A stretch of 51,707 nucleotides of DNA from Gammaproteobacteria bacterium (GTDB lineage Bacteria > Pseudomonadota > Gammaproteobacteria > JBOHHR01), in assembly GCA_050740975.1 (NCBI GenBank), contig JBOIEE010000011.1, forward strand, positions 1-51,707, in the 5' to 3' direction. The notes under the pieces are model-generated. The model was not told the DNA's origin and did not search any database. It was given only the letters and a program-made list of their open reading frames with translations. This document shows, piece by piece, positions 1 to 51,707 of the stretch (the stretch's first letter is position 1; every line of letters starts with the position of its first letter). The position numbers and the translations under genes were made by a program.

Positions 1-468
1 TCGCTCGTCGATCTCGCGCTGACGCAGCTTGGTGATCAGGATCTCATCCCGCACATCGCGTTTAAACTGGCTAAAATTATAGCCATCGCGCTCCAGTATG
101 GCGCGAAACTGTGGTATCGATAACCCGTTGTCCGCTGCGATGTTGTCCACGGCCTTGTTTAGGGTCGCATCATCCACTTGCAGCCCGGCACGAAGCGCTA
201 TCTGAAGTTGAATTTTTTTTAAGACCAAGCGTTCCAAGACCTGCCGTTTTAATTCCACAGCGGATGGTGGGCTACCACCTCGCTGGCGCAGTTCCTCCGC
301 GATGCGCCTCGTGTCCCGCTGCAGCTCGCTCGCCAACACGCAATCACCGTTGACTACGGCGACGATCTCATCGATGGGAATAGCGCCATCAGTGGGACCG
401 ACTAATAGGATGAAGCTGCAAAGGTAACAAGCAGGCTTTAATCGTTGCGCTTTAGAATTCATTTTCAT
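1..468 (-). CDS. surA: Periplasmic chaperone / peptidyl-prolyl isomerase SurA, N-terminal part (continues past the window edge)
   Basis: Absent from the ORF track because there is no stop in the window. My translation of the minus strand from ATG 468..466 gives MKMNSKAQRLKPACYLCSFILLVGPTDGAIPIDEIVAVVNGDCVLASELQRD...LVLKKIQLQIALRAGLQVDDATLNKAVDNIAADNGLSIPQFRAILERDGYNFSQFKRDVRDEILITKLRQREI. That is a signal peptide plus a SurA N-domain-like sequence. The start overlaps the lptD stop (452-454), matching the conserved lptD-surA order. Confidence 0.8.
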   Translation of the reverse strand, partial: MKMNSKAQRLKPACYLCSFILLVGPTDGAIPIDEIVAVVNGDCVLASELQRDTRRIAEELRQRGGSPPSAVELKRQVLERLVLKKIQLQIALRAGLQVDDATLNKAVDNIAADNGLSIPQFRAILERDGYNFSQFKRDVRDEILITKLRQREIDER

Positions 469-2716
469 ACCCTGGAATGCTACGCTTGAGGAAGGTGGTG
501 GTGCCCCTCCCCAGACCAGCGAGCCCTTTTAGTTCGATTTGGACAAAAAACGCATTGTCGAATTCCCTTTCTGTGTTGCGCAGAAAGCGCCGAAACACGG
601 CCCTCACCCCCCAGCAGCAATTGTTGTACTCCACGCCGGCTACGGCCTCCAAGGTCTCCGAACTCGCCAAAGAAAAATTCCAGCGGCCAAGGATGCTCCA
701 GTTGGGTGTGATCGGCCAGCGCGCCGAAACGTCGGTTTGCTCCAGGTCAAATTCGGCACGATCGAACTGATCGCGCCGAAACCGGTAAGCCGCGTTTACG
801 ATTTTTCCATCCTCGGACTGGTAGCGGATCCGAGCCGCGCTTTTCTCTGTTTCCCCGTCCGCCGGGTCCCATTGTAGATCATAAATGGCACCCCAACCCG
901 AAGGGAGCCTGGCGGCGAGTTCTACAATAAGGGGGGAGACAGTGTTATCCTCGATCGCCTGCCCCGGCAGTTGCACCTCCCGATCTCTCAGAAAATATTG
1001 CTGGCCAATGCTGGCGCGCACGTACTCCCATCCGGTATCGCGCGCCACCAGGCGCGAGGCCAAACCCAGCGAGAACTGGTTGGCATCCCCAATGCGATCA
1101 AGACCAATAAAGCGGTTATCCCGAAAAAGGTTAAAGTAAGCAATATCGTATTCTCCGGTATCAAAGACCGGGATGTCTTCTTGGCCGGTCTCCGGGACGT
1201 AAAGGTAAAACAGCCGGGGCTCCAAGGTATGCAATAAGCCGGTCCGACCAAAACGGAAGTCGCGTTCTAGGGTAAGCCCACTGTCGATGCTAAAAAGAGG
1301 CAAGGTGCGCTCGATGCGATCGTTAGTTTGCTGTTGTGGATCATCCAGAAAATACTGGGTGTGACGGACTCTAAGATTCGGCACCAAGAAAGTGCCCGCA
1401 GAACGCATGGGGAAGCTGAGCACCGGAGCCAGATCAACGCGCCCACCGGTTACGCTGTTTTCCCGCTCAAAGTTGGTGGTATCGACCTGAAGGTGGGCGT
1501 TAAGGCGCCGGTTTCCGCCCCAGGGGCTGTAAGCGAACACCGCCTGCGGCAGGATTTTATAGGGTTCGTCCGCGCTCGGAAGGCTGGCGTCTATACTTTG
1601 ATAATTAAGCACCTGGCCGAACAAGCTCCATGTCCCCCCCGCGTAAGACGCAGCCCCCCTTTGTAACAGAAAACGCTGGCTGGTCAGGCTTAGGCTGGTG
1701 CCGAAATCCTCCACATATTCCTTGTCCGATACCCAATTGTAGTCCACCGCGGCCGTGCCGCGGTCTCTCGCAAAGCGCTGGTTGAGCTTTAGGCCAGCGG
1801 CGGCGCGATCGTCACCCTCGCGTTTATCGTCTCCGGGCAGAAACTCCAAATCGAATTGCCCATTGCCGGAATGGGTCAAATAGCGGTATTCCGCCCCTAA
1901 CAGGACGCCCCGATCGCCCAATATCCTGGGGGTGAACGTGGCATCTTGGTTGGGGGCAATATTCCAATAGTAGGGGATCCGAAGGTCCGCCCCGGAGTTG
2001 GAACTGTTGCCGAGCGTGGGCGGCAGAAGACCGCTTTTGCGTTTGTCGCTGATGGGGAAATTCAGGTAAGGAAGATACAGCACCGGGACATCACGCAGAT
2101 TTAAAAAGATGTGCCAAGCGCGGCCTCTGTCGGCATTGTGGTCGAGCTTTATGTCCTTAGCCGCGAGCTTCCAAGCCGGGATCGCGCCAGGACAGGTTGT
2201 GTAGTCCACGTCTTCCAGATGGGTGATGTCATTCTTGGTTTCGACTTTGATCAAACGTGCGGCGCCGCGTCCGCGCTTGTTCAGCAAGCGATAGCGGCCC
2301 TGCTCACCCCGGGCGAGGTCTTTGGATCGTTCTAAGCTCGCTTTCTCCCCCGTCCAAAAGAGCGTATTGTCCCAGTAGCGCACGTTTCCGCTCGCCGTGA
2401 TCACGTCCTGTTTTTGGTCATAGGTCACGCGGTTGGCCTGCATGGCCTGGTCGAACTGCGATACCTGTACCTTCCCGCTGAACGTGGACTCCCCTTCTTC
2501 CACCACTTCCGCTTCATCTGCGTTTACCGCGATGCTTCCCGGCTCCCGCTGCTTGATGTCGGTGACGGGCTTTTCAGGCAGTGCCGGCTCGGCCGGACAC
2601 AGGCCCCATTGCGTTCCCGCATCGCCGGCGGCAGGCGTAACGGCCCACGCGCACGCGAGAGCAAGCGCGATACCGCAAACGCCGCGGGAGCCGCGTGACA
2701 GCAATGGCGTGAGCAA
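452..2716 (-). CDS. lptD: LPS-assembly outer membrane protein LptD
   Basis: 754-aa ORF with a signal peptide (GIALALACAWA), an OstA-like N-terminal region (VTYDQKQDVITASGNVRYWD) and a long beta-barrel-like remainder. surA lies immediately downstream. Confidence 0.9.
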   Translation of the reverse strand: MLTPLLSRGSRGVCGIALALACAWAVTPAAGDAGTQWGLCPAEPALPEKPVTDIKQREPGSIAVNADEAEVVEEGESTFSGKVQVSQFDQAMQANRVTYDQKQDVITASGNVRYWDNTLFWTGEKASLERSKDLARGEQGRYRLLNKRGRGAARLIKVETKNDITHLEDVDYTTCPGAIPAWKLAAKDIKLDHNADRGRAWHIFLNLRDVPVLYLPYLNFPISDKRKSGLLPPTLGNSSNSGADLRIPYYWNIAPNQDATFTPRILGDRGVLLGAEYRYLTHSGNGQFDLEFLPGDDKREGDDRAAAGLKLNQRFARDRGTAAVDYNWVSDKEYVEDFGTSLSLTSQRFLLQRGAASYAGGTWSLFGQVLNYQSIDASLPSADEPYKILPQAVFAYSPWGGNRRLNAHLQVDTTNFERENSVTGGRVDLAPVLSFPMRSAGTFLVPNLRVRHTQYFLDDPQQQTNDRIERTLPLFSIDSGLTLERDFRFGRTGLLHTLEPRLFYLYVPETGQEDIPVFDTGEYDIAYFNLFRDNRFIGLDRIGDANQFSLGLASRLVARDTGWEYVRASIGQQYFLRDREVQLPGQAIEDNTVSPLIVELAARLPSGWGAIYDLQWDPADGETEKSAARIRYQSEDGKIVNAAYRFRRDQFDRAEFDLEQTDVSARWPITPNWSILGRWNFSLASSETLEAVAGVEYNNCCWGVRAVFRRFLRNTEREFDNAFFVQIELKGLAGLGRGTTTFLKRSIPGYENEF

Positions 2717-2907
2717 GGGTAAAAAGCCTGTTTTATAAGCTTATCCTGGCCAAACCTTTGCCCAATGTGTTTAAAATGGATGGGTATGACATTCCACGCT
2801 CCCCAAATTTTTCCCCTCGAGTCCATTGTAACAGCATCTTGCTTTTTGGGCGCGCCTTCCCTCGCCACTGGAAAACCGTGTTAACGGCCGGGAAAAAAAA
2901 CAACCAA

Positions 2908-3735
2908 ATGCGAAACAAGGTGATTTTGATCACCGGGTGCTCTAGCGGTATCGGCCTCTGCGTGGCGCATGGCTTGAGGGAACGTGGCTACCGGGTGTTT
3001 GCCAGCGCACGAAAGCACACCGACGTAGCGCGGCTGGCGGCAGAGGGCTTTGCCAGCCTTCAGCTCGATCTCGCGAACTCAAGCTCTATCCATGCGGCCG
3101 TGGACAGCGTGCTCGAACAGACGGGCGGACGGCTTTATGGCCTATTCAACAATGGCGCGTACGGGCAGCCTGGGGCGGTAGAGGATCTATCACGAGCATG
3201 CCTGCGTGAACAATTTGAGGTAAACCTGTTTGGGGCTCTGGAGTTGACCAACCGGGTTATTCCCGTCATGCGGCAGCAAGGTCATGGTCGGATCATTCAA
3301 AACAGCTCGCTATTGGGGTTTGTCGCGTTACCCTACCGTGGGGCTTACAATGCCAGCAAGTTCGCACTGGAAGGGATAACGCGGACGCTACGGCTGGAAC
3401 TGAGAGGCACCGACATTCACGCTGTGTTGATCGAGCCAGGCCCGATCGCGAGTAGTTTCCGGGCCAATGCGTATGCAGCCTTCCTGCGCCATATCGACCC
3501 CAACGCGAGCGTGCACGGCGAAGCCTATCATAAGCTTCTGGAGCGTCTCGCGGCCAAAGACCCCACGGCGCGGTTTACCTTGGCTCCGGATGCGGTGCTC
3601 ACGCGTGTGATCACTGCGTTAGAGAGCCGGCATCCGCGACCGCATTACTATGTGACGTTTCCAAGCTATCTTTTCGCCGCTTTGAAACATATCCTGCCTT
3701 ACCGCCTGTTGGAATCGATGTTGGCCAGGATATAA
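2908..3735 (+). CDS. Short-chain dehydrogenase/reductase (SDR) family oxidoreductase
   Basis: ATG at 2908 gives MRNKVILITGCSSGIGL (the TGxxxGIG Rossmann motif). The catalytic YNASKFALEG (YxxxK) is present. The upstream part of track ORF 2758.. (TTG start) has no SDR-like sequence. Confidence 0.85.
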   Translation: MRNKVILITGCSSGIGLCVAHGLRERGYRVFASARKHTDVARLAAEGFASLQLDLANSSSIHAAVDSVLEQTGGRLYGLFNNGAYGQPGAVEDLSRACLREQFEVNLFGALELTNRVIPVMRQQGHGRIIQNSSLLGFVALPYRGAYNASKFALEGITRTLRLELRGTDIHAVLIEPGPIASSFRANAYAAFLRHIDPNASVHGEAYHKLLERLAAKDPTARFTLAPDAVLTRVITALESRHPRPHYYVTFPSYLFAALKHILPYRLLESMLARI

Positions 3736-3910
3736 CTCATGGATCCTTCGAAAAATTCCATCCCTGAATTTTTTTGAATCAAAACGGAAATGCAATTTTT
3801 GCTTTGCTCCATGTCGCAAACAGCGCCTGTTTCCAACATGTGCGGCATCTCCCTATGCCGCCGGGCCTTTCGAGTTATTCGAATCGCCTATATTCGCAGA
3901 GGATGTAACC

Positions 3911-4780
3911 ATGAAACTCGTGACTTTCACACACCTGGGGGACACCCGGATCGGCGTGGTCGCGGACGGCGAAGTGGCGGATGGGCGCCACGCCCCGGTG
4001 CCGCAGGAAATGAGGGAGCTTATCGCGGCTGGCCAGCCGGCGTTACAAGCGCTTAAGGCCCTCGTGGACTCCAAGGCGCACCGCGTCCCGCTCTGCGAGG
4101 TGCACTTGAGAGCACCCGTGGGGCGACCGGGGAAGTTTCTCGCCATAGGTCTGAATTACCTCAACCATATCGAGGAGACGGAGCTGAAGCCCCCCGAGTT
4201 TCCGGTCTTTTTCAACAAGCAAACCACTTGCGTCAACGGGCCTTACGACTGCATACACAAACCGCGCGTCTCCGACAAGCTGGACTACGAGGGCGAGCTG
4301 GGTTTCGTGATCGGCCGCCGTTGCCGCCATGTGCCCAAACAGCGGGCGCCGGAGGTGATCGCGGGATATCTCATCGTCAACGACGTGAGTGTGCGCGACT
4401 GGCAGGCGCGCTCGAAGACCATGACTCTCGGCAAGTCCTTCGATACCCATGGGCCGATCGGACCGTGGATAGTGACACCGGATGAGATCGGGAACCCGCA
4501 CACTCTGGATCTAAGAACCTGGGTGAACCATGAGCTGAGACAAGCGGCCAATACCCGGGAAATGATCTTCAATTGTTTTGAGCAAGTCGAGTTCTTATCC
4601 ACGGCCTTTACCCTAGAGCCCGGGGATATCATCTCCACGGGTACCAGCAGTGGGGTAGGGGTTAAAATGAACCCAAGGGGTTACCTTAAGCCTGGGGATC
4701 GGGTGCGTGTTGAAATCGAACGCATCGGGCATATCGAAAACCCGGTGATCGAAGAGCCGGACAACACAGCGCTACTGTAA
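3911..4780 (+). CDS. Fumarylacetoacetate hydrolase (FAH) family protein
   Basis: 289 aa. It starts MKLVTFTHLGDTRIGVV and contains KFLAIGLNYLNHIEE, DYEGELGFVIG and GDIISTGTSSGVG, a typical FAH-family layout. GAGGA lies upstream of the ATG. Confidence 0.8.
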   Translation: MKLVTFTHLGDTRIGVVADGEVADGRHAPVPQEMRELIAAGQPALQALKALVDSKAHRVPLCEVHLRAPVGRPGKFLAIGLNYLNHIEETELKPPEFPVFFNKQTTCVNGPYDCIHKPRVSDKLDYEGELGFVIGRRCRHVPKQRAPEVIAGYLIVNDVSVRDWQARSKTMTLGKSFDTHGPIGPWIVTPDEIGNPHTLDLRTWVNHELRQAANTREMIFNCFEQVEFLSTAFTLEPGDIISTGTSSGVGVKMNPRGYLKPGDRVRVEIERIGHIENPVIEEPDNTALL

Positions 4781-4874
4781 GCGCGGTTGTTAGCTTGTTA
4801 GCAATGGGATTTCCAGCCGCTACGCTCTCGACGCCGAAGCAGGGATCCCCAGCGGGTGGATTAGGCCACGTGAC

Positions 4875-4897
4875 GACGCACCTTTGCGTCCCTTTTT
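4875..4897 (+). terminator. Weak hairpin plus T-run downstream of the FAH-family gene
   Basis: gacgca-cctt-tgcgtc (6-bp stem, 4875-4890) is followed by cctttttaa. The stem is short, so confidence is low. Confidence 0.3.
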
Positions 4898-4967
4898 AAG
4901 ATTTGGGGGATCGAAAGGAACTGAGGTTGTTGGCCATCTTTGGGGGGGTCCTTGAAGTAGACCGCCG

Positions 4968-7025
4968 ATGACAGAGAAAAAACTTCACCAAATAGAGATC
5001 CTGGACCTGGCGCACGTTCTAGTTCGCAACATTAAGGACCAGATCATCCTCTGGAACACCGGCGCCGAACAACTATACGGGTGGAACAAGGAGGAAGCTT
5101 TGGGGCAAATATCGCATGCTTTGCTGCAGACGCAGTTTCCAGAGCCCCTCCCTAGCATTAGGACTCAGCTTTGGAAAGGTGGCCAATGGAAGGGTGAGCT
5201 GATGCATCGCACCCGTGATGGACACCAGATCGCGGTTGCCAGCCACTGGGTATTACACAAGGACGCAGAGGGCGTTCCGACGGCGATCCTTGAAGTCAAT
5301 AACGACATTACCGAACTTAAGCGCTCACAGCGCGTGGTCCAACAATTAAACATTGCGCTCGCTAATGCAATGCCCGGGATCGCGCGCTGCGATGCGAGGG
5401 GGCGGTATGTAGAGGTCAACGACCATTATGCGCGAATGTTGGGCTATGCGCATTCCGAATTGCTGGGAGCCGACTGGAGGCCGATCATTCATCCGGAAGA
5501 CCAGCAGCTGGTACAGGGCACATATGAGCGCCTACGGGGAAAAGGCCAGGCGGAGTTCGAGGGGAGAGCCGTGCGCAAGGACGGCTCCGCGTTTCACGTG
5601 CAGACATTGCTGGTCGCGATTACTGAACCAAGGGGGAAGTTCGACGGGCATTATTGTTTCATTCGCGACATCAGCGAGCGCAAGTACGAACAAGAGTTGC
5701 GAGAATCCCGAGAGCGGCTACGCGCGTTTGCGATTCACCTTGACTCTGCTATTGAAGCCGAACGCGTGCGCATCTCGCGGGACATCCGCGATGAGTTGGG
5801 ACAGACACTCACAAGCTTAGCCATCGATCTCGGGTGGATGGAGGCGCAGATGCGACAGCTACCGGCGCAACAAGAGTTTAATGCGTTGCGGACCAAGATC
5901 AAATCGATGTCTGAAACGGTCGAAAGCATGATTACCAACATCCGTCAGATCGCGACCGACTTGAGACCTCCGCTATTGGATAAGGTCGGCCTGGGCGCCG
6001 CCATAGAGACCCACGCTCGGCAGTTTCAGGAACGCACCGGTATCCACTGTAAAGTCAGTTTGGTGGGCGATAGTGCACTTGAGCAGGATCGTGCTCTCGG
6101 CGTTTTTCGAGTCTACCAGGAAGCCATGACGAACGTAGCCCGGCACGCACGAGCAAGTCAAGTTGAGATCACGCTGTTTCGGGAGGAGGGTTCGTTGCTT
6201 CTGGAAGTCAGCGACAACGGGCGCGTCGCCGGTGTTGAAGCCGCTGATTCCGCGTCTATGGGTATCATCGGAATGCAAGAGCGCGCGCGCATCTTAGGTG
6301 GTTCACTGGATATTCATAGGGATCCCGGCGCTGGTACCACTGTTCGATTAGACGTACCCATGATGAGATCCGTTAGTGCGCAAGGCCTAAAAAGTACAAA
6401 AATCCTAATAGTCGATGACCATCCCATCGTGCGCCATGGTGTAAAGCAAATCCTGATGCAAGCTCCTTTGGGCGCCACGGTCGATGAGGCGGGAGACGCC
6501 GCCAGCATGCGGGAACATGTGCTGACGAAAGATTGTGATCTGGTATTGCTCGATCTCTCGCTGCCCCAGAAAAGCGGACTCGAATGTCTAAGCGATCTCA
6601 AGCGCATTCGACCCAAGTTGCCGGTGCTGGTGTTGAGCATGTACAGCGACATTCAGTTTGCGGTACCCGCATTGAAAGCCGGGGCCTCGGGATACTTGAC
6701 TAAAGAACGTGCCCCCAAGGAGCTGGTCAACGCGGTGAAAAAAATCCTCGCCGGCGGAAAATACATCAGCGAGCAATTGGCGAAACAGCTCGCTTTTGAC
6801 CTGATCGATGGTGCGGGCAAGCTACCGCACGAGCTCCTATCCGAGCGAGAGTTCCACGTCATGCGTTTGATCGGCTCCGGTAGAGCGATAACTGAGATCG
6901 CGCAGGAAGTGTGCTTGAGCCCCAAGACGATCAGCACGTACCGCAGTAGGGTTCTGCGCAAGATGAAGCTAAACACAAACGCGGATCTAACCCAATATTG
7001 CACTCGCCACGGTCTAATACCCTAG
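4968..7025 (+). CDS. Fused two-component protein: PAS-PAS-HisKA_3-HATPase sensor kinase joined to a REC + LuxR-type HTH (NarL/FixJ-like) response regulator
   Basis: 685-aa uninterrupted ORF. It has two PAS-like blocks (ending NNDITELKRSQ and IRDISERKYEQEL) and a HisKA_3-like dimerisation box, AERVRISRDIRDELGQTLTSL. ATPase boxes are YQEAMTNVARHA, SDNGRV and GIIGMQERARILGG. The REC part is KILIVDDHPIVRHG...DLVLLDLSLP...LKAGASGYLTK. The LuxR HTH is LSEREFHVMRLIGSGRAITEIAQEVCLSPKTISTYRSRVLRKM. Confidence 0.85.
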   Translation: MTEKKLHQIEILDLAHVLVRNIKDQIILWNTGAEQLYGWNKEEALGQISHALLQTQFPEPLPSIRTQLWKGGQWKGELMHRTRDGHQIAVASHWVLHKDAEGVPTAILEVNNDITELKRSQRVVQQLNIALANAMPGIARCDARGRYVEVNDHYARMLGYAHSELLGADWRPIIHPEDQQLVQGTYERLRGKGQAEFEGRAVRKDGSAFHVQTLLVAITEPRGKFDGHYCFIRDISERKYEQELRESRERLRAFAIHLDSAIEAERVRISRDIRDELGQTLTSLAIDLGWMEAQMRQLPAQQEFNALRTKIKSMSETVESMITNIRQIATDLRPPLLDKVGLGAAIETHARQFQERTGIHCKVSLVGDSALEQDRALGVFRVYQEAMTNVARHARASQVEITLFREEGSLLLEVSDNGRVAGVEAADSASMGIIGMQERARILGGSLDIHRDPGAGTTVRLDVPMMRSVSAQGLKSTKILIVDDHPIVRHGVKQILMQAPLGATVDEAGDAASMREHVLTKDCDLVLLDLSLPQKSGLECLSDLKRIRPKLPVLVLSMYSDIQFAVPALKAGASGYLTKERAPKELVNAVKKILAGGKYISEQLAKQLAFDLIDGAGKLPHELLSEREFHVMRLIGSGRAITEIAQEVCLSPKTISTYRSRVLRKMKLNTNADLTQYCTRHGLIP

Positions 7026-7357
7026 ACAACACGTGCAATTATTGCCGTCCCCCCACTTGTGGGATTTAGACTACAAAGATAAAGCAGATCTCTGACAGAC
7101 CACAGCGTTAGGCCTATGGTACCGTGATCTGGTTTAGGGATCTGTTACAGATCTCGGCATCAAGGAGAGCCAATAACCCTTACCGACGACTACTAGTTCA
7201 GTACTTACTGGTCAAGATAGGCCCAGTGTGCTGCAGATTCCAGAAAAGCTATGGTAACGGAATACAGCTACGGTTGTTTTGGTGCGCGCTTCAGAGCAGA
7301 CTTCGAATGCCGCGATCCTGAACCCGTCTTGCGATTGCGAGCGCCGGCCCGAGCTTT

Positions 7358-8434
7358 TTGGATCTGGTACACTCGCTAAGGCCTGCCCACGGCACTGGAA
7401 CTGTGATGGGTGCCTATAGTTCTAGCACCCTGGTTTCTGAGAGGAAAGCGCGTCATTACAATCTCGCGCTCGTCATCTGGCTGTCGGTCTTTCTTCTGCT
7501 TTGGACCGCCGTTTTAATAACTCTTGACCGCACAGAACGCTTGCCTGCACCACCGATCACCGCCACTACCTGCATAGACGAAAAGTTCAAATTTCTGCAT
7601 GAAAGCGAACTATCCGACGTGAAAGTCGCGGCGATCGGGTCTTCCGTAACACTGCTGAGCGTCAACCTCGCGCTTTTGGAACAAACATACGGTGAACGAG
7701 CTAAACCGATCAACTTAGCACCGTGCTACCTTCGAATGAATCAGATCGAATTTCTTTCTGATTTTTATCTCGACAATATGTCCCAGGTTCACACGGTGTT
7801 CAGCGTGTTCTCGATGCGCGATTTTACCGATTGTGCAACTAATCCAACTGAATTTTTTGATCGCGATGTGGCCCATCGCTACGTGTTCGATAAATACAAG
7901 AGCTGGCATCTGTATTTTGCCAACTTCCGTCCAAAGCATTTTTTCAATGCTGTCAGGGAACTACCGGAGAAGCGAATCACAGGGGGGTTTAACATGGATC
8001 GTTATGGCTCGGAGCCTGCGCATGGCGCCCCCGATCCGCGCCAAGATGTAATCGTAGACCAAACCTGCTTCACAGCATTACAGCGCATGAGCGAGGATCT
8101 GGCGCGACGAAAAATCGATTTCGTTGCTGTGCTACTCCCACCTATGCCGATGTGGTTAAATCGATACGATCCAAATGGCGCGCGCGACAGAGCGTACCGC
8201 TCCGCTGTCGCCGCTCATGTCGACCCAGAGCACACCCTACTAATCGACACCGCCAAAGGGCTACCCCTCGATGACGAGCACTTTACCGATCCGGCGCATT
8301 TGCGGTGGGATTCCGTGCCGCTTTTGATGCAATACGTCATCGAAAAGATGGAGCAGGCGGGCATCACACTCGCAAGCATCACAGAAAAGACGGGGCAGGC
8401 TAGCAAGCAACGTAAAACAAACATATCGGGCTAA
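7358..8434 (+). CDS. Membrane-anchored hypothetical protein, possibly an SGNH/GDSL-like acyl-transfer partner of the downstream MBOAT
   Basis: One N-terminal TM helix (LALVIWLSVFLLLWTAVLITL). There is a possible block-I VAAIGSSVT and a block-V-like DPAH near the C-terminus (DDEHFTDPAHLRWD). It ends 34 nt before the MBOAT gene. The start is uncertain: TTG at 7358 or ATG at 7406. Confidence 0.4.
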   Translation: MDLVHSLRPAHGTGTVMGAYSSSTLVSERKARHYNLALVIWLSVFLLLWTAVLITLDRTERLPAPPITATTCIDEKFKFLHESELSDVKVAAIGSSVTLLSVNLALLEQTYGERAKPINLAPCYLRMNQIEFLSDFYLDNMSQVHTVFSVFSMRDFTDCATNPTEFFDRDVAHRYVFDKYKSWHLYFANFRPKHFFNAVRELPEKRITGGFNMDRYGSEPAHGAPDPRQDVIVDQTCFTALQRMSEDLARRKIDFVAVLLPPMPMWLNRYDPNGARDRAYRSAVAAHVDPEHTLLIDTAKGLPLDDEHFTDPAHLRWDSVPLLMQYVIEKMEQAGITLASITEKTGQASKQRKTNISG

Positions 8435-8468
8435 CGCACGATCTCCCTGTACCCGATAGGATCCGAGA

Positions 8469-9956
8469 ATGCTCTTCAATTCCTACGAGTTCATTTTCGG
8501 TTTCTTGCCCATAACCTTGGCCCTCTATTATCTGCTCGGCCTGCTCGGCTTACCGCGTCCCGCCTTGATCTGGCTCACTGGCGCGTCGTTTTTCTTCTAT
8601 GGCTGGTGGAACCCATCCTATCTGCTGCTGCTCTTCGCCAGTATCCTTTTTAATTTCGGTGTCGGCGTTCTCTTGACTCGTGCCGCCCGCCAGGGTTCGC
8701 CGCTGCGCCATACGCTGCTGGCGTTTGGCGTCACGGGCAACCTAGCACTGCTCGGTTATTACAAGTACGCAGCCTTTTTTGTCTCCAATCTGGGTGCGAT
8801 CTCGGGGTTTGAGTTCCAGATCCAGGCCGTGGTGCTACCCTTAGGGATCTCATTCTACACCTTCACCCAAGTCGCCTATCTGGTTGATGCGACCAGGGGA
8901 GAAGCCGAAGACTACAACCTGATCTCTTACTGCCTGTTTGTCACGTTTTTTCCGCACCTCATCGCGGGCCCGATCATTCACCACCGGCAGGTTATGCCCC
9001 AGTTCGCCCGGTCTGGCACCTTCCGGTTTAGCCACGTGAATTTCGCGACCGGCATCACGTTCTTCGCCGTTGGACTTTTCAAGAAAGTCGTTTGCGCGGA
9101 CACCATGGGCACGTTTGCCTCCCCTGTCTTCGCCGCAGCGGCGGACGGGGTGGAGTTGAGCGCGGTTCGGGCGTGGACCGGCGTGTTGGCGTTTACGCTG
9201 CAGATCTATTTTGACTTTTCTGGGTATTCGGACATGGCCGTGGGATTGGCGCGCCTGTTCGGTATCACCCTACCGTATAATTTTAATTCGCCTTACAAGG
9301 CGGTTAACATCATCGACTTCTGGCGCCGATGGCACATGAGTCTGTCGCGGTTCTTGCGCGATTATCTCTACATCCCGCTCGGAGGCAATCGGCGGGGAGA
9401 GACGCGGCGCTACATGAACCTATTCCTCACCATGCTCCTCGGTGGACTTTGGCACGGCGCCGGGTGGACCCTTGTGGCGTGGGGTGCTCTGCATGGATTT
9501 TATCTGCTGGTTAATCACGCCTGGCACAGCCTGCGCGCCCGACTCGGCTTTCCGGTGGTGAGCCAAGGGACTCTCTGGGGCCGCAGTCTTGCGCGGCTGC
9601 TCACCCTGCTCTCTGTCATCCTAGGCTGGGTGTTGTTCCGCGCAGAAAGCATGGATACAGCCTTCAACCTGCTGTCCTCCATGGGTGGAAACCACGGGAT
9701 ATGGGTTCCAAGGGATTTGGAACCTGCGATGATCGAGCCACTGGGGGTCGGCGTCTTGGAGCAAGGCTCGCTCATTATTTGCTTATTGGCGCTCGCGGGA
9801 TTCGGTCCCAACTCGCAAGAGTCGATCGATGGAGCGCAGCCGAGCCGCTTGATCTGGCGTTTCAGCGCGCTGCAGGCTTCCATCGTCGCAACCCTCCTGC
9901 TGTTCTCGATCAGCCGGTTGTCGCAGGTCAGCGAATTCCTATACTTTGACTTCTAG
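8469..9956 (+). CDS. MBOAT family membrane-bound O-acyltransferase (AlgI/PatA/DltB-like)
   Basis: 495 aa, polytopic. It starts MLFNSYEFIFGFLPI and carries the MBOAT signature FWRRWHMSLSRFLRDYLYIPLGGNRRG with the conserved His. Confidence 0.9.
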   Translation: MLFNSYEFIFGFLPITLALYYLLGLLGLPRPALIWLTGASFFFYGWWNPSYLLLLFASILFNFGVGVLLTRAARQGSPLRHTLLAFGVTGNLALLGYYKYAAFFVSNLGAISGFEFQIQAVVLPLGISFYTFTQVAYLVDATRGEAEDYNLISYCLFVTFFPHLIAGPIIHHRQVMPQFARSGTFRFSHVNFATGITFFAVGLFKKVVCADTMGTFASPVFAAAADGVELSAVRAWTGVLAFTLQIYFDFSGYSDMAVGLARLFGITLPYNFNSPYKAVNIIDFWRRWHMSLSRFLRDYLYIPLGGNRRGETRRYMNLFLTMLLGGLWHGAGWTLVAWGALHGFYLLVNHAWHSLRARLGFPVVSQGTLWGRSLARLLTLLSVILGWVLFRAESMDTAFNLLSSMGGNHGIWVPRDLEPAMIEPLGVGVLEQGSLIICLLALAGFGPNSQESIDGAQPSRLIWRFSALQASIVATLLLFSISRLSQVSEFLYFDF

Positions 9957-9973
9957 AACTTGGCGCTAGCAAC

Positions 9974-10081
9974 ATAGGAAATACCGTGATCATGGGGGTG
10001 AATTCAGTCTTGTCCGGAACGATCCCAGACAACGTCGTCATTCAGGGCAACCCGGCGAAGGCGATCTTCAAGCGGCGCTGA
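9974..10081 (+). pseudogene. C-terminal remnant (~35 codons) of a left-handed beta-helix (hexapeptide-repeat) acetyltransferase
   Basis: My translation gives IGNTVIMGVNSVLSGTIPDNVVIQGNPAKAIFKRR*. This matches the usual C-terminal end of hexapeptide acetyltransferases (..IG.n..IGagsvV.kdIPdn.vavGnPAk.Ir.R). The frame is closed by TGA at 9947-9949, so no N-terminal body exists. Confidence 0.5.
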
Positions 10082-10145
10082 GGCCAGCACGGCAGCGTGG
10101 TTTGGGCGGCGGTGACGCATCGCTTCGGCCAACGCGGCGTCTTCG

Positions 10146-10955
10146 CTAAAGCGCCGCGGATTCGAGCATGTGGTGGGTCGCTTGGCACTTTCTGTACAGC
10201 TCCAACGCTTCCGGCACTAGGGTAAAGGATTGGATCACCTTTTCAAATTCACCTCCCGAAGCGAGGATCGGAGGCAACTCCTGGGCAAGCTCCGTGACAT
10301 GCGCCCCGTGTTTTCGCGCGACCACAAGATAATAAAGATAATGCAGTGCTCGAATGACCAGGTTGGGATCGCTATAGGCGTCAAGAATGGGCACTAAAAA
10401 GGCAAGTTGCAGCGAGCGGGAACGCGCATCCAATATCAGCTCAGCGCCCTTCACCGTACAGATCATAGGAAGCGCTTTGGCCGTCTCCGCGTCATCGAAC
10501 CCGATGGCTGGCCACGGAATCTCAGGTTGGGGGATCCCGAACTTCTCCGCGAAAGCCCTTTGATAACACCAGGCGAGACTCGAGGCAACCGCGTCGTCCA
10601 CCGGTGCCGTGGCTGGATTTGAAAACTCACGCAACATCGGAACAAAGGCGCGCCGCAGATCCACCCGTGCGTGATCATTGCTCTGATCTACCAGTATGCG
10701 GTAGCCCAGCCCAGCGATAAGCACCACACGAGAAAGGGCTTCAAAATTCGGCAATTGGTTGAGCAACAGTCGTATCGCCCGCGCGTCGATGGCGGTTTGA
10801 GTCCATGCCAGAAACGCGATCAGGTTTCCCGTAATATACGTGTTTCTCGATCGCTTCCATGAGTTAAGGACGGCCTGCATCCGCTGTTCGCTTATTTCCT
10901 GCCCCTGAAACAACTCGCCCGCCATGCGGTAGATATGAGAGTTGAATGCGGTCAC
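10146..10955 (-). CDS. C-terminal (putative sensor) region of the NACHT protein, separated from it only by an in-frame TAG
   Basis: Same reading frame as 11016..12512 (12512-10146+1 = 2367 = 789 codons). The 60 nt between them translate as FLLAQYFALCLEWGHVEDFG with no further stop. The region looks helical and I could not recognise TPR, WD40 or LRR repeats. Confidence 0.6.
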   Translation of the reverse strand: MTAFNSHIYRMAGELFQGQEISEQRMQAVLNSWKRSRNTYITGNLIAFLAWTQTAIDARAIRLLLNQLPNFEALSRVVLIAGLGYRILVDQSNDHARVDLRRAFVPMLREFSNPATAPVDDAVASSLAWCYQRAFAEKFGIPQPEIPWPAIGFDDAETAKALPMICTVKGAELILDARSRSLQLAFLVPILDAYSDPNLVIRALHYLYYLVVARKHGAHVTELAQELPPILASGGEFEKVIQSFTLVPEALELYRKCQATHHMLESAAL

Positions 10956-11015
10956 ACCGAAATCCTCGACATGGCCCCATTCAAGGCATAAAGCAAAGTA
11001 TTGCGCGAGCAGAAA

Positions 11016-12512
11016 CTACTGCCAATGGCGGTGGGAAAAGCGGACTTTTTCGGGCCCGGTAGCAAGGAACACAGTTCGTTGCAGCAGCGCGTTGCAGGTT
11101 TCCGGGTCGCCGGCCAAACGAAATCCCATGATGATGTCTTGCACTTCAGACCCGGCTCCGTGTTGCGAAAAAAACGCTTCCCACCGCTTACTGGCATCAC
11201 AAGCTTCAGTCTGCAGCACTTCCGTGCTGATCTCGCCGCGCGATCTTTGAAAGAAGAGCCATGCGATCAGTGTCAGAGCATAGAGCAGGTGATCGATTTC
11301 AACGACTCGTGCTGCTTTCGCGCGTACCCCGACCAGATTGCTGCGCCGAATGATGGTGCGTATCGTTTGGCCCAGGACCGAGCAGCGGGTCAAAAATTCG
11401 CGAGCGAATGCGACCTCGCGTTCCGGTTCATAGTTGGACAGGATAAGCGGTGTAAGTATGAGATTGACCAGTTCCCGATCCTCGATATCGGGTAGCCAGG
11501 CCTTGCATGCAGGGAAAAATCGTTCAGCCTGGGCCTCTGATAGACGCAGCACCTCAAAGATATCCTTGCGATCATCCGCTAAGCGTTGCAATCCCGGGAA
11601 GCCGGCGCGTATCGCCACGACAAAGGAAAGACGCGAATTGCTGCGATAGCGGTTTGCCGCCTGGCGCAGCATCGCAGTTACGGTGGACAAACCAATGCTC
11701 GGGTGATTGACCAAAAAATCATCCACACCGTCGAGAAACACGGTAACTGGGGTTCTTTGCAATCTGCTCTCCAGCCAATCCATGTCGTTTTCGGGCAGTG
11801 GGTAGAGGCTGTGCGCCCAGTTAACCCACCAACGCCAAAGGATGCTCCACAGGTCGAGGTCTTCGGTGAGGTCCGTTAAGGTCACTTGTTGCAGAGGGAT
11901 AAACAAAGGCAGGGGACGATTGTTCAGCGCCGAGGAGAGATACTCCCGTCCTAAGCGCCAAGCGATCATGCGCACGACTAGCGACTTGCCCACACCAGCC
12001 GCCCCGGTGATAACCATCTGCCGCGGCCGTTCTCCGCCAGTGTCTATTCGGCCCAGGACCGCATCGCGGATCTCGGTCTGGGTCCCCGAAAAAGCGGCCT
12101 CCAGACTCGGCGGTGGAGGATTATTTTGTGCCGACTCGCCTTGACCGATCAAAGACTTTATCGACGTCACCTTATTAACCTCGGCGATACGCTCCAAGCT
12201 TATGTCGGTCACGGTGAGCCCGATGTCTGATCCATAGCGGCTCACAAACTGCGCTACGATGGCGACGACGGGATCGCTGGCTTGCTTCGGGACCTTGACC
12301 GATTTGTGCGTGCCACGGAAGCAGAGATCGCGCTGGTTGGGATCCGTCACAATGGGCACCGACAAATCGGATTTTGCGTAGATGTCGTGCACCATGGGGT
12401 ATGGAACATCCCGCGCGTTCGACGCTTTCTGGTGCTCTAGAAATTCAGTTTCCAGTTCCAACAACCAGGGATTCTGCCACCGCAGGGCGACGAGAATGTC
12501 GTTCCATCCCAA
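11016..12512 (-). CDS. NACHT/STAND-type P-loop NTPase (NLR-like), truncated by a TAG at 11016-11018
   Basis: Walker A is MVITGAAGVGKSLV (coded at about 11981-12012). Walker B is VTVFLDGVDDF, followed by SFVVAIRAG. The ORF ends at ...VRFSHRHWQ*, inside the NACHT winged-helix F-x-H-x-x-x-Q-E-[FY]-L-x-A motif. The start is unclear: TTG at 12512 or ATG at 12395. Confidence 0.75.
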   Translation of the reverse strand: MGWNDILVALRWQNPWLLELETEFLEHQKASNARDVPYPMVHDIYAKSDLSVPIVTDPNQRDLCFRGTHKSVKVPKQASDPVVAIVAQFVSRYGSDIGLTVTDISLERIAEVNKVTSIKSLIGQGESAQNNPPPPSLEAAFSGTQTEIRDAVLGRIDTGGERPRQMVITGAAGVGKSLVVRMIAWRLGREYLSSALNNRPLPLFIPLQQVTLTDLTEDLDLWSILWRWWVNWAHSLYPLPENDMDWLESRLQRTPVTVFLDGVDDFLVNHPSIGLSTVTAMLRQAANRYRSNSRLSFVVAIRAGFPGLQRLADDRKDIFEVLRLSEAQAERFFPACKAWLPDIEDRELVNLILTPLILSNYEPEREVAFAREFLTRCSVLGQTIRTIIRRSNLVGVRAKAARVVEIDHLLYALTLIAWLFFQRSRGEISTEVLQTEACDASKRWEAFFSQHGAGSEVQDIIMGFRLAGDPETCNALLQRTVFLATGPEKVRFSHRHWQ

Positions 12513-13078
12513 TCCTTTTGCCCTTGGGTCACGAACCGAGCAAGCTTCAGAAAGGGCGACATCAGCGGGAAAATTGAATGATACGTAATCTTGGCAAAGG
12601 CAGTGATAAAGGGTGACCCTCCGCTATGCGGCACGGCAATGTTGATTACGTGGCGGGTTCGTAACCACAGCGAGGACGACGAGGAATCAAAGCCTCCGTT
12701 ATCGAGCTGAGTCTTAAGCTCTTGATACGCCTGTTTCAGCATCTGCTTGACCACGAGACCCCCGGTGCTGTGGGTTACAAACAAAAGCTGTCGATGAACA
12801 CCAAACTCGGTTTGTAACCAGATCCGCAGATCCTCTGCGGCCAACGGGATGCTGGAACGCTGCCAGATCTGGGATGGATAAGCGAAAGACACCGTATCTA
12901 CGTCGCTACCACAACTCTCCAGGATCCATTCCGGGACCTTGCCCCAGGTTCGACCGCAATCGCCAAATATCCCGTGCACAAAAACCAGCAGGCATCCGGA
13001 CGCCATCGGTTGGGCGCCCCGGTTCGCTTTGTGTACGATCCCGTATTTACTCGTGCTGGTCCAAAATGCTTGACTCAT
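12437..13078 (-). CDS. Alpha/beta-hydrolase, lipase/esterase-like (DUF676/PGAP1/SesB-like); probably the N-terminal effector domain of the NACHT protein
   Basis: LLVFVHGIFGDCGRTWGK is followed by the nucleophile elbow FVTHSTGGLVVKQ (a GxSxG variant, about 12760-12783). The likely ATG is at 13078 (MSQAFWTS). The longer track ORF to 13225 would overlap the fadD 3' end. The 3' end overlaps the NACHT ORF by 76 nt in the -1 frame. Confidence 0.65.
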   Translation of the reverse strand: MSQAFWTSTSKYGIVHKANRGAQPMASGCLLVFVHGIFGDCGRTWGKVPEWILESCGSDVDTVSFAYPSQIWQRSSIPLAAEDLRIWLQTEFGVHRQLLFVTHSTGGLVVKQMLKQAYQELKTQLDNGGFDSSSSSLWLRTRHVINIAVPHSGGSPFITAFAKITYHSIFPLMSPFLKLARFVTQGQKDWDGTTFSSPCGGRIPGCWNWKLNF

Positions 13079-13113
13079 TTGGCTTTCGTTCTTTGGAAGT
13101 GAGGTCGGACCGA

Positions 13114-14726
13114 TCACCGCCCGCGCAACTCCCGCCGCAGGATCTTGCCCACGCCCGATTTTGGTAAGCTTTCGAGAAACTCCACGTATTTCGGCACCTT
13201 GTAGGCCGTCAGTCGCTCTCGGCAATGGCCGCGGACCCCCTCAATGCTCAGTTGTGCACCGGTATTGGCCACAATAAACACCTTTACCGCTTCCCCTGAT
13301 TGCTCATCGGGCACTCCGACACAAGCGCTCTCTAACACTCCTTCGCATTGGGCCAGAGCCTCTTCCACTTCGTTGGGATAGACGTTAAAACCGGATACCA
13401 GGATCAGGTCTTTTTTACGATCAACGAGGTAGAAATATCCCTTTTCATCCATCCGCGCAACGTCTCCCGTTTTGAGAAACCGTCCAAGGTCATTACGTCG
13501 CAGGTCGCTTCCTCTCGGCCCCAATAGGCTTGCATCACCTGGGGTCCTTTGGCACACAACTCCCCGCAACTTCCAAGCGGAACCTCATTACCTTCTTCAT
13601 CCCGCAAAACGATCTCGGTCGACGGGACCGGCAGACCGATGCTCCCGCTGAAGGTCTTTGTGGCGTAGGGATTAATGGCTAACAAGGGCGATGTTTCCGA
13701 AAGCCCGTAGCCTTGCAATAAGGGGCAACCGGTAAGCTCAAACCACTTATCCGCCACGGCGTGTTGAATTGCCGCTCCGCCACCCATGGCAATTTTGAGC
13801 GCAGAGAAATCGACATCGCGGAAACCCTCGCCATTCAAGAGACGGTTGAAAAGCGTATTGACGCGGTGATGACGGAAAACCTCCATTTGCGGAGCTCCCT
13901 CACCAATGCAGACATATCACGGGGATCGGTAATCAACACATTCTGGGCCCCGAGATATTAAAAATGCCAAACAGTTAATCGTCAAGGCGAAAATATGGTA
14001 AAGGGGCAATGCGGTAACGACGATCTCTTTGCCTGTTTCGATTATCGGGCCCAGCGCGCTCGAGAACTGGAGTATGATCAGATTGCGGTGGGTTAGCATA
14101 GCGCCTTTAGAGATCCCGGTTGTTCCACCGGTATATTGCAAGAATGCGATGTCTTCGCCGGCTATCGGGACTTGCTCGAGACCAAGCTGCTTGCCGATGG
14201 CTAATGCGGCCGCGAATTGATCCCTTATACCCTCGCCCGGCTCCCCAGCCTGCGTGGACGGTAGATCGCCGGAGCGGGCGATAATAATAGTTTCGATCGG
14301 TGTATGGTGCCGGAGCTGCTGCAACCTGGGGAGGGAATCGCCGTGGATCACGATGGCCTTAGCGCCCGCGTCGTTTAGCTGATGTTCCAGCTCATCCTGC
14401 GTGTACAGCGGATTGATATTGGTGACGCGCGCACCGGTGCGCAGAGCACCCAGAAGGGCAATGGGGAACTGCGCCAGATTGGGTAGCATGATGGCGACGC
14501 AATCCTGCTTTTTTATACCCCGCGCCCTTTGCAAATAGGCGCCAAAATCGCGTGCCAGCACATCAAGCTCGGAAAAGGATAGAGTCGTGTCGCCGTTACT
14601 GAACGCTGGACGAGCGCCAAAGTTGCGAACGCTCTGCTCAAACAAGGCGATCAGCGAAGCGTAGGCGTCGGGATCGATCTCGTGGGGTACACCGGCCGGA
14701 TAGTGCTTAAGCCAGATCTTTTCCAT
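13114..14726 (-). pseudogene. fadD: Long-chain-fatty-acid--CoA ligase (FadD-like), split over three frames by two 1-nt frameshifts
   Basis: Track ORFs 13917..14726, 13404..13886 and 13114..13569 are consecutive FadD pieces. The first has MEKIWLKHYPAGVP and LQYTGGTTGISKGAMLTHRN. The second has NTLFNRLLN and GYGLSETSP. The third has [39 protein letters not shown] and [27 protein letters not shown]. Frame breaks lie at about 13955-13965 (A5 run) and 13477-13480 (A3 run). This may be an assembly artefact rather than a true pseudogene. Confidence 0.8.
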
Positions 14727-15152
14727 GGTGCTCTACCCTAGTGCTCTGTCTCTCTTATTTCGATGCCCCTGCAATTGTACGGCGCGGGTACGCAGCAAGA
14801 GTGAGCCTCTATTTCGAAGCAGACGCCGAGCTTGCCCCCAGAAACGGGATGCGTGCATTGGCGCCGCCTGCCGAAATGCAAATGCGTACGAAATAACGCC
14901 AAGCATCCATTATCCAGAGTATACGCGCGGGCGAGCTTTTTGGATTCGGCAGTACCGTAGCCGTGTTTAGCTCGGGCGCTATCAGCCCCATGAAGGCATC
15001 GCGAGATCCACCGATCCGTTAATTGCTTTTGCACACCTTCGGCCGCTATCGCCGGCAGGACGCGCACAGGTTGCCATTCTTATGCTTGGTGCGGATAATC
15101 GACAAACAAAAACGCATGTCGCAACGGGCGCCAGTCTTAGTGTGGGGTCTCC

Positions 15153-16211
15153 ATGTTTATCAACGGGTTGGGTACGGCGAATCCACCGCAACGTTACACG
15201 AAAATAGAATGTTGGGAAGCCCTGATGCGTTCTGAGTGGTTTTCAAGACTGGATCGCCGGGCGCGTTCGCTCGCGGAAACGGTGTTGCTGGGCAACAATG
15301 GCATAGAATCCCGCTGGCTTGCGCTCAACTCCTTGAGCGAAGCTTTTCGGATCGATCCCGATACGATGCATCGACGCTTTGAGTCTCATGCCCCCGCCTT
15401 GGCCGCGCAGGCCGCCGAGCGCGCATTGTCGGACGCACGCATCCTGCCCACCGAGGTAGACGCTGTGATCGTCAGCACCTGCACTGGGTATCTCTGCCCG
15501 GGTCTTAGCAGCTATGTAACCGAATGCTTGGGGTTGAGGCCTGATGTCCAGGCTTTCGACCTAGTGGGCCAAGGTTGTGTCGCGGCCTTGCCTAACTGGC
15601 GCATGGCCGACGCGCTGCTGGCGGCGGGATACTGCCGCTGTGTACTGTCCGTTTGCGTCGAGCTGAGCAGTGCCGCCATGTACCTCGATAATGACCCCGG
15701 GGTCTTGATTAGCGCGTGTTTGTTTGGCGATGGGGCGGGAGCCGTTCTACTCGGTGATAAGCCCAGCCCGCACCAACGTCGCATTGAGTGGAAGATCTGC
15801 TCCTCCGTACTAAACCCGGCCGAGCGCGATGCGCTGCGCTTTGAGCAACGGGGCGGCCTGTTACGCAATATCCTCACCCGACCGGTACCGCAACTCGCCG
15901 CAGAGCATGCCCAGCGGATCTTGGATCGAGTATTGGGCAATGAAGGGTTAAGCTACAGCGACATCAAGGCCTGGATCTGGCACGCGGGGGGACGTGATGT
16001 GCTGGTAGCGCTTCAGACCAGGCTTGGGCTCAGCGCCGCTGAGCTTCGTTACAGTGCAGCCATGTTGCGCGAATACGGCAATCTCAGCAGCGCCTTTGTC
16101 TATTTCGTATTACAGGCGGCGCTCGCCGACGATGCACCGGGTGGATGGTGGTGGGTGTCCTCGTTTGGCGCCGGATTTAGCTGCTATGGCGCCATGCTCG
16201 AGGTGGCCTAA
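15153..16211 (+). CDS. Type III polyketide synthase (chalcone synthase-like)
   Basis: 352 aa. The start MFINGLGTANPPQRYT resembles other type III PKS N-termini. The active-site Cys context is VSTCTGYLCPG. The His motif is WIWHAGGRDVL (HPGG-like) and the Asn motif is EYGNLSSAFVYFVL (GNMSS-like). The C-terminal part is SSFGAGFSCYG. Confidence 0.8.
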   Translation: MFINGLGTANPPQRYTKIECWEALMRSEWFSRLDRRARSLAETVLLGNNGIESRWLALNSLSEAFRIDPDTMHRRFESHAPALAAQAAERALSDARILPTEVDAVIVSTCTGYLCPGLSSYVTECLGLRPDVQAFDLVGQGCVAALPNWRMADALLAAGYCRCVLSVCVELSSAAMYLDNDPGVLISACLFGDGAGAVLLGDKPSPHQRRIEWKICSSVLNPAERDALRFEQRGGLLRNILTRPVPQLAAEHAQRILDRVLGNEGLSYSDIKAWIWHAGGRDVLVALQTRLGLSAAELRYSAAMLREYGNLSSAFVYFVLQAALADDAPGGWWWVSSFGAGFSCYGAMLEVA

Positions 16212-16236
16212 CACGCCTCTTCTCTTGGCACGACCC

Positions 16237-16941
16237 ATGACCATGCAACGCCGCGTACTGCCCGAATTGCTGGATGAGCTTCCGGCGAATGATCCACGGG
16301 CGATTCGGGCGAGAGGCGATTTGCAACGCGTCAACCGGGTAATGGGTGCTTTATCGCTGATGTTGCGCGCCGTGGATCACAGCATAATACCGCAGCCGCC
16401 ACGGAGCATCGTTGAGCTGGGGTCGGGCGATGGGACATTCCTATTGCGCTTGGCGCGAAAGCGAGCCACCTGCTGGCCGGGTGTGAGGATCACGCTTTTA
16501 GATCGGCAGCTCCTGGTACGCCCTGAGACGATACAGGGTTTTGTGCGCCTGGGTTGGCAAGTCGAGGTGGTCACCTCGGATGTGTTTGATTGGCTAGCAC
16601 AACCGCTAAACGAGCGCATCGACCTGTTGCTGGCTAATCTGTTCATCCACCATTTTTCCCAAGAGCGTCTGTCCTGTTTGCTGCAAGGCATAGCGGCACG
16701 TACCCACTCGTTTCTGGCCTGCGAACCACGCCGCACCACATTAGCGCTCATCGGTAGCTACCTGATTGGCCTTATCGGCTGCAACGCGGTGACCCGTCAT
16801 GACGCGATCCTGAGCGTACATGCGGGTTTTCGGGCAAAGGAGCTGTCTGCGCTGTGGCCCCAGGGGGAGGATTGGTTTTTTCACGAATGGCCAGCGGGGC
16901 TATTTAGCCATTGTTTCTTAGCAATTAGAGCAACCCGTTGA
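16237..16941 (+). CDS. SAM-dependent methyltransferase
   Basis: Motif I is IVELGSGDGTFLL. The ATG at 16237 (MTMQRRVLPELLDE) lies just after the PKS stop. The track ORF start at 16024 would overlap the PKS gene by 188 nt. Confidence 0.65.
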   Translation: MTMQRRVLPELLDELPANDPRAIRARGDLQRVNRVMGALSLMLRAVDHSIIPQPPRSIVELGSGDGTFLLRLARKRATCWPGVRITLLDRQLLVRPETIQGFVRLGWQVEVVTSDVFDWLAQPLNERIDLLLANLFIHHFSQERLSCLLQGIAARTHSFLACEPRRTTLALIGSYLIGLIGCNAVTRHDAILSVHAGFRAKELSALWPQGEDWFFHEWPAGLFSHCFLAIRATR

Positions 16942-16945
16942 GCTG

Positions 16946-18196
16946 ATGGAGAGTGTGTACGAGGCGATCATCATAGGTGGCGGGCCAGCGGGCGCGAGCA
17001 CCGCCATCTTATTAGCACAAGCGGGATGGTCGGTCGCGCTGGTGGAAAAGCAACGCTTTCCCCGACGTAAGGTATGCGGCGAATGCATTGCGGCGCCCAA
17101 TCTTCCGCTGCTTGACGCGCTGGGAGTAGGCGCAGCGTTCGCGGACCTTGCCGGGCCGGAACTGCGCCGTATCGGCGTATTTGCCGGTGGCAGGATACTT
17201 TCCGCCGAGCTACCGCGCTTTGGGGATGGCCGGTACCCATGGGGCAGGGCCCTAGGCCGAGAATATTTAGATGATCTCCTGTTGCAACGCGCGGCAGAAG
17301 CAGGCGCCTGTGTTTGGCAGCCCTGGGGCGCACGAGAAATCGGGTGGGATTGCGGGAGCTATCATTGTCGGGTCCAATCCTTGGGCTCCGGCGTGCACCG
17401 AGCGCTTGTAGCACCTGTTCTGGTCGCGGCAGACGGCTCGTGGGAGCCGTGCCTATGGGCACGCAGTCGGGTTCCCCGGCGGCCGGGTGATCTGTTCGCA
17501 TTCAAGGCAAACTTCTTAGACTGTGACCTGGACCCCGGGCTGCTACCGGTGTTGGCCTTCCCTGGAGGCTACGGCGGGATGGTGGTGGCGGATCATGGTC
17601 GGGTCACGATGGCCTGCTGCATACGCCGAGATGCTTTGCAGAGATGCCGAGATCGCCACCCGCGAGCGAAGGCGGGCGAGTGCATTCAGGAATACCTACA
17701 AGAGAGTTGCCTCGGCGTCCGTCGGGCATTATCTGGCGCAAAACGCGAAGGGGTTTGGTTGAGCGCAGGCCCTGTTCGGCCCGGGATCCGCGCAACCTGG
17801 GGCAAAGACGGTGTATACATGGCGGGCAATGCCGCCGGTGAGGCCCATCCGATCATAGGCGAGGGGATCAGCATGGCGATCCAAGCAGCCAGCTTGTTGT
17901 CCGAGCAACTCGTCTCACATCGCGCGGGGCTGTTATCCGGGAGGGCGATCGTCGGCGCGGGGCAGGAATACGCTTTTCGTTGGCGCAACAGTTTCGCAGC
18001 GCGCATTCGCGCATCGGCCTTACTGGCGAATCTCGCTATGCGGCCAGGCGCGGCGGCGCCCCTGCTGCCCCTCCTTCAGCGTTGGCCAACGGTCCTCACC
18101 CGAACGGCCCGGATGAGCGGCAAGGTGCGACCTCTGGTAACTCAAGCAACGAGGGCGCGCACGCTAGAATACACGCACACAGAAGGGCTCAGATGA
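16946..18196 (+). CDS. FAD-dependent oxidoreductase / flavoprotein monooxygenase (geranylgeranyl-reductase-like fold)
   Basis: The N-terminal dinucleotide fold is YEAIIIGGGPAGASTAILLAQAGWSVALVEKQ. The GD-type motif is MAGNAAGEAHPIIGEGISMA. It starts 4 nt after the methyltransferase stop. Confidence 0.75.
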   Translation: MESVYEAIIIGGGPAGASTAILLAQAGWSVALVEKQRFPRRKVCGECIAAPNLPLLDALGVGAAFADLAGPELRRIGVFAGGRILSAELPRFGDGRYPWGRALGREYLDDLLLQRAAEAGACVWQPWGAREIGWDCGSYHCRVQSLGSGVHRALVAPVLVAADGSWEPCLWARSRVPRRPGDLFAFKANFLDCDLDPGLLPVLAFPGGYGGMVVADHGRVTMACCIRRDALQRCRDRHPRAKAGECIQEYLQESCLGVRRALSGAKREGVWLSAGPVRPGIRATWGKDGVYMAGNAAGEAHPIIGEGISMAIQAASLLSEQLVSHRAGLLSGRAIVGAGQEYAFRWRNSFAARIRASALLANLAMRPGAAAPLLPLLQRWPTVLTRTARMSGKVRPLVTQATRARTLEYTHTEGLR

Positions 18197-18459
18197 CTAC
18201 GCTCGAAAGGTTACAAGGGGTCATGCTCAAGAATTTCGGTCTGAAACCGGAAGCGCTTGCGCCCGAGGCGCGGCTTGAGGATCTCGACATTGATTCCCTA
18301 GGTGTGATCGATCTGATGTTCTGTGTGGAGGACGAGTTCAAGATCACCGTGTCACGGGAGCAGGTCGAACTTGACACCATACAAGACGTCGTCACCTACA
18401 TCGATCATCTCATCGCCGAGCAGAAGACAACGGTAGCCCAAGAGGAGACAGCGCCTTGA
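18193..18459 (+). CDS. Acyl carrier protein
   Basis: 88 aa from the ATG at 18193 (an ATGA overlap with the preceding stop). The phosphopantetheine site is LEDLDIDSLGVIDLM (DSL). The rest of track ORF 17980.. is an out-of-frame overlap with the oxidoreductase. Confidence 0.8.
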   Translation: MTTLERLQGVMLKNFGLKPEALAPEARLEDLDIDSLGVIDLMFCVEDEFKITVSREQVELDTIQDVVTYIDHLIAEQKTTVAQEETAP

Positions 18460-19685
18460 GGCGAGTGGTAGTCACGGGCCTCGGTGTGATCTCTCCGTTG
18501 GGCAATGAGCCCTTCATTTTTTTTGATAACCTCATGGCAGGCAAATCCGGGATCAAGCGCATCGACGCTGACTTTTGCCAGCGTCTGTGCACCCCGCTCG
18601 CCGCCTCGGTTATTTTCGATGCGAGCGCTTATTTCCCGGCGGCCAGATTACGGGCGCTCGATCGCGTCAGTCAGTTCGCACTGGCCGCCGCTGGCCAGGC
18701 CCTGGAGGACGCTGGCCCCGGGTGGAGCGATGCGGACAGGGTGCGTACCGGCGTGTTTCTGGGCACTGGTATGGGCGGGGCCAATACCACGGACGAAGGC
18801 TACCACACTATTTACGCAAAAGGCTCCGATCGGGTCAAACCCTATACCGTGCTAATGGCGATGACAAACGCACCCGCATCCTGGATCGGTATCGAGTATG
18901 GGCTGAGGGGGCCTAATGTCACGGTCTCCACCGCCTGCTCGTCTTCGGCCGTAGCAATCGGAGAGGCCTGGCGCCGGGTAAAAAGCGGTGATGCAGACAT
19001 CATGCTTGCGGGCGGTGCAGAAGCGCCACTGAACTTTGGCACGCTCAAGGCGTGGCAGGCATTGAAAACCTTGGCGCTTGAAGACGCCGTAGACCCGTCG
19101 GCCTCGTGTAAACCCTTTGCAAAGGATCGGACGGGCCTGGTGTTAGGTGAAGGCGCCGCCATTTTGGTGCTGGAAGAATATCGCCGCGCGGCACGCAGGG
19201 CCGCGCGGATTTACGGTGAAATTGTGGGCTACGGGTTGAGCACGGATACAGCCCATATTACCCGGCCCACAGTGGAGGGGCAAGCGCGGGCGATGCAGCT
19301 GGCAATAGAGTCCTCTGAACTGGACGCTAATCAGATAGACTACATCAATGCCCATGGTACCGGTACGCTGCAGAACGATGGAGTAGAAACTTCGGCTATT
19401 AAACATGTATTCGGTGAGCAGGCCTACCGCATCCCGGTCAGTTCGACCAAGTCCATGCACGGCCACCTGTTGGGCGCCGCGGGTGCAATAGAATTCGTTG
19501 TCACCTTGTTGGCGATGCAAGCGAGCGCAATACCACCGACGATCAACCTGCATACACCCGATCCCGATTGTGACCTGGATTATGTGGCAGAGGGGGGCAG
19601 GCTAGAAGTCGAAACCAAGGTCGTTATGTCAAACTCATTCGCCTTCGGAGGAACGAATGCGGTCCTGATCGCGCGAAAACTGTAG
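18456..19685 (+). CDS. Beta-ketoacyl-ACP synthase, KAS I/II (FabF/FabB-like) family
   Basis: It starts (TTG)RRVVVTGLGVISPLGN. The active-site Cys is in VSTACSSSAVAIGEA. The two His motifs are INAHGTGT and KSMHGHLLGAAG. It ends NSFAFGGTNAVLI. There is a TTGA overlap with the ACP stop. Confidence 0.85.
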   Translation: MRRVVVTGLGVISPLGNEPFIFFDNLMAGKSGIKRIDADFCQRLCTPLAASVIFDASAYFPAARLRALDRVSQFALAAAGQALEDAGPGWSDADRVRTGVFLGTGMGGANTTDEGYHTIYAKGSDRVKPYTVLMAMTNAPASWIGIEYGLRGPNVTVSTACSSSAVAIGEAWRRVKSGDADIMLAGGAEAPLNFGTLKAWQALKTLALEDAVDPSASCKPFAKDRTGLVLGEGAAILVLEEYRRAARRAARIYGEIVGYGLSTDTAHITRPTVEGQARAMQLAIESSELDANQIDYINAHGTGTLQNDGVETSAIKHVFGEQAYRIPVSSTKSMHGHLLGAAGAIEFVVTLLAMQASAIPPTINLHTPDPDCDLDYVAEGGRLEVETKVVMSNSFAFGGTNAVLIARKL

Positions 19686-19740
19686 CGCCGGTAAGCTAGG
19701 CATCCGCCGAGCTTCCGCCCGAGGGAGGGCATCCGCGACT

Positions 19741-20580
19741 TCAGTGCAGTCTCTTTTTGGCCTTTTCGACTTCTAGTAAGCGCTCCCGCAGGTATTCCCG
19801 ATCCGGACCAGGGGGAGCTAGCGAAAGGTAACGCTTATAGTCCTCACTGGCCGCTTTATGGCACTCCAGCTTGTCGTACACGAATCCACGATCCCGTAAC
19901 TCCTGTAGATCATTTGGATTAACCACCAGCATATGCTGGATCACATTTAATGCCTTTAGATATTCTTCTGATTTTACGTACACCGCCTTTAGGTTTCGCA
20001 GCATTCGCGAAAGCACGTCACGCTTGCGCGCCGGAGTCAGTAAGTGGGTCAGGTCAATCGGGTCACTTGAATGGAACTCCATAAGACTACTTAAGTGGCC
20101 TAAGAGATCTTTCTCACTCAGTGAGCGACCTCCCGCAAACGGATCCAATACGATGTCACCCCCTTCAACGTTCATTTTGACTAAGAAATGTCCCGGAAAT
20201 AACACCCCCGCCAACGGTAACCCGATACGCTGTCCAATCTCAATGTAAATCATGGAAAGGCTTATAGGGATCCCGGTTTTGCGCTCCAACACCTCGTTTA
20301 AGAAGCTGTTCCGCGGATCATAGTATTCGTCAATGTTTCCGGCGAATCCCTGTTCTTCAAAAAGGAAACGGTTGAGCTCAAAGATAACGTTCGCCACGGA
20401 TGCGCCTGGAACGAGTCGCTTCTTGACCACAGCGGCCATTTCATCGAGTCTGGACAAGTAGCTATCGACTCGCAGGTCAGGATATTCCGACTGAGCAAAT
20501 AGCAAGGCCGCTTCGGCCAAGTTTATTAGGCTATCCGGTCTAGTGACCGCAGCGTTTAGGCGAAGAAGGCTTTTTTCCAT
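19741..20580 (-). CDS. SirB1/YchA-like protein (transglutaminase-like N-domain + TPR)
   Basis: LINLAEAALLFAQSEYPDL, YYDPRNSFLNEVLERKTGIPISLSMIYIEIGQRIGLP and VLFPGHFLV are followed by a TPR-like C-terminus. The likely ATG is at 20580 (MEKSLLRL). The track ORF extends to 20775. Confidence 0.6.
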   Translation of the reverse strand: MEKSLLRLNAAVTRPDSLINLAEAALLFAQSEYPDLRVDSYLSRLDEMAAVVKKRLVPGASVANVIFELNRFLFEEQGFAGNIDEYYDPRNSFLNEVLERKTGIPISLSMIYIEIGQRIGLPLAGVLFPGHFLVKMNVEGGDIVLDPFAGGRSLSEKDLLGHLSSLMEFHSSDPIDLTHLLTPARKRDVLSRMLRNLKAVYVKSEEYLKALNVIQHMLVVNPNDLQELRDRGFVYDKLECHKAASEDYKRYLSLAPPGPDREYLRERLLEVEKAKKRLH

Positions 20581-20859
20581 ATCGTTTCGAACGCAACGTT
20601 TATTCCAATCTTGTGGAAGAACGTAGAAAAACCAAGACAAAGCGTTAAAGGCATATTCATTGCCTGCGCAAGAGGTGATGCAAAAACTAGTGGGCCTATC
20701 AACACACTCGATAAGCGCTGATGAGCGCTTGGCCGTTCCAGAAAGTTTTAGAGCAAGACCATCGATTTCATGCAATCAATTACCCCTCTTGTCTATTAGC
20801 TTTTATAATCTAAGAAAAAACAAATTCTTACTCGATCACGGATTCGATTTGATGCCACC

Positions 20860-21687
20860 ATGTCGCAGCTAAAGACCCTCATGTTTGACGTCGATGGAAC
20901 ACTTGTTGACACTGAAGAAGTGCATCGTCAGGCGTTTAATCTAGCTTTCCTGGACTTCGATCTCGACTGGCAATGGACACCGCATCTCTATAGCGAATTA
21001 CTCGCTATATCGGGGGGCCGAGAACGTATCCATTCCTATGCCACGCATCTCGGACAGGCTGCCAAGAAGACCCACAATTTCAACGAGTTTGTGCTCCGTG
21101 TGCATCAGCGCAAATCGGCCCACTATGCCCGCTTGATCAGTAGTGAAGAAGTACCCTTGCGCCCTGGCATCAAACGTTTGCTGAATGAGGCCTTGGAACG
21201 AAACATAAAGCTGGCTATAGCCACGAGTACATCAATGGTCAATGTGAAAACGTTGTTGGACTATCGTCTACCTCCTGATTGGACGTCTTGGTTTGAGGTC
21301 ATTGCAACGGCAGACACCATTGCCAAAAAAAAGCCTTCTCCCGACGTCTACCACTTTGTGCTAAATGTGCTCGGTCAAAAACCTCAACATTGCGTAGCGA
21401 TTGAGGACACAGAAAGCGGCAACACAGCGGCCCTTCACGCGGGGCTCACCACGGTAATCACCCTCCATGCATTAACCCGTGGTAGCAAATTTCCAGGTGC
21501 GTCTCTGGTAGTTGATCACTTAGGAGAACCCGGATTACCGATGACCATATTCAGTAGCCAGAGTCTCAATACGGCCACCGCCACTCACGTTGATTTGCGG
21601 CTGCTTCAGCACGTACTCAGTGTAGCGATTCCTTGTCGCCAAAACGCAGATGCAACGCGCTGTGCCTGCCTTGGGATAGTTGAATAA
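20860..21687 (+). CDS. HAD-superfamily phosphatase, CbbY-like
   Basis: Motif I is LMFDVDGTLVDTEEVHRQAFNLAF. There is also IATSTS, KKKPSPDVY and the motif IV region AIEDTESG. Confidence 0.7.
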   Translation: MSQLKTLMFDVDGTLVDTEEVHRQAFNLAFLDFDLDWQWTPHLYSELLAISGGRERIHSYATHLGQAAKKTHNFNEFVLRVHQRKSAHYARLISSEEVPLRPGIKRLLNEALERNIKLAIATSTSMVNVKTLLDYRLPPDWTSWFEVIATADTIAKKKPSPDVYHFVLNVLGQKPQHCVAIEDTESGNTAALHAGLTTVITLHALTRGSKFPGASLVVDHLGEPGLPMTIFSSQSLNTATATHVDLRLLQHVLSVAIPCRQNADATRCACLGIVE

Positions 21688-21700
21688 CTCTCGAACCTTC

Positions 21701-22237
21701 TCACCAATAATACCTCCGGCCAAAATGGAAGCCGTAGAAAAACGGGTAAGGCCGCAAGGAATAGTATGGATAATAGTAATAGGGAGAGTAACGATAGGCG
21801 TACCGGCTGTAATCTGGCCACAGATAGACGGTTTCGGCCTTAACTACGGGATACCCATACGACTTCTCGCCAATCTTTCGCGTAATCTGGCCTTCGATCA
21901 CCCCATAGACAGTCATCTCCCGATCCGTTTTGTAGACGTCCGGATCTAGGAATCCTTCGACCCGCGCTATAAACCGCCCTGGCGAATAATCTAAACCTTG
22001 TGGCCGTCCGGAACTTCCCAACTGTTTCGCAACAACAATCAGTAACGTGTGATCTTCCTTGTTTTCGATTCGAACTATGGACCCACCCCATCTAACCAAC
22101 TCACCTCGACGATTTTCCGCATCCTTCTGTACGGAGCTTATCGAGGGATCACCTAGGGGAGGGACTTTAATCTGGGGCGGTACGCTGGCGCAGCCTGCAG
22201 CTAAAAGCACAAAGCATAAAATAGTCTTAGCCCGCAT
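21701..22237 (-). CDS. slp: Slp family outer-membrane lipoprotein
   Basis: The lipobox is FVLLAAGC|AS. Slp-like core sequences are VRWGGSIVRIEN, GRFIARVEGFLDP and VYGVIEGQ. The ATG is at 22237, or at 22264 in the track. Confidence 0.7.
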   Translation of the reverse strand: MRAKTILCFVLLAAGCASVPPQIKVPPLGDPSISSVQKDAENRRGELVRWGGSIVRIENKEDHTLLIVVAKQLGSSGRPQGLDYSPGRFIARVEGFLDPDVYKTDREMTVYGVIEGQITRKIGEKSYGYPVVKAETVYLWPDYSRYAYRYSPYYYYPYYSLRPYPFFYGFHFGRRYYW

Positions 22238-22344
22238 AAGACTTACCCACACCCGCTTGAACAAAAAATTAGACCAAACAGCTATGTAAACAGTTCAACC
22301 GGAGGAAACTCGATTTGCAAGCAATGCATGGGCGCAAAGATACG

Positions 22345-22386
22345 GCGGTACGGATTCTGCGGTACGGATTCTGCGGTACGGATTCT
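22345..22386. repeat. Perfect 14-bp tandem repeat x3 (GCGGTACGGATTCT)
   Basis: Read directly: gcggtacggattct | gcggtacggattct | gcggtacggattct. The last copy contains the complement of the protease stop codon (22385-22387). Confidence 0.95.
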
Positions 22387-23590
22387 AAGGTTGAAATTCC
22401 GTTGCCGACAGACGTTCACCCACTTTAATCACGACGGCCTTTAGATTTCCTTCCCTCAGCACTTCGAATCGTACGGTTTCACCCACGCGCAGCAAACCGA
22501 TTTGATTGCGCACGTCGCTTGCGTCGCGCACGCGTTTTCCGTCAATACCTACAACGACGTCACCGGCCCGCAGACCGGCCCGGTCCGCTTCCGAGTCGGG
22601 GACCACGCTGGCGACAACGGCACCACCTTGGGGCGCTACATCGAAGGCTTTGGCAAGCTCAGGTGTCAAGTCTTGAAGTTGAACACCGATAGTGCCCCGT
22701 TTGACTTCGCCGTACCTGACCAAGTGCTCAATCACGCGTTCAACCATTTTGCTCGGGATCGCGAACCCGATCCCCACATTTCCACCCGATTGGGAAAATA
22801 TTGCGGTATTTATCCCGATCAACTCACCTCTCAGGTTGACCAATGCCCCCCCAGAGTTGCCGGGGTTAATCGACGCGTCTGTTTGAATAAAGTCCTCGTA
22901 ACCCTCGATGCCTAAACCGCTACGGCCAAGCGCGCTTATGATACCCGAGGTCACGGTCTGTCCAAGCCCGAACGGGTTTCCGATCGCCACTACGAAATCG
23001 CCCACCCGCAGGCGTTCCGAATCGGCCACCTTGACGGAAGTCAGGTCTTTGGCGTCTATCTTTATAACAGCGATATCGGTCTCTGGATCGGTGCCTATCA
23101 ACTCCGCTTGCAAGCGGCGACCATCCCGCAGTTTGACCGCTATTTGGTCGGCATTGGCGATCACATGATTGTTGGTGACCACTAAGCCACGCCTTGCGTC
23201 CATGATGACGCCAGAGCCTAGGCTCTCTGTCTTACGCTCTAGGGGCATATCAGGGATGTTGAAGAAGCGTCGGAAAAAGGGATCGCTGAGAAGAGGGTTT
23301 TCCCGAATACGGATCCGCCCCTCCGTGGCGATGTTTACCACCGCTGGCGTCACTTGCTCGAGCATCGGCGCAAGAGTAGGCAGCGGCGTTCCCTCAATGG
23401 AAGCAGGAAGCGCTGCTGGTGCAGGAGCAAACAAACTGCTTGCTAACCACATCCCGAACACTAAGGCGCTGCTTCCGACACTGCTCCGGCGGGCAGCGCT
23501 GGCACGGGCTCGCGTTTTTGGAAAAAGAACCACAGTTGCAAGCTCCTTGTTAAATCGTCTTTGCATAAAACCTGGAAGATAAGGCTGCAC
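22385..23590 (-). CDS. HtrA-family serine endoprotease with a single PDZ domain (DegS/AlgW-like)
   Basis: The catalytic triad contexts are [15 protein letters not shown] and [11 protein letters not shown]. One PDZ follows ([32 protein letters not shown]). The start is uncertain, with alternatives inside the first ~45 codons. Confidence 0.85.
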
Positions 23591-23672
23591 AAGCCTATTT
23601 CTCTTCTTTCTCTTCTCAAGCTCCTTAAACGGGATTCGAAGGGCATCGCCGCAAATAAAGCTGGGGGGTTTT

Positions 23673-25046
23673 TTAGTTTGTGTCCGCTCTCAGCACCTCT
23701 TCCTGGCCCTGGGTGTTCACAGTATACAGCAACACAGGACGCCGCCATACCTTCGATAGGTAGCCCAATACCTTGCGCGCTGAGTGCGTATCGAGACCTC
23801 TTCCGTCAAACACGTGATCTTGTCGCAGCACTAAAGTGCCGTCGGTTTGCAGCTCGGAAATATAAACCCTGGGGGTTCCGAAATTGTATTTTGGCCTCAA
23901 AATCGCCTCATGAAGGGCATCTATGTCCCATTCTTCGACGGTGATTTCTCCACTACGCTTCGCTGTGTAGGTGAATAGCCCTAATTCTCTGGCCGTGTCC
24001 ACATCCAAGTAATTGCGCACAAAACCGGTGTCTTCCTCCTCTCGCATGATCTTGCGGGCATGATCGAGGCCCTGCTCTTCTATGATTTTATCCCACAAGC
24101 TAAAGCCGATGTGATACGGATTGAGTGCCAGCGCGACTTCGTGCTCACCCGCGAAAGGACGCACGACATCCGAATGGATCTTTATGGCGTCTAGGTATTC
24201 TTCATCCGGCAGGAAACTAGCCTCTCGCAGCAACCTGGCGTGCCAATAGGAAGCCCACCCCTCGTTCATGATGTTGCAACAAAATACGGGATGAAAGTAG
24301 AAAGACTCCTCTCGCACCGCCAGAAAGATGTCTCTTTCCCAGTCGTCCAGCTCGGGTGCATAGTGGGCGACAAACCACAACAGGTCATATTCCGGATGCG
24401 GAGGCATGGGAGCGCGTCGATACTTTGGTTTATGTGAGGAGGGCGGGCTTTCTCCGGGCAGGTTTGTGAACCGTTCCTTGAATTCGTCCTTGGAGAAAAG
24501 AGCATCGGATTTCAGATATTTATCGAAAAGTGGCCGGCGCAAGCTTTTGCTGTAATCGATATGCTGCTCGAGGGCTAAAGCCGCATCCAGAACTTCTTCC
24601 ACACGCTTGACCCCGTGCTCATTGATGGACTGCTCGATCTGATGCGCATGTGCGGCGGCTTGCTCAACGATTCGGTGCCCCACTTGATCCTGGGCCGTTT
24701 TAAACAGCAGATTGTTCTTGGCAAAGTCTGCGTGGCCGAGCACGTGCGCTACTACCAGGGTATTTTCCTGTAGCGAGTTGGTGTTGGACATATACGCCCG
24801 AACTGGGCTACCCGGAAACACCACCTCAAATATCCTCGAATGGCCCATTCTGTGCTGGACCAGTTCGTAGATATATCGCACCCCAAAGGACCAATGCGCC
24901 ATACGCACCGGAAGTCCGTAGACCGCCACCTCCATCATGAACGACGGAGGGACAATCTCAAATTCTACTGGATAGAAATCTAGCCCCAGGGACCGAGCCA
25001 TGCCCTCCAGTCGCCCGAGGTATCCTCTGAGAGTATCCTCCTCCAT
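23673..25046 (-). CDS. ycgB: SpoVR/YcgB family protein
   Basis: [46 protein letters not shown] and [15 protein letters not shown] are typical of SpoVR. The ATG at 25046 lies 5 nt after the yeaH stop. The track start at 25124 overlaps yeaH. Confidence 0.85.
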
Positions 25047-25050
25047 TAAC

Positions 25051-26223
25051 TCAGGACAGCTCGGTGCTTGCCTGATGCTGGAATAGACCTTTAATCGCTG
25101 GCCAGATATCTTCGTAACCGCCAAGCGGATAGCTGCCTACACCCAAACCCCGTCTTACCAAGCTATCGAACAGCCGTCCCGTTTCGGAATGCGATACTTG
25201 CTTTTGGAGGGAACCGGTCTCCACGTATCCGATAAAATTCATCAGCGCGGACAATTCATTTAAAGCGGATGCCGCCGGCCCCCGGTCCGCAATAAAATTG
25301 TCACCGTCGGACGCATAGAACAAATAGCCATTGTACCGATAAGAATCAAAGCGGGATTGAAAAAGGTCTAGCACAACCTTGAATGCACTCGAAGCCTGAG
25401 TACCTCCTTCGGCAGTCACGTAAAAGAATTGCTCCTCCGAAAATTCCCAGGCTGTGCTAGTATGCGCGATGAATACCGTATCCAGCTGGATATACTGCCG
25501 CCGCAAGCCCTGCAGTGCCCAAAAGAAAAACGTCTTGGCGAGCTTGCGGTCTTCTTCGCCCATGCTCGATGAAACATCCATCGCAAAAAAAACCACAGCG
25601 CAAGTCGCCGGACGGCGGCGGCGCGAAAGCTGGCGAAAGCGCAAATCGTCATTCGCAAAGCCCGGTCCATCGGGTTGAACAGAGCGTCGTTTGATCGCCT
25701 CCTTCATGGTGCGTCTCCTATCCAAACGAGAGCGTACCCCGCGCTTGTCCCATCCTTCCCGCACGAATTCATCGTGCGCCAATACGGTGCCGGGCTTGGG
25801 TTTCAGCCTCGGTAACTGCAGTTCCTCCCAAAGCCAGTCGATGATATCGTTGATTTTAAGCTCGATAAAAAACTGAAATCCGCCCTCGTCTGTACCTGCA
25901 CCGCGGCTTCTGCCCTCCCCTAAATCGGGCACCAACACATCCCCGGGTTTAACTTGTCCTTTGGCCCCTTGTCCCGCCCGAACCTGCTCCTCTGAGCGGC
26001 GTAGGCGAAAGCGGCTATGTTCCAAGAAGCGTACAGGCACCCGTATGGCCCGATCGCTAGGACGCGTGATCACGTCCGGGCCGGCGATGATTTCCGGCAG
26101 ATGCGCTTTTACCGCCTCACGGATTTTTTCGTTATGCCGCAACCAATCGCGCGGACCCCGGGAGAAAAGCTCATACCATCCCTTATTCGCAGTACCGATA
26201 GAACGTTTAGGATCAAAACCCAT
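25051..26223 (-). CDS. yeaH: YeaH/YhbH (DUF444) family protein
   Basis: 390 aa between the prkA-like and spoVR-like genes. It has a vWA-like MDVSSSMG motif and the YASDGDN motif. Confidence 0.8.
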   Translation of the reverse strand: MGFDPKRSIGTANKGWYELFSRGPRDWLRHNEKIREAVKAHLPEIIAGPDVITRPSDRAIRVPVRFLEHSRFRLRRSEEQVRAGQGAKGQVKPGDVLVPDLGEGRSRGAGTDEGGFQFFIELKINDIIDWLWEELQLPRLKPKPGTVLAHDEFVREGWDKRGVRSRLDRRRTMKEAIKRRSVQPDGPGFANDDLRFRQLSRRRRPATCAVVFFAMDVSSSMGEEDRKLAKTFFFWALQGLRRQYIQLDTVFIAHTSTAWEFSEEQFFYVTAEGGTQASSAFKVVLDLFQSRFDSYRYNGYLFYASDGDNFIADRGPAASALNELSALMNFIGYVETGSLQKQVSHSETGRLFDSLVRRGLGVGSYPLGGYEDIWPAIKGLFQHQASTELS

Positions 26224-26262
26224 CGCTAACGACCAACCTGTGATTACATGCTCACCTGGTTT

Positions 26263-28218
26263 TCATTCTTGGGACAATAAGGTGGTCACGTAATTTAGTG
26301 CCTCGCGCGCACTATGAAAGTCATAACTGTACTCCTCCACTAGCCTTCTTTCGACCGCCGAGATCTTCTCCTTGGTTTCTTCATCAGGCCGAGCGGGAGA
26401 GGTCACCAGACGCAGTACATCGCGCCGCTCTTCAAACAAATATTGTTCGATAGCCTCATGCAGGCGTGCGTGATTATCGAGGGTGAACTTTTCTCCCATC
26501 TTGTAAGCAACCATTGCTTTCCTCACGACTTCTTGCCGAAAAGCCATCTTACCCGATTCGGATATGCTTATTTTGCTTTCTACGGCCCGCAGGAAACGCT
26601 CGTCAGGATCACGCGTCTCGCCGGTGATGGGATCTTCCACTTCGCGGTTGTCGAGGCTAGCCTCCACCTCATCGAGGTATTTCTCGAGCAGGGACTGGGC
26701 TTCCTTTTGAAAAGAAGCAAACAGCGCTTTGTGCACGTCCTCCTTAACCCAACGATTGTAAAAATCCTTGCGCACCATCACCAGGAAATCCATCCATTCG
26801 CGTTTGTGCTTCGCATCCATTCTGGCATCTGATTCGATGGCGTCTTTGAGCGCTAACAGGATCTCCATGCTGGTTAAACTTTGCAATTCGCTGCGCGTGA
26901 TGGCTTTGGAGACCGCATTGATCACAAAGCGCGGGCTGACCCCTGACATTCCTTCCTCAGGAGTTTCGGTACGAACCCGGTCCACTTCCGCATCACTGAA
27001 CCCTTCCACATCTTCCCCGGCGTATAAGCGCACTTTTTTGGGCAGCGTGAGTCCTTCTCGTTCCGATTTGTGCAGCCGTGTCAGGATCGCAAACACAGCC
27101 GCCACTGCAAGCGCGTGCGGATCTAGATGCACCTCGCGAAAATTCGGTGCCGCGGAAATCAACTTGGCGTAGATGCGGCGTTCATCGTGGTACGACAAGG
27201 TATAGGGCACCTTAACGATGACCATGCGATCCAACAGGGCTTCGTTTTCCTTCTCCTGCAAGAACTTGTGAAACTCAGCCAGATTGGTATGGGCAAGGAT
27301 TGCCTCATCGAGGTAGATCAAGGGAAACCGCGACACCTTGACGTTTTTTTCCTGAGTCAAGGTGAGCATAAGATAGAGAAACTCTCGCTTGACTTTGAGA
27401 ATTTCAATCATCTCCAGTAGGCCGCGGCTGGCGGCGTACACAGCGCCCGACCAGGACCAAGCGCGCGGATGACCCTCATCTCCGTATTCGCTCACCTTCG
27501 ATAGGTCGACAGAACCGACAAGGTCTGCGATGTCGGCGGTGGTGGGGTCATGGGGCGCGTACGTACCGATCCCACTGCGCCCAGCCTCCGAAATAAACAC
27601 CCGGCGCACCGGGAATTGCATGAAATCCCCGCTGAATTCCTCTTCCAAACGAACTCGGCTGAAAGGTGTTAGCTCGCCGCTGATTTCCACCCCATAGGTC
27701 TCCCGAAAATTCCCCCGCAGCGTGTGCGGTACCAGCAACAGGGGGCTTTCGTTAGTCGGCGAGCCTTGCAAAGCGTATAGGGCTCCCTCGTCGGTACGGC
27801 TATATTCTTCCAAGCCCCGCTTGAGCAGAATAACCATGGTGGACTTGCCGCCAGAGGGAGGACCCAATAGGAGCAATAAGCGTCGCCCTACCTCCGAACC
27901 CGCGCTAGCGGCTTTAAAATAATCGGCAACCCGCTCAAGGGCGTCGTCAAGGCCAAAAAGCTCATCGGCAAACAAGCAATATTGCTTTGCTTCCACGCCT
28001 TCTGCCCTCGTTCTGCGCTCATTCCAGCGCAACATGTCCCAAATATACTGGTGGCTGTTACGCGTCAGCACCTCGGGATTGAGAGGCACGACCTCCTCAA
28101 GAAACTGGGCGAACGTACCTTCCCAAAACTTCGCTTTATGCTCCTTTGCGTAGTGCGACAACGACCGCAGGAAGCGAGCGCGGGTGGTGCTATCTCCATT
28201 GTTGCCGTTATTGCCCAT
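26263..28218 (-). CDS. yeaG: PrkA/YeaG family serine protein kinase (AAA+-like N-domain)
   Basis: 651 aa. The P-loop is LLLLGPPSGGKST and the PrkA-type body follows. GGAGA lies upstream of the ATG. It is the first gene of the conserved yeaG-yeaH-ycgB triad. Confidence 0.9.
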   Translation of the reverse strand: MGNNGNNGDSTTRARFLRSLSHYAKEHKAKFWEGTFAQFLEEVVPLNPEVLTRNSHQYIWDMLRWNERRTRAEGVEAKQYCLFADELFGLDDALERVADYFKAASAGSEVGRRLLLLLGPPSGGKSTMVILLKRGLEEYSRTDEGALYALQGSPTNESPLLLVPHTLRGNFRETYGVEISGELTPFSRVRLEEEFSGDFMQFPVRRVFISEAGRSGIGTYAPHDPTTADIADLVGSVDLSKVSEYGDEGHPRAWSWSGAVYAASRGLLEMIEILKVKREFLYLMLTLTQEKNVKVSRFPLIYLDEAILAHTNLAEFHKFLQEKENEALLDRMVIVKVPYTLSYHDERRIYAKLISAAPNFREVHLDPHALAVAAVFAILTRLHKSEREGLTLPKKVRLYAGEDVEGFSDAEVDRVRTETPEEGMSGVSPRFVINAVSKAITRSELQSLTSMEILLALKDAIESDARMDAKHKREWMDFLVMVRKDFYNRWVKEDVHKALFASFQKEAQSLLEKYLDEVEASLDNREVEDPITGETRDPDERFLRAVESKISISESGKMAFRQEVVRKAMVAYKMGEKFTLDNHARLHEAIEQYLFEERRDVLRLVTSPARPDEETKEKISAVERRLVEEYSYDFHSAREALNYVTTLLSQE

Positions 28219-28368
28219 GAAGTCTCTCCGCTTTACCTAAAACCGTGCGCTATCGCCGAATGCCTATTACTAATAGTACAGCAGCCAGGCCACACAGATC
28301 CCAAAGAGCCAAAAAAACCTTGCTTGGTACAGAATGTTGGACTGTACCCGGCAAGTCAAATTCCTCAT

Positions 28369-29229
28369 TCAAACCCCGATTTCGGTGCGCACATCGATTA
28401 ATTCAGGGAAAAATGTCCGTTCCAACGCCTGCTTAAGAAAGCCCACGCCCGAGGAACCGCCGGTGCCCCGCTTATAGCCGATGATGCGTTCCACGGTTTT
28501 TAGGTGACGAAAACGCCAGAGCTGGAAGTTCTCTTCCAGATCGACCAGCTTTTCACACATGGCGTAGGCGTCCCAGTGGGATTTGGGATCGTCATAAATG
28601 TTCTTGAATACAGGGATAAGGCCCGGGTTGCGCTGGTGCGGTTGAGACCAGTCGCGTTGCACACATTCGTGGGGGATGGCGTAACCGGCACGATGCAGAT
28701 GCAATAAAAATTCGTCGTAGATGGACGGAGATTTTAATAGGACTATGATGGCGTCGTATGTCTGCTCGTGGTAACGAAAGATTTCCGCTATGGCCGCGTT
28801 CTTATTACCCAACATAAACTCAATCGCACGGTATTGTGGGGATTGCAAGCCCGATGCGGTTCCCAAAACACCACGGAATTGTACATATTCGCTTGGGGTT
28901 AAGGTCTCGAGGACCGCCCACTGGTTGAACAGCTGCATTTGAATCTGCTTGACGCGCGCAAGGATCTTGAAACAGGGATCTAGGTCATCATTGCGGATGT
29001 GCGCGAGGGCTGCCTTTAGCTCATGAATAATGAGCTTCATCCAAAGCTCGGAGGTTTGGTGTTGGATGATGAACAGCATCTCGTCATGGTGCAGTGGCTC
29101 GCTCAGCGGTTTTTGCGCAGAGAGTAATCTATCGAGGCAGAGGTAATCGCTGTACGTCATGTGGCGGCGCAAATCAAGCCTGATCCCTTCCCCCACATCA
29201 CGGCGGCCGTTGTCGTTTTGGGTTTCCAT
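28369..29229 (-). CDS. kynA: Tryptophan 2,3-dioxygenase
   Basis: MTYSDYLCLDRLLSAQKPLSEPLHHDEMLFIIQHQTSELWMKLIIHEL and GTGGSSGVGFLK are the TDO signature regions. The likely ATG is at 29229 (METQND). Confidence 0.85.
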   Translation of the reverse strand: METQNDNGRRDVGEGIRLDLRRHMTYSDYLCLDRLLSAQKPLSEPLHHDEMLFIIQHQTSELWMKLIIHELKAALAHIRNDDLDPCFKILARVKQIQMQLFNQWAVLETLTPSEYVQFRGVLGTASGLQSPQYRAIEFMLGNKNAAIAEIFRYHEQTYDAIIVLLKSPSIYDEFLLHLHRAGYAIPHECVQRDWSQPHQRNPGLIPVFKNIYDDPKSHWDAYAMCEKLVDLEENFQLWRFRHLKTVERIIGYKRGTGGSSGVGFLKQALERTFFPELIDVRTEIGV

Positions 29230-29355
29230 ATTCGTTTCTCGAAACTTGCGCCTCGGCCCGATTATCCAATCAGGGCAAATGTGCATTGCATTATCCTACG
29301 CTAGTTCGTGACCCAGTCCCAACAAGGGCACTATTATTTAAGACAAGGGTTCGGC

Positions 29356-30480
29356 ATGGAAACATTAGCAGCACCAGGCCTTGCAGGCGTTGTCGTGGGT
29401 TACACGGCGGTCTCTACCGTAGAGGAAAACGGTGACGGACTTTTTTACCGCGGCTACGACGTGGGCGACCTTGCGCGTGAAACGAGCTTCGAGGAAGTCG
29501 CCCACTTATTGATCCACCATGAGCTGCCGACGGCCGAGCAGCTTGCGACATACCGCATACAGCTCACGCGGCAACGAGGGCTGCCGGATCCCCTAAAGAG
29601 CATCCTGGAGCAATTGCCGCAGGATGCGCATCCGATGGATGTCGTGCGTACGGCTGTTTCAGCACTGGGCTGTTTGGAGCCCGAGACTCCCGCTCGAGGG
29701 GCGCAGTCTGTCGCCGATCGGCTATTAGCAGTTTTACCCTCGATGTTCCTGTATTGGCACCATTTTCATAGCCGTGGGGTACGGATCCAGACCGCCACCG
29801 AGGCACCGGACATCGCCAGTCACTTTCTTTGCTTGCTGCACGGCCGACTCCCGGAGGATCTGATTCGGAAAACGGTAGATGCATCGTTGATTTTGTACGC
29901 CGAGCACGAATTTAATGCTTCTACCTTCAACGCCAGGGTCACTACTTCGACCCTCAGCGATGTCTATTCTGCCCTGACCAGCGCCATAGGCACCCTGCGC
30001 GGACCGCTGCATGGCGGCGCCAACGAAGCCGCTATGGAATTGCTTGCCGAGTTCAGCTCGCCGGATGAGGCGGAGAGAGAAATCAGGCACCGTCTGCGAG
30101 GCAAGAAGGTGATCATGGGATTTGGTCACCGCGTCTATAAGCGGCGTGATCCCCGCTCCGACATCATCAAAGAGTATGCACGCCACCTTGCCGAAGCGAA
30201 GGGGCGGCAGGATTTGTTTGCCATTTCCGAGCGTATCGAGCAGGTGCTGCGACGGGAAAAGGGATTGTTTCCCAATCTGGACTTCTATAGCGCCTCGGCC
30301 TATCACCTGTGCGGGATCCCCACTTCTTTGTTTACGCCCTTGTTTGTAGTATCCAGGACCAGCGGGTGGATCGCGCACATCATGGAACAGCGCCAGGATA
30401 ACAAGCTGATCCGCCCGCTCGCCGAGTACCGCGGACCGCCGCCACGGGCGCTGGTGCCCTTACGCGATCGCGGCCCCTAA
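29356..30480 (+). CDS. prpC: 2-methylcitrate synthase / citrate synthase family
   Basis: [45 protein letters not shown] and [10 protein letters not shown] are citrate-synthase motifs. It is followed directly by a PrpD-family gene. Confidence 0.8.
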
Positions 30481-30488
30481 GCGTGCAC

Positions 30489-31910
30489 ATGGCCGAGAAC
30501 ACACGCCCGCTTGCTGAAGAGGACCTACTCGCGGCTATAACCGATTACGTCTACGCAGGGCGCATAAGCAGCCCCGAGGCCTTTAAAATTGCCCGCTACT
30601 GCCTCCTCGACGCCTTGGGCTGCGCGATCGCGGGCCTCGCTCATCCGGTTTGCCGAAAACATCTTGGGCCGCTGGTGCCTGGGGCCGAATTGCCCCTCGG
30701 CGCCCGCGTGCCAGGGACGACCCATAGACTTGATCCGGTGCAGGCTGCATACAACATCGGCTGTTTGATCCGGTGGTTAGACTACAACGACACCTGGTTG
30801 GCCGCCGAATGGGGCCATCCCTCCGACAACCTCGGTGCGATATTGGCTTGTGCCGACTATGTCGCCCAAAACACACCCACGCCGATTCGCATGCGCGATG
30901 TACTAGCGTATTTAATCAAAGCCTATGAAATCCAAGGGGTGTTAGCGCTCGCGAACAGTTTCAACCGGATCGGCTTGGACCACGTGTTCCTGGTGCGGGT
31001 AGCCTCTTCCGCAGTAGCCACGGCGGTGCTGGGTGGGGGACGCCGGGAGATCATCAATGCCCTCTCGAACGCCTTCCTCGATGGCGGCGCACTGCGCACC
31101 TACCGCCATACCCCTAATACGGGCTGGCGTAAGTCCTGGGCGGCCGGTGATGCGACGGCTCGCGGCGTACGTCTCGCGCTGATGGCTACCTCCGGCGAGA
31201 TGGGTTACCCTCTGGCTTTGTCCGCTCCCCAATGGGGGGTTTGCGACGTTTTGTTTCAGGGCAAGCCGCTCAGCCTGGCCAGATCTCTGGGCTCTTATGT
31301 GGTCGAAAACATCTTATTTAAAGTCAGTTATCCAGCTGAATTCCATGCCCAAACCGCTGCCGAGTGCGCGGTTCAGCTGCATACGCGAGTGCAGGATCGC
31401 CTGCATGAAATTAAACGCATTGTGCTCACTACCCAGACTCCGGCAATGCGCATCATTAACAAAGCCGGGCCGCTCACTAACCCGGCGGATCGCGATCATT
31501 GCCTGCAGTACATCGTGGCCGTGGCCTTGTTGTACGGCGACTTGAAATCGCAGTACTACGAGGACCTCACGGCCTGCGATCCCCGCATCGATGCTCTGCG
31601 GGAGCGCATGCAGGTGATCGAAGAGCCACGCTTCAGCCGAGACTATCTCGACCCCGATAAGCGCTCGATCGCAAACGGGGTAGCCATACACTTCGTGGAT
31701 GGCTCTACGGAGTCGTGCCTCATCGAATATCCGCTCGGGCATCGGCGTCGGCGCGAAGAATCGCTACCTCATCTGCTGGAGAAGTTTCAAACCAACTTGA
31801 CTCAGCATTTTTCCTCGGGGCGGCGCAAAAAATTAGCCGCCTTTTTCACCCAAGCAGATGCGTTTGAGACGATGCCGGTCGAGGAGTTCATGGGGCTATG
31901 GGCGGGTTAG
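30489..31910 (+). CDS. prpD: MmgE/PrpD family 2-methylcitrate dehydratase
   Basis: ~473 aa with [22 protein letters not shown] and [13 protein letters not shown]. The start is ATG at 30489 or GTG at 30483. Confidence 0.8.
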
Positions 31911-32959
31911 GTTTTACGCCCATTAGTCGAGCTATGGCCTCTGCACCCGGCTGATGCACCAACCCCCGTTCGGTAACGAGGACGTCGACCAATGCTGCTG
32001 AAGTGACATCGAATACTGGATTCCAGGCATTCGCCCCTGTTGTCGCTACCGGAATGCCATTGAAGGCCAGGATCTCGCTCGGAGGGCGGTGTTCGATGTG
32101 AATCGCCTCTCCGCTCGGCGTGTCCACGTCCACCGTACTTGATGGAGCAACCACCATAAATCGCACATCGTGCGCCCGTGCGGCCAGCGCCAGGACGTAG
32201 GTGCCTATCTTGTTGGCCACATCTCCGTTGCCCGCAATGCGGTCTGCACCGACGATGACCCAGTCAATGGCCGCGCATTTCATTAGATAGGCCGCAGCAC
32301 TATCGGCGAGGAGGGAAACCGGGATCCCGTCTTGCGCAATTCCCAGGCTGTAAGCCTCGCCCCTTGCAGCCAGGGGCGGGTTTCCGTCGCATAGACCTTG
32401 GTAATCCTCCCTTTGCCATACGCGGCCCGGATGACACCGAGGGCCGTGCCGAACCCGCCGGTGGCAAGCGACCCTGTGTTACAGTGGGTGAGGACCCGCG
32501 CGCCAGGCTCGATCAAGGAAGCCCCTAGCTCGCCCATGCGCCGGTTAGCGGCGAGATCTTCGCGCTGGATGGCGGTTGCTTCGGCAAGCAAGGTCGGCGT
32601 CGGATCGCCATGGATGTCGGCGAACAAAGCGCCCATGCGCGATAAGGCCCAGCGCAGGTTCACCGCCGTGGGGCGGGCCTGTGCTAACTGCTCCAGCGCC
32701 GGTTGCACCGCGTCCCGCCAGCGCTCGCCGGCCTGGGCATACGCCTCCCCCCCGCGAGCGCTACCCCATAGGCGGCCGTGATCCCGATTGCCGGGGCGCC
32801 GCGCACAACCATGTCCGCGATCGCACGAGCGACTTCGCCTGCGGTGCTCAGGCGAAGATAGCAAACTTCTCCCGGGAGCTTGCGTTGGTCGAGCAATTCC
32901 AAGCCATCGTCCCGCCAATGCATGGCCCGCACCGAGTCAAAGCTGTTGATATCCGGCAT
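31888..32959 (-). pseudogene. mtnA: S-methyl-5-thioribose-1-phosphate isomerase (MtnA), split over three frames by two 1-nt frameshifts
   Basis: The three track ORFs are consecutive MtnA pieces. 32684..32959 has [20 protein letters not shown] and [19 protein letters not shown]. 32283..32918 has [21 protein letters not shown] and [16 protein letters not shown]. The frame of 31888..32283 reads [45 protein letters not shown]. Frame breaks lie in a C7 run (32747-32753) and at about 32330-32334. This may be an assembly artefact. Confidence 0.8.
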
Positions 32960-33047
32960 TGCTTCCCTCCGTTATTAAGGTGAGATCCTATACCCGGTGC
33001 CGACACAACACCTATAATGAGCCGCCAAGCATTTGTTTCGCCTTCCC

Positions 33048-34373
33048 ATGCAAGTCGACACCCTGGTTCACGCGCGCTGGGTGATCCCGGTGGAGCCGCG
33101 CCAAGTCCTGCAGCACCATAGCCTCGCGATAGCTGGCACCAAGGTGGTGAACATCGTTCCCACACAACAAGCGGGTGAGGTGTTCCAAGCGCGGGAGACC
33201 TACCATCTGCCCCAGCACGCGCTGATCCCCGGCCTCGTAAACGCCCATACCCATGCCGCCATGAGCTTGTTTCGCGGTATTGCCGATGATCTGCCTTTAA
33301 TGGAATGGCTAAACCAGCATGTTTGGCCCGCCGAGCAAAAATGGGTCAGCGCGGAATTCGTGCACGATGGGGCCTTGCACGCCGTTGCGGAGATGCTGCG
33401 GGGGGGAACAACGTGCTTTAACGATATGTATTTCTTCCCGGACGAAACGGCTGGGGCCGCGTCGGAGGCAGGGATCCGGGCCTGTGTGGGCCTTATTCTG
33501 ATCGATTTTCCCTCCCCTTGGGCCACCGACGCGCAGGACTATTTCCGCAAAGGCCAAGCGGTCCACGACCGGTTTCGCGATCACCCCTTGGTGAGCATTG
33601 CACTCGCTCCGCATGCGCCCTATAGCGTCTCAGACGAGGTCTTGGTGCGGGTTCGGGCCTTGGCGGAGGAGCTGGACCTGCCTATCCACATGCATGTGCA
33701 CGAAACCCACGATGAGGTCAAAGACGCGGTAGCACGCACCAGCGAGCGCCCCTTGCAGCGCTTGTCGCGCTTAGGGCTGTTATCACCCCGGCTGCTGGCG
33801 GTGCATGCCACCCAGTTGCGCGATGAGGAAATCACCACCCTCGCACACTATGGCGTGCACGTCGTTCACTGCCCCGAGTCGAATCTCAAACTCGCCAGCG
33901 GTTTCTGCCCGGTCGATGCGTTGATACGCCGCGGGGTTGGCGTCGCCCTGGGAACCGACGGGCCGGCCAGCAACAACGATCTCGATATGTTCGGCGAGAT
34001 GCGGGTAGCGGCTTTGCTTGGAAAAGCAGTTGCGGGTGACGCCAGGGCGCTCGATGCGCACACGGTGCTAGCCATGGCCACTTTGAATGGGGCGCGTGCT
34101 CTGGGATTGGACTCGCTTATCGGTTCACTCAGACCGGGAAAGGCGGCGGACATCGTGGCCGTCGATCTCGGTGACATTGAAACCCAGCCTTTATACGATC
34201 CCCTATCACAGCTCATTTACGCCGCCGGCAGAGATAAGGTAAGCCACGTTTGGGTAGCTGGGCGGCCGGTGGTGCGTGACCGAGCGTTGCTTACCTTAGA
34301 TAAGACCGCGATCCTGGAACGCACCAGGCTGTGGCAGGAGCGACTTGCGGCGTTTCGCGGCCACACGAATTGA
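33048..34373 (+). CDS. mtaD: 5-methylthioadenosine/S-adenosylhomocysteine deaminase (amidohydrolase, TRZ/ATZ family)
   Basis: The metal-binding motif is GLVNAHTHAAMS. Other motifs are HMHVHET and LGTDGPASNNDLDM. It is divergent from mtnA. The ATG is at 33048. Confidence 0.8.
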   Translation: MQVDTLVHARWVIPVEPRQVLQHHSLAIAGTKVVNIVPTQQAGEVFQARETYHLPQHALIPGLVNAHTHAAMSLFRGIADDLPLMEWLNQHVWPAEQKWVSAEFVHDGALHAVAEMLRGGTTCFNDMYFFPDETAGAASEAGIRACVGLILIDFPSPWATDAQDYFRKGQAVHDRFRDHPLVSIALAPHAPYSVSDEVLVRVRALAEELDLPIHMHVHETHDEVKDAVARTSERPLQRLSRLGLLSPRLLAVHATQLRDEEITTLAHYGVHVVHCPESNLKLASGFCPVDALIRRGVGVALGTDGPASNNDLDMFGEMRVAALLGKAVAGDARALDAHTVLAMATLNGARALGLDSLIGSLRPGKAADIVAVDLGDIETQPLYDPLSQLIYAAGRDKVSHVWVAGRPVVRDRALLTLDKTAILERTRLWQERLAAFRGHTN

Positions 34374-34403
34374 AAGCTCAATGAGGCGCTTCGATAAATT
34401 ACG

Positions 34404-35087
34404 TTAGGCTGAGCTGGCGGGCGCAGCAGGGAGTACCTCATCCGGGACCTCGCTGGACCGGGAATGCAGGCCGCATAGCTCATCCCACCGATTGACGATG
34501 GCACAAAACAGATCGGCGGTGCGCTCCGCGTCGTAGATCGCCGAGTGCGCTTCCCCTTCCTCCCATTTCAAACCGGCGGCTTGCACGGCGCGCGAGAGCA
34601 CGGTCTGCCCATAGACCAAACCCGCAAGCGAAGCCGTGTCAAAGGTGCTAAAGGAGTGAAACGGATTGCGTTTGATGCGGCTGCGGCTAGCCGCCTCTTT
34701 TATAAAAGCGAGATCAAAGGCAGGATTGTGCCCAACCAAGATCGCCCGGCTGCACGCATACTGGACTACTTGACGCTGCACTTCGGTAAATATCTCCTCG
34801 AGCGCTTGTTTCTCGGAGACTGCGAAGCGAAAGGGATGGTAGGGGTCAATGCGGTTAAACTCCAGGGCGGCACGGTCCAGGTTAGCACCCGGGAAAGGCA
34901 GCACGTGGCGCGCCATGGTGCGCTCGCGATCCCAGCGCCTGCTATCATCCACATGCAGCGAGACCGCCGCTATCTCAAGCAAGGCATCGCGCTTGGCGTC
35001 AAACCCCGCGGTCTCTACATCCACTACCACAGGCAGAAAGCCTCGGAACCGAGCCTTGAGGTATTTATTTCCTCCCACCATTTTCAA
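34404..35087 (-). CDS. rnt: Ribonuclease T (DEDDh 3'-5' exonuclease)
   Basis: RFRGFLPVVVDVETAGFD (ExoI), VGHNPAFDLAF (ExoII) and HSAIYDAERTA (ExoIII, DEDDh) are present. Length is 227 aa. Confidence 0.85.
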   Translation of the reverse strand: MKMVGGNKYLKARFRGFLPVVVDVETAGFDAKRDALLEIAAVSLHVDDSRRWDRERTMARHVLPFPGANLDRAALEFNRIDPYHPFRFAVSEKQALEEIFTEVQRQVVQYACSRAILVGHNPAFDLAFIKEAASRSRIKRNPFHSFSTFDTASLAGLVYGQTVLSRAVQAAGLKWEEGEAHSAIYDAERTADLFCAIVNRWDELCGLHSRSSEVPDEVLPAAPASSA

Positions 35088-35160
35088 TGAGGCATCGATT
35101 ACGTCAAACGCTCTTGTCTTCGTGCAGCCCTATCCGCGGCGGCACGAGCTCAGGATTTCT

Positions 35161-35199
35161 TGCATAAACGAGGCTATCCGAAACAGCCTCGTTTATGCA
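35161..35199. repeat. Perfect 15-bp inverted repeat with a 9-nt spacer in the rnt/ligD divergent intergenic region
   Basis: tgcataaacgaggct-atccgaaac-agcctcgtttatgca. I checked that the arms are exact reverse complements. Confidence 0.9.
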
Positions 35200-35317
35200 A
35201 TACCGGTAAGTGTGCCTAAACGGTTAGCGCCGTCTTTTTCGGCGGGGTTTCACCGTCGCGGTTGCTGCTTGAGGGGTTTTTTCAAAAACCATTCGGCCCT
35301 CCTATAATAACCGTTTC

Positions 35318-37837
35318 ATGCCGCCCCACAAGATCGACCCCCTAGGCGAATACCGCGCTAAGCGCTCGGCGGAGCGCACCCCGGAGCCCTTTGGACGCAC
35401 AGCGCACGTGCTGAGCCAGCGCTTTGTGGTGCAACAACACGCCGCACGGGCACTGCATTACGATTTTCGCCTGGAAATGGACGGGGTGCTGCGTTCCTGG
35501 GCCATACCTAAAGGCCCTTCGCCCAATCCCAGAGACAAACGGCTTGCGGTCCAGGTCGAAGACCATCCCCTGGACTACGTCGATTTCGAGGGGGTGATCC
35601 CGCAAGGCAACTACGGTGCCGGCGCGGTGATCGTGTGGGATCGGGGGGTGTGGGTTCCGTTAAACGATCCTGCAGAGGGCCTCGTCAAGGGCAAGCTGTT
35701 GTTCGAGCTCAAGGGCTACAAGCTGCGCGGCAAGTGGACACTGGTTAAAACCCGGCGTAACCAGAAAGACTGGCTGATGATCAAGGAAAAAGACGGCCAC
35801 ACCTCGGATCAAGGCACCGAGGCGTTCGCTCAAGATTCCGTTCTTTCCGGGCGTACCGTCCACGATCTCAAACAAAGAGCCGATCCCGCGCAAGCAGTCA
35901 GTGAGCGATTGCACCAGCTAGGCGCGAAGAAAAATCCCATTTCGGCGGATCGTGTTGCGCTTATGCTGGCGCGCTCAGGGATCCCCTTTTCCAATAGCGG
36001 TTGGCTGTTTGAGATCAAATACGACGGATATCGCCTGATCGCCGCGCGCGAGATGGGAAAAGCCAGACTGTATTCCCGCGCCGGCCATGATCTAAGCGCC
36101 ACCTTCCCGGAAATAGCGGAGGTCGTCAACGCCCTGCCTTTCGAGCATTTTATCCTGGATGGCGAGGCGGTGGTGCACGATGAGCGCGGTCTGCCCAGCT
36201 TCGATCGCCTGCAAAAGCGAGGACGGCTCACACGGCGGGCGGATATCGAGCGTGCCAGCATAACCCTGCCCGCCACGCTCTATGCGTTTGACTTACTCGC
36301 TCTTGGAGACTTCGACCTTCGAGCGTTGCCTCTGAAAACGCGGAAAAGCGTATTAAAAAACATCTTACCCTCCATCGGGCCGATACGCTTCGCGGACCAC
36401 ATCGAGGATCAGGGAGAGCTAATGTACGCCCGGGTGCGCGCGCTGGGCTTGGAAGGTGTGATCGCCAAACACGCCGACTCGCCTTATATCGGTGGACGCT
36501 CCGCGCAGTGGATCAAGTTCACGGTCGAAAAAAGTGATGATTTCGTCGTTGCCGGCTTTACCGATCCCAAAGGTTTGCAACCGCTGTTCGGCGCCCTGTT
36601 GCTGGCTCAATACTCGGAAGGGGAGTTCCATTACGCAGGGCGCGCGGGCACCGGTTTCTCGCATAAAACGTTGAAGGAGATCAACGCGCAGCTACGGTCG
36701 ATAGAGTCCGCGGACGCACCGCAAGGCGCCCCTTCTGAGCGCAGCTTGCACTGGATAAAGCCGCAATTGGTGTGCGAGGTCACGTTCAAAGGGATCACCC
36801 CAGATGGTGTCTTACGCCAGCCCGTGTTCGTTCGCTTGCGCGATGATAAAAGACCCGAGGAATGCCTGAGCCGATTGCCGCTGCAACAGCCGGTAGGAAT
36901 TGCGCAGGCGCAACCGGTGTCTCCCACAGTCGAAAAGACGGTACGTTTTACCAACCCGGAGAAAGTGTTCTGGCCACAAGAGGGTTATACCAAAGGGGAT
37001 CTGCTCGACTACCATCGAGCGGTGGCGCCGTGGCTGCTGCCTTATCTGGCCGATCGGCCGGTCGTGCTCACGCGCTATCCGGATGGCATCACCGGCAAGT
37101 CGTTTTTCCAAAAAGACGCACCTGAGTTCGCCCCGGAGTGGGTACGGCAAGAGCGCCTATGGAGCGAGGGCAGCGAACGCGAAATCAACTATTTCATCGT
37201 CGAGGATGTGGACTCGCTGCTCTACATCATCAACCTGGGCACCATCCCGCTGCACATCTGGTCCAGTCGCTTGGGCTCACTAGAGCGGCCGGACTGGTGC
37301 ATCCTCGATCTGGACCCTAAAGGCGCGCCCTTCAGCGACGTGGTGACGATCGCAAAGGCGATCCGCCGGCTTTGCGCTGAGATCGCACTGCCGTCATTCG
37401 TCAAAACCAGCGGTTCTTCCGGGCTGCACGTGCTCGTTCCCCTGGGGTGCGAGTACAGCTATGAGCAATCGCGCACACTCGGCGAGTTGCTGGCACGGGT
37501 GATGGTCGCAGAATTACCCAAGCTCGCTACCGTCACGCGCGCGATAAAAGCGCGCGAAGGCCGCGTCTACATCGATTATTTACAGAATGGGCATGGCCGA
37601 CTCCTGGTAGCGCCTCTTAGCGCGCGCCCTCTGCCGGGCGCCACCGTATCTATGCCCTTGAGCTGGCATGAAGTTCATGGGAAGCTGGATGCGGGGCGAT
37701 TTACGATTAAAACTGCGCTGCGACGGCTGCATTCCCTAAAAACAGAGCCCCTGCGCTCGATCATGGATCAAAAGGTGGATTTGCGGTTTGCCCTTAATGC
37801 CTTGTCGAAACGGTTTCCCGTAGCACAGACTCGGTGA
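35318..37837 (+). CDS. ligD: ATP-dependent DNA ligase D (phosphoesterase - ligase - polymerase/primase domains)
   Basis: The PE domain is RFVVQQHAARALHYDFRLEMDGVLRSWAIPKGPS. The adenylation Lys is in WLFEIKYDGYR. The Pol domain has VRFTNPEKVFWP, LTRYPDGI and SGSSGLHVLVPL. Confidence 0.9.
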   Translation: MPPHKIDPLGEYRAKRSAERTPEPFGRTAHVLSQRFVVQQHAARALHYDFRLEMDGVLRSWAIPKGPSPNPRDKRLAVQVEDHPLDYVDFEGVIPQGNYGAGAVIVWDRGVWVPLNDPAEGLVKGKLLFELKGYKLRGKWTLVKTRRNQKDWLMIKEKDGHTSDQGTEAFAQDSVLSGRTVHDLKQRADPAQAVSERLHQLGAKKNPISADRVALMLARSGIPFSNSGWLFEIKYDGYRLIAAREMGKARLYSRAGHDLSATFPEIAEVVNALPFEHFILDGEAVVHDERGLPSFDRLQKRGRLTRRADIERASITLPATLYAFDLLALGDFDLRALPLKTRKSVLKNILPSIGPIRFADHIEDQGELMYARVRALGLEGVIAKHADSPYIGGRSAQWIKFTVEKSDDFVVAGFTDPKGLQPLFGALLLAQYSEGEFHYAGRAGTGFSHKTLKEINAQLRSIESADAPQGAPSERSLHWIKPQLVCEVTFKGITPDGVLRQPVFVRLRDDKRPEECLSRLPLQQPVGIAQAQPVSPTVEKTVRFTNPEKVFWPQEGYTKGDLLDYHRAVAPWLLPYLADRPVVLTRYPDGITGKSFFQKDAPEFAPEWVRQERLWSEGSEREINYFIVEDVDSLLYIINLGTIPLHIWSSRLGSLERPDWCILDLDPKGAPFSDVVTIAKAIRRLCAEIALPSFVKTSGSSGLHVLVPLGCEYSYEQSRTLGELLARVMVAELPKLATVTRAIKAREGRVYIDYLQNGHGRLLVAPLSARPLPGATVSMPLSWHEVHGKLDAGRFTIKTALRRLHSLKTEPLRSIMDQKVDLRFALNALSKRFPVAQTR

Positions 37838-37920
37838 TCCGCCCCCGCTTAACTGTGCGCAACGGATGAACGCTTCGGGGCCTCCAGAGAGGATACTTTC
37901 TGATATGGACATTACAAGGG

Positions 37921-37980
37921 CTGACCCTATCGATGTGACAAGATCTGACCCTATCGAGGTTGTGGCCCTATCGAGGTGTG
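37921..37980 (+). repeat. Three direct copies of CCCTATCGA(G/T)GT.. immediately upstream of the vapB promoter (candidate operator)
   Basis: ccctatcga occurs at 37925-37933, 37949-37957 and 37966-37974. The extended matches are ctgaccctatcgatgtg, ctgaccctatcgaggttgtg and ggccctatcgaggtgtg. Confidence 0.7.
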
Positions 37981-38008
37981 TTGACATCAACTTAAGTGAT
38001 GCTATGAT
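37981..38008 (+). promoter_or_regulatory. Sigma70-like promoter: -35 TTGACA, 16-nt spacer, extended -10 TGcTATGAT
   Basis: ttgaca is at 37981-37986 and tgc-tatgat at 38000-38008. The -10 ends 7 nt before the vapB ATG (38016), and no SD sequence is visible. Confidence 0.45.
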
Positions 38009-38015
38009 GATATTC

Positions 38016-38282
38016 ATGCGTAGCACTGTCCGTATCGATGACGATCTGCTTTTGGAACTGAAAGAGCGGGCACGCAAGGAAAATATTTCCCTCACCCGGC
38101 TGCTGAATCGGACCCTGCGTGCGGGCATACAGGCATCGCATAAGCCAAGTCCACGAAAACCCCGCTATCGGGAGAAGACGTATTTGATGGGTACACCCCG
38201 AGTTGACCTGCACAAAGCGCTTGCACTAGCCGCCGAGCTGGAGGATGAGGAAATCATCAGAAAAATGATGCTGCGAAAATGA
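38016..38282 (+). CDS. vapB: Ribbon-helix-helix antitoxin (VapB-type)
   Basis: MRSTVRIDDDLLLELKERARKENISLTRLLNRTLRAG has an RHH-like N-terminus. The stop overlaps the vapC ATG (ATGA at 38279-38282). The N-terminal extension of the track ORF (from 37866) lies over the repeat and promoter DNA. ATGs at 38004 and 38007 are alternative starts. Confidence 0.7.
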   Translation: MRSTVRIDDDLLLELKERARKENISLTRLLNRTLRAGIQASHKPSPRKPRYREKTYLMGTPRVDLHKALALAAELEDEEIIRKMMLRK

Positions 38283-38707
38283 AGGTCGTCGACCTGAATG
38301 TCCTCCTCTATGCCGTCAACGAAAACGCGGTACATCACACACCATTGCTCAAATGGTGGGAGGAGGCCATTAATGGCGACGAACCACTGGGTCTGCCCTG
38401 GATCGTCCTCCTTGGTTTTCTCCGCATCTCCACAAACCCTAGAATTTTTCCCCAACCACTCGAGCCCGATACCGCAATCAGCAAGATCGGTATCTGGCTG
38501 TCCCTCGACAACACGCGGCTGGTGTGTGAAAAAGAGGAGCACTGGGATATTCTTCGTTCGCTTCTCGCCGAGACCGGCACCGCAGGCAATTTGACCACAG
38601 ATGCCCACTTGGCAACGCTTGCGATCAGCCATGGCGCCGCCCTCGTATCCTGTGACAATGACTTCGCCCGTTTCAAGGGCCTTCGCTGGGAAAACCCGAT
38701 AGGGTGA
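38279..38707 (+). CDS. vapC: PIN-domain ribonuclease toxin (VapC family)
   Basis: MKVVDLNVLLYAV supplies the first acidic residue. TTDAHLATLAISHG and VSCDNDFARF supply the later PIN acidic residues. Length is 142 aa, and it is translationally coupled to the antitoxin. Confidence 0.8.
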   Translation: MKVVDLNVLLYAVNENAVHHTPLLKWWEEAINGDEPLGLPWIVLLGFLRISTNPRIFPQPLEPDTAISKIGIWLSLDNTRLVCEKEEHWDILRSLLAETGTAGNLTTDAHLATLAISHGAALVSCDNDFARFKGLRWENPIG

Positions 38708-38709
38708 TT

Positions 38710-38736
38710 GGCGAATTCGATCTCTGTCAATTCGCC
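38710..38736 (+). terminator. Hairpin just after the vapC stop (8-bp stem, 11-nt loop), no T-run
   Basis: ggcgaatt-cgatctctgtc-aattcgcc. There is no U-tract, so a terminator role is uncertain. Confidence 0.25.
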
Positions 38737-38885
38737 ATTGCCAACGCGTACCAGAAGCGATACCTATGATACCGTATCAAAAAGTAACGCTCCGTACGCG
38801 CCGCCTAGGGATATTAGAGGGCCGTGCGCAATGCTATTTCAAGGAGGATTTTTCCCTCAGCCGATCCTAATGCGTGTCCGGCGTT

Positions 38886-39917
38886 TTAGGAAAGTTCCTG
38901 CTTTGGCGCCCGAGCGAGCAGCGCCTGTACCGCCTCTCTCGGAGTGCATTGCCCGTTCAGCACCTGCGTAACCTGGGCAACAATCGGCATTTCCACGAAG
39001 TGCTTGCGTGCCAGATAATCCACCTCAAAGGCGGTGCCCAGCCCTTCCACCACTTGGCCGATGCGCCGAACGCCCTCCTTCGCCGATAGGCCTTGCGCGA
39101 GCGCCAACCCTAAGCGCCGGTTACGCGATTGGTTATCCGTACAGGTGAGCAGTAAATCTCCCAATCCCGCCAATCCGATAAAGGTCTCGCTGCGCCCACC
39201 GAGCTGCACGCCCAGGCGAGTCATCTCAGCCAAGCCCCGGGTTATCAGAGCAGCGCGGGTGTTCGCACCAAACCCCAGACCATCCGCGATCCCAGCCGCG
39301 ATCGCCAACACGTTTTTTACCGCCCCACCCACCTCCACCCCGATGATATCAGTGTTCGTGTAGGCTCGAAGCGGCCCCCCGTGCAGGCGCTTGGCCAAAT
39401 CTGAGGCAAAACCCGGATCATTCGAGGCTACGGCAAGCGCGGCAGGCAATCCGGCCGCTACTTCGGCTGCGAACGTGGGACCGGAGATCACGGCCATCGG
39501 CCGTCCCGGCGCAAAAACCTCTTCAACCACTTGATGCGGGAAAAGGTGGGTCCCCGTTTCTATCCCCTTGCAAGCCCAGGCGACGCGCACATCGGCCCCA
39601 CATCGCCGTATGGCCTGCAGCGTATCCCTCAAGCCATCGCTGGGCACCGCGAGGATCAGAGTCCGTACGCCTCTAAGCGCGTCCTTGAGATCTGCGCTAA
39701 GGCTCAGGCGCTTCGGAAACGCACATTCCGGCAAGTAACGCCGATTGCGCCGCTCTTGCCGCAGGGTCTCTATATGCTCTGGGCGATGGCCCCAAAGGAC
39801 TACGGATCGCTGATTACGGGCGATCTGCACCGCCAGGGCGGTTCCCCAAGAGCCCGCCCCGAGGATTAACACCGGGTCAACGGCATCGGCACGAGGTTGT
39901 GACGATATCACCCCCAT
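38886..39917 (-). CDS. gpsA: NAD(P)H-dependent glycerol-3-phosphate dehydrogenase
   Basis: ILGAGSWGTALAVQIA, GPTFAAEVA and NVLAIAAGIADGLGFGANTRAALITRGLAEM are present. It lies downstream of secB, as in many Proteobacteria. Confidence 0.9.
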   Translation of the reverse strand: MGVISSQPRADAVDPVLILGAGSWGTALAVQIARNQRSVVLWGHRPEHIETLRQERRNRRYLPECAFPKRLSLSADLKDALRGVRTLILAVPSDGLRDTLQAIRRCGADVRVAWACKGIETGTHLFPHQVVEEVFAPGRPMAVISGPTFAAEVAAGLPAALAVASNDPGFASDLAKRLHGGPLRAYTNTDIIGVEVGGAVKNVLAIAAGIADGLGFGANTRAALITRGLAEMTRLGVQLGGRSETFIGLAGLGDLLLTCTDNQSRNRRLGLALAQGLSAKEGVRRIGQVVEGLGTAFEVDYLARKHFVEMPIVAQVTQVLNGQCTPREAVQALLARAPKQELS

Positions 39918-40394
39918 TCAATGGGTTGATGTTGACTTACCCGATTCGCCGCTTTGGCGATGCAGCTGTTCGGCATAAAGCGCCTCGAAATTGATAGGGG
40001 CCAGTAACAATTGGGGGAAACCGCCCCGGGAAACCAGGTTTGCTACGGTTTCACGCGCAAAGGGGAACAAAATATTTGGACACACGGCAGAGACGATGGC
40101 CTTACATCGCCCTTCGGGAACACCCACGATCTGAAACAGACCGCTCTGCTGCACTTCTACCAGATACGCCATCTGCCCTTGCGACTGAACCGTCACCGTC
40201 ACAGTCAGCACAACTTCATACACATCATCGCTCAAGCGAACGGATTTGTTGGCTAGCTGGATATCAACCACCGGCTTCCATTCCTTGGCGAAGATTTGTG
40301 GTGTCTGCGGGGCTTCGAAAGATGAATCCTTGATGTATATCTTTTGTATGTGGAGCTGGGGCGCCGACGGCTTTCCCGCGCTGACCTCATTCAT
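39918..40394 (-). CDS. secB: Protein-export chaperone SecB
   Basis: LHIQKIYIKDSSFEAPQTPQIF, VEVQQSGLFQI and CPNILFPFARETVANLVSRGGFPQLLLAPINFEALY are present. Length is 158 aa. Confidence 0.9.
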   Translation of the reverse strand: MNEVSAGKPSAPQLHIQKIYIKDSSFEAPQTPQIFAKEWKPVVDIQLANKSVRLSDDVYEVVLTVTVTVQSQGQMAYLVEVQQSGLFQIVGVPEGRCKAIVSAVCPNILFPFARETVANLVSRGGFPQLLLAPINFEALYAEQLHRQSGESGKSTSTH

Positions 40395-40848
40395 TTTTCG
40401 CGTGCACCTTTTTCTCTTTCGGGTTGGTCGCTCCCTTAGCCAAAGGGAGATTCGCGTTTTGCCATGAGAGTATTCCTCCTTGCAAACGGTATACTTTTTC
40501 TATTCCCGCTTTTTTCAACACTTTTGCCGCTTTGACGGCATCGGATCCCGCGCGACTGTTGATGACGATTGGCCTCCCCCGGAGTTTTTCCAGATCGCTG
40601 AATCGTTCTTTAAGCTCTTTGAGGGGGAAGCTCTGCGCGTCCAGAATGTGCCCTGTGGCAAACTCGGCATGATCTCGAACATCGAGCACCAAGGCATCGT
40701 CCCGATTGATCAACTTGGTCACCTCGGTGGGGGAAACTTGAGCGCCGCCGTAGATGGAACCGATCACGAGGTTCGCGACCAATAACACTAAGATGACGGC
40801 GAGTGCGATAAACAAAAACAGGTTTTGAACGATGAATTCTTGGAACAC
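40387..40848 (-). CDS. Membrane-anchored rhodanese-like domain protein (YibN-like)
   Basis: A TM helix (LFLFIALAVILVLLVANLV) is followed by a rhodanese fold (ALVLDVRDHAEFATGHI...GGILSW). The probable GTG start is at 40848, because the track ORF has no internal ATG. The loop reads IVINSRAGSDA, with Ser where a catalytic Cys is expected. Confidence 0.65.
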   Translation of the reverse strand: MFQEFIVQNLFLFIALAVILVLLVANLVIGSIYGGAQVSPTEVTKLINRDDALVLDVRDHAEFATGHILDAQSFPLKELKERFSDLEKLRGRPIVINSRAGSDAVKAAKVLKKAGIEKVYRLQGGILSWQNANLPLAKGATNPKEKKVHAKNE

Positions 40849-41112
40849 GAATTTTGTCTCTTTTACGCGGTAATAGGGGCACCCGCAGCGCGCGGGCGGA
40901 ATGATAGAGCTTCTGTGTGGCAAGTAAAATAGGTCCGATGCAAGCACAAGCACGCCGTAGTGTCCAGCCAGGCAATCAAACCACAGAAAAGCAAGCCTTT
41001 TCCTGGTAAACTCTTGTTAAAACTAAAAAGCTGTTGCTAAGGAGTACTGAACTGGAGAACCGGCGCGTACCGCGAAGCCGGTCGATTGACCGAATCGTAC
41101 AAAGACGACAAC

Positions 41113-42723
41113 ATGCCGATTAAACACCGCCCCCTAATTCTTATCGTATTGGATGGATGGGGCTACAGCGACTCGATACAGTACAACGCCATCCATAGCG
41201 CGCACAAACCCGTATGGGACGATCTCTGGGCGCTTTACCCACACATGCTGCTGCGCTGCTCCGGCGTGGATGTAGGGCTGCCGGACGGCCAGATGGGAAA
41301 CTCCGAGGTGGGCCATATGCACTTAGGGGCAGGGCGCACCATTGACCAGGAATTCACCCGCATATCCCGGTCTATTGAAGACGAGTCTTTCTTCGAGAAC
41401 CCCATCCTCATCCGCGCCTTTGGGGACGCCAAACGGCGTGGATCTGCGGTACACGTAATGGGCCTGCTCTCCCCTGGAGGAGTGCACAGTCACGAAGACC
41501 ACATTTTTGCCATGCTCGATCTGGCCACTCACTGCAAAGTCGGCCCGGTCTTTCTGCATGCCTTCCTCGACGGGCGGGATACTCCGCCCAAAAGCGCCGC
41601 AGAATCGATCCTTAAAGCGCATAATAAGTTTCTGCAACGGATAGAGGGCCGATTAGCCTCATTCGTGGGCCGCTACTACGCCATGGACCGCAACCAAAAC
41701 TGGACCCGTACCGAGGCGGCTTATCGGTTGCTCAGGGACGGCCAAGCGCCGTACCAATGCTCAGATCCCTTCATCGCTTTGGATATGGCCTATGAACGAG
41801 GCGAGAGTGATGAGTTTGTCCAACCCACAGCGATCACACGGGGCGGATCGAGCGTGCAGATGAAGGACGGGGACGTCGTGGTGTTCATGAATTATCGGGC
41901 TGATCGAGCCCGCCAGCTTACCCTGGCGTTCACCGAACCAAGCTTTGCTTATTTTTTCCGCCGCCCCCTTCAGCTCGGGGAGTTTATTACCCTCACATCC
42001 TACAGTGCAGATTTTGATCTTCCCGTGGTCTTTCCTCCGGAAAGACTGAACAATGTCTTAGGCGAATACATCGCGGCTAAGGGGCTGCGTCAGCTGCGCA
42101 TCGCCGAGACCGAGAAATACGCGCACGTGACCTACTTTTTCAACGGCGGTGAAGAACGGGTGTTCGAAGGCGAAGATCGCGTCCTAGTGCCATCACCCCA
42201 CGTCGCGACCTACAACCAGAAACCGGAAATGAGCGCTAGTGCGGTCACCGACCGCTTTGTGGAAGCCATCCACAGTCAAAAATACGACGTCATTATTTCC
42301 AATTTTGCCAATCCGGACATGGTAGGCCATAGCGGTAACTTCGCGGCTACGGTCAAAGCAATCGAAGCGGTAGACCGCTGTCTCGGTCGCATCGTAGCAG
42401 CCGCGCAAGCCGTGGGTGGGGAGATCGTGATCACTGCGGACCATGGAAATGCGGAGCGCATGCGCAGCATCGAGACCAAAACCGAGCGTGGACAACCCCA
42501 CACCGCGCACACCACGAATCCGGTGCCGCTTATCTACATCGGACGAGCGGCGGAAGTGGGAAACACCGGCTCGCTCGTCGACATCGCCCCCACGCTGTTG
42601 TATCTCATGGGGATAAAACCTCCAAGCGAAATGACCGGGCGCTCTTTGATCACCCTGGAACCGCAAACAGACCAAAGCCATTATCGCTTGCGGCCTCAGC
42701 GCCGGATAAGCCGACTCATCTAA
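41113..42723 (+). CDS. gpmI: 2,3-bisphosphoglycerate-independent phosphoglycerate mutase
   Basis: PLILIVLDGWGYS, GNSEVGHMHLGAGR, DGRDTPP and ITADHGNAE are present. The ATG is at 41113. Confidence 0.9.
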   Translation: MPIKHRPLILIVLDGWGYSDSIQYNAIHSAHKPVWDDLWALYPHMLLRCSGVDVGLPDGQMGNSEVGHMHLGAGRTIDQEFTRISRSIEDESFFENPILIRAFGDAKRRGSAVHVMGLLSPGGVHSHEDHIFAMLDLATHCKVGPVFLHAFLDGRDTPPKSAAESILKAHNKFLQRIEGRLASFVGRYYAMDRNQNWTRTEAAYRLLRDGQAPYQCSDPFIALDMAYERGESDEFVQPTAITRGGSSVQMKDGDVVVFMNYRADRARQLTLAFTEPSFAYFFRRPLQLGEFITLTSYSADFDLPVVFPPERLNNVLGEYIAAKGLRQLRIAETEKYAHVTYFFNGGEERVFEGEDRVLVPSPHVATYNQKPEMSASAVTDRFVEAIHSQKYDVIISNFANPDMVGHSGNFAATVKAIEAVDRCLGRIVAAAQAVGGEIVITADHGNAERMRSIETKTERGQPHTAHTTNPVPLIYIGRAAEVGNTGSLVDIAPTLLYLMGIKPPSEMTGRSLITLEPQTDQSHYRLRPQRRISRLI

Positions 42724-42788
42724 AGGGCTGCGGTTTGACCTGAAACCCGCGCTGGCAGAAAATGCTCAATCCTTCACCGGAGACACTT

Positions 42789-44093
42789 ATGAAACACAAG
42801 ATGTGCACTTTTGGCCTTTTGGCCCTCGTTTCGATCGTGAGCTTGGCAACGATCGAGGTCGATGCCGAATCAGACGCCGTAATAGAATCCGAGCAGGATC
42901 TACCATGGCGCGAGCTGCGCACATTTACCGAAGTATTCGCTAAAGTCAAAAACGATTACGTCGAGCCGATAAAGGATAAGCAACTGCTGGAAAACGCGAT
43001 CCGCGGAATGCTGACTGGGCTTGACCCCCACTCCGCCTATCTCGATCCGGAAGACTATAAAGGACTGCAGGAAGGGACCACTGGCGAGTTTGGCGGTTTA
43101 GGAATCGAAGTGAGTATAGAGAACGATTTCGTCAAAGTAATCGCACCGATCGACGACACACCGGCTCAGCGCGCCGGGGTCAAACCGGGAGATGTCATTA
43201 CCAAACTGGACGACACGCCCGTCAAAGGTATGTCCCTAAACGACGCGGTCAAACACATGCGCGGCAAACCGGGTTCGCCGATCACCTTAACCATCGTTCG
43301 CGAGGGAGTAGAGAAACCTCTTAAGATTGTCATCACACGGGCTGTTATCAAAGTAGAAAGTGTAAAAAATGAGTTCTTGGAGCCCGATTTCGCTTATGTT
43401 CGGATCTCACATTTTCAGGAGCGCACGGCGGAAGATCTGCGCCGCGCGTTACGTGAGATAAGAACAGAAAACAAAGGGGCGTTGAAGGGTATGGTATTGG
43501 ATCTGCGCAATAACCCAGGCGGTATTTTGAGCTCGGCCGTTTCTGTAGCCGATGCCTTTATCGACAAGGGCTTGATCGTCTACACCGAGGGTAGGGTGGA
43601 AGATTCGCAGTTGCGGTTTAACGCCAAGCCGGATGATCTCTTAAGTGGCGCCCCCATGGTCGTGCTGGTGAATGGCGGCTCGGCTTCGGCCTCGGAAATC
43701 GTCGCCGGCGCCCTGCAAGATACCCGGCGGGGCATCATCATGGGCAGCCGCACCTTCGGAAAGGGCTCCGTACAGACGATCCTGCCCATGAGCAATCAGG
43801 CTGCGCTAAAGCTCACCACAGCTCTGTATTACACCCCTTCCGGAAGATCGATCCAGGCGGAGGGCATAAAACCCGACATCATCTTGGATAAGGTGGAGGT
43901 CGCGGTTGTTGACGACGACCCGCACAGTCTTAAGGAAGCGGATCTGTCGCGTCATATTGCCAACGGCAAACAAAAGACAAAAAGCAGTGAGGCCCAAAAG
44001 CCAGCAAAGTCCATGGCCTCGAGCGACTACGAGCTTTACGAAGCCCTAAACCTGCTGAAGGGGCTGGCCTTAAGCAAAGCCGCTAAAGGCTAA
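42789..44093 (+). CDS. S41 family carboxy-terminal processing peptidase
   Basis: There is a signal peptide, a PDZ (AGVKPGDVITKLDDTPVKGM), LDLRNNPGG, the catalytic Ser in VNGGSASASEIVAGALQD and FGKGSVQT. It lies downstream of gpmI, as is common. Confidence 0.85.
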   Translation: MKHKMCTFGLLALVSIVSLATIEVDAESDAVIESEQDLPWRELRTFTEVFAKVKNDYVEPIKDKQLLENAIRGMLTGLDPHSAYLDPEDYKGLQEGTTGEFGGLGIEVSIENDFVKVIAPIDDTPAQRAGVKPGDVITKLDDTPVKGMSLNDAVKHMRGKPGSPITLTIVREGVEKPLKIVITRAVIKVESVKNEFLEPDFAYVRISHFQERTAEDLRRALREIRTENKGALKGMVLDLRNNPGGILSSAVSVADAFIDKGLIVYTEGRVEDSQLRFNAKPDDLLSGAPMVVLVNGGSASASEIVAGALQDTRRGIIMGSRTFGKGSVQTILPMSNQAALKLTTALYYTPSGRSIQAEGIKPDIILDKVEVAVVDDDPHSLKEADLSRHIANGKQKTKSSEAQKPAKSMASSDYELYEALNLLKGLALSKAAKG

Positions 44094-44118
44094 CGCGCTC
44101 ATCGGACAAGGTGAAAGA

Positions 44119-44685
44119 GTGGTAAGGGTTTTGGTCCCCTTGGCGCCAGGCTGTGAGGAGCTGGAAGCTGTAACGATCATCGACCTATTGCGTCGGGCGG
44201 GGGTCGAAGTGACGGCGGCCAGCCTTGACGGGGGCACCGTGCGAGCGAGCCGCGGTGTGTGCTTGGTTCCCGATACCAGCCTTGAGCAGGCACTCCAAGG
44301 GGAGTTCGATATGGTGGTATTACCCGGTGGTTTGACCGGCGCCGAGAACTTAAACGCGGACCCACGGATCCACCCGTTTCTGGTTTCCATGGCGGAAAAG
44401 GGCCGTTATATTACGGCTATTTGCGCTGCGCCTACAGTGCTTGGAAATGCCGGGCTGCTTGCGGGCAAGATCGCAACCGCTTACCCCGGATCTTTGGAGG
44501 CACTACATCTGTCTGGTGTCACCTTATCCGCAGACCCGGTTGTCGTAGACGGTACAGTGGTCACTTCGCGTGGTCCAGGGACCGCGATGGATTTTGCGTT
44601 GGTACTTATTGAGGTACTGGTAGGAAAAGGAAAGCGCCAGGAGGTTGAGGCGCGTTTGATGCGCCCTCACTCATCTGGCACTTAA
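44119..44685 (+). CDS. DJ-1/PfpI (YajL/ThiJ-like) family protein
   Basis: (GTG)VRVLVPLAPGCEELEAVTIIDLLRRAG, the nucleophile elbow ITAICAAPTVL and VVTSRGPGTAMDFAL are present. Confidence 0.8.
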   Translation: MVRVLVPLAPGCEELEAVTIIDLLRRAGVEVTAASLDGGTVRASRGVCLVPDTSLEQALQGEFDMVVLPGGLTGAENLNADPRIHPFLVSMAEKGRYITAICAAPTVLGNAGLLAGKIATAYPGSLEALHLSGVTLSADPVVVDGTVVTSRGPGTAMDFALVLIEVLVGKGKRQEVEARLMRPHSSGT

Positions 44686-44872
44686 AGGAGTCGGGTACTG
44701 GCTGTCACGGCCCGCGGGTCGGGCGTCGATCCCCCGCTATCAGCCTACCAGCCAAAACAGTGATATGATTGGCTTCAATGGGCCCCACCGTGCCTTGGGG
44801 CTCTTCCTAATAAACCAATGACTACTAACGGCGGTATTCCAAACCGGTACCCTGCGGCTTTGGAGGTCAATC

Positions 44873-45280
44873 ATGGTAAAGCTCATTTCCTTTATTGTTT
44901 TTCTCGTGTTCGCTTTTGTCGTTACGTTTTTAGGGATCGTTCCGTGGGTCACGCAGTTCATGCAATCCGAAACTGCGGACAAGATGTTCGCCGTGTTCTC
45001 TTCGTCAAAGGAGGATGGAACCGACCGGTCCGATATCGCCGTTGACAAGTGTAGACAATTCGTTAGAGCGGAATCGGAAAACGCAACGACCGCCGACGTT
45101 GCTGGACAAAACCACCAAACCCAGTACCTTAACGACGGGGTTTACGCCGTGCGTGCCTACGTTACCGGGGACGCGAGTGGAGAGCGTGACATATACCACT
45201 GCGTGGTGCGCTACACTGGAGGCAGCGATGATGAGGAAGGAGAATGGAGCTTGGTGAGCCTAAAGCTCGGTGAGAAGTGA
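44873..45280 (+). CDS. Small hypothetical protein with an N-terminal transmembrane/signal anchor
   Basis: GGAGG lies 7 nt upstream of the ATG. The TM helix is LISFIVFLVFAFVVTFLGIV. I recognised no family. Confidence 0.5.
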   Translation: MVKLISFIVFLVFAFVVTFLGIVPWVTQFMQSETADKMFAVFSSSKEDGTDRSDIAVDKCRQFVRAESENATTADVAGQNHQTQYLNDGVYAVRAYVTGDASGERDIYHCVVRYTGGSDDEEGEWSLVSLKLGEK

Positions 45281-45365
45281 CGGCGCCCGGACGTTTTTTT
45301 TGGGCAGTTCGATTAATTCGAAGTGCCCGGCGGTATAGAAAAATCGCATTTTTGCTTTGCGAAGT

Positions 45366-45390
45366 GAAAAATTCCACGGTGGAATTTTTC
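45366..45390. terminator. AT-flanked hairpin between convergent genes (possible bidirectional terminator)
   Basis: gaaaaattccac-g-gtggaatttttc has 12-nt arms that are exact reverse complements, with an A-tract 5' and a T-tract 3'. It lies between 44873..45280(+) and the usp gene(-). Confidence 0.4.
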
Positions 45391-45439
45391 GAAGTGGTCT
45401 TTATTGGCTCGCCTTGCAAAATGACGAATCGCCAGGCTC

Positions 45440-45904
45440 CTAGGGCGCGAGGCGGGTGCGCTCCGCAGAGGGTACCGTTAGAACTGGAATAGGCGAACTG
45501 CGTACCACGCGCTCGGCCACACTTCCCATCAACAGATGGGCTAAACCGGTTCGTCCGTGGGTACCCATGACGATAAGATCAACACCGCCCTCTTCGGCGG
45601 CGCGGATGATCTCCGCATAGGGGATGCCCGACAACAAGCGCCCTGATATCTTTACCCCAGACGCTTGGTATTTTTCCACCAACTTGTCCAGGCGTTGCTG
45701 CACGTTAGCTTGGTATTCCGCCTCTAAAGTTGGGTTGACAGGCATGCTGAGATCGCCATCCTGCAAGGACAATGCGGGCGAATGGTGAACGTGCAAGAGC
45801 TCAACAGAGGCGTTCAAGGCCGTCGCCAAACCAATCGCGTAATCCAAGGTATGCTCGGAGAGCGCCGAAAAATCGGTGGCGATCAGCAATCTTCGAATCT
45901 GCAT
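45440..45904 (-). CDS. Universal stress protein (UspA family)
   Basis: LLIATDFS and LIVMGTHGRTGLAHLLMGSVAERVVRSSPIPVLTV are present. Confidence 0.85.
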   Translation of the reverse strand: MQIRRLLIATDFSALSEHTLDYAIGLATALNASVELLHVHHSPALSLQDGDLSMPVNPTLEAEYQANVQQRLDKLVEKYQASGVKISGRLLSGIPYAEIIRAAEEGGVDLIVMGTHGRTGLAHLLMGSVAERVVRSSPIPVLTVPSAERTRLAP

Positions 45905-45926
45905 CTACGCTGTGATAATACTCCCA

Positions 45927-46544
45927 TCAGTGTGATTTGAACACAGCGGATCCTCTCCCCGCAAACAAAGGAACAAGTGCCATTCCGGCAACGAATCCAC
46001 TGACATGGGCCAACCACGCCACCTCATCGTTCTTGCCTGGCTCCATGAGAAAGGATGCCGCGAATTGGGTAAAGAAATAAAACACCAGTGCGCCGGTCAT
46101 GATTCGTTTGTGCGCAAACAAGGGGAGACACGCCCCCAGGATCCCGAATATAGCCCCGCTGGCGCCAATAAGTGGGATTTCGGAGTCGGGAGCGACGACT
46201 GCTTGCGCTAAGCCGGAAAACGCCCCGCAGGTAATGAAGAAAGCCAGAAATCGCAATCGCCCCAGCGTTCCTTCCACGCGGCTTCCAAAGAAGCCCAAAA
46301 AGACCATATTAACCAGAAGATGCTGCCAGCGAGCGTGCACAAACAGGTGCGTGATCAGGGTCAACAGAGGAGGAATATTCAAGAGCTCTGGAGACAGCTG
46401 GGCGCGGTCAAAAAGCACCGCCGGTATCATCCCGAGGCTCAGTATCAACACGTGATTGCGATAATCTCCAGTAAGGCTCTGGCCTAAAAAAACGAGCACA
46501 CAGCCCGCAACCAGAAGGTAACTCACGAGCGGAAACCTGCGCAT
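45927..46544 (-). CDS. Rhomboid family intramembrane serine protease
   Basis: Polytopic protein. HARWQHLLVNM, the catalytic Ser in GASGAIFGILGA and the catalytic His in AHVSGFVAGMA are present. Confidence 0.8.
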   Translation of the reverse strand: MRRFPLVSYLLVAGCVLVFLGQSLTGDYRNHVLILSLGMIPAVLFDRAQLSPELLNIPPLLTLITHLFVHARWQHLLVNMVFLGFFGSRVEGTLGRLRFLAFFITCGAFSGLAQAVVAPDSEIPLIGASGAIFGILGACLPLFAHKRIMTGALVFYFFTQFAASFLMEPGKNDEVAWLAHVSGFVAGMALVPLFAGRGSAVFKSH

Positions 46545-46695
46545 AAGCGGCGATGATCTTACGTAAAACCGCCATCATTCTAACCCCTCGACGTCGCGTG
46601 TTGCAGGACCCCGTCCAAATTTGCTCTCAAATCCCGCGGCAGAGGCCTAAATTCGGGGGCTCCTTTGCCCCACGGCAGACCGCTTAGCCAAACGT

Positions 46696-49683
46696 TTACG
46701 AGGCCTCCCTAATGAACGCTTTTTTCGTGCTGGAGCGATGATGGTGTGCAAATGCCTCTTTCACTTGAGCACGCAGGTCTTCATCGTCCCAAGGCTTGCT
46801 CATAAATTTGTAGATCCAGCCCTTATTGACCGCTTTGGTAATCGTTTCGGGTTCAGCATGGCCCGTTAGTATGATGCGCACCGTTTCTGGATGGAGCTCT
46901 TTCACTCTACTTAGAAATTCGATGCCATCCATCTCAGGCATGACCTGGTCGGAGACCACAACCTGCACCGGGTGGGTCGCCAACAGTTCCAGCCCGGCGC
47001 GCGCGCTTTCCGCACTCAACACATCGCGGTTGTCTTGCTCGAGCAAGCGACATAGCACAGCCAGCACCACTGGATCGTCATCTACGATCAGAAGCGTCTG
47101 CCGGCTAGGCTTGTTAAACTTGTTGAATATCAGTCGCTTATCTTGCTCCAATAGCTGTGTTGCTGCGTCCTTGCAAAGCGGTTTACAAAAGTAATAGCCC
47201 TGTATCTCATCGCATCCTTGGCGCGCAAGGTAGAGCAGTTGGCCCTCGGTTTCTACGCCTTCGGCAATCGCTTTGAGCTTAAGGCTATGGGCCATAGAGA
47301 TGATAGTCACAGCGATCGCGGCATCGTCGGGATCAACGGTCACATTGTTGATAAAGGATCGGTCGATCTTCAGTTTGTCGAAAGGAAAGTGCTTAAGGTA
47401 GCTCAAGCTGGAGTAGCCGGTTCCGAAATCGTCGATCGAGATGTGGACACCGATTTCCTTCAAACGGCGCAGCTTGGTCATCATCTCCTTTGGGTCCTGC
47501 ATCACTGAGCTTTCCGTGAGCTCCAGCTCAAGAAAGTGGGGATCGAGACCGGTCTCGTCCACGACCCGAGCGACGCTGTCTTCTAACTGGTCGAATTGCC
47601 GGGCAGAAACGTTAACCGCAACAGGAATGGGTTTCGAGATCCCGGTATCTATCCACTCCTTGGCTTGCTTGCACGCCTGGCGCATTACCCATTCGCCCAT
47701 CGGAACGATCAGGCCGCTCTCCTCGGCAAGAGGAATAAACTGCACCGGAGAAATCACGCCGCGCTCTGGATGTTGCCAGCGCACTAACGCTTCCATGCCG
47801 GTGATCCGCCCGCTTTTGAGGTCCACTTGAGGTTGGTAGAAAAGGGTAATCTCGTCGCGTTCTAAGGCCCGCCGTAACTCGCTTTCCATCTCGACTCGCT
47901 TGGAAACCGAGGCCCCTATTCTGGTTTCGTAGAAACAATACCGATCGCGACCCAATGCCTTAGCGCGTGACAGCGCCATGTCGGCCTGCTTGATCAGCGT
48001 CCTATCATCTTGAGCGTCGTTGGGAAAGGTTGCGATCCCTATGCTGCTGCCCACGTAGACCTGTTGTCCCAGGAAGGAAAACGGGGTAGCGACGGCTTTT
48101 CGGATCTTTTCCGCTACCTGCGCGGCGATCTCCGCAGAGCCGATGTTCTCCAGGATCACACTGAACTCATCCTCTCCGATGCGCGCTACCGAATTGCTCC
48201 CTCGTACACAGCACTGGATCCGTTCCCCAACCGCCTTTAACAGCAGATCGCCGAACTCATGGCCGAGCGCATCGTTCACCAGCTTGAACCGGTCCAGGTC
48301 GAGAAACAGCAAAGCATGCACATGCTGATCCTCGCGCGGCCTGTTGATCACCGCTTGCAGGTGGTCATGGAACATGTTGCGGTTTGGCAACAAGGTTAGC
48401 CCATCTCGGTAGGCGAGTTGGCGCACCCGTTTCTCGGCATAGCAGGCATTAAGCAGCCTCGCCACCCGCTGACGCAGCACAGAAAAATGTACAGGTTTGG
48501 CGATATAGTCACTGGCGCCGCAAGAAAAAGCTCTGTCTATCGCGTGTTCGTCGTCCAGCGCGGTGACGATCAAGACAGGGATATCGGAGCCACCCGGCAG
48601 CTCCCGTATATGACCGCACGCGGTGAAGCCGTCCATCACGGGCATCACGGCGTCCATGAGGATCAGATCCGGCAGCTGTCGCTGGCAAAAAGCGACCCCC
48701 TTGGCGCCGTTGTCCGCCTCTTCGACCTGATAACCGTATTCTGTAAGCACATGGCGTAATGTGTGGCGCAGCCCTCGATCGTCGTCGACGACAAGAACTC
48801 GGGGCGCTTCTTGTCGGACAGTACTGTCGAATGTCTGCCGCACCCTGGGCTCGTGCCCGTTGCGCAAAGAGGCCGCACCCCGCTCAGGCTGATGCTCACG
48901 CGCTTCGAGAACCGCCATCAGGGTATTGAAGGAGTTTCCCATCTCGACGATGTCTTTCGTTCCCTGTAGCTTCGCGCGAATATTCATTTCTCCTGCTTCT
49001 GCGCGCTTCATGATGTCACCCAGGTTTCTTAGCGGGGCCGTCAGCCGTCCCGTGGTTGCGAGCAAGACCAGGAGCAGTAAGGAGGCGAAAGTGAACGACA
49101 CCCCCAGATTGGCCCTTAGAATCCTCCCCGCAAGGGAGCGTATGCCTTCCTTTCCCATCACCACACGCACGTACCCAAGGAGTTCCGCCGCGTGTGGGAT
49201 GGTGGCGAACGGCGGGTGGCGGTCCTCCCTGCTGTTCCTCTGAGCGTGCACGGGTGCGACAAAATACCAGTGCTCCTTTGTCGCGCGATCCAGGTTTAGG
49301 CGCTTTGGCCATTGAGCGGGACTCTCTGGGGGTAGGCTGGCGACGCCCTTAGCGAGCAGTAGCTCATGAGCCGGATCGAAAACACCTACCCCCCGCACTC
49401 CGGGAAAGGCCATTATCGCCTCGATTGCCTCCTTGGCGCTTTCCGGACTTCGGTAGAGCAAGGCCAGCGTGCTCTGCGCGGCTAGGGTCTGGGTGGCTCT
49501 TCGTCCCTGCCCAATAATAATATGGTCGCGCAGAAGCGCATTGGAGAGCGAAGAGACCGTCAGGGATGAAGCCAAAGCGAAGCAACCGATACCGACAGTG
49601 AAAACCAGCACCAACTGCTGACGGAAGCCAATGCAGCTCATCCTCGAGGCAACCGATTTCAATTCCTTTGCTGATTTAGCCAC
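46696..49683 (-). CDS. Membrane sensor - HAMP - REC - GGDEF(degenerate) - EAL - REC c-di-GMP signalling protein
   Basis: There are two TM segments around a ~150-aa extracytoplasmic region. The HAMP is LTAPLRNLGDIMKRAEAGE. REC1 is VLVVDDDRGL...DLILMDAVMPVMDG. The GGDEF domain has ARIGEDEFSVIL. The EAL domain has GMEALVRW, DDFGTGYSSLSYL and AEGVETEGQ. REC2 is LLIVDDDPVVL...VVVSDQVMPEMDG. Confidence 0.85.
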   Translation of the reverse strand: MAKSAKELKSVASRMSCIGFRQQLVLVFTVGIGCFALASSLTVSSLSNALLRDHIIIGQGRRATQTLAAQSTLALLYRSPESAKEAIEAIMAFPGVRGVGVFDPAHELLLAKGVASLPPESPAQWPKRLNLDRATKEHWYFVAPVHAQRNSREDRHPPFATIPHAAELLGYVRVVMGKEGIRSLAGRILRANLGVSFTFASLLLLVLLATTGRLTAPLRNLGDIMKRAEAGEMNIRAKLQGTKDIVEMGNSFNTLMAVLEAREHQPERGAASLRNGHEPRVRQTFDSTVRQEAPRVLVVDDDRGLRHTLRHVLTEYGYQVEEADNGAKGVAFCQRQLPDLILMDAVMPVMDGFTACGHIRELPGGSDIPVLIVTALDDEHAIDRAFSCGASDYIAKPVHFSVLRQRVARLLNACYAEKRVRQLAYRDGLTLLPNRNMFHDHLQAVINRPREDQHVHALLFLDLDRFKLVNDALGHEFGDLLLKAVGERIQCCVRGSNSVARIGEDEFSVILENIGSAEIAAQVAEKIRKAVATPFSFLGQQVYVGSSIGIATFPNDAQDDRTLIKQADMALSRAKALGRDRYCFYETRIGASVSKRVEMESELRRALERDEITLFYQPQVDLKSGRITGMEALVRWQHPERGVISPVQFIPLAEESGLIVPMGEWVMRQACKQAKEWIDTGISKPIPVAVNVSARQFDQLEDSVARVVDETGLDPHFLELELTESSVMQDPKEMMTKLRRLKEIGVHISIDDFGTGYSSLSYLKHFPFDKLKIDRSFINNVTVDPDDAAIAVTIISMAHSLKLKAIAEGVETEGQLLYLARQGCDEIQGYYFCKPLCKDAATQLLEQDKRLIFNKFNKPSRQTLLIVDDDPVVLAVLCRLLEQDNRDVLSAESARAGLELLATHPVQVVVSDQVMPEMDGIEFLSRVKELHPETVRIILTGHAEPETITKAVNKGWIYKFMSKPWDDEDLRAQVKEAFAHHHRSSTKKAFIREAS

Positions 49684-49964
49684 TTGTTGTCAGGGATGGT
49701 TTAGCCACGACGTGCCCTAGAAAAAAAGTCCGCCCCCCGGTCGGCGCTTCATTGTTTAAAGATATAGACAAGGCACCCACAATATTCGAGTTCGGTAAGG
49801 AACTAGTGGCGACCTAATGGTGATTCGGAGGGATTTCTAAAGATATTTACGCGATCTGGAAAGTCTGGAGTTACTTTAAGGGTGGGCGAACATGCACCGC
49901 TTGGGGTACACTCTGCTAACATGTGAAGGGCGATTGCATCGAATGGACGGAGAAGGCGTTTTTG

Positions 49965-50684
49965 ATGAGTAAACAAGGGGCTTATTTGTTTGTACTGCTT
50001 GCAGCGGTGGCCGCTCCCGTCGGCGCCGATGCGGATCTGGAGCAGCGGCTCGCGACAAAGGTGAAGTCGATCCTCCCGGACGCCGAGATCCAGGCCGTTT
50101 CAGCCTCTGCTATTCCGGGGATATACGAGGTTATCGTCAACGGCGATCTCTTGTATTTAACCGGCGATGGGCGTTTTGCCTTACAGGGAGAACTGATGGA
50201 CCTGGAACAGCGTCGCAATCTGAGCGAAGAACGCCGCTCCGAAGTGCGACGGCTGGCGCTTGGCGCTGTCGATGTGAATAAAACGATCGAGTTCGCGCTC
50301 CAGAGCCCCAAGCACGTTCTTTATGTATTCACCGACGTGGATTGCGCTTATTGTAGACGGATGCACGCGGAGATCGATCAGCTACTCCAAGCCGGTGTCA
50401 GCGTACGCTATCTCGCATACCCGCGGGCTGGTTTAGGTTCCGAATCGTACAATAAAACAGTATCTGTGTGGTGTGCCAAGGATCGCAAACAGGCCCTGAC
50501 CGATGCCAAGCTGGGCAAGTCTATCGAAGCCGCTACATGCGATGCCCCAGTGGCGGAACAATTCAACCTTGGCCAGCGCTTAGGCGTTAAGGGCACGCCC
50601 GCGACCTTCCTGGAGAGCGGGGAGCAAGTGGGCGGTTACGTTCCGCCACAGCAATTGCTCGAGTATCTTAATAAAGGCTCGTAA
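49965..50684 (+). CDS. dsbC: Thiol:disulfide interchange protein DsbC-like
   Basis: There is a signal peptide (LFVLLAAVAAPVGADA), an N-terminal dimerisation-like region and the thioredoxin CxxC motif FTDVDCAYCRRMH. GTPATFL is also present. The ATG is at 49965. Confidence 0.75.
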   Translation: MSKQGAYLFVLLAAVAAPVGADADLEQRLATKVKSILPDAEIQAVSASAIPGIYEVIVNGDLLYLTGDGRFALQGELMDLEQRRNLSEERRSEVRRLALGAVDVNKTIEFALQSPKHVLYVFTDVDCAYCRRMHAEIDQLLQAGVSVRYLAYPRAGLGSESYNKTVSVWCAKDRKQALTDAKLGKSIEAATCDAPVAEQFNLGQRLGVKGTPATFLESGEQVGGYVPPQQLLEYLNKGS

Positions 50685-50701
50685 CCCAAAAGTTCGACGT
50701 T

Positions 50702-51406
50702 TTAGGGCAGGCCACTGAAGCTTTCGATCATCGCCGTATCCGTAGCGCCGTTTTTCCGCTTGTCCAAGCGCACCGGGAGATAGCGTAAGGCAGGGGCGCA
50801 CCAGAGGGTGGTGGACCGGTTTGGCTTTTCGTTGGTCCGTTCCAGCTTGAGGGTCTTCAGCTTTCCGATCGGGGTTTCAAGGACCTCCTCGCCCACGGCC
50901 GCAAAGCGATAGATTTTGATCTCGTCTTCGTCTACAAAGACGTATTCCAACAGCCGCTTACCGGCTTGAAGATCCGACATGATCGCAAGTTGATAGCTTA
51001 ATTTGTCCAATAGGCCGGGACGGGCCTCCAGACGCCAGGTTTCCTTGCCGTTACTACCCAGGATAAGGCCGTTGCTCCAATCGAAACGTACTGTAATCGA
51101 TTTTGGTTTGCTACCGCTGCGAACGTAGGAGTAACTCTGGGAATAGACCTGGTTTCCCGCGAGGTTCCAGCGGCTTTGCTCGATGATCTGGCCTGGCACA
51201 ACCAGTTTAGCCACACCCGTAGCCCTGCTCTGGGACTCAAATATATAATCCCCGTTGGCCTGCCTGCTAAGGTGGCGGGTCATGGTGGCAAAACGCAACC
51301 CATGGGTGGACAGCGAATAGGCAACGGTAAATGGTGCTGGGGTCGCTGTTGGCCCTGCTGCTTCGGCCAGCCCTAGGGTGAAGATGAACACAAGGCCTAG
51401 GAGCAC
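50702..51406 (-). CDS. DUF3108-like exported protein
   Basis: A signal peptide is followed by a beta-rich sequence resembling DUF3108 (YSLSTHGLRFATMTR...GDYIFESQSRATG). This is recognised from memory only. Confidence 0.45.
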   Translation of the reverse strand: MLLGLVFIFTLGLAEAAGPTATPAPFTVAYSLSTHGLRFATMTRHLSRQANGDYIFESQSRATGVAKLVVPGQIIEQSRWNLAGNQVYSQSYSYVRSGSKPKSITVRFDWSNGLILGSNGKETWRLEARPGLLDKLSYQLAIMSDLQAGKRLLEYVFVDEDEIKIYRFAAVGEEVLETPIGKLKTLKLERTNEKPNRSTTLWCAPALRYLPVRLDKRKNGATDTAMIESFSGLP

Positions 51407-51496
51407 CCGCGTTCAGGGCAAATCAGCACGTGCCCGCTTGCAAGCTGATTACTTGGGGTTCCATACCGCACGCATTATAGGTGCTGGGAAAACCGC

Positions 51497-51707
51497 ATGA
51501 ACAGTCCTGTTTTGTTGGCATTGGAGGGCGCCCGTGTTCTGGTGGTCGGAGATGTCATCTTGGACCGCTATTGGTACGGAACGACCAGGCGTATATCGCC
51601 CGAAGCACCGGTCCCTGTCGTTCAGGTGCAACGCACCGAGGAGCGCGCGGGGGGAGCGGGTAATGTCGCCTTGAACGTGCGCAGCCTCGGCGGACAGGCG
51701 GTACTGA
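51497..51707 (+). CDS. hldE: Bifunctional D-beta-D-heptose 7-phosphate kinase / heptose 1-phosphate adenylyltransferase, N-terminal part (runs off the window)
   Basis: My translation from the ATG at 51497 gives [70 protein letters not shown], a typical HldE/RfaE N-terminus. It is not in the track because there is no stop in the window. Confidence 0.85.

Follow-up and report, generated by a model that had tools for sequence, protein, structure and literature searches.

Bacterial NACHT proteins (bNACHT; Kibby et al., bioRxiv 10.1101/2022.07.19.500537) combine an enzymatic domain, a NACHT NTPase and a C-terminal domain in one polypeptide, carry a winged-helix extension together with the Walker B signature D[GAS]hDE, and are encoded by stand-alone genes. 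Protein kinase and wHTH heads are listed for them, a lipase or alpha/beta-hydrolase head is absent from the list of enzymatic effectors, and bNACHT01-type C-termini are reported to evolve fast. In the SesB-like NLRs of fungi and bryophytes (Dyrka et al. 2014, PMC4986451), a lipase/esterase-type alpha/beta-hydrolase precedes the NACHT NOD; fungal NLRs carry alternative heads, including PKinase, on similar NODs and end in ANK, WD40 or TPR repeats. Legionella pneumophila PlaB (PDB 6zth/6zti), a surface-associated virulence factor with phospholipase A activity, has a lidded N-terminal domain of ~300 aa with a Ser-Asp-His triad, the nucleophile sitting in an unusual THSTG(G) motif, and behind it a bilobed beta-sandwich; its activity is governed by the oligomeric state, with NAD(H)-dependent tetramerization. 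Degradation of membrane phospholipids is an established abortive-infection output, as exemplified by the patatin-fold, cyclic-nucleotide-activated CapV of CBASS (PMC12480259), and in Avs proteins a sensor-gated oligomerization switches on a cell-killing effector. Only 198 of the 589 prokaryotic STAND clades in a recent survey were classed as defense-associated (PMC13581612).

Here we describe a locus within a window of 51,707 nucleotides, the whole stretch of DNA that was analyzed, which holds a broken member of an uncharacterized bacterial NLR-like family. Its members join a phospholipase-type hydrolase, a NACHT ATPase and a helical domain, and their hosts are methane- and hydrocarbon-oxidizing Gammaproteobacteria. 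The initial annotation knew of no characterized bacterial system with this combination; it is indeed uncharacterized but not unheard of, since bacterial all-in-one alpha/beta-hydrolase-NOD proteins were noted computationally before (bioRxiv 10.1101/2020.01.06.895854).

Results and Discussion

The whole pseudogene occupies positions 10146..13078 of the minus strand. Read from 13078 to 10146 it is one ancestral 977-aa ORF that lost a single nucleotide, acquired a GAG to TAG nonsense substitution and is today read as three ORFs; adding a single base gives 2934 nt, which equals 977 codons plus the stop. The first ORF (12437..13225, with an ATG at 13078) contains LLVFVHGIFGDCGRTW and FVTHSTGG, and the second (11016..12512) contains ITGAAGVGKS, VTVFLDGVDDF and FVVAIRAG. 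The third (10146..10955) is helical and belongs to a frame open from 11015, right behind the in-frame TAG at 11018..11016. All sequence statements of the initial annotation on ORFs, motifs and the one-base repair arithmetic were verified. The frameshift (12508..12510, minus strand) is a GGG in the window at codons Trp190-Gly191, inside the hydrolase lid region, where relatives have GGGG: in the alignment to the two 92%-identical loci (L007 and L008) and to L001, the relatives read AAG GAT TGG GGA TGG, and a run of four to five G is present at this site in every relative examined. The premature TAG (11016..11018, minus strand) replaces Glu688, encoded by GAG or GAA in relatives, within the winged-helix motif. 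Position 688 is Glu or Asp in 53 of 53 aligned relatives, and the normal stop codon of the gene is a TAG as well.

A database search with the repaired protein gave 85 matches at up to 92% identity, mostly single full-length ORFs of 960-1005 aa. Two partial proteins at 92% and one of 977 aa at 82% are among them; such a match pattern is far beyond chance. Intact orthologs, mostly limited to Methylococcales (including USC-gamma-like lineages) and Cycloclasticus, were found as single ORFs and not as three separate genes with their own starts. They match what had been proposed, a single tripartite protein composed of an alpha/beta-hydrolase, a NACHT-type STAND NTPase and a non-repeat helical C-terminal domain. 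On the unit of NACHT and C-terminal domain we found a hydrolase, a Ser/Thr kinase, a wHTH or no head at all, a swapping that by analogy mirrors the effector shuffling of fungal and bacterial NLRs. Paralogs are old, with up to three per genome, and two further copies (L054 and L041) are possibly pseudogenes too.

Motifs, profile and Foldseek matches assign residues 1-275 (12255..13078, minus strand) to a PlaB-like alpha/beta-hydrolase domain. The predicted key residues are the oxyanion residues His35-Gly36, the nucleophile Ser104 in THSTGG (12767-12769), Asp238 (12366-12368) and His258 (12306-12308). The HG motif, Ser104 and Asp238 are invariant in 53 family sequences and His258 is kept in 52 of them; in the AF2 model Ser104, Asp238 and His258 come after strands 97-103, 228-234 and 250-253, as expected for an alpha/beta-hydrolase triad. 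A lid insertion covers approximately residues 155-221. The domain extends across the frameshift, with the predicted Asp238 and His258 behind it, so that the hydrolase is not confined to the first ORF as originally described. The best match of a PDB profile search was PlaB 6zth (E 2.4e-5, query residues 24-116 only), and Foldseek returned a PE hydrolase, PlaB (E 1.2e-4, ~220 columns aligned, TMt 0.28-0.31), monoacylglycerol lipase and RavL. Among 40 family members, Abhydrolase_6 matches 17, DUF7379 matches 6 and DUF676 matches 5 at E <= 1e-3 (best E 6.6e-6; window protein only E 0.094). The lipase-like character ascribed to this domain is thus supported by profile and Foldseek, and the HMM matches across the family agree with the hydrolase assignment. 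We liken the domain to lipases and phospholipases and infer a phospholipid substrate, the likeness to PlaB being distant (~90 residues). The following linker (residues 276-335; 12075..12254, minus strand) consists of two helices and a low-confidence loop according to AF2 secondary structure and pLDDT, and is the least conserved segment, with a mean pairwise identity of 0.30-0.33.

Residues 336-700 (10980..12074, minus strand) constitute the NACHT-type STAND NTPase module, as identified by motifs, Pfam and Foldseek. It comprises Walker A GAAGVGKS (Lys365, 11985-11987), Walker B FLDGVDD (Asp450, 11730-11732), the sensor Arg491, TPLIL and the winged-helix motif FSHRHWQ(E)FLLAQY. Gly359, Gly364, Lys365 and Asp450 are invariant in the 53 family sequences; position 451 is Gly in 51, position 453 Asp in 50 and position 454 Asp or Glu in all 53, and while Walker A follows GxxGxGK[ST], the family Walker B, D-G-[LV]-D-[DE], agrees with the NACHT signature. 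On the repaired protein Pfam NACHT (PF05729) stays below its gathering score (19.1 bits vs a cutoff of 26.7, E 1.2e-3), and nSTAND_NTPase5 gives 23.4 bits vs a cutoff of 34. The NACHT model reaches E <= 1e-3 in 29 of 40 family members (best E 1.2e-8), and relatives with the same C-terminal domain score 30-40 bits. An AF2 model was made for the 82%-identical ortholog (pLDDT 87, pTM 0.86). The top Foldseek matches in the PDB are NLRP3, NLRP14, NLRP9, SAMD9 and NOD2 (E 2.7e-7 to 1e-5); Apaf-1 comes no higher than 37th. By its motifs and its modeled NBD-HD-WHD fold, which is closest to known NACHT structures, the NTPase belongs to the NACHT clade of STAND; motifs and Foldseek results bear out the original assignment. 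The winged-helix part runs ~12 residues beyond the TAG, which corrects the initial annotation.

The C-terminal domain (residues 701-977, 277 aa; 10149..10979, minus strand) is all-helical, with ~16 helices and one beta-hairpin in its AF2 model (pLDDT 95.6, pTM 0.93). Structure searches of PDB and BFVD gave nothing better than E 0.19; repeats were not detectable, and no Pfam repeat family matches the repaired protein or the family members, in line with the helical, repeat-free region that had been noted. The domain has the lowest omega of the protein (0.09), is the most conserved part (mean identity 0.51 vs 0.46 for the NBD) and occurs only as the C-terminus of NACHT proteins. It is presumably a ligand sensor. 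The earlier description of an unclassified sensor holds for its unclassified, non-repeat fold, but the immunity reading is weaker than proposed, since conservation is highest in this presumed sensor, where the greatest variability might be expected.

The adjoining upstream gene is decayed as well. This fadD-like acyl-CoA ligase pseudogene (13114..14726, minus strand) carries three one-base indels at ~13959, ~13864 and ~13482, which confirms the disruption reported before; the intact ortholog in L008 has 540 aa. We conclude that both lesions of the NLR-like gene are genuine and that the pseudogene is real and recent, because the lesions recur in other assemblies and dN/dS is 0.14. A Logan re-assembly of SRR27067775 (L085) is 100% identical and has the TAG. 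An independent, separately deposited assembly (L084, GCA_975376085.1; 99.78% identical, 24 SNPs) contains both lesions and all fadD lesions, five in total, plus a fourth fadD indel at 13548. The lesions must be recent since dN/dS of the window vs relatives (0.135-0.145) is the same as among intact copies and all catalytic and NTPase motifs are preserved in the repaired protein. One could attribute the breaks to errors of sequencing or assembly, with an intact, functional 977-aa gene in the organism: the indel sits in a homopolymer run, dN/dS gives no sign of relaxation, and the 51.7-kb contig has other single-base frame breaks, which affect fadD (three times), an mtnA-like gene and a FAD-oxidoreductase gene (3' end). 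We regard this as very improbable. The TAG is a substitution rather than an indel and is covered by the identical Logan assembly, the second assembly shares the lesions despite its SNPs, the genes of the contig are mostly intact, and five of the seven lesions fall within ~3 kb in two adjoining genes. We give practically no credence to three separate functional genes, or to ORFs joined by programmed frameshifting and stop-codon read-through, even if they adjoin on one strand and the public record lists a gene (MGH8656992.1) for the 269-aa ORF. The full-length homologs recovered are one unbroken ORF, barring a few possibly decayed copies, and where the window has its two lesions the nearest relatives show GGGG and GAG. 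As separate products, the first ORF would have a nucleophile without the triad Asp and His, and the second would lack the winged-helix end. Moreover, the shift site has no slippery heptamer, and TAG is also the usual terminator of the gene. The system is therefore non-functional in this genome: what had been read as an immunity gene is a dead copy with lesions common to a second assembly.

The surroundings had been considered accessory, which we cannot support. The window is core chromosome, the neighbors are housekeeping genes there and in L004, L080, L081, L082 and L083, and the supposed acetyltransferase remnant next door is an intact 495-aa MBOAT acyltransferase gene (8469..9956). An MBOAT/ACP/AMP-ligase lipid-type cluster is found near the copies in the window and L081. 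The next gene upstream is fadD also in L001, L008, L013 and L041, separated by only 4-5 nt in the last two; this adjacency is limited to one subclade. No partner gene is conserved family-wide, and the NLR-like gene stands alone. In the USC-gamma-like clade it occupies a fixed site, pntAB - OMP - NLR - GT - CBS - pmoCAB, in 12-13 species, where divergence proceeds in step (PntB ~80% identity, NLR ~60%, GT ~61%); by this sequence comparison the clade inherits the gene vertically beside pmoCAB. The search for defense islands around orthologs gave a divided result: AbiJ/helicase/DprA-like genes are nearby in L001, type I-F CRISPR-Cas in L005, and a TA module and IS66 in L006, but most loci are housekeeping and no family member was found on IMG/VR viral contigs. 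The PADLOC-DB models gave no system match to the repaired protein (only mad8 at E 8.6e-4 and AbiO at E 0.068), in agreement with the initial placement outside the catalogued defense systems. The NCBIfam antiphage NACHT models HyoA and EruA match only ~43 winged-helix residues (17.6 bits vs a cutoff of 1200).

What may the intact protein do? For this single-polypeptide NLR-like protein, whose gene was recently inactivated here, we lean, with some reserve, towards a NACHT-gated suicide hydrolase as the intact form. In the closed resting monomer the C-terminal domain would be packed against the NACHT module. Once this domain has bound a cue, it would permit nucleotide exchange and NACHT-driven oligomerization, by which the lidded N-terminal hydrolase would be clustered and unlocked. 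The unlocked enzyme would deacylate membrane phospholipids, and the cell would stop growing or die, as in abortive infection or cell suicide. An immune role of the family is plausible by analogy of architecture, and swapped heads, old paralogs, a stand-alone gene and some defense or mobile-element contexts give it the flavor of a conflict system. Loss by pseudogenization is consistent with a costly accessory gene. The initial proposal of an NLR-like immunity gene thus stands as far as the architecture is concerned, whereas for the immune function the missing PADLOC match and viral copies and the housekeeping neighborhoods count against it, as do the fixed site in the USC-gamma-like clade, the conserved presumed sensor, which is opposite to the fast-evolving C-termini of bNACHT01-type proteins, and the minority of STAND clades classed as defense-associated.

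A less probable reading, to which we would still assign appreciable weight, is a non-immune, STAND-gated lipase or esterase for endogenous signaling or membrane-lipid homeostasis, for example in intracytoplasmic membrane turnover, whose C-terminal domain senses a conserved cellular metabolite or protein and whose loss accompanies that of fadD. It would account for the vertical inheritance beside pmoCAB at a rate similar to the GT and OMP genes, for the strongest purifying selection on the C-terminal domain, for the acyl-CoA ligase gene immediately upstream (L001, L008, L013, L041 and, co-decayed, the window) and for the lipid-type cluster near two copies. The chassis is also joined to a wHTH DNA-binding domain in the manner of a transcription regulator, the family covers few taxa with a coherent ecology, neither a defense-catalogue match nor a viral copy was obtained, and most STAND clades are not defense-associated in the above survey (PMC13581612). 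However, fadD adjoins in one subclade only and no neighbor is conserved across the family, conflict systems typically have several ancient paralogs per genome and exchangeable enzymatic heads, some copies have clear defense or mobile-element contexts, and a cytoplasmic phospholipase switched by NACHT is a classic suicide-effector layout. In addition, the gene is dispensable, being a pseudogene here and possibly in L054 and L041. The suicide hydrolase remains our preferred reading. More speculatively, and rather doubtful at present, the intact family may be a vertically inherited NACHT-gated phospholipase whose C-terminal domain, unusually conserved and structurally novel, keeps watch on an endogenous component; in methane- and alkane-oxidizing Gammaproteobacteria a candidate is the pMMO/intracytoplasmic-membrane or lipid-activation machinery. 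If true, this would be a "guard"-type bacterial NLR or a non-immune NLR controlling membrane lipid turnover, and fadD and the NLR-like gene, both decayed in this lineage, would have been a functional pair.

Conclusion

In summary, the intact family would share with Avs the concept of the switch; no Avs HMM in PADLOC matches, and the NTPase is NACHT-like and not of the Avs1-4 type. In place of the patatin fold of CapV, an alpha/beta-hydrolase is fused directly to a STAND module. With PlaB it has in common the nucleophile motif and, as predicted, the triad in a lidded N-terminal domain, over a similarity of ~90-220 residues at 16-19% identity, and under the proposed mechanism the oligomeric state would govern activity in both; where PlaB has its beta-sandwich, the NACHT NTPase and then the helical domain follow the hydrolase. 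The SesB-like NLRs have the same order of hydrolase and NACHT NOD, and a kinase head occurs here too. The host is bacterial, however, the DUF676-type likeness amounts to weak matches in some family members, the hydrolase is nearer to PlaB than clearly DUF676/SERAC1, and the repeats are replaced by a compact non-repeat helical domain without known relatives. From bNACHT the family differs in its hydrolase head, its conserved C-terminal domain, its mostly vertical inheritance, its housekeeping neighborhoods and the missing PADLOC match. Single-polypeptide layout, Walker B signature, winged-helix extension and stand-alone gene are nevertheless common to both, and the kinase and wHTH heads of bNACHT are found here on a related chassis.

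Results and Discussion

The NLR-like gene lies at window positions 13078..10146 on the minus strand, where the initial annotation had described three collinear ORFs; we recovered exactly this layout, and the observation that the three form one gene was confirmed. ORF 1 (12437..13225) has its ATG at 13078, a start 35 nt past the stop of a fadD-like gene at 13114. ORF 2 (11016..12512) comes next, and ORF 3 (10146..10955) belongs to a frame that is open from 11015, directly past a TAG at 11018..11016. With one added base the gene measures 2934 nt, that is 977 codons and a stop. The repaired 977-aa protein has 85 homologues, mostly single ORFs of 960-1005 aa, among them P0002, an intact orthologue (977 aa, 82% identity), and two partial proteins with 92% identity. 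The lesions were placed by DNA alignment of the window to L007 and L008, two loci carrying relatives (both 92% identical), and to a further locus, L001. At the frameshift one G is lost, with GGG at window 12508-12510 facing GGGG in the relatives (AAG GAT TGG GGA TGG). The nonsense lesion converts GAG (Glu688) into TAG at a residue that is Glu or Asp in 53 of 53 aligned relatives. Both lesions are derived. The public record annotates the 269-aa ORF as a separate hypothetical protein (locus tags ACREV4_), and the locus stands there as separate hypothetical proteins; it is better read as one decayed gene. That the frames are separate genes, or are joined by recoding, is hardly credible; programmed recoding was rejected because a slippery site is absent and the relatives are intact. 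A promoter and terminator scan of window 9900-15200 gave counts no higher than shuffled controls.

We consider it very unlikely that the breaks are assembly artefacts, because two other assemblies of the locus carry the TAG, one of them along with all the other breaks, which rules out such an artefact at the assembly level. L085, a Logan assembly of SRR27067775, matches window 6652-12411 at 100% identity, TAG included. In the separately deposited L084 (GCA_975376085.1), which differs from the window by 24 SNPs over 11.5 kb, the TAG recurs alongside the NLR frameshift and the three indels of the adjacent fadD-like gene. The dN/dS of the window copy against relatives is 0.135-0.145, compared with 0.134-0.153 between intact copies, and all catalytic and NTPase motifs are intact. 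Because the ratio falls within the intact-pair range and every motif is preserved, we date the inactivation as recent: the gene in the window is a recent pseudogene.

The window takes in one whole contig (51,707 bp) of a public MAG assigned to Gammaproteobacteria, and its remainder consists largely of intact core-chromosome genes (LptD, citrate synthase, PrpD, PrkA/YeaH/SpoVR, LigD, GpsA, SecB, iPGM and others). Five of the seven lesions on the contig fall within the adjacent fadD and NLR-like genes. The fadD-like acyl-CoA ligase pseudogene (13114..14726, minus strand), directly upstream of the NLR-like gene, shows three one-base indels when compared with its intact L008 orthologue (540 aa), at ~13959 (+1), ~13864 (-1) and ~13482 (-1), with a fourth at 13548 in the sister assembly L084. 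The two adjoining genes decayed together. Elsewhere, an mtnA-like gene (Pfam IF-2B; 31888..32918, minus strand) is split at ~32283 into 32918..32283 and 32283..31888, which cover profile positions 32-157 and 174-278, respectively; this frameshifted gene suggests several broken genes in this lineage or this assembly. A plus-strand cluster at 15153..19685, syntenic with L008, encodes a type III polyketide synthase, an unknown protein, a FAD-dependent mono-oxygenase, an ACP and a ketosynthase; it carries a 1-nt insertion at ~18144, near the 3' end of the FAD-oxidoreductase gene, and also a 16-nt insertion at ~16226. On the other side, an intact MBOAT O-acyltransferase of 495 aa follows a 358-aa protein without Pfam match (7358..9956, plus strand). 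A similar cluster (336-aa protein, ACP, MBOAT, AMP-ligase) is found at 8897..12005 of L081, 4 kb from a 42%-identical NLR-like paralogue, and the two copies may mark a recurrent lipid or acyl-transfer neighbourhood. Further along the window we note a stress operon PrkA / DUF444 (YeaH) / SpoVR (23673..28218, minus strand) and a full LigD NHEJ gene (phosphoesterase-ligase-primase) with a PIN-toxin pair at 37866..38707, both within 35318..38707 on the plus strand; the PIN pair is the sole toxin-antitoxin-like element in the window.

The initial annotation had called the architecture as a lipase-like hydrolase, a NACHT NTPase and a helical C-terminal part, and this call was right. Its picture of one ORF per domain did not hold: because the frameshift falls within the lid of the hydrolase, ORF 1 has the nucleophile and neither the Asp nor the His. 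Residues 1-275 form an alpha/beta-hydrolase in which His35-Gly36, Ser104 (THSTGG) and Asp238 are invariant, and 52 of 53 sequences also have His258. AF2 modelling of P0002 (pLDDT 87.1, pTM 0.86) places the triad residues after the strands expected of a canonical triad, with a helical lid that contains the frameshift site inserted at about residues 155-221. Pfam matches are sub-threshold for the window protein; across the family they comprise Abhydrolase_6 (17/40), DUF7379 (6/40) and DUF676 (5/40). Among solved structures, the closest by sequence is PlaB, a phospholipase of Legionella (6zth; E 2.4e-5 in the profile search), which has a like triad and shares the rare THSTG motif, whereas PlaB's own C-terminal domain is absent from the NLR-like protein. 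A full-length PlaB alignment over the triad region was not obtained in a single-sequence search, which gave only Legionella RavL (E 0.06). RavL also appears among the other Foldseek matches, together with PE hydrolase and monoacylglycerol lipase.

The middle module (residues 336-700) is of NACHT type in both motifs and fold. It carries Walker A (GAAGVGKS), a Walker B D-G-V-D-D that fits the NACHT signature D[GAS]hDE, an invariant sensor Arg491, TPLIL and the winged-helix motif FxHRxWQEFLLA. Of 40 family members, 29 hit Pfam NACHT (best E 1.2e-8), and the best PDB folds in Foldseek are NLRP3, NLRP14, NLRP9 and NOD2.

The C-terminal domain of 277 residues is modelled with high confidence (pLDDT 95.6, pTM 0.93) as all-helical and without repeats. 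Searches for relatives gave no Pfam family, no PDB match (best E 0.19) and no BFVD match (best E 0.56), and a weak likeness to ARM/HEAT folds (E > 0.19, TM <= 0.30) was dismissed as noise; on the model, this sensor seems to adopt a new fold. It is the most conserved part of the protein, with an omega of 0.09 versus 0.13-0.16 elsewhere and a mean identity of 0.51 versus 0.46 for the NBD. An exhaustive search with this domain alone returned 158 representative proteins, in which it is always C-terminal. The nine that were scanned all have a NACHT module; ahead of it stands a Ser/Thr kinase in five (1170-1400 aa; one from Myxococcales) and an OmpR-type wHTH in one (813 aa), while the remaining three (about 690-790 aa) show no recognisable domain there. 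The chassis of sensor and NACHT therefore bears interchangeable heads, as described for NLRs in bacteria (bioRxiv 10.1101/2022.07.19.500537) and fungi (PMC4986451).

With a single genome scanned for each species, we found about 55 full-length loci, almost all in Methylococcales (including MAGs of the atmospheric-methane-oxidising USC-gamma type, Methylomarinum and Crenotrichaceae) and Cycloclasticus/Piscirickettsiaceae; more distant relatives, with 25-30% identity, come from Verrucomicrobia, Planctomycetota and a cyanobacterium. In some MAGs there are two or three paralogues, which have 40-55% identity, diverge evenly over all domains and are old. The translations of L054 (8001..10914; three in-frame stops) and L041 (8001..10882; frame lost past residue 365) point to additional pseudogenes or else to mistakes in the long contigs concerned. 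All-against-all neighbour clustering of 54 loci found no partner gene or operon kept family-wide, only clade-level synteny (pntAB, OMP, GT, CBS, pmoCAB) and fadD in one subclade. This is the subclade of the window, where fadD lies directly upstream in L001, L008, L013 and L041, with a gap of 4-5 nt in the latter two. In 12-13 USC-gamma-like species the gene occupies a fixed site, pntAA-pntAB-pntB - OMP-like - NLR - GT4 - CBS - pmoCAB, and has diverged in step with its neighbours. It lies 2-3 kb upstream of pmoCAB, the particulate methane monooxygenase operon, in L004, L011, L012, L014, L017, L018, L054 and L061. The OMP-like gene (310-358 aa) adjoins it in 16 loci (L004 6910..7923; also, for example, L049, L040 and L052); it encodes a protein that resembles an outer-membrane beta-barrel and has a signal peptide, a coiled coil and ...GGYLGFxF at its C-terminus. 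In three loci outside the USC-gamma block its orientation changes and there are 400-nt gaps, an arrangement that we take for ancestral synteny and not for an operon. In L081 a Phenol_MetA_deg OMP lies 26 nt upstream. Three loci have defence or mobile contexts (L001, AbiJ_NTD3/Abi_C, helicase and DprA-like; L005, type I-F Cas; L006, BrnT/PIN/IS66), and the majority lie in housekeeping neighbourhoods. No relative was found on IMG/VR viral contigs.

How might the intact protein act? At rest it would be a closed monomer. Once its C-terminal domain recognised a ligand, nucleotide exchange and NACHT oligomerisation would follow, and the PlaB-like hydrolase domains, each with its lid, would be brought together and activated; deacylation of phospholipids would then lead to membrane failure or growth arrest. 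Two precedents back this mechanism: the activity of PlaB is itself governed by its oligomeric state, and phospholipid breakdown is an established abortive-infection output (CapV, PMC12480259). We lean slightly towards an immune or suicide-type role for the intact family. That role is unproven, and some features speak against a classical fast-evolving phage sensor. The main rival is a non-immune STAND-gated lipase that serves membrane or lipid homeostasis in methane and alkane oxidisers, a reading that we hold to be possible, if rather improbable. It draws on the gene's vertical inheritance, the conservation of the sensor, the fadD link, the wHTH-fused cousins and the base rate, since defence association was assigned to only 198 of the 589 prokaryotic STAND clades (PMC13581612). 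Because the sensor is conserved and the chromosomal position fixed, we regard the protein as a candidate guard-type or non-immune bacterial NLR.

Conclusion

The NLR-like protein belongs to no catalogued defence system; scans against PADLOC and NCBIfam turned up no meaningful match, and a literature search on how the NCBIfam models HyoA and EruA came by their names returned nothing relevant. If our reading is true, methanotrophs of environmental importance, among them the USC-gamma oxidisers of atmospheric methane, would offer a tractable NLR encoded by a single gene. The protein would work like the bacterial NACHT/NLR-related proteins, whose effector list by Kibby et al. (bioRxiv 10.1101/2022.07.19.500537) is without a lipase head. 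Among the annotated N-termini of fungal NLRs, SesB-like lipase heads account for ~20% (PMC4986451), and bacterial all-in-one alpha/beta-hydrolase-NOD proteins have already been mentioned computationally (bioRxiv 10.1101/2020.01.06.895854). A new sensor fold and a lipase-type membrane-attacking output, the latter hitherto documented mainly for fungal NLRs, would, on our reading, join the bacterial NACHT repertoire.

Follow-up and report, generated by a model that had tools for sequence, protein, structure and literature searches.

[quoted passage not shown] The hierridins are made by HidC, HidA and HidB, the methylation of 5-pentadecylresorcinol being carried out by HidA and the ring hydroxylation being assigned to HidB (PMC6836626, PMC8086630); hidC>hidA>hidB is one of two known hid gene orders (PMC8086630). 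Among the Planctomycetota the PKSs of the mtr-fdo-t3pks operons gave C15/C17 alkylresorcinols in Corynebacterium glutamicum, and co-expression of mtr and fdo led to methyl-alkylresorcinols, with the role of the flavoprotein in these bacteria still open (PMC10896814). The srsABC genes of Streptomyces griseus and the pkqABC genes of Mycobacterium smegmatis and Streptomyces sp. MNU77 convert an alkylresorcinol to alkylquinones, and for such polyketide quinones a role as alternative electron carriers has been suggested (PMC9927152, PMC10896814). SrsB is a methyltransferase of the isoprenylcysteine-carboxyl-methyltransferase (ICMT) type (PMC6669644). Lastly, some type III PKSs take starters bound to an acyl carrier protein (ACP), and long-chain thioesters of this ACP-bound form are the presumed in vivo substrates of ArsB and ArsC (PMC8086630).

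The window analysed here is the whole stretch of 51,707 nucleotides of contig JBOIEE010000011.1. Five plus-strand ORFs at positions 15153-19685 specify, in order, a type III PKS, a class I SAM-dependent methyltransferase, a flavoprotein, an ACP and a FabF-like beta-ketoacyl-ACP synthase (KAS). The features are:

15071..15099, + strand: promoter-like element (TTGCCA-17 nt-GATAAT), 54 nt upstream of the PKS start codon, located by consensus scan
15153..16211, + strand: type III polyketide synthase, 352 aa (Pfam, alignment to 9uub, conserved triad)
16237..16941, + strand: class I (Rossmann) SAM-dependent methyltransferase, 234 aa (Pfam, NCBIfam, AlphaFold2, Foldseek)
16946..18196, + strand: FAD-dependent oxidoreductase, geranylgeranyl-reductase-like, 416 aa (Pfam, NCBIfam, AlphaFold2, Foldseek)
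18193..18459, + strand: discrete acyl carrier protein, 88 aa (PP-binding; phosphopantetheine site at Ser35 of DSL)
18456..19685, + strand: FabF-like beta-ketoacyl-ACP synthase II, 409 aa, TTG start (Pfam, NCBIfam, 4ls5 alignment)

Re-examination of the ORFs fully bore out the coordinates, strand and five genes given in an earlier note on this DNA; every motif that it had quoted for the five proteins was found, and its description of the spacing was correct when the junctions were re-read. The PKS stop codon (TAA, 16209-16211) is followed after 25 nt by the methyltransferase ATG at 16237, and the methyltransferase stop (TGA, 16939-16941) after 4 nt by the ATG of the FAD gene at 16946. The stop of the FAD gene and the start of the ACP gene share the sequence ATGA (18193-18196), the ACP stop and the KAS start share TTGA (18456-18459), and the KAS gene terminates in TAG (19683-19685). 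The promoter-like element agrees with the consensus at 10 of 12 positions, and the region contains no more such sites than expected by chance. Neither hexamer varies in the close relatives L001 and L002, and L002 keeps both even though its sequence further upstream is unrelated. The coupling-type spacing, the conserved promoter-like element and a gene order kept across bacterial classes uphold the view of the five genes as one unit, and 15153-19685 is a predicted, tightly packed five-gene operon.

In gene content the hid and Planctomycetota operons are nearer to this cluster than is srsABC. Like it, hidABC of Cyanobium sp. LEGE 06113 and the hid-like clusters of other cyanobacteria combine a type III PKS, a soluble SAM methyltransferase and an FAD oxidoreductase, and the hidC>hidA>hidB order corresponds to the PKS>methyltransferase>FAD order found here; the likeness is one of gene content and order, and the hid clusters, unlike the present one, are without ACP or KAS. 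The operon of Gimesia maris and Rhodopirellula baltica resembles it in possessing genes for a methyltransferase, an FAD oxidoreductase and a type III PKS, but their order is reversed and ACP-KAS is again lacking. The srsABC and pkqABC operons likewise join a type III PKS with a methyltransferase and a flavoprotein oxidoreductase/hydroxylase, but they are actinobacterial and have no ACP-KAS. The srsABC analogy drawn in the earlier note holds at the level of function and not of orthology, since SrsB is of the ICMT type whereas the methyltransferase here is a Rossmann class I enzyme, and the two are not homologous; an SrsB-type assignment was rejected because the only Pfam matches are to the class I families Methyltransf_25/12 and the model is a soluble Rossmann fold. 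With Azotobacter vinelandii arsABCD the cluster shares the coupling of a type III PKS to dedicated acyl-starter synthesis. The ars genes include two PKS paralogues together with ArsA/ArsD, on the earlier note's account dedicated fatty-acid synthases, in place of which a discrete 88-aa ACP and a KAS II occur here. The cluster was therefore not classed as ars-type, and that analogy survives loosely, as a PKS with starter supply but without AT, KR, DH or ER. To our knowledge the ars cluster has no methyltransferase or flavoprotein.

The first gene specifies a type III PKS and not FabH. The Pfam domains Chal_sti_synt_N (1.8e-11, 44.4 bits) and Chal_sti_synt_C (9.7e-13, 48.8 bits) lie above their cut-off of 27 bits, FAE1_CUT1_RppA (1.7e-16, 60.9 bits) is likewise above cut-off, and the best Pfam and PDB matches are proteins of the chalcone/stilbene-synthase family. 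The catalytic motifs GQGC (Cys142), WHAGG (His277) and YGNLSS (Asn310) and the gatekeeper Phe191 correspond to Cys164, His303, Asn336 and Phe215 in the numbering of alfalfa chalcone synthase. An alignment of the Cys-His-Asn triad had been suggested in the earlier note; run with HMMER against stilbene synthase 9uub, it placed all four residues on the catalytic motifs of that enzyme, and triad and gatekeeper are at least 95% conserved among 81 family members. Assignment to FabH/KAS III was rejected, TIGR00747 (fabH) giving 77 bits against a cut-off of 292 and PRK09352 90 against 249. Phe230 is also at least 95% conserved; it aligns with a stilbene-synthase residue which we take as the counterpart of Gly256 of alfalfa chalcone synthase, and probably also of Trp281 of ArsB. 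The latter has been tied to resorcinol formation (PMC9927152).

This PKS falls in a sharply separated clade from the Gamma- and Betaproteobacteria and the Verrucomicrobiae, the members of which are 58-95% identical to it; no characterised member with a known product was found in the clade. Among the type III PKSs outside it that could be compared, none exceeds about 31% identity. The nearest named or solved enzymes are at about 30% (DpgA at about 31%), and at this distance the starter and the mode of cyclisation are not readable from homology.

The methyltransferase carries its SAM motif, ELGSGDG, at residues 60-66, and HHF and CEPRR motifs are invariant in the family (alignment A2). Its Pfam matches are weak, to Methyltransf_25 (21 bits, under cut-off) and Methyltransf_12, both class I. 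In the AlphaFold2 model (pLDDT 92.4) it adopts the Rossmann methyltransferase fold with seven strands, for which Foldseek returned small-molecule O- and C-methyltransferases as best matches (TM about 0.6). At E <= 1e-30 the protein is matched by 438 clusters (50% identity). PRK06202 (NF004851), an NCBIfam methyltransferase family found beside type III PKS genes, aligns over nearly the full length at 58.8 bits; membership was rejected against the equivalog cut-off of 243, and the protein is, as judged from its sequence, a distant PRK06202 relative and a predicted soluble class I enzyme. PKS>methyltransferase>flavoprotein operons with PRK06202-type methyltransferases also occur in Deinococcus and Microvirga, which speaks for a link of both tailoring enzymes to the PKS. 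The counterparts in Deinococcus sp. QL22 and Microvirga score 318 bits (above cut-off) and 109 bits, respectively, with this model, and match the present enzyme with pairwise E-values of 9e-6 and 2e-4.

The third protein possesses a GGGPAG motif (residues 11-16), a FAD_binding_3 domain (6e-20, 72 bits) and, as family invariants, K42-V-C44-G-E-C47 and GNAAGEAHPIIGEGI (alignment A1). That it is an FAD oxidoreductase, as first described, is well founded; its description as a hydroxylase fared less well, the best NCBIfam scores being to GG-red-SF (83.7 bits) and QhpG (65.5 bits), both under their cut-offs. With such geranylgeranyl-reductase-like scoring, hydroxylase and reductase are not separable and the former term is an assumption. 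Membership of the geranylgeranyl reductase (GGR) family TIGR02032 was rejected, the subfamily cut-off being 158.8 bits. No strong match to the classical aromatic hydroxylases was found for this protein, whereas the Deinococcus counterpart has one. The AlphaFold2 model (pLDDT 82.8) matches variant-B halogenases, 3-hydroxybenzoate 6-hydroxylase, GGR, PhzS and UbiH in Foldseek (TM about 0.7), so that the fold fits hydroxylase, reductase and halogenase relatives. A flavin-dependent halogenase was rejected despite the top PDB matches being halogenases. A regular-expression search found no WxWxIP motif in the protein, and the stretch FPGGYGGMVV lies, by eye and without alignment, roughly where it would fall. 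The catalytic Lys of halogenases sits about 30 residues after the GxGE strand, and at the expected site the family consensus, again read by eye, is GPELRRVG, with Arg and not Lys.

It is conceivable, if rather doubtful, that the same PKS-derived lipid backbone is acted upon by a reductase of the geranylgeranyl-reductase/MenJ type. Such an enzyme would either act on the side chain, saturating a C=C bond there, or reduce the ring (or pyrone), and the pathway would end in a methylated alkylresorcinol or pyrone and not in a hydroquinone or quinone. Besides the GGR superfamily being the best NCBIfam match, the MenJ model matches the protein, and the GGR structure 3oz2 is among the best structural matches. 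The invariant K-V-C-G-E motif lies just C-terminal to the ADP-binding fold, its Cys presumably at the position of the catalytic-site Cys of archaeal GGR (RCGEG motif); GNAAGEAHPIIGEGI is similar to the GDAA..P.TG.GI motif of GGR, and the flavoprotein of the Microvirga operon is of the same PRxKVCGE type. However, the score is well short of the family cut-off, a nearly equal one is obtained with QhpG, which is GGR-like yet a true monooxygenase, and 3-hydroxybenzoate 6-hydroxylase, PhzS, UbiH and PqsL match structurally as well as GGR does. Furthermore, ring hydroxylation is assigned to the flavoprotein in the hid, srs and pkq pathways (PMC6836626, PMC9927152).

We lean towards reading the whole as a mobile type III PKS lipid operon, consisting of a PKS-methyltransferase-flavoprotein core and an accessory ACP-KAS starter module. 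Its product is most likely a methylated, flavin-modified phenolic lipid; the alkylresorcinol type is the best available assignment, and the srsABC analogy is imperfect. On the model of the pathways for hierridin (hidABC), srsABC and pkqABC, a long fatty acyl thioester would prime the PKS, and after the addition of about three malonyl-CoA units cyclisation would give an alkylresorcinol or, with lower probability, an alkylpyrone. The ring would be methylated by the methyltransferase and modified by the flavoprotein, most likely through hydroxylation, to yield a methoxy-hydroquinone or quinone. The analysis establishes what the five genes are, their catalytic residues, the layout of the operon and the conservation of both the trio and the five-gene arrangement; the type of starter, the mode of cyclisation, the actions of the methyltransferase and flavoprotein, and any use of acyl-ACP by the PKS we infer. 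Speculatively, and with little confidence, the cassette might represent the proteobacterial/verrucomicrobial counterpart of the actinobacterial polyketide quinones, its methylated alkyl-hydroquinone/quinone serving the membrane as an auxiliary carrier in redox reactions or as an antioxidant lipid. If so, this counterpart would be made by a non-orthologous enzyme set, with the tail length tuned by ACP-KAS, and it would be common among Beta- and Gammaproteobacteria of soil and fresh water, spreading on mobile elements. The operon is an uncharacterised, widespread form of a known type of bacterial pathway and not a new kind of system.

We consider it unlikely that the PKS works with malonyl-CoA alone and yields a small aromatic that is not a lipid, as do DpgA and PhlD, in which case a dihydroxyphenylacetate or phloroglucinol derivative would be methylated and oxidised and ACP-KAS would serve another step. 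The sole strong NCBIfam match of the PKS is indeed to the DpgA model (NF042429, 152.4 bits), and among annotated proteins of plasmid records the relatives ranking next are DpgA proteins (29-31% identity). That score is nevertheless far under the equivalog cut-off of 425, on which a DpgA assignment was rejected, and DpgA is no nearer than the other type III PKSs compared (about 30% identity). The companion genes of dpgA, namely dpgB, dpgC and dpgD, are not among the conserved neighbours, and the conserved ACP and fatty-acid-type elongating KAS suggest an acyl chain. In addition, operons of the same gene content yield alkylresorcinols (PMC10896814, PMC6836626).

The ACP has a PP-binding domain (1.1e-10), scores 51 bits with ACP models, which is under the housekeeping cut-offs, and has ACPs, AcpM included, as its PDB matches. 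The KAS contains ketoacyl-synt (1.1e-48) and Ketoacyl-synt_C (3.2e-37) domains and a complete active site (Cys161, His300 and His337, plus Lys332), and every catalytic residue aligns with the FabF-type KAS II chain 4ls5 (355 bits). Its scores of 476.5 bits with TIGR03150 (fabF), just under the equivalog cut-off of 493.75, and 473.6 with PRK07314, over the subfamily cut-off of 387, fit a putative paralogue of FabF better than the housekeeping KAS II itself. NodF/NodE and AcpM/KasA are likewise pairs of a discrete ACP and a FabF-like KAS with coupled translation. Such private pairs borrow the housekeeping reductive enzymes, and their acyl chains are special in length or unsaturation; they serve Nod factors or mycolic acids and not a type III PKS. 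No AT, KR, DH, ER or thioesterase was found in the five-gene cluster, nor AT, KR, DH or ER domains among the conserved neighbours of related loci, so that KAS and ACP alone would end at 3-oxoacyl-ACP. For synthesis of a phenolic lipid the KAS would lengthen the acyl group carried by its private ACP, with the housekeeping FabD, FabG, FabZ and FabI acting in trans, and the PKS would receive a starter whose chain length or beta-keto state is absent from general fatty-acid synthesis.

The PKS-methyltransferase-flavoprotein trio is an invariant core, present in all related loci that extend far enough, and no further conserved neighbours were found around the core or ACP-KAS in these loci. ACP-KAS lies 3' of the core in 47 of the 63 informative loci, and is absent from 16 and from the Verrucomicrobiae locus L086. 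Since the loci without it are scattered over the PKS tree, ACP-KAS is an accessory module, dispensable in a quarter of related loci. The earlier proposal that the starter is built on the cluster's own ACP and KAS thus stands as a reasonable one, with the qualification that the pair is only accessory. The five-gene form spans the Lysobacterales, Burkholderiales, Steroidobacteraceae, Woeseiaceae, Gallionellaceae and Methylophilaceae. The identical five-gene cassette, flanked by integrase and IS genes, is plasmid-borne in two cultured strains, Caballeronia sp. SBC2 and Burkholderia sp. PAMC 28687. That ACP and KAS are mere adjacent fatty-acid-synthesis paralogues for membrane lipid remodelling, outside the PKS pathway, is very improbable: the loci without the pair, that of the Verrucomicrobiae included, and the near-canonical FabF character of the KAS would agree with this, but the FAD gene, ACP and KAS are coupled through start/stop overlaps, in 47 loci of two proteobacterial classes the pair comes after the trio in an unchanged order while all other neighbours vary, it moves with the trio on plasmids amid mobile-element genes, and KAS and ACP score under the fabF equivalog and housekeeping ACP cut-offs, respectively. 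The cassette is best explained as a self-contained operon, mobile by horizontal transfer, in which a type III PKS would build a small lipid. In one Verrucomicrobiae genome the PKS gene (product 58% identical) overlaps by 4 nt a single gene specifying a 617-aa methyltransferase-flavoprotein fusion.

The five genes of the cluster lie on the plus strand where the earlier note had placed them:

15153-16211, +, type III PKS (352 aa)
16237-16941, +, SAM methyltransferase, MT (234 aa)
16946-18196, +, flavoprotein (416 aa)
18193-18459, +, ACP (88 aa)
18456-19685, +, beta-ketoacyl-ACP synthase, KAS, with a TTG start (409 aa)

Re-reading of the sequence gave the junctions that had been described (gaps of 25 and 4 nt followed by ATGA and TTGA overlaps), Pfam and NCBIfam upheld the domain identities, and all of the quoted motifs were found, namely GQGC, WHAGG and YGNLSS in the PKS, ELGSGDG in the MT, GGGPAG in the flavoprotein and DSL in the ACP. 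The Cys-His-His set of the KAS corresponds to Cys161, His300 and His337, to which Lys332 can be added. The longest MT reading frame opens at a TTG at 16024, within the PKS gene; since all homologues begin at the position of ATG 16237, the latter was taken as the start. All five genes share one strand, and their spacing is of the kind seen in translational coupling; the gene on the 3' side (19741-20775) is convergent, and we infer that the five are co-transcribed. The best promoter-like site at the cluster is:

15071-15099, +, TTGCCA-17-GATAAT promoter-like element

Promoter and terminator scans gave counts no higher than in shuffled controls, so that such sites are no more frequent than chance, and it is only the conservation of this element that carries weight. 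Both hexamers are invariant in L001 and L002, the loci of two close relatives. The similarity to L002 starts only ca. 30 nt upstream of the element, the sequence of L002 being unrelated beyond that point, which puts the left boundary of the conserved cassette near 15040-15070. The G+C content of the cluster is 59.8% versus 55.6% in the remaining window, a contrast compatible with acquisition of the cassette. Just downstream (20001-22000) it falls to 49%.

As had been proposed, the first gene specifies a type III PKS and not FabH: the scores of its chalcone/stilbene-synthase domains exceed the respective cut-offs, and those of fabH models (77-90 bits) stay short of the 249-292 required. When the protein was aligned with stilbene synthase 9uub by HMMER, Cys142, His277 and Asn310 fell on the catalytic triad and Phe191 at the gatekeeper Phe; triad and gatekeeper are at least 95% conserved among 81 family members. 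When one genome per species was scanned, 350 relatives were found, the best 80 of which are 64-95% identical. The nearest are from uncultured gammaproteobacterial MAGs (the L001 PKS is 95% identical), and identities of 58-72% are retained between classes and, with one Verrucomicrobiae genome, between phyla. In sequence the clade stands sharply apart. Within annotated plasmid records identity drops from 63-65% (Caballeronia, Burkholderia) to ca. 31% (DpgA and unnamed type III PKSs), and the best solved structures reach only about 104 bits. Identification as DpgA was rejected, with a model score of 152 bits versus a cut-off of 425 and no conserved dpgBCD-type neighbours. Because the clade is isolated and its known relatives are remote, homology is firm on neither the starter nor the mode of cyclisation. 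One hint on the latter comes from Phe230, at least 95% conserved: the stilbene-synthase residue to which it aligns we take to be the counterpart of Gly256 of alfalfa chalcone synthase, and the position is probably also that of ArsB Trp281. ArsB Trp281 has been linked to resorcinol formation (PMC9927152).

The MT has only sub-threshold Pfam matches. Its model is a Rossmann methyltransferase of confident fold (pLDDT 92.4), the nearest structures to which are small-molecule O- and C-methyltransferases at a modest TM of 0.55-0.63. SrsB, by contrast, is an isoprenylcysteine carboxyl methyltransferase (PMC6669644), which rules out orthology. The analogy with srsABC drawn in the earlier note thus holds for the PKS/MT/flavoprotein gene content but not for the type of methyltransferase, and the cluster, with an MT from a different fold family, falls outside the srs/pkq group. 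The sole NCBIfam match of the MT is PRK06202, named "hypothetical protein", at 58.8 bits. Against the same model, the MTs of PKS>MT>flavoprotein operons from Deinococcus sp. QL22 and Microvirga terrae score 318 and 109 bits, respectively, both proteins aligning to the window MT across its distinctive C-terminal half:

L084 4995-7976, PRK06202-type operon, Deinococcus sp. QL22 plasmid
L085 4989-7479, PRK06202-type operon, Microvirga terrae plasmid

In such PKS>MT>flavoprotein operons, drawn from distant phyla, PRK06202 seems to represent the methyltransferase that accompanies the type III PKS, and the model could take a more informative name. A profile of the MT family matched, at E ≤ 1e-30, 438 clusters (50% identity); judged from such homologs, the system is common in environmental bacteria.

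The flavoprotein is best matched by the geranylgeranyl-reductase (GGR) superfamily (83.7 bits) and by QhpG, a GGR-like monooxygenase (65.5 bits), both below cut-off. Its invariant residues include K42-V-C44-G-E-C47 and GNAAGEAHPIIGEGI. Structure searches returned equally good matches (TM ca. 0.7) to variant-B halogenases, 3-hydroxybenzoate 6-hydroxylase, GGR, PhzS, PqsL and UbiH. The protein may be a hydroxylase or a reductase, both being compatible with these scores and fold matches. The flavoprotein of the Deinococcus operon is a classical FAD_binding_3 hydroxylase (180 bits); that of Microvirga is of the same GGR-like type as ours. Halogenation, suggested by the top PDB matches in sequence as well as in structure (variant-B flavin halogenases) and made attractive by the presence of an ACP, was rejected on the lack of WxWxIP, on an Arg apparently in place of the expected catalytic Lys in the family consensus, and on retention of the flavoprotein in loci without the ACP.

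The ACP is a standard discrete carrier (Ser35). The KAS aligns with the FabF-type KAS II chain 4ls5 at every catalytic residue (355 bits) and, with a score just under the fabF equivalog cut-off, is on this alignment a competent FabF paralogue. No AT, KR, DH, ER or thioesterase is encoded in the cluster, which, lacking a dedicated multi-enzyme fatty-acid synthase, is not of the type of the Azotobacter ars cluster cited in the earlier note. NodF/NodE and AcpM/KasA are private ACP and KAS pairs which borrow housekeeping reductive enzymes. By analogy the ACP-KAS pair would most plausibly be an optional module supplying starters; the use of ACP-bound starters is known for some type III PKSs (PMC8086630).

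When the window proteins were compared with 80 loci using tblastn, the order PKS, MT, flavoprotein was found in every locus extending far enough. The ACP and then the KAS follow this trio in 47 of the 63 informative loci and are absent from the other 16. Identities to the window proteins are ca. 45-65% (MT), 46-61% (flavoprotein), 35-56% (ACP) and 52-72% (KAS). On a neighbour-joining tree of the PKSs, loci with the trio alone are interspersed with five-gene lineages, a pattern that fits repeated loss of the accessory pair. All-against-all ORF clustering of 81 loci revealed no conserved neighbour beyond the five genes; no regulator, transporter, acyl-CoA ligase or phosphopantetheinyl transferase is conserved in them, and the other ORF "families" are antisense or alternative-frame ORFs across the same genes. 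Taken on these comparisons, the operon clade is large, unusually well conserved and uncharacterised in environmental Proteobacteria.

Cultured carriers include Caballeronia sp. SBC2, Burkholderia sp. PAMC 28687, Polaromonas spp., Caballeronia sordidicola and Ferrovum myxofaciens, the last with the trio only. In the first two strains the five-gene cassette is plasmid-borne:

L081 8001-12708, five-gene cassette, Caballeronia sp. SBC2 plasmid pSBC2-3 (699882-704589)
L082 8001-12755, five-gene cassette, Burkholderia sp. PAMC 28687 plasmid

Because it is flanked on these large plasmids by genes for a site-specific integrase and IS66 and IS5 transposases, the cassette appears to move horizontally. 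The RefSeq names of its genes in cultured strains are generic, and the Burkholderia entry lists the MT in shortened form as a "hypothetical protein".

A natural fusion provides independent evidence for joint action of the MT and flavoprotein with the PKS. On a Verrucomicrobiae MAG contig (L086, 4949-9209) the gene for a PKS 58% identical to that of the window overlaps by 4 nt the gene behind it, whose 617-aa product has an N-terminal half of the window MT family and a C-terminal flavoprotein half sharing the PRxRVCGE and G-D-A...P-x-x-G-x-G motifs; ACP and KAS are absent from this locus. The next gene there, convergent, encodes a type II NADH:quinone oxidoreductase (NDH-2). As a sign of a quinone product this adjacency is at most a weak hint, being confined to the Verrucomicrobiae locus and seen in none of the others.

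We infer every chemical step by analogy with operons of equal gene content. The PKS would condense a long acyl thioester with malonyl-CoA units to give a cyclised alkylresorcinol (a pyrone being less likely), the MT would add a methyl group to the ring, and modification by the flavoprotein would complete the product. The cluster may in this respect work like the hid, Planctomycetota, srs and pkq pathways. Hierridins are made by HidC, HidA and HidB, with HidA methylating 5-pentadecylresorcinol (PMC6836626); Planctomycetota PKSs yield C15/C17 alkylresorcinols, to which mtr and fdo add a methyl group (PMC10896814); and alkylquinones are the products of srsABC and pkqABC (PMC9927152). The likeness to the hid and Planctomycetota systems is one of gene content, the accessory proteins being set beside theirs by description. 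Those of the window clade differ from the accessory enzymes studied in Actinobacteria, and there is the private ACP-KAS pair besides. We found no paper characterising the proteobacterial five-gene cluster, this PKS clade, or any type III PKS operon that includes a discrete ACP-FabF pair. Phenolic lipids made by type III PKSs serve in the cyst envelopes of Azotobacter, beta-lactam tolerance in Streptomyces and low-oxygen respiration in Mycobacterium. Were the product a quinone-type lipid, the polyketide-quinone idea would reach beyond the Actinobacteria; otherwise this would be one more alkylresorcinol-type cluster. The system, unsurprising in principle, should interest natural-product and lipid specialists, and the cultured strains make its product and role directly and easily testable.

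The window is otherwise ordinary chromosomal sequence of a Gram-negative bacterium, with genes for LptD, an MBOAT protein, PrkA-DUF444-SpoVR, tryptophan dioxygenase, PrpC/PrpD-like proteins, LigD, GpsA, iPGM, a CtpA-like protease, a GGDEF-EAL protein, DsbC and a hybrid PAS sensor kinase/response regulator with a LuxR-type (GerE) output domain. No Rfam matches or tRNAs were found within it. Three features lie close to the cluster:

13114-14726, -, FadD-like long-chain acyl-CoA ligase, divergent from the PKS operon (frames 14726-13917, 13886-13404 and 13569-13114)
11016-13225, -, alpha/beta-hydrolase ORF (262 aa) and STAND/NACHT NTPase ORF (498 aa), with a 76-nt overlap
23673-28218, -, PrkA-DUF444-SpoVR trio, ca. 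4 kb downstream of the cluster

Relative to the intact L001 orthologue of ca. 540 aa, the FadD-like gene carries single-base indels near 13958, 13864 and 13480 and two in-frame deletions, and may be either a pseudogene or the product of assembly indel errors. It was rejected as a member of the cluster, being frameshifted in the window and adjoining the cluster only in L001 among the compared loci; L002 has a different upstream flank, without this adjacency. L001 has the hydrolase and NTPase frames joined in one ORF of at least 805 aa, and their split is apparently a second frameshift near that of the FadD-like gene, the five cluster genes being intact. The PrkA-DUF444-SpoVR trio, presumably a yeaG-yeaH-ycgB-type stress or starvation operon, showed no link to the cluster. 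Two ORFs, 7358-8434 (+, 358 aa) and 10146-10955 (-, 269 aa), had no Pfam match at E ≤ 1e-5 or ≤ 1e-3; the former lies before the gene for the MBOAT-family acyltransferase (8469-9956).
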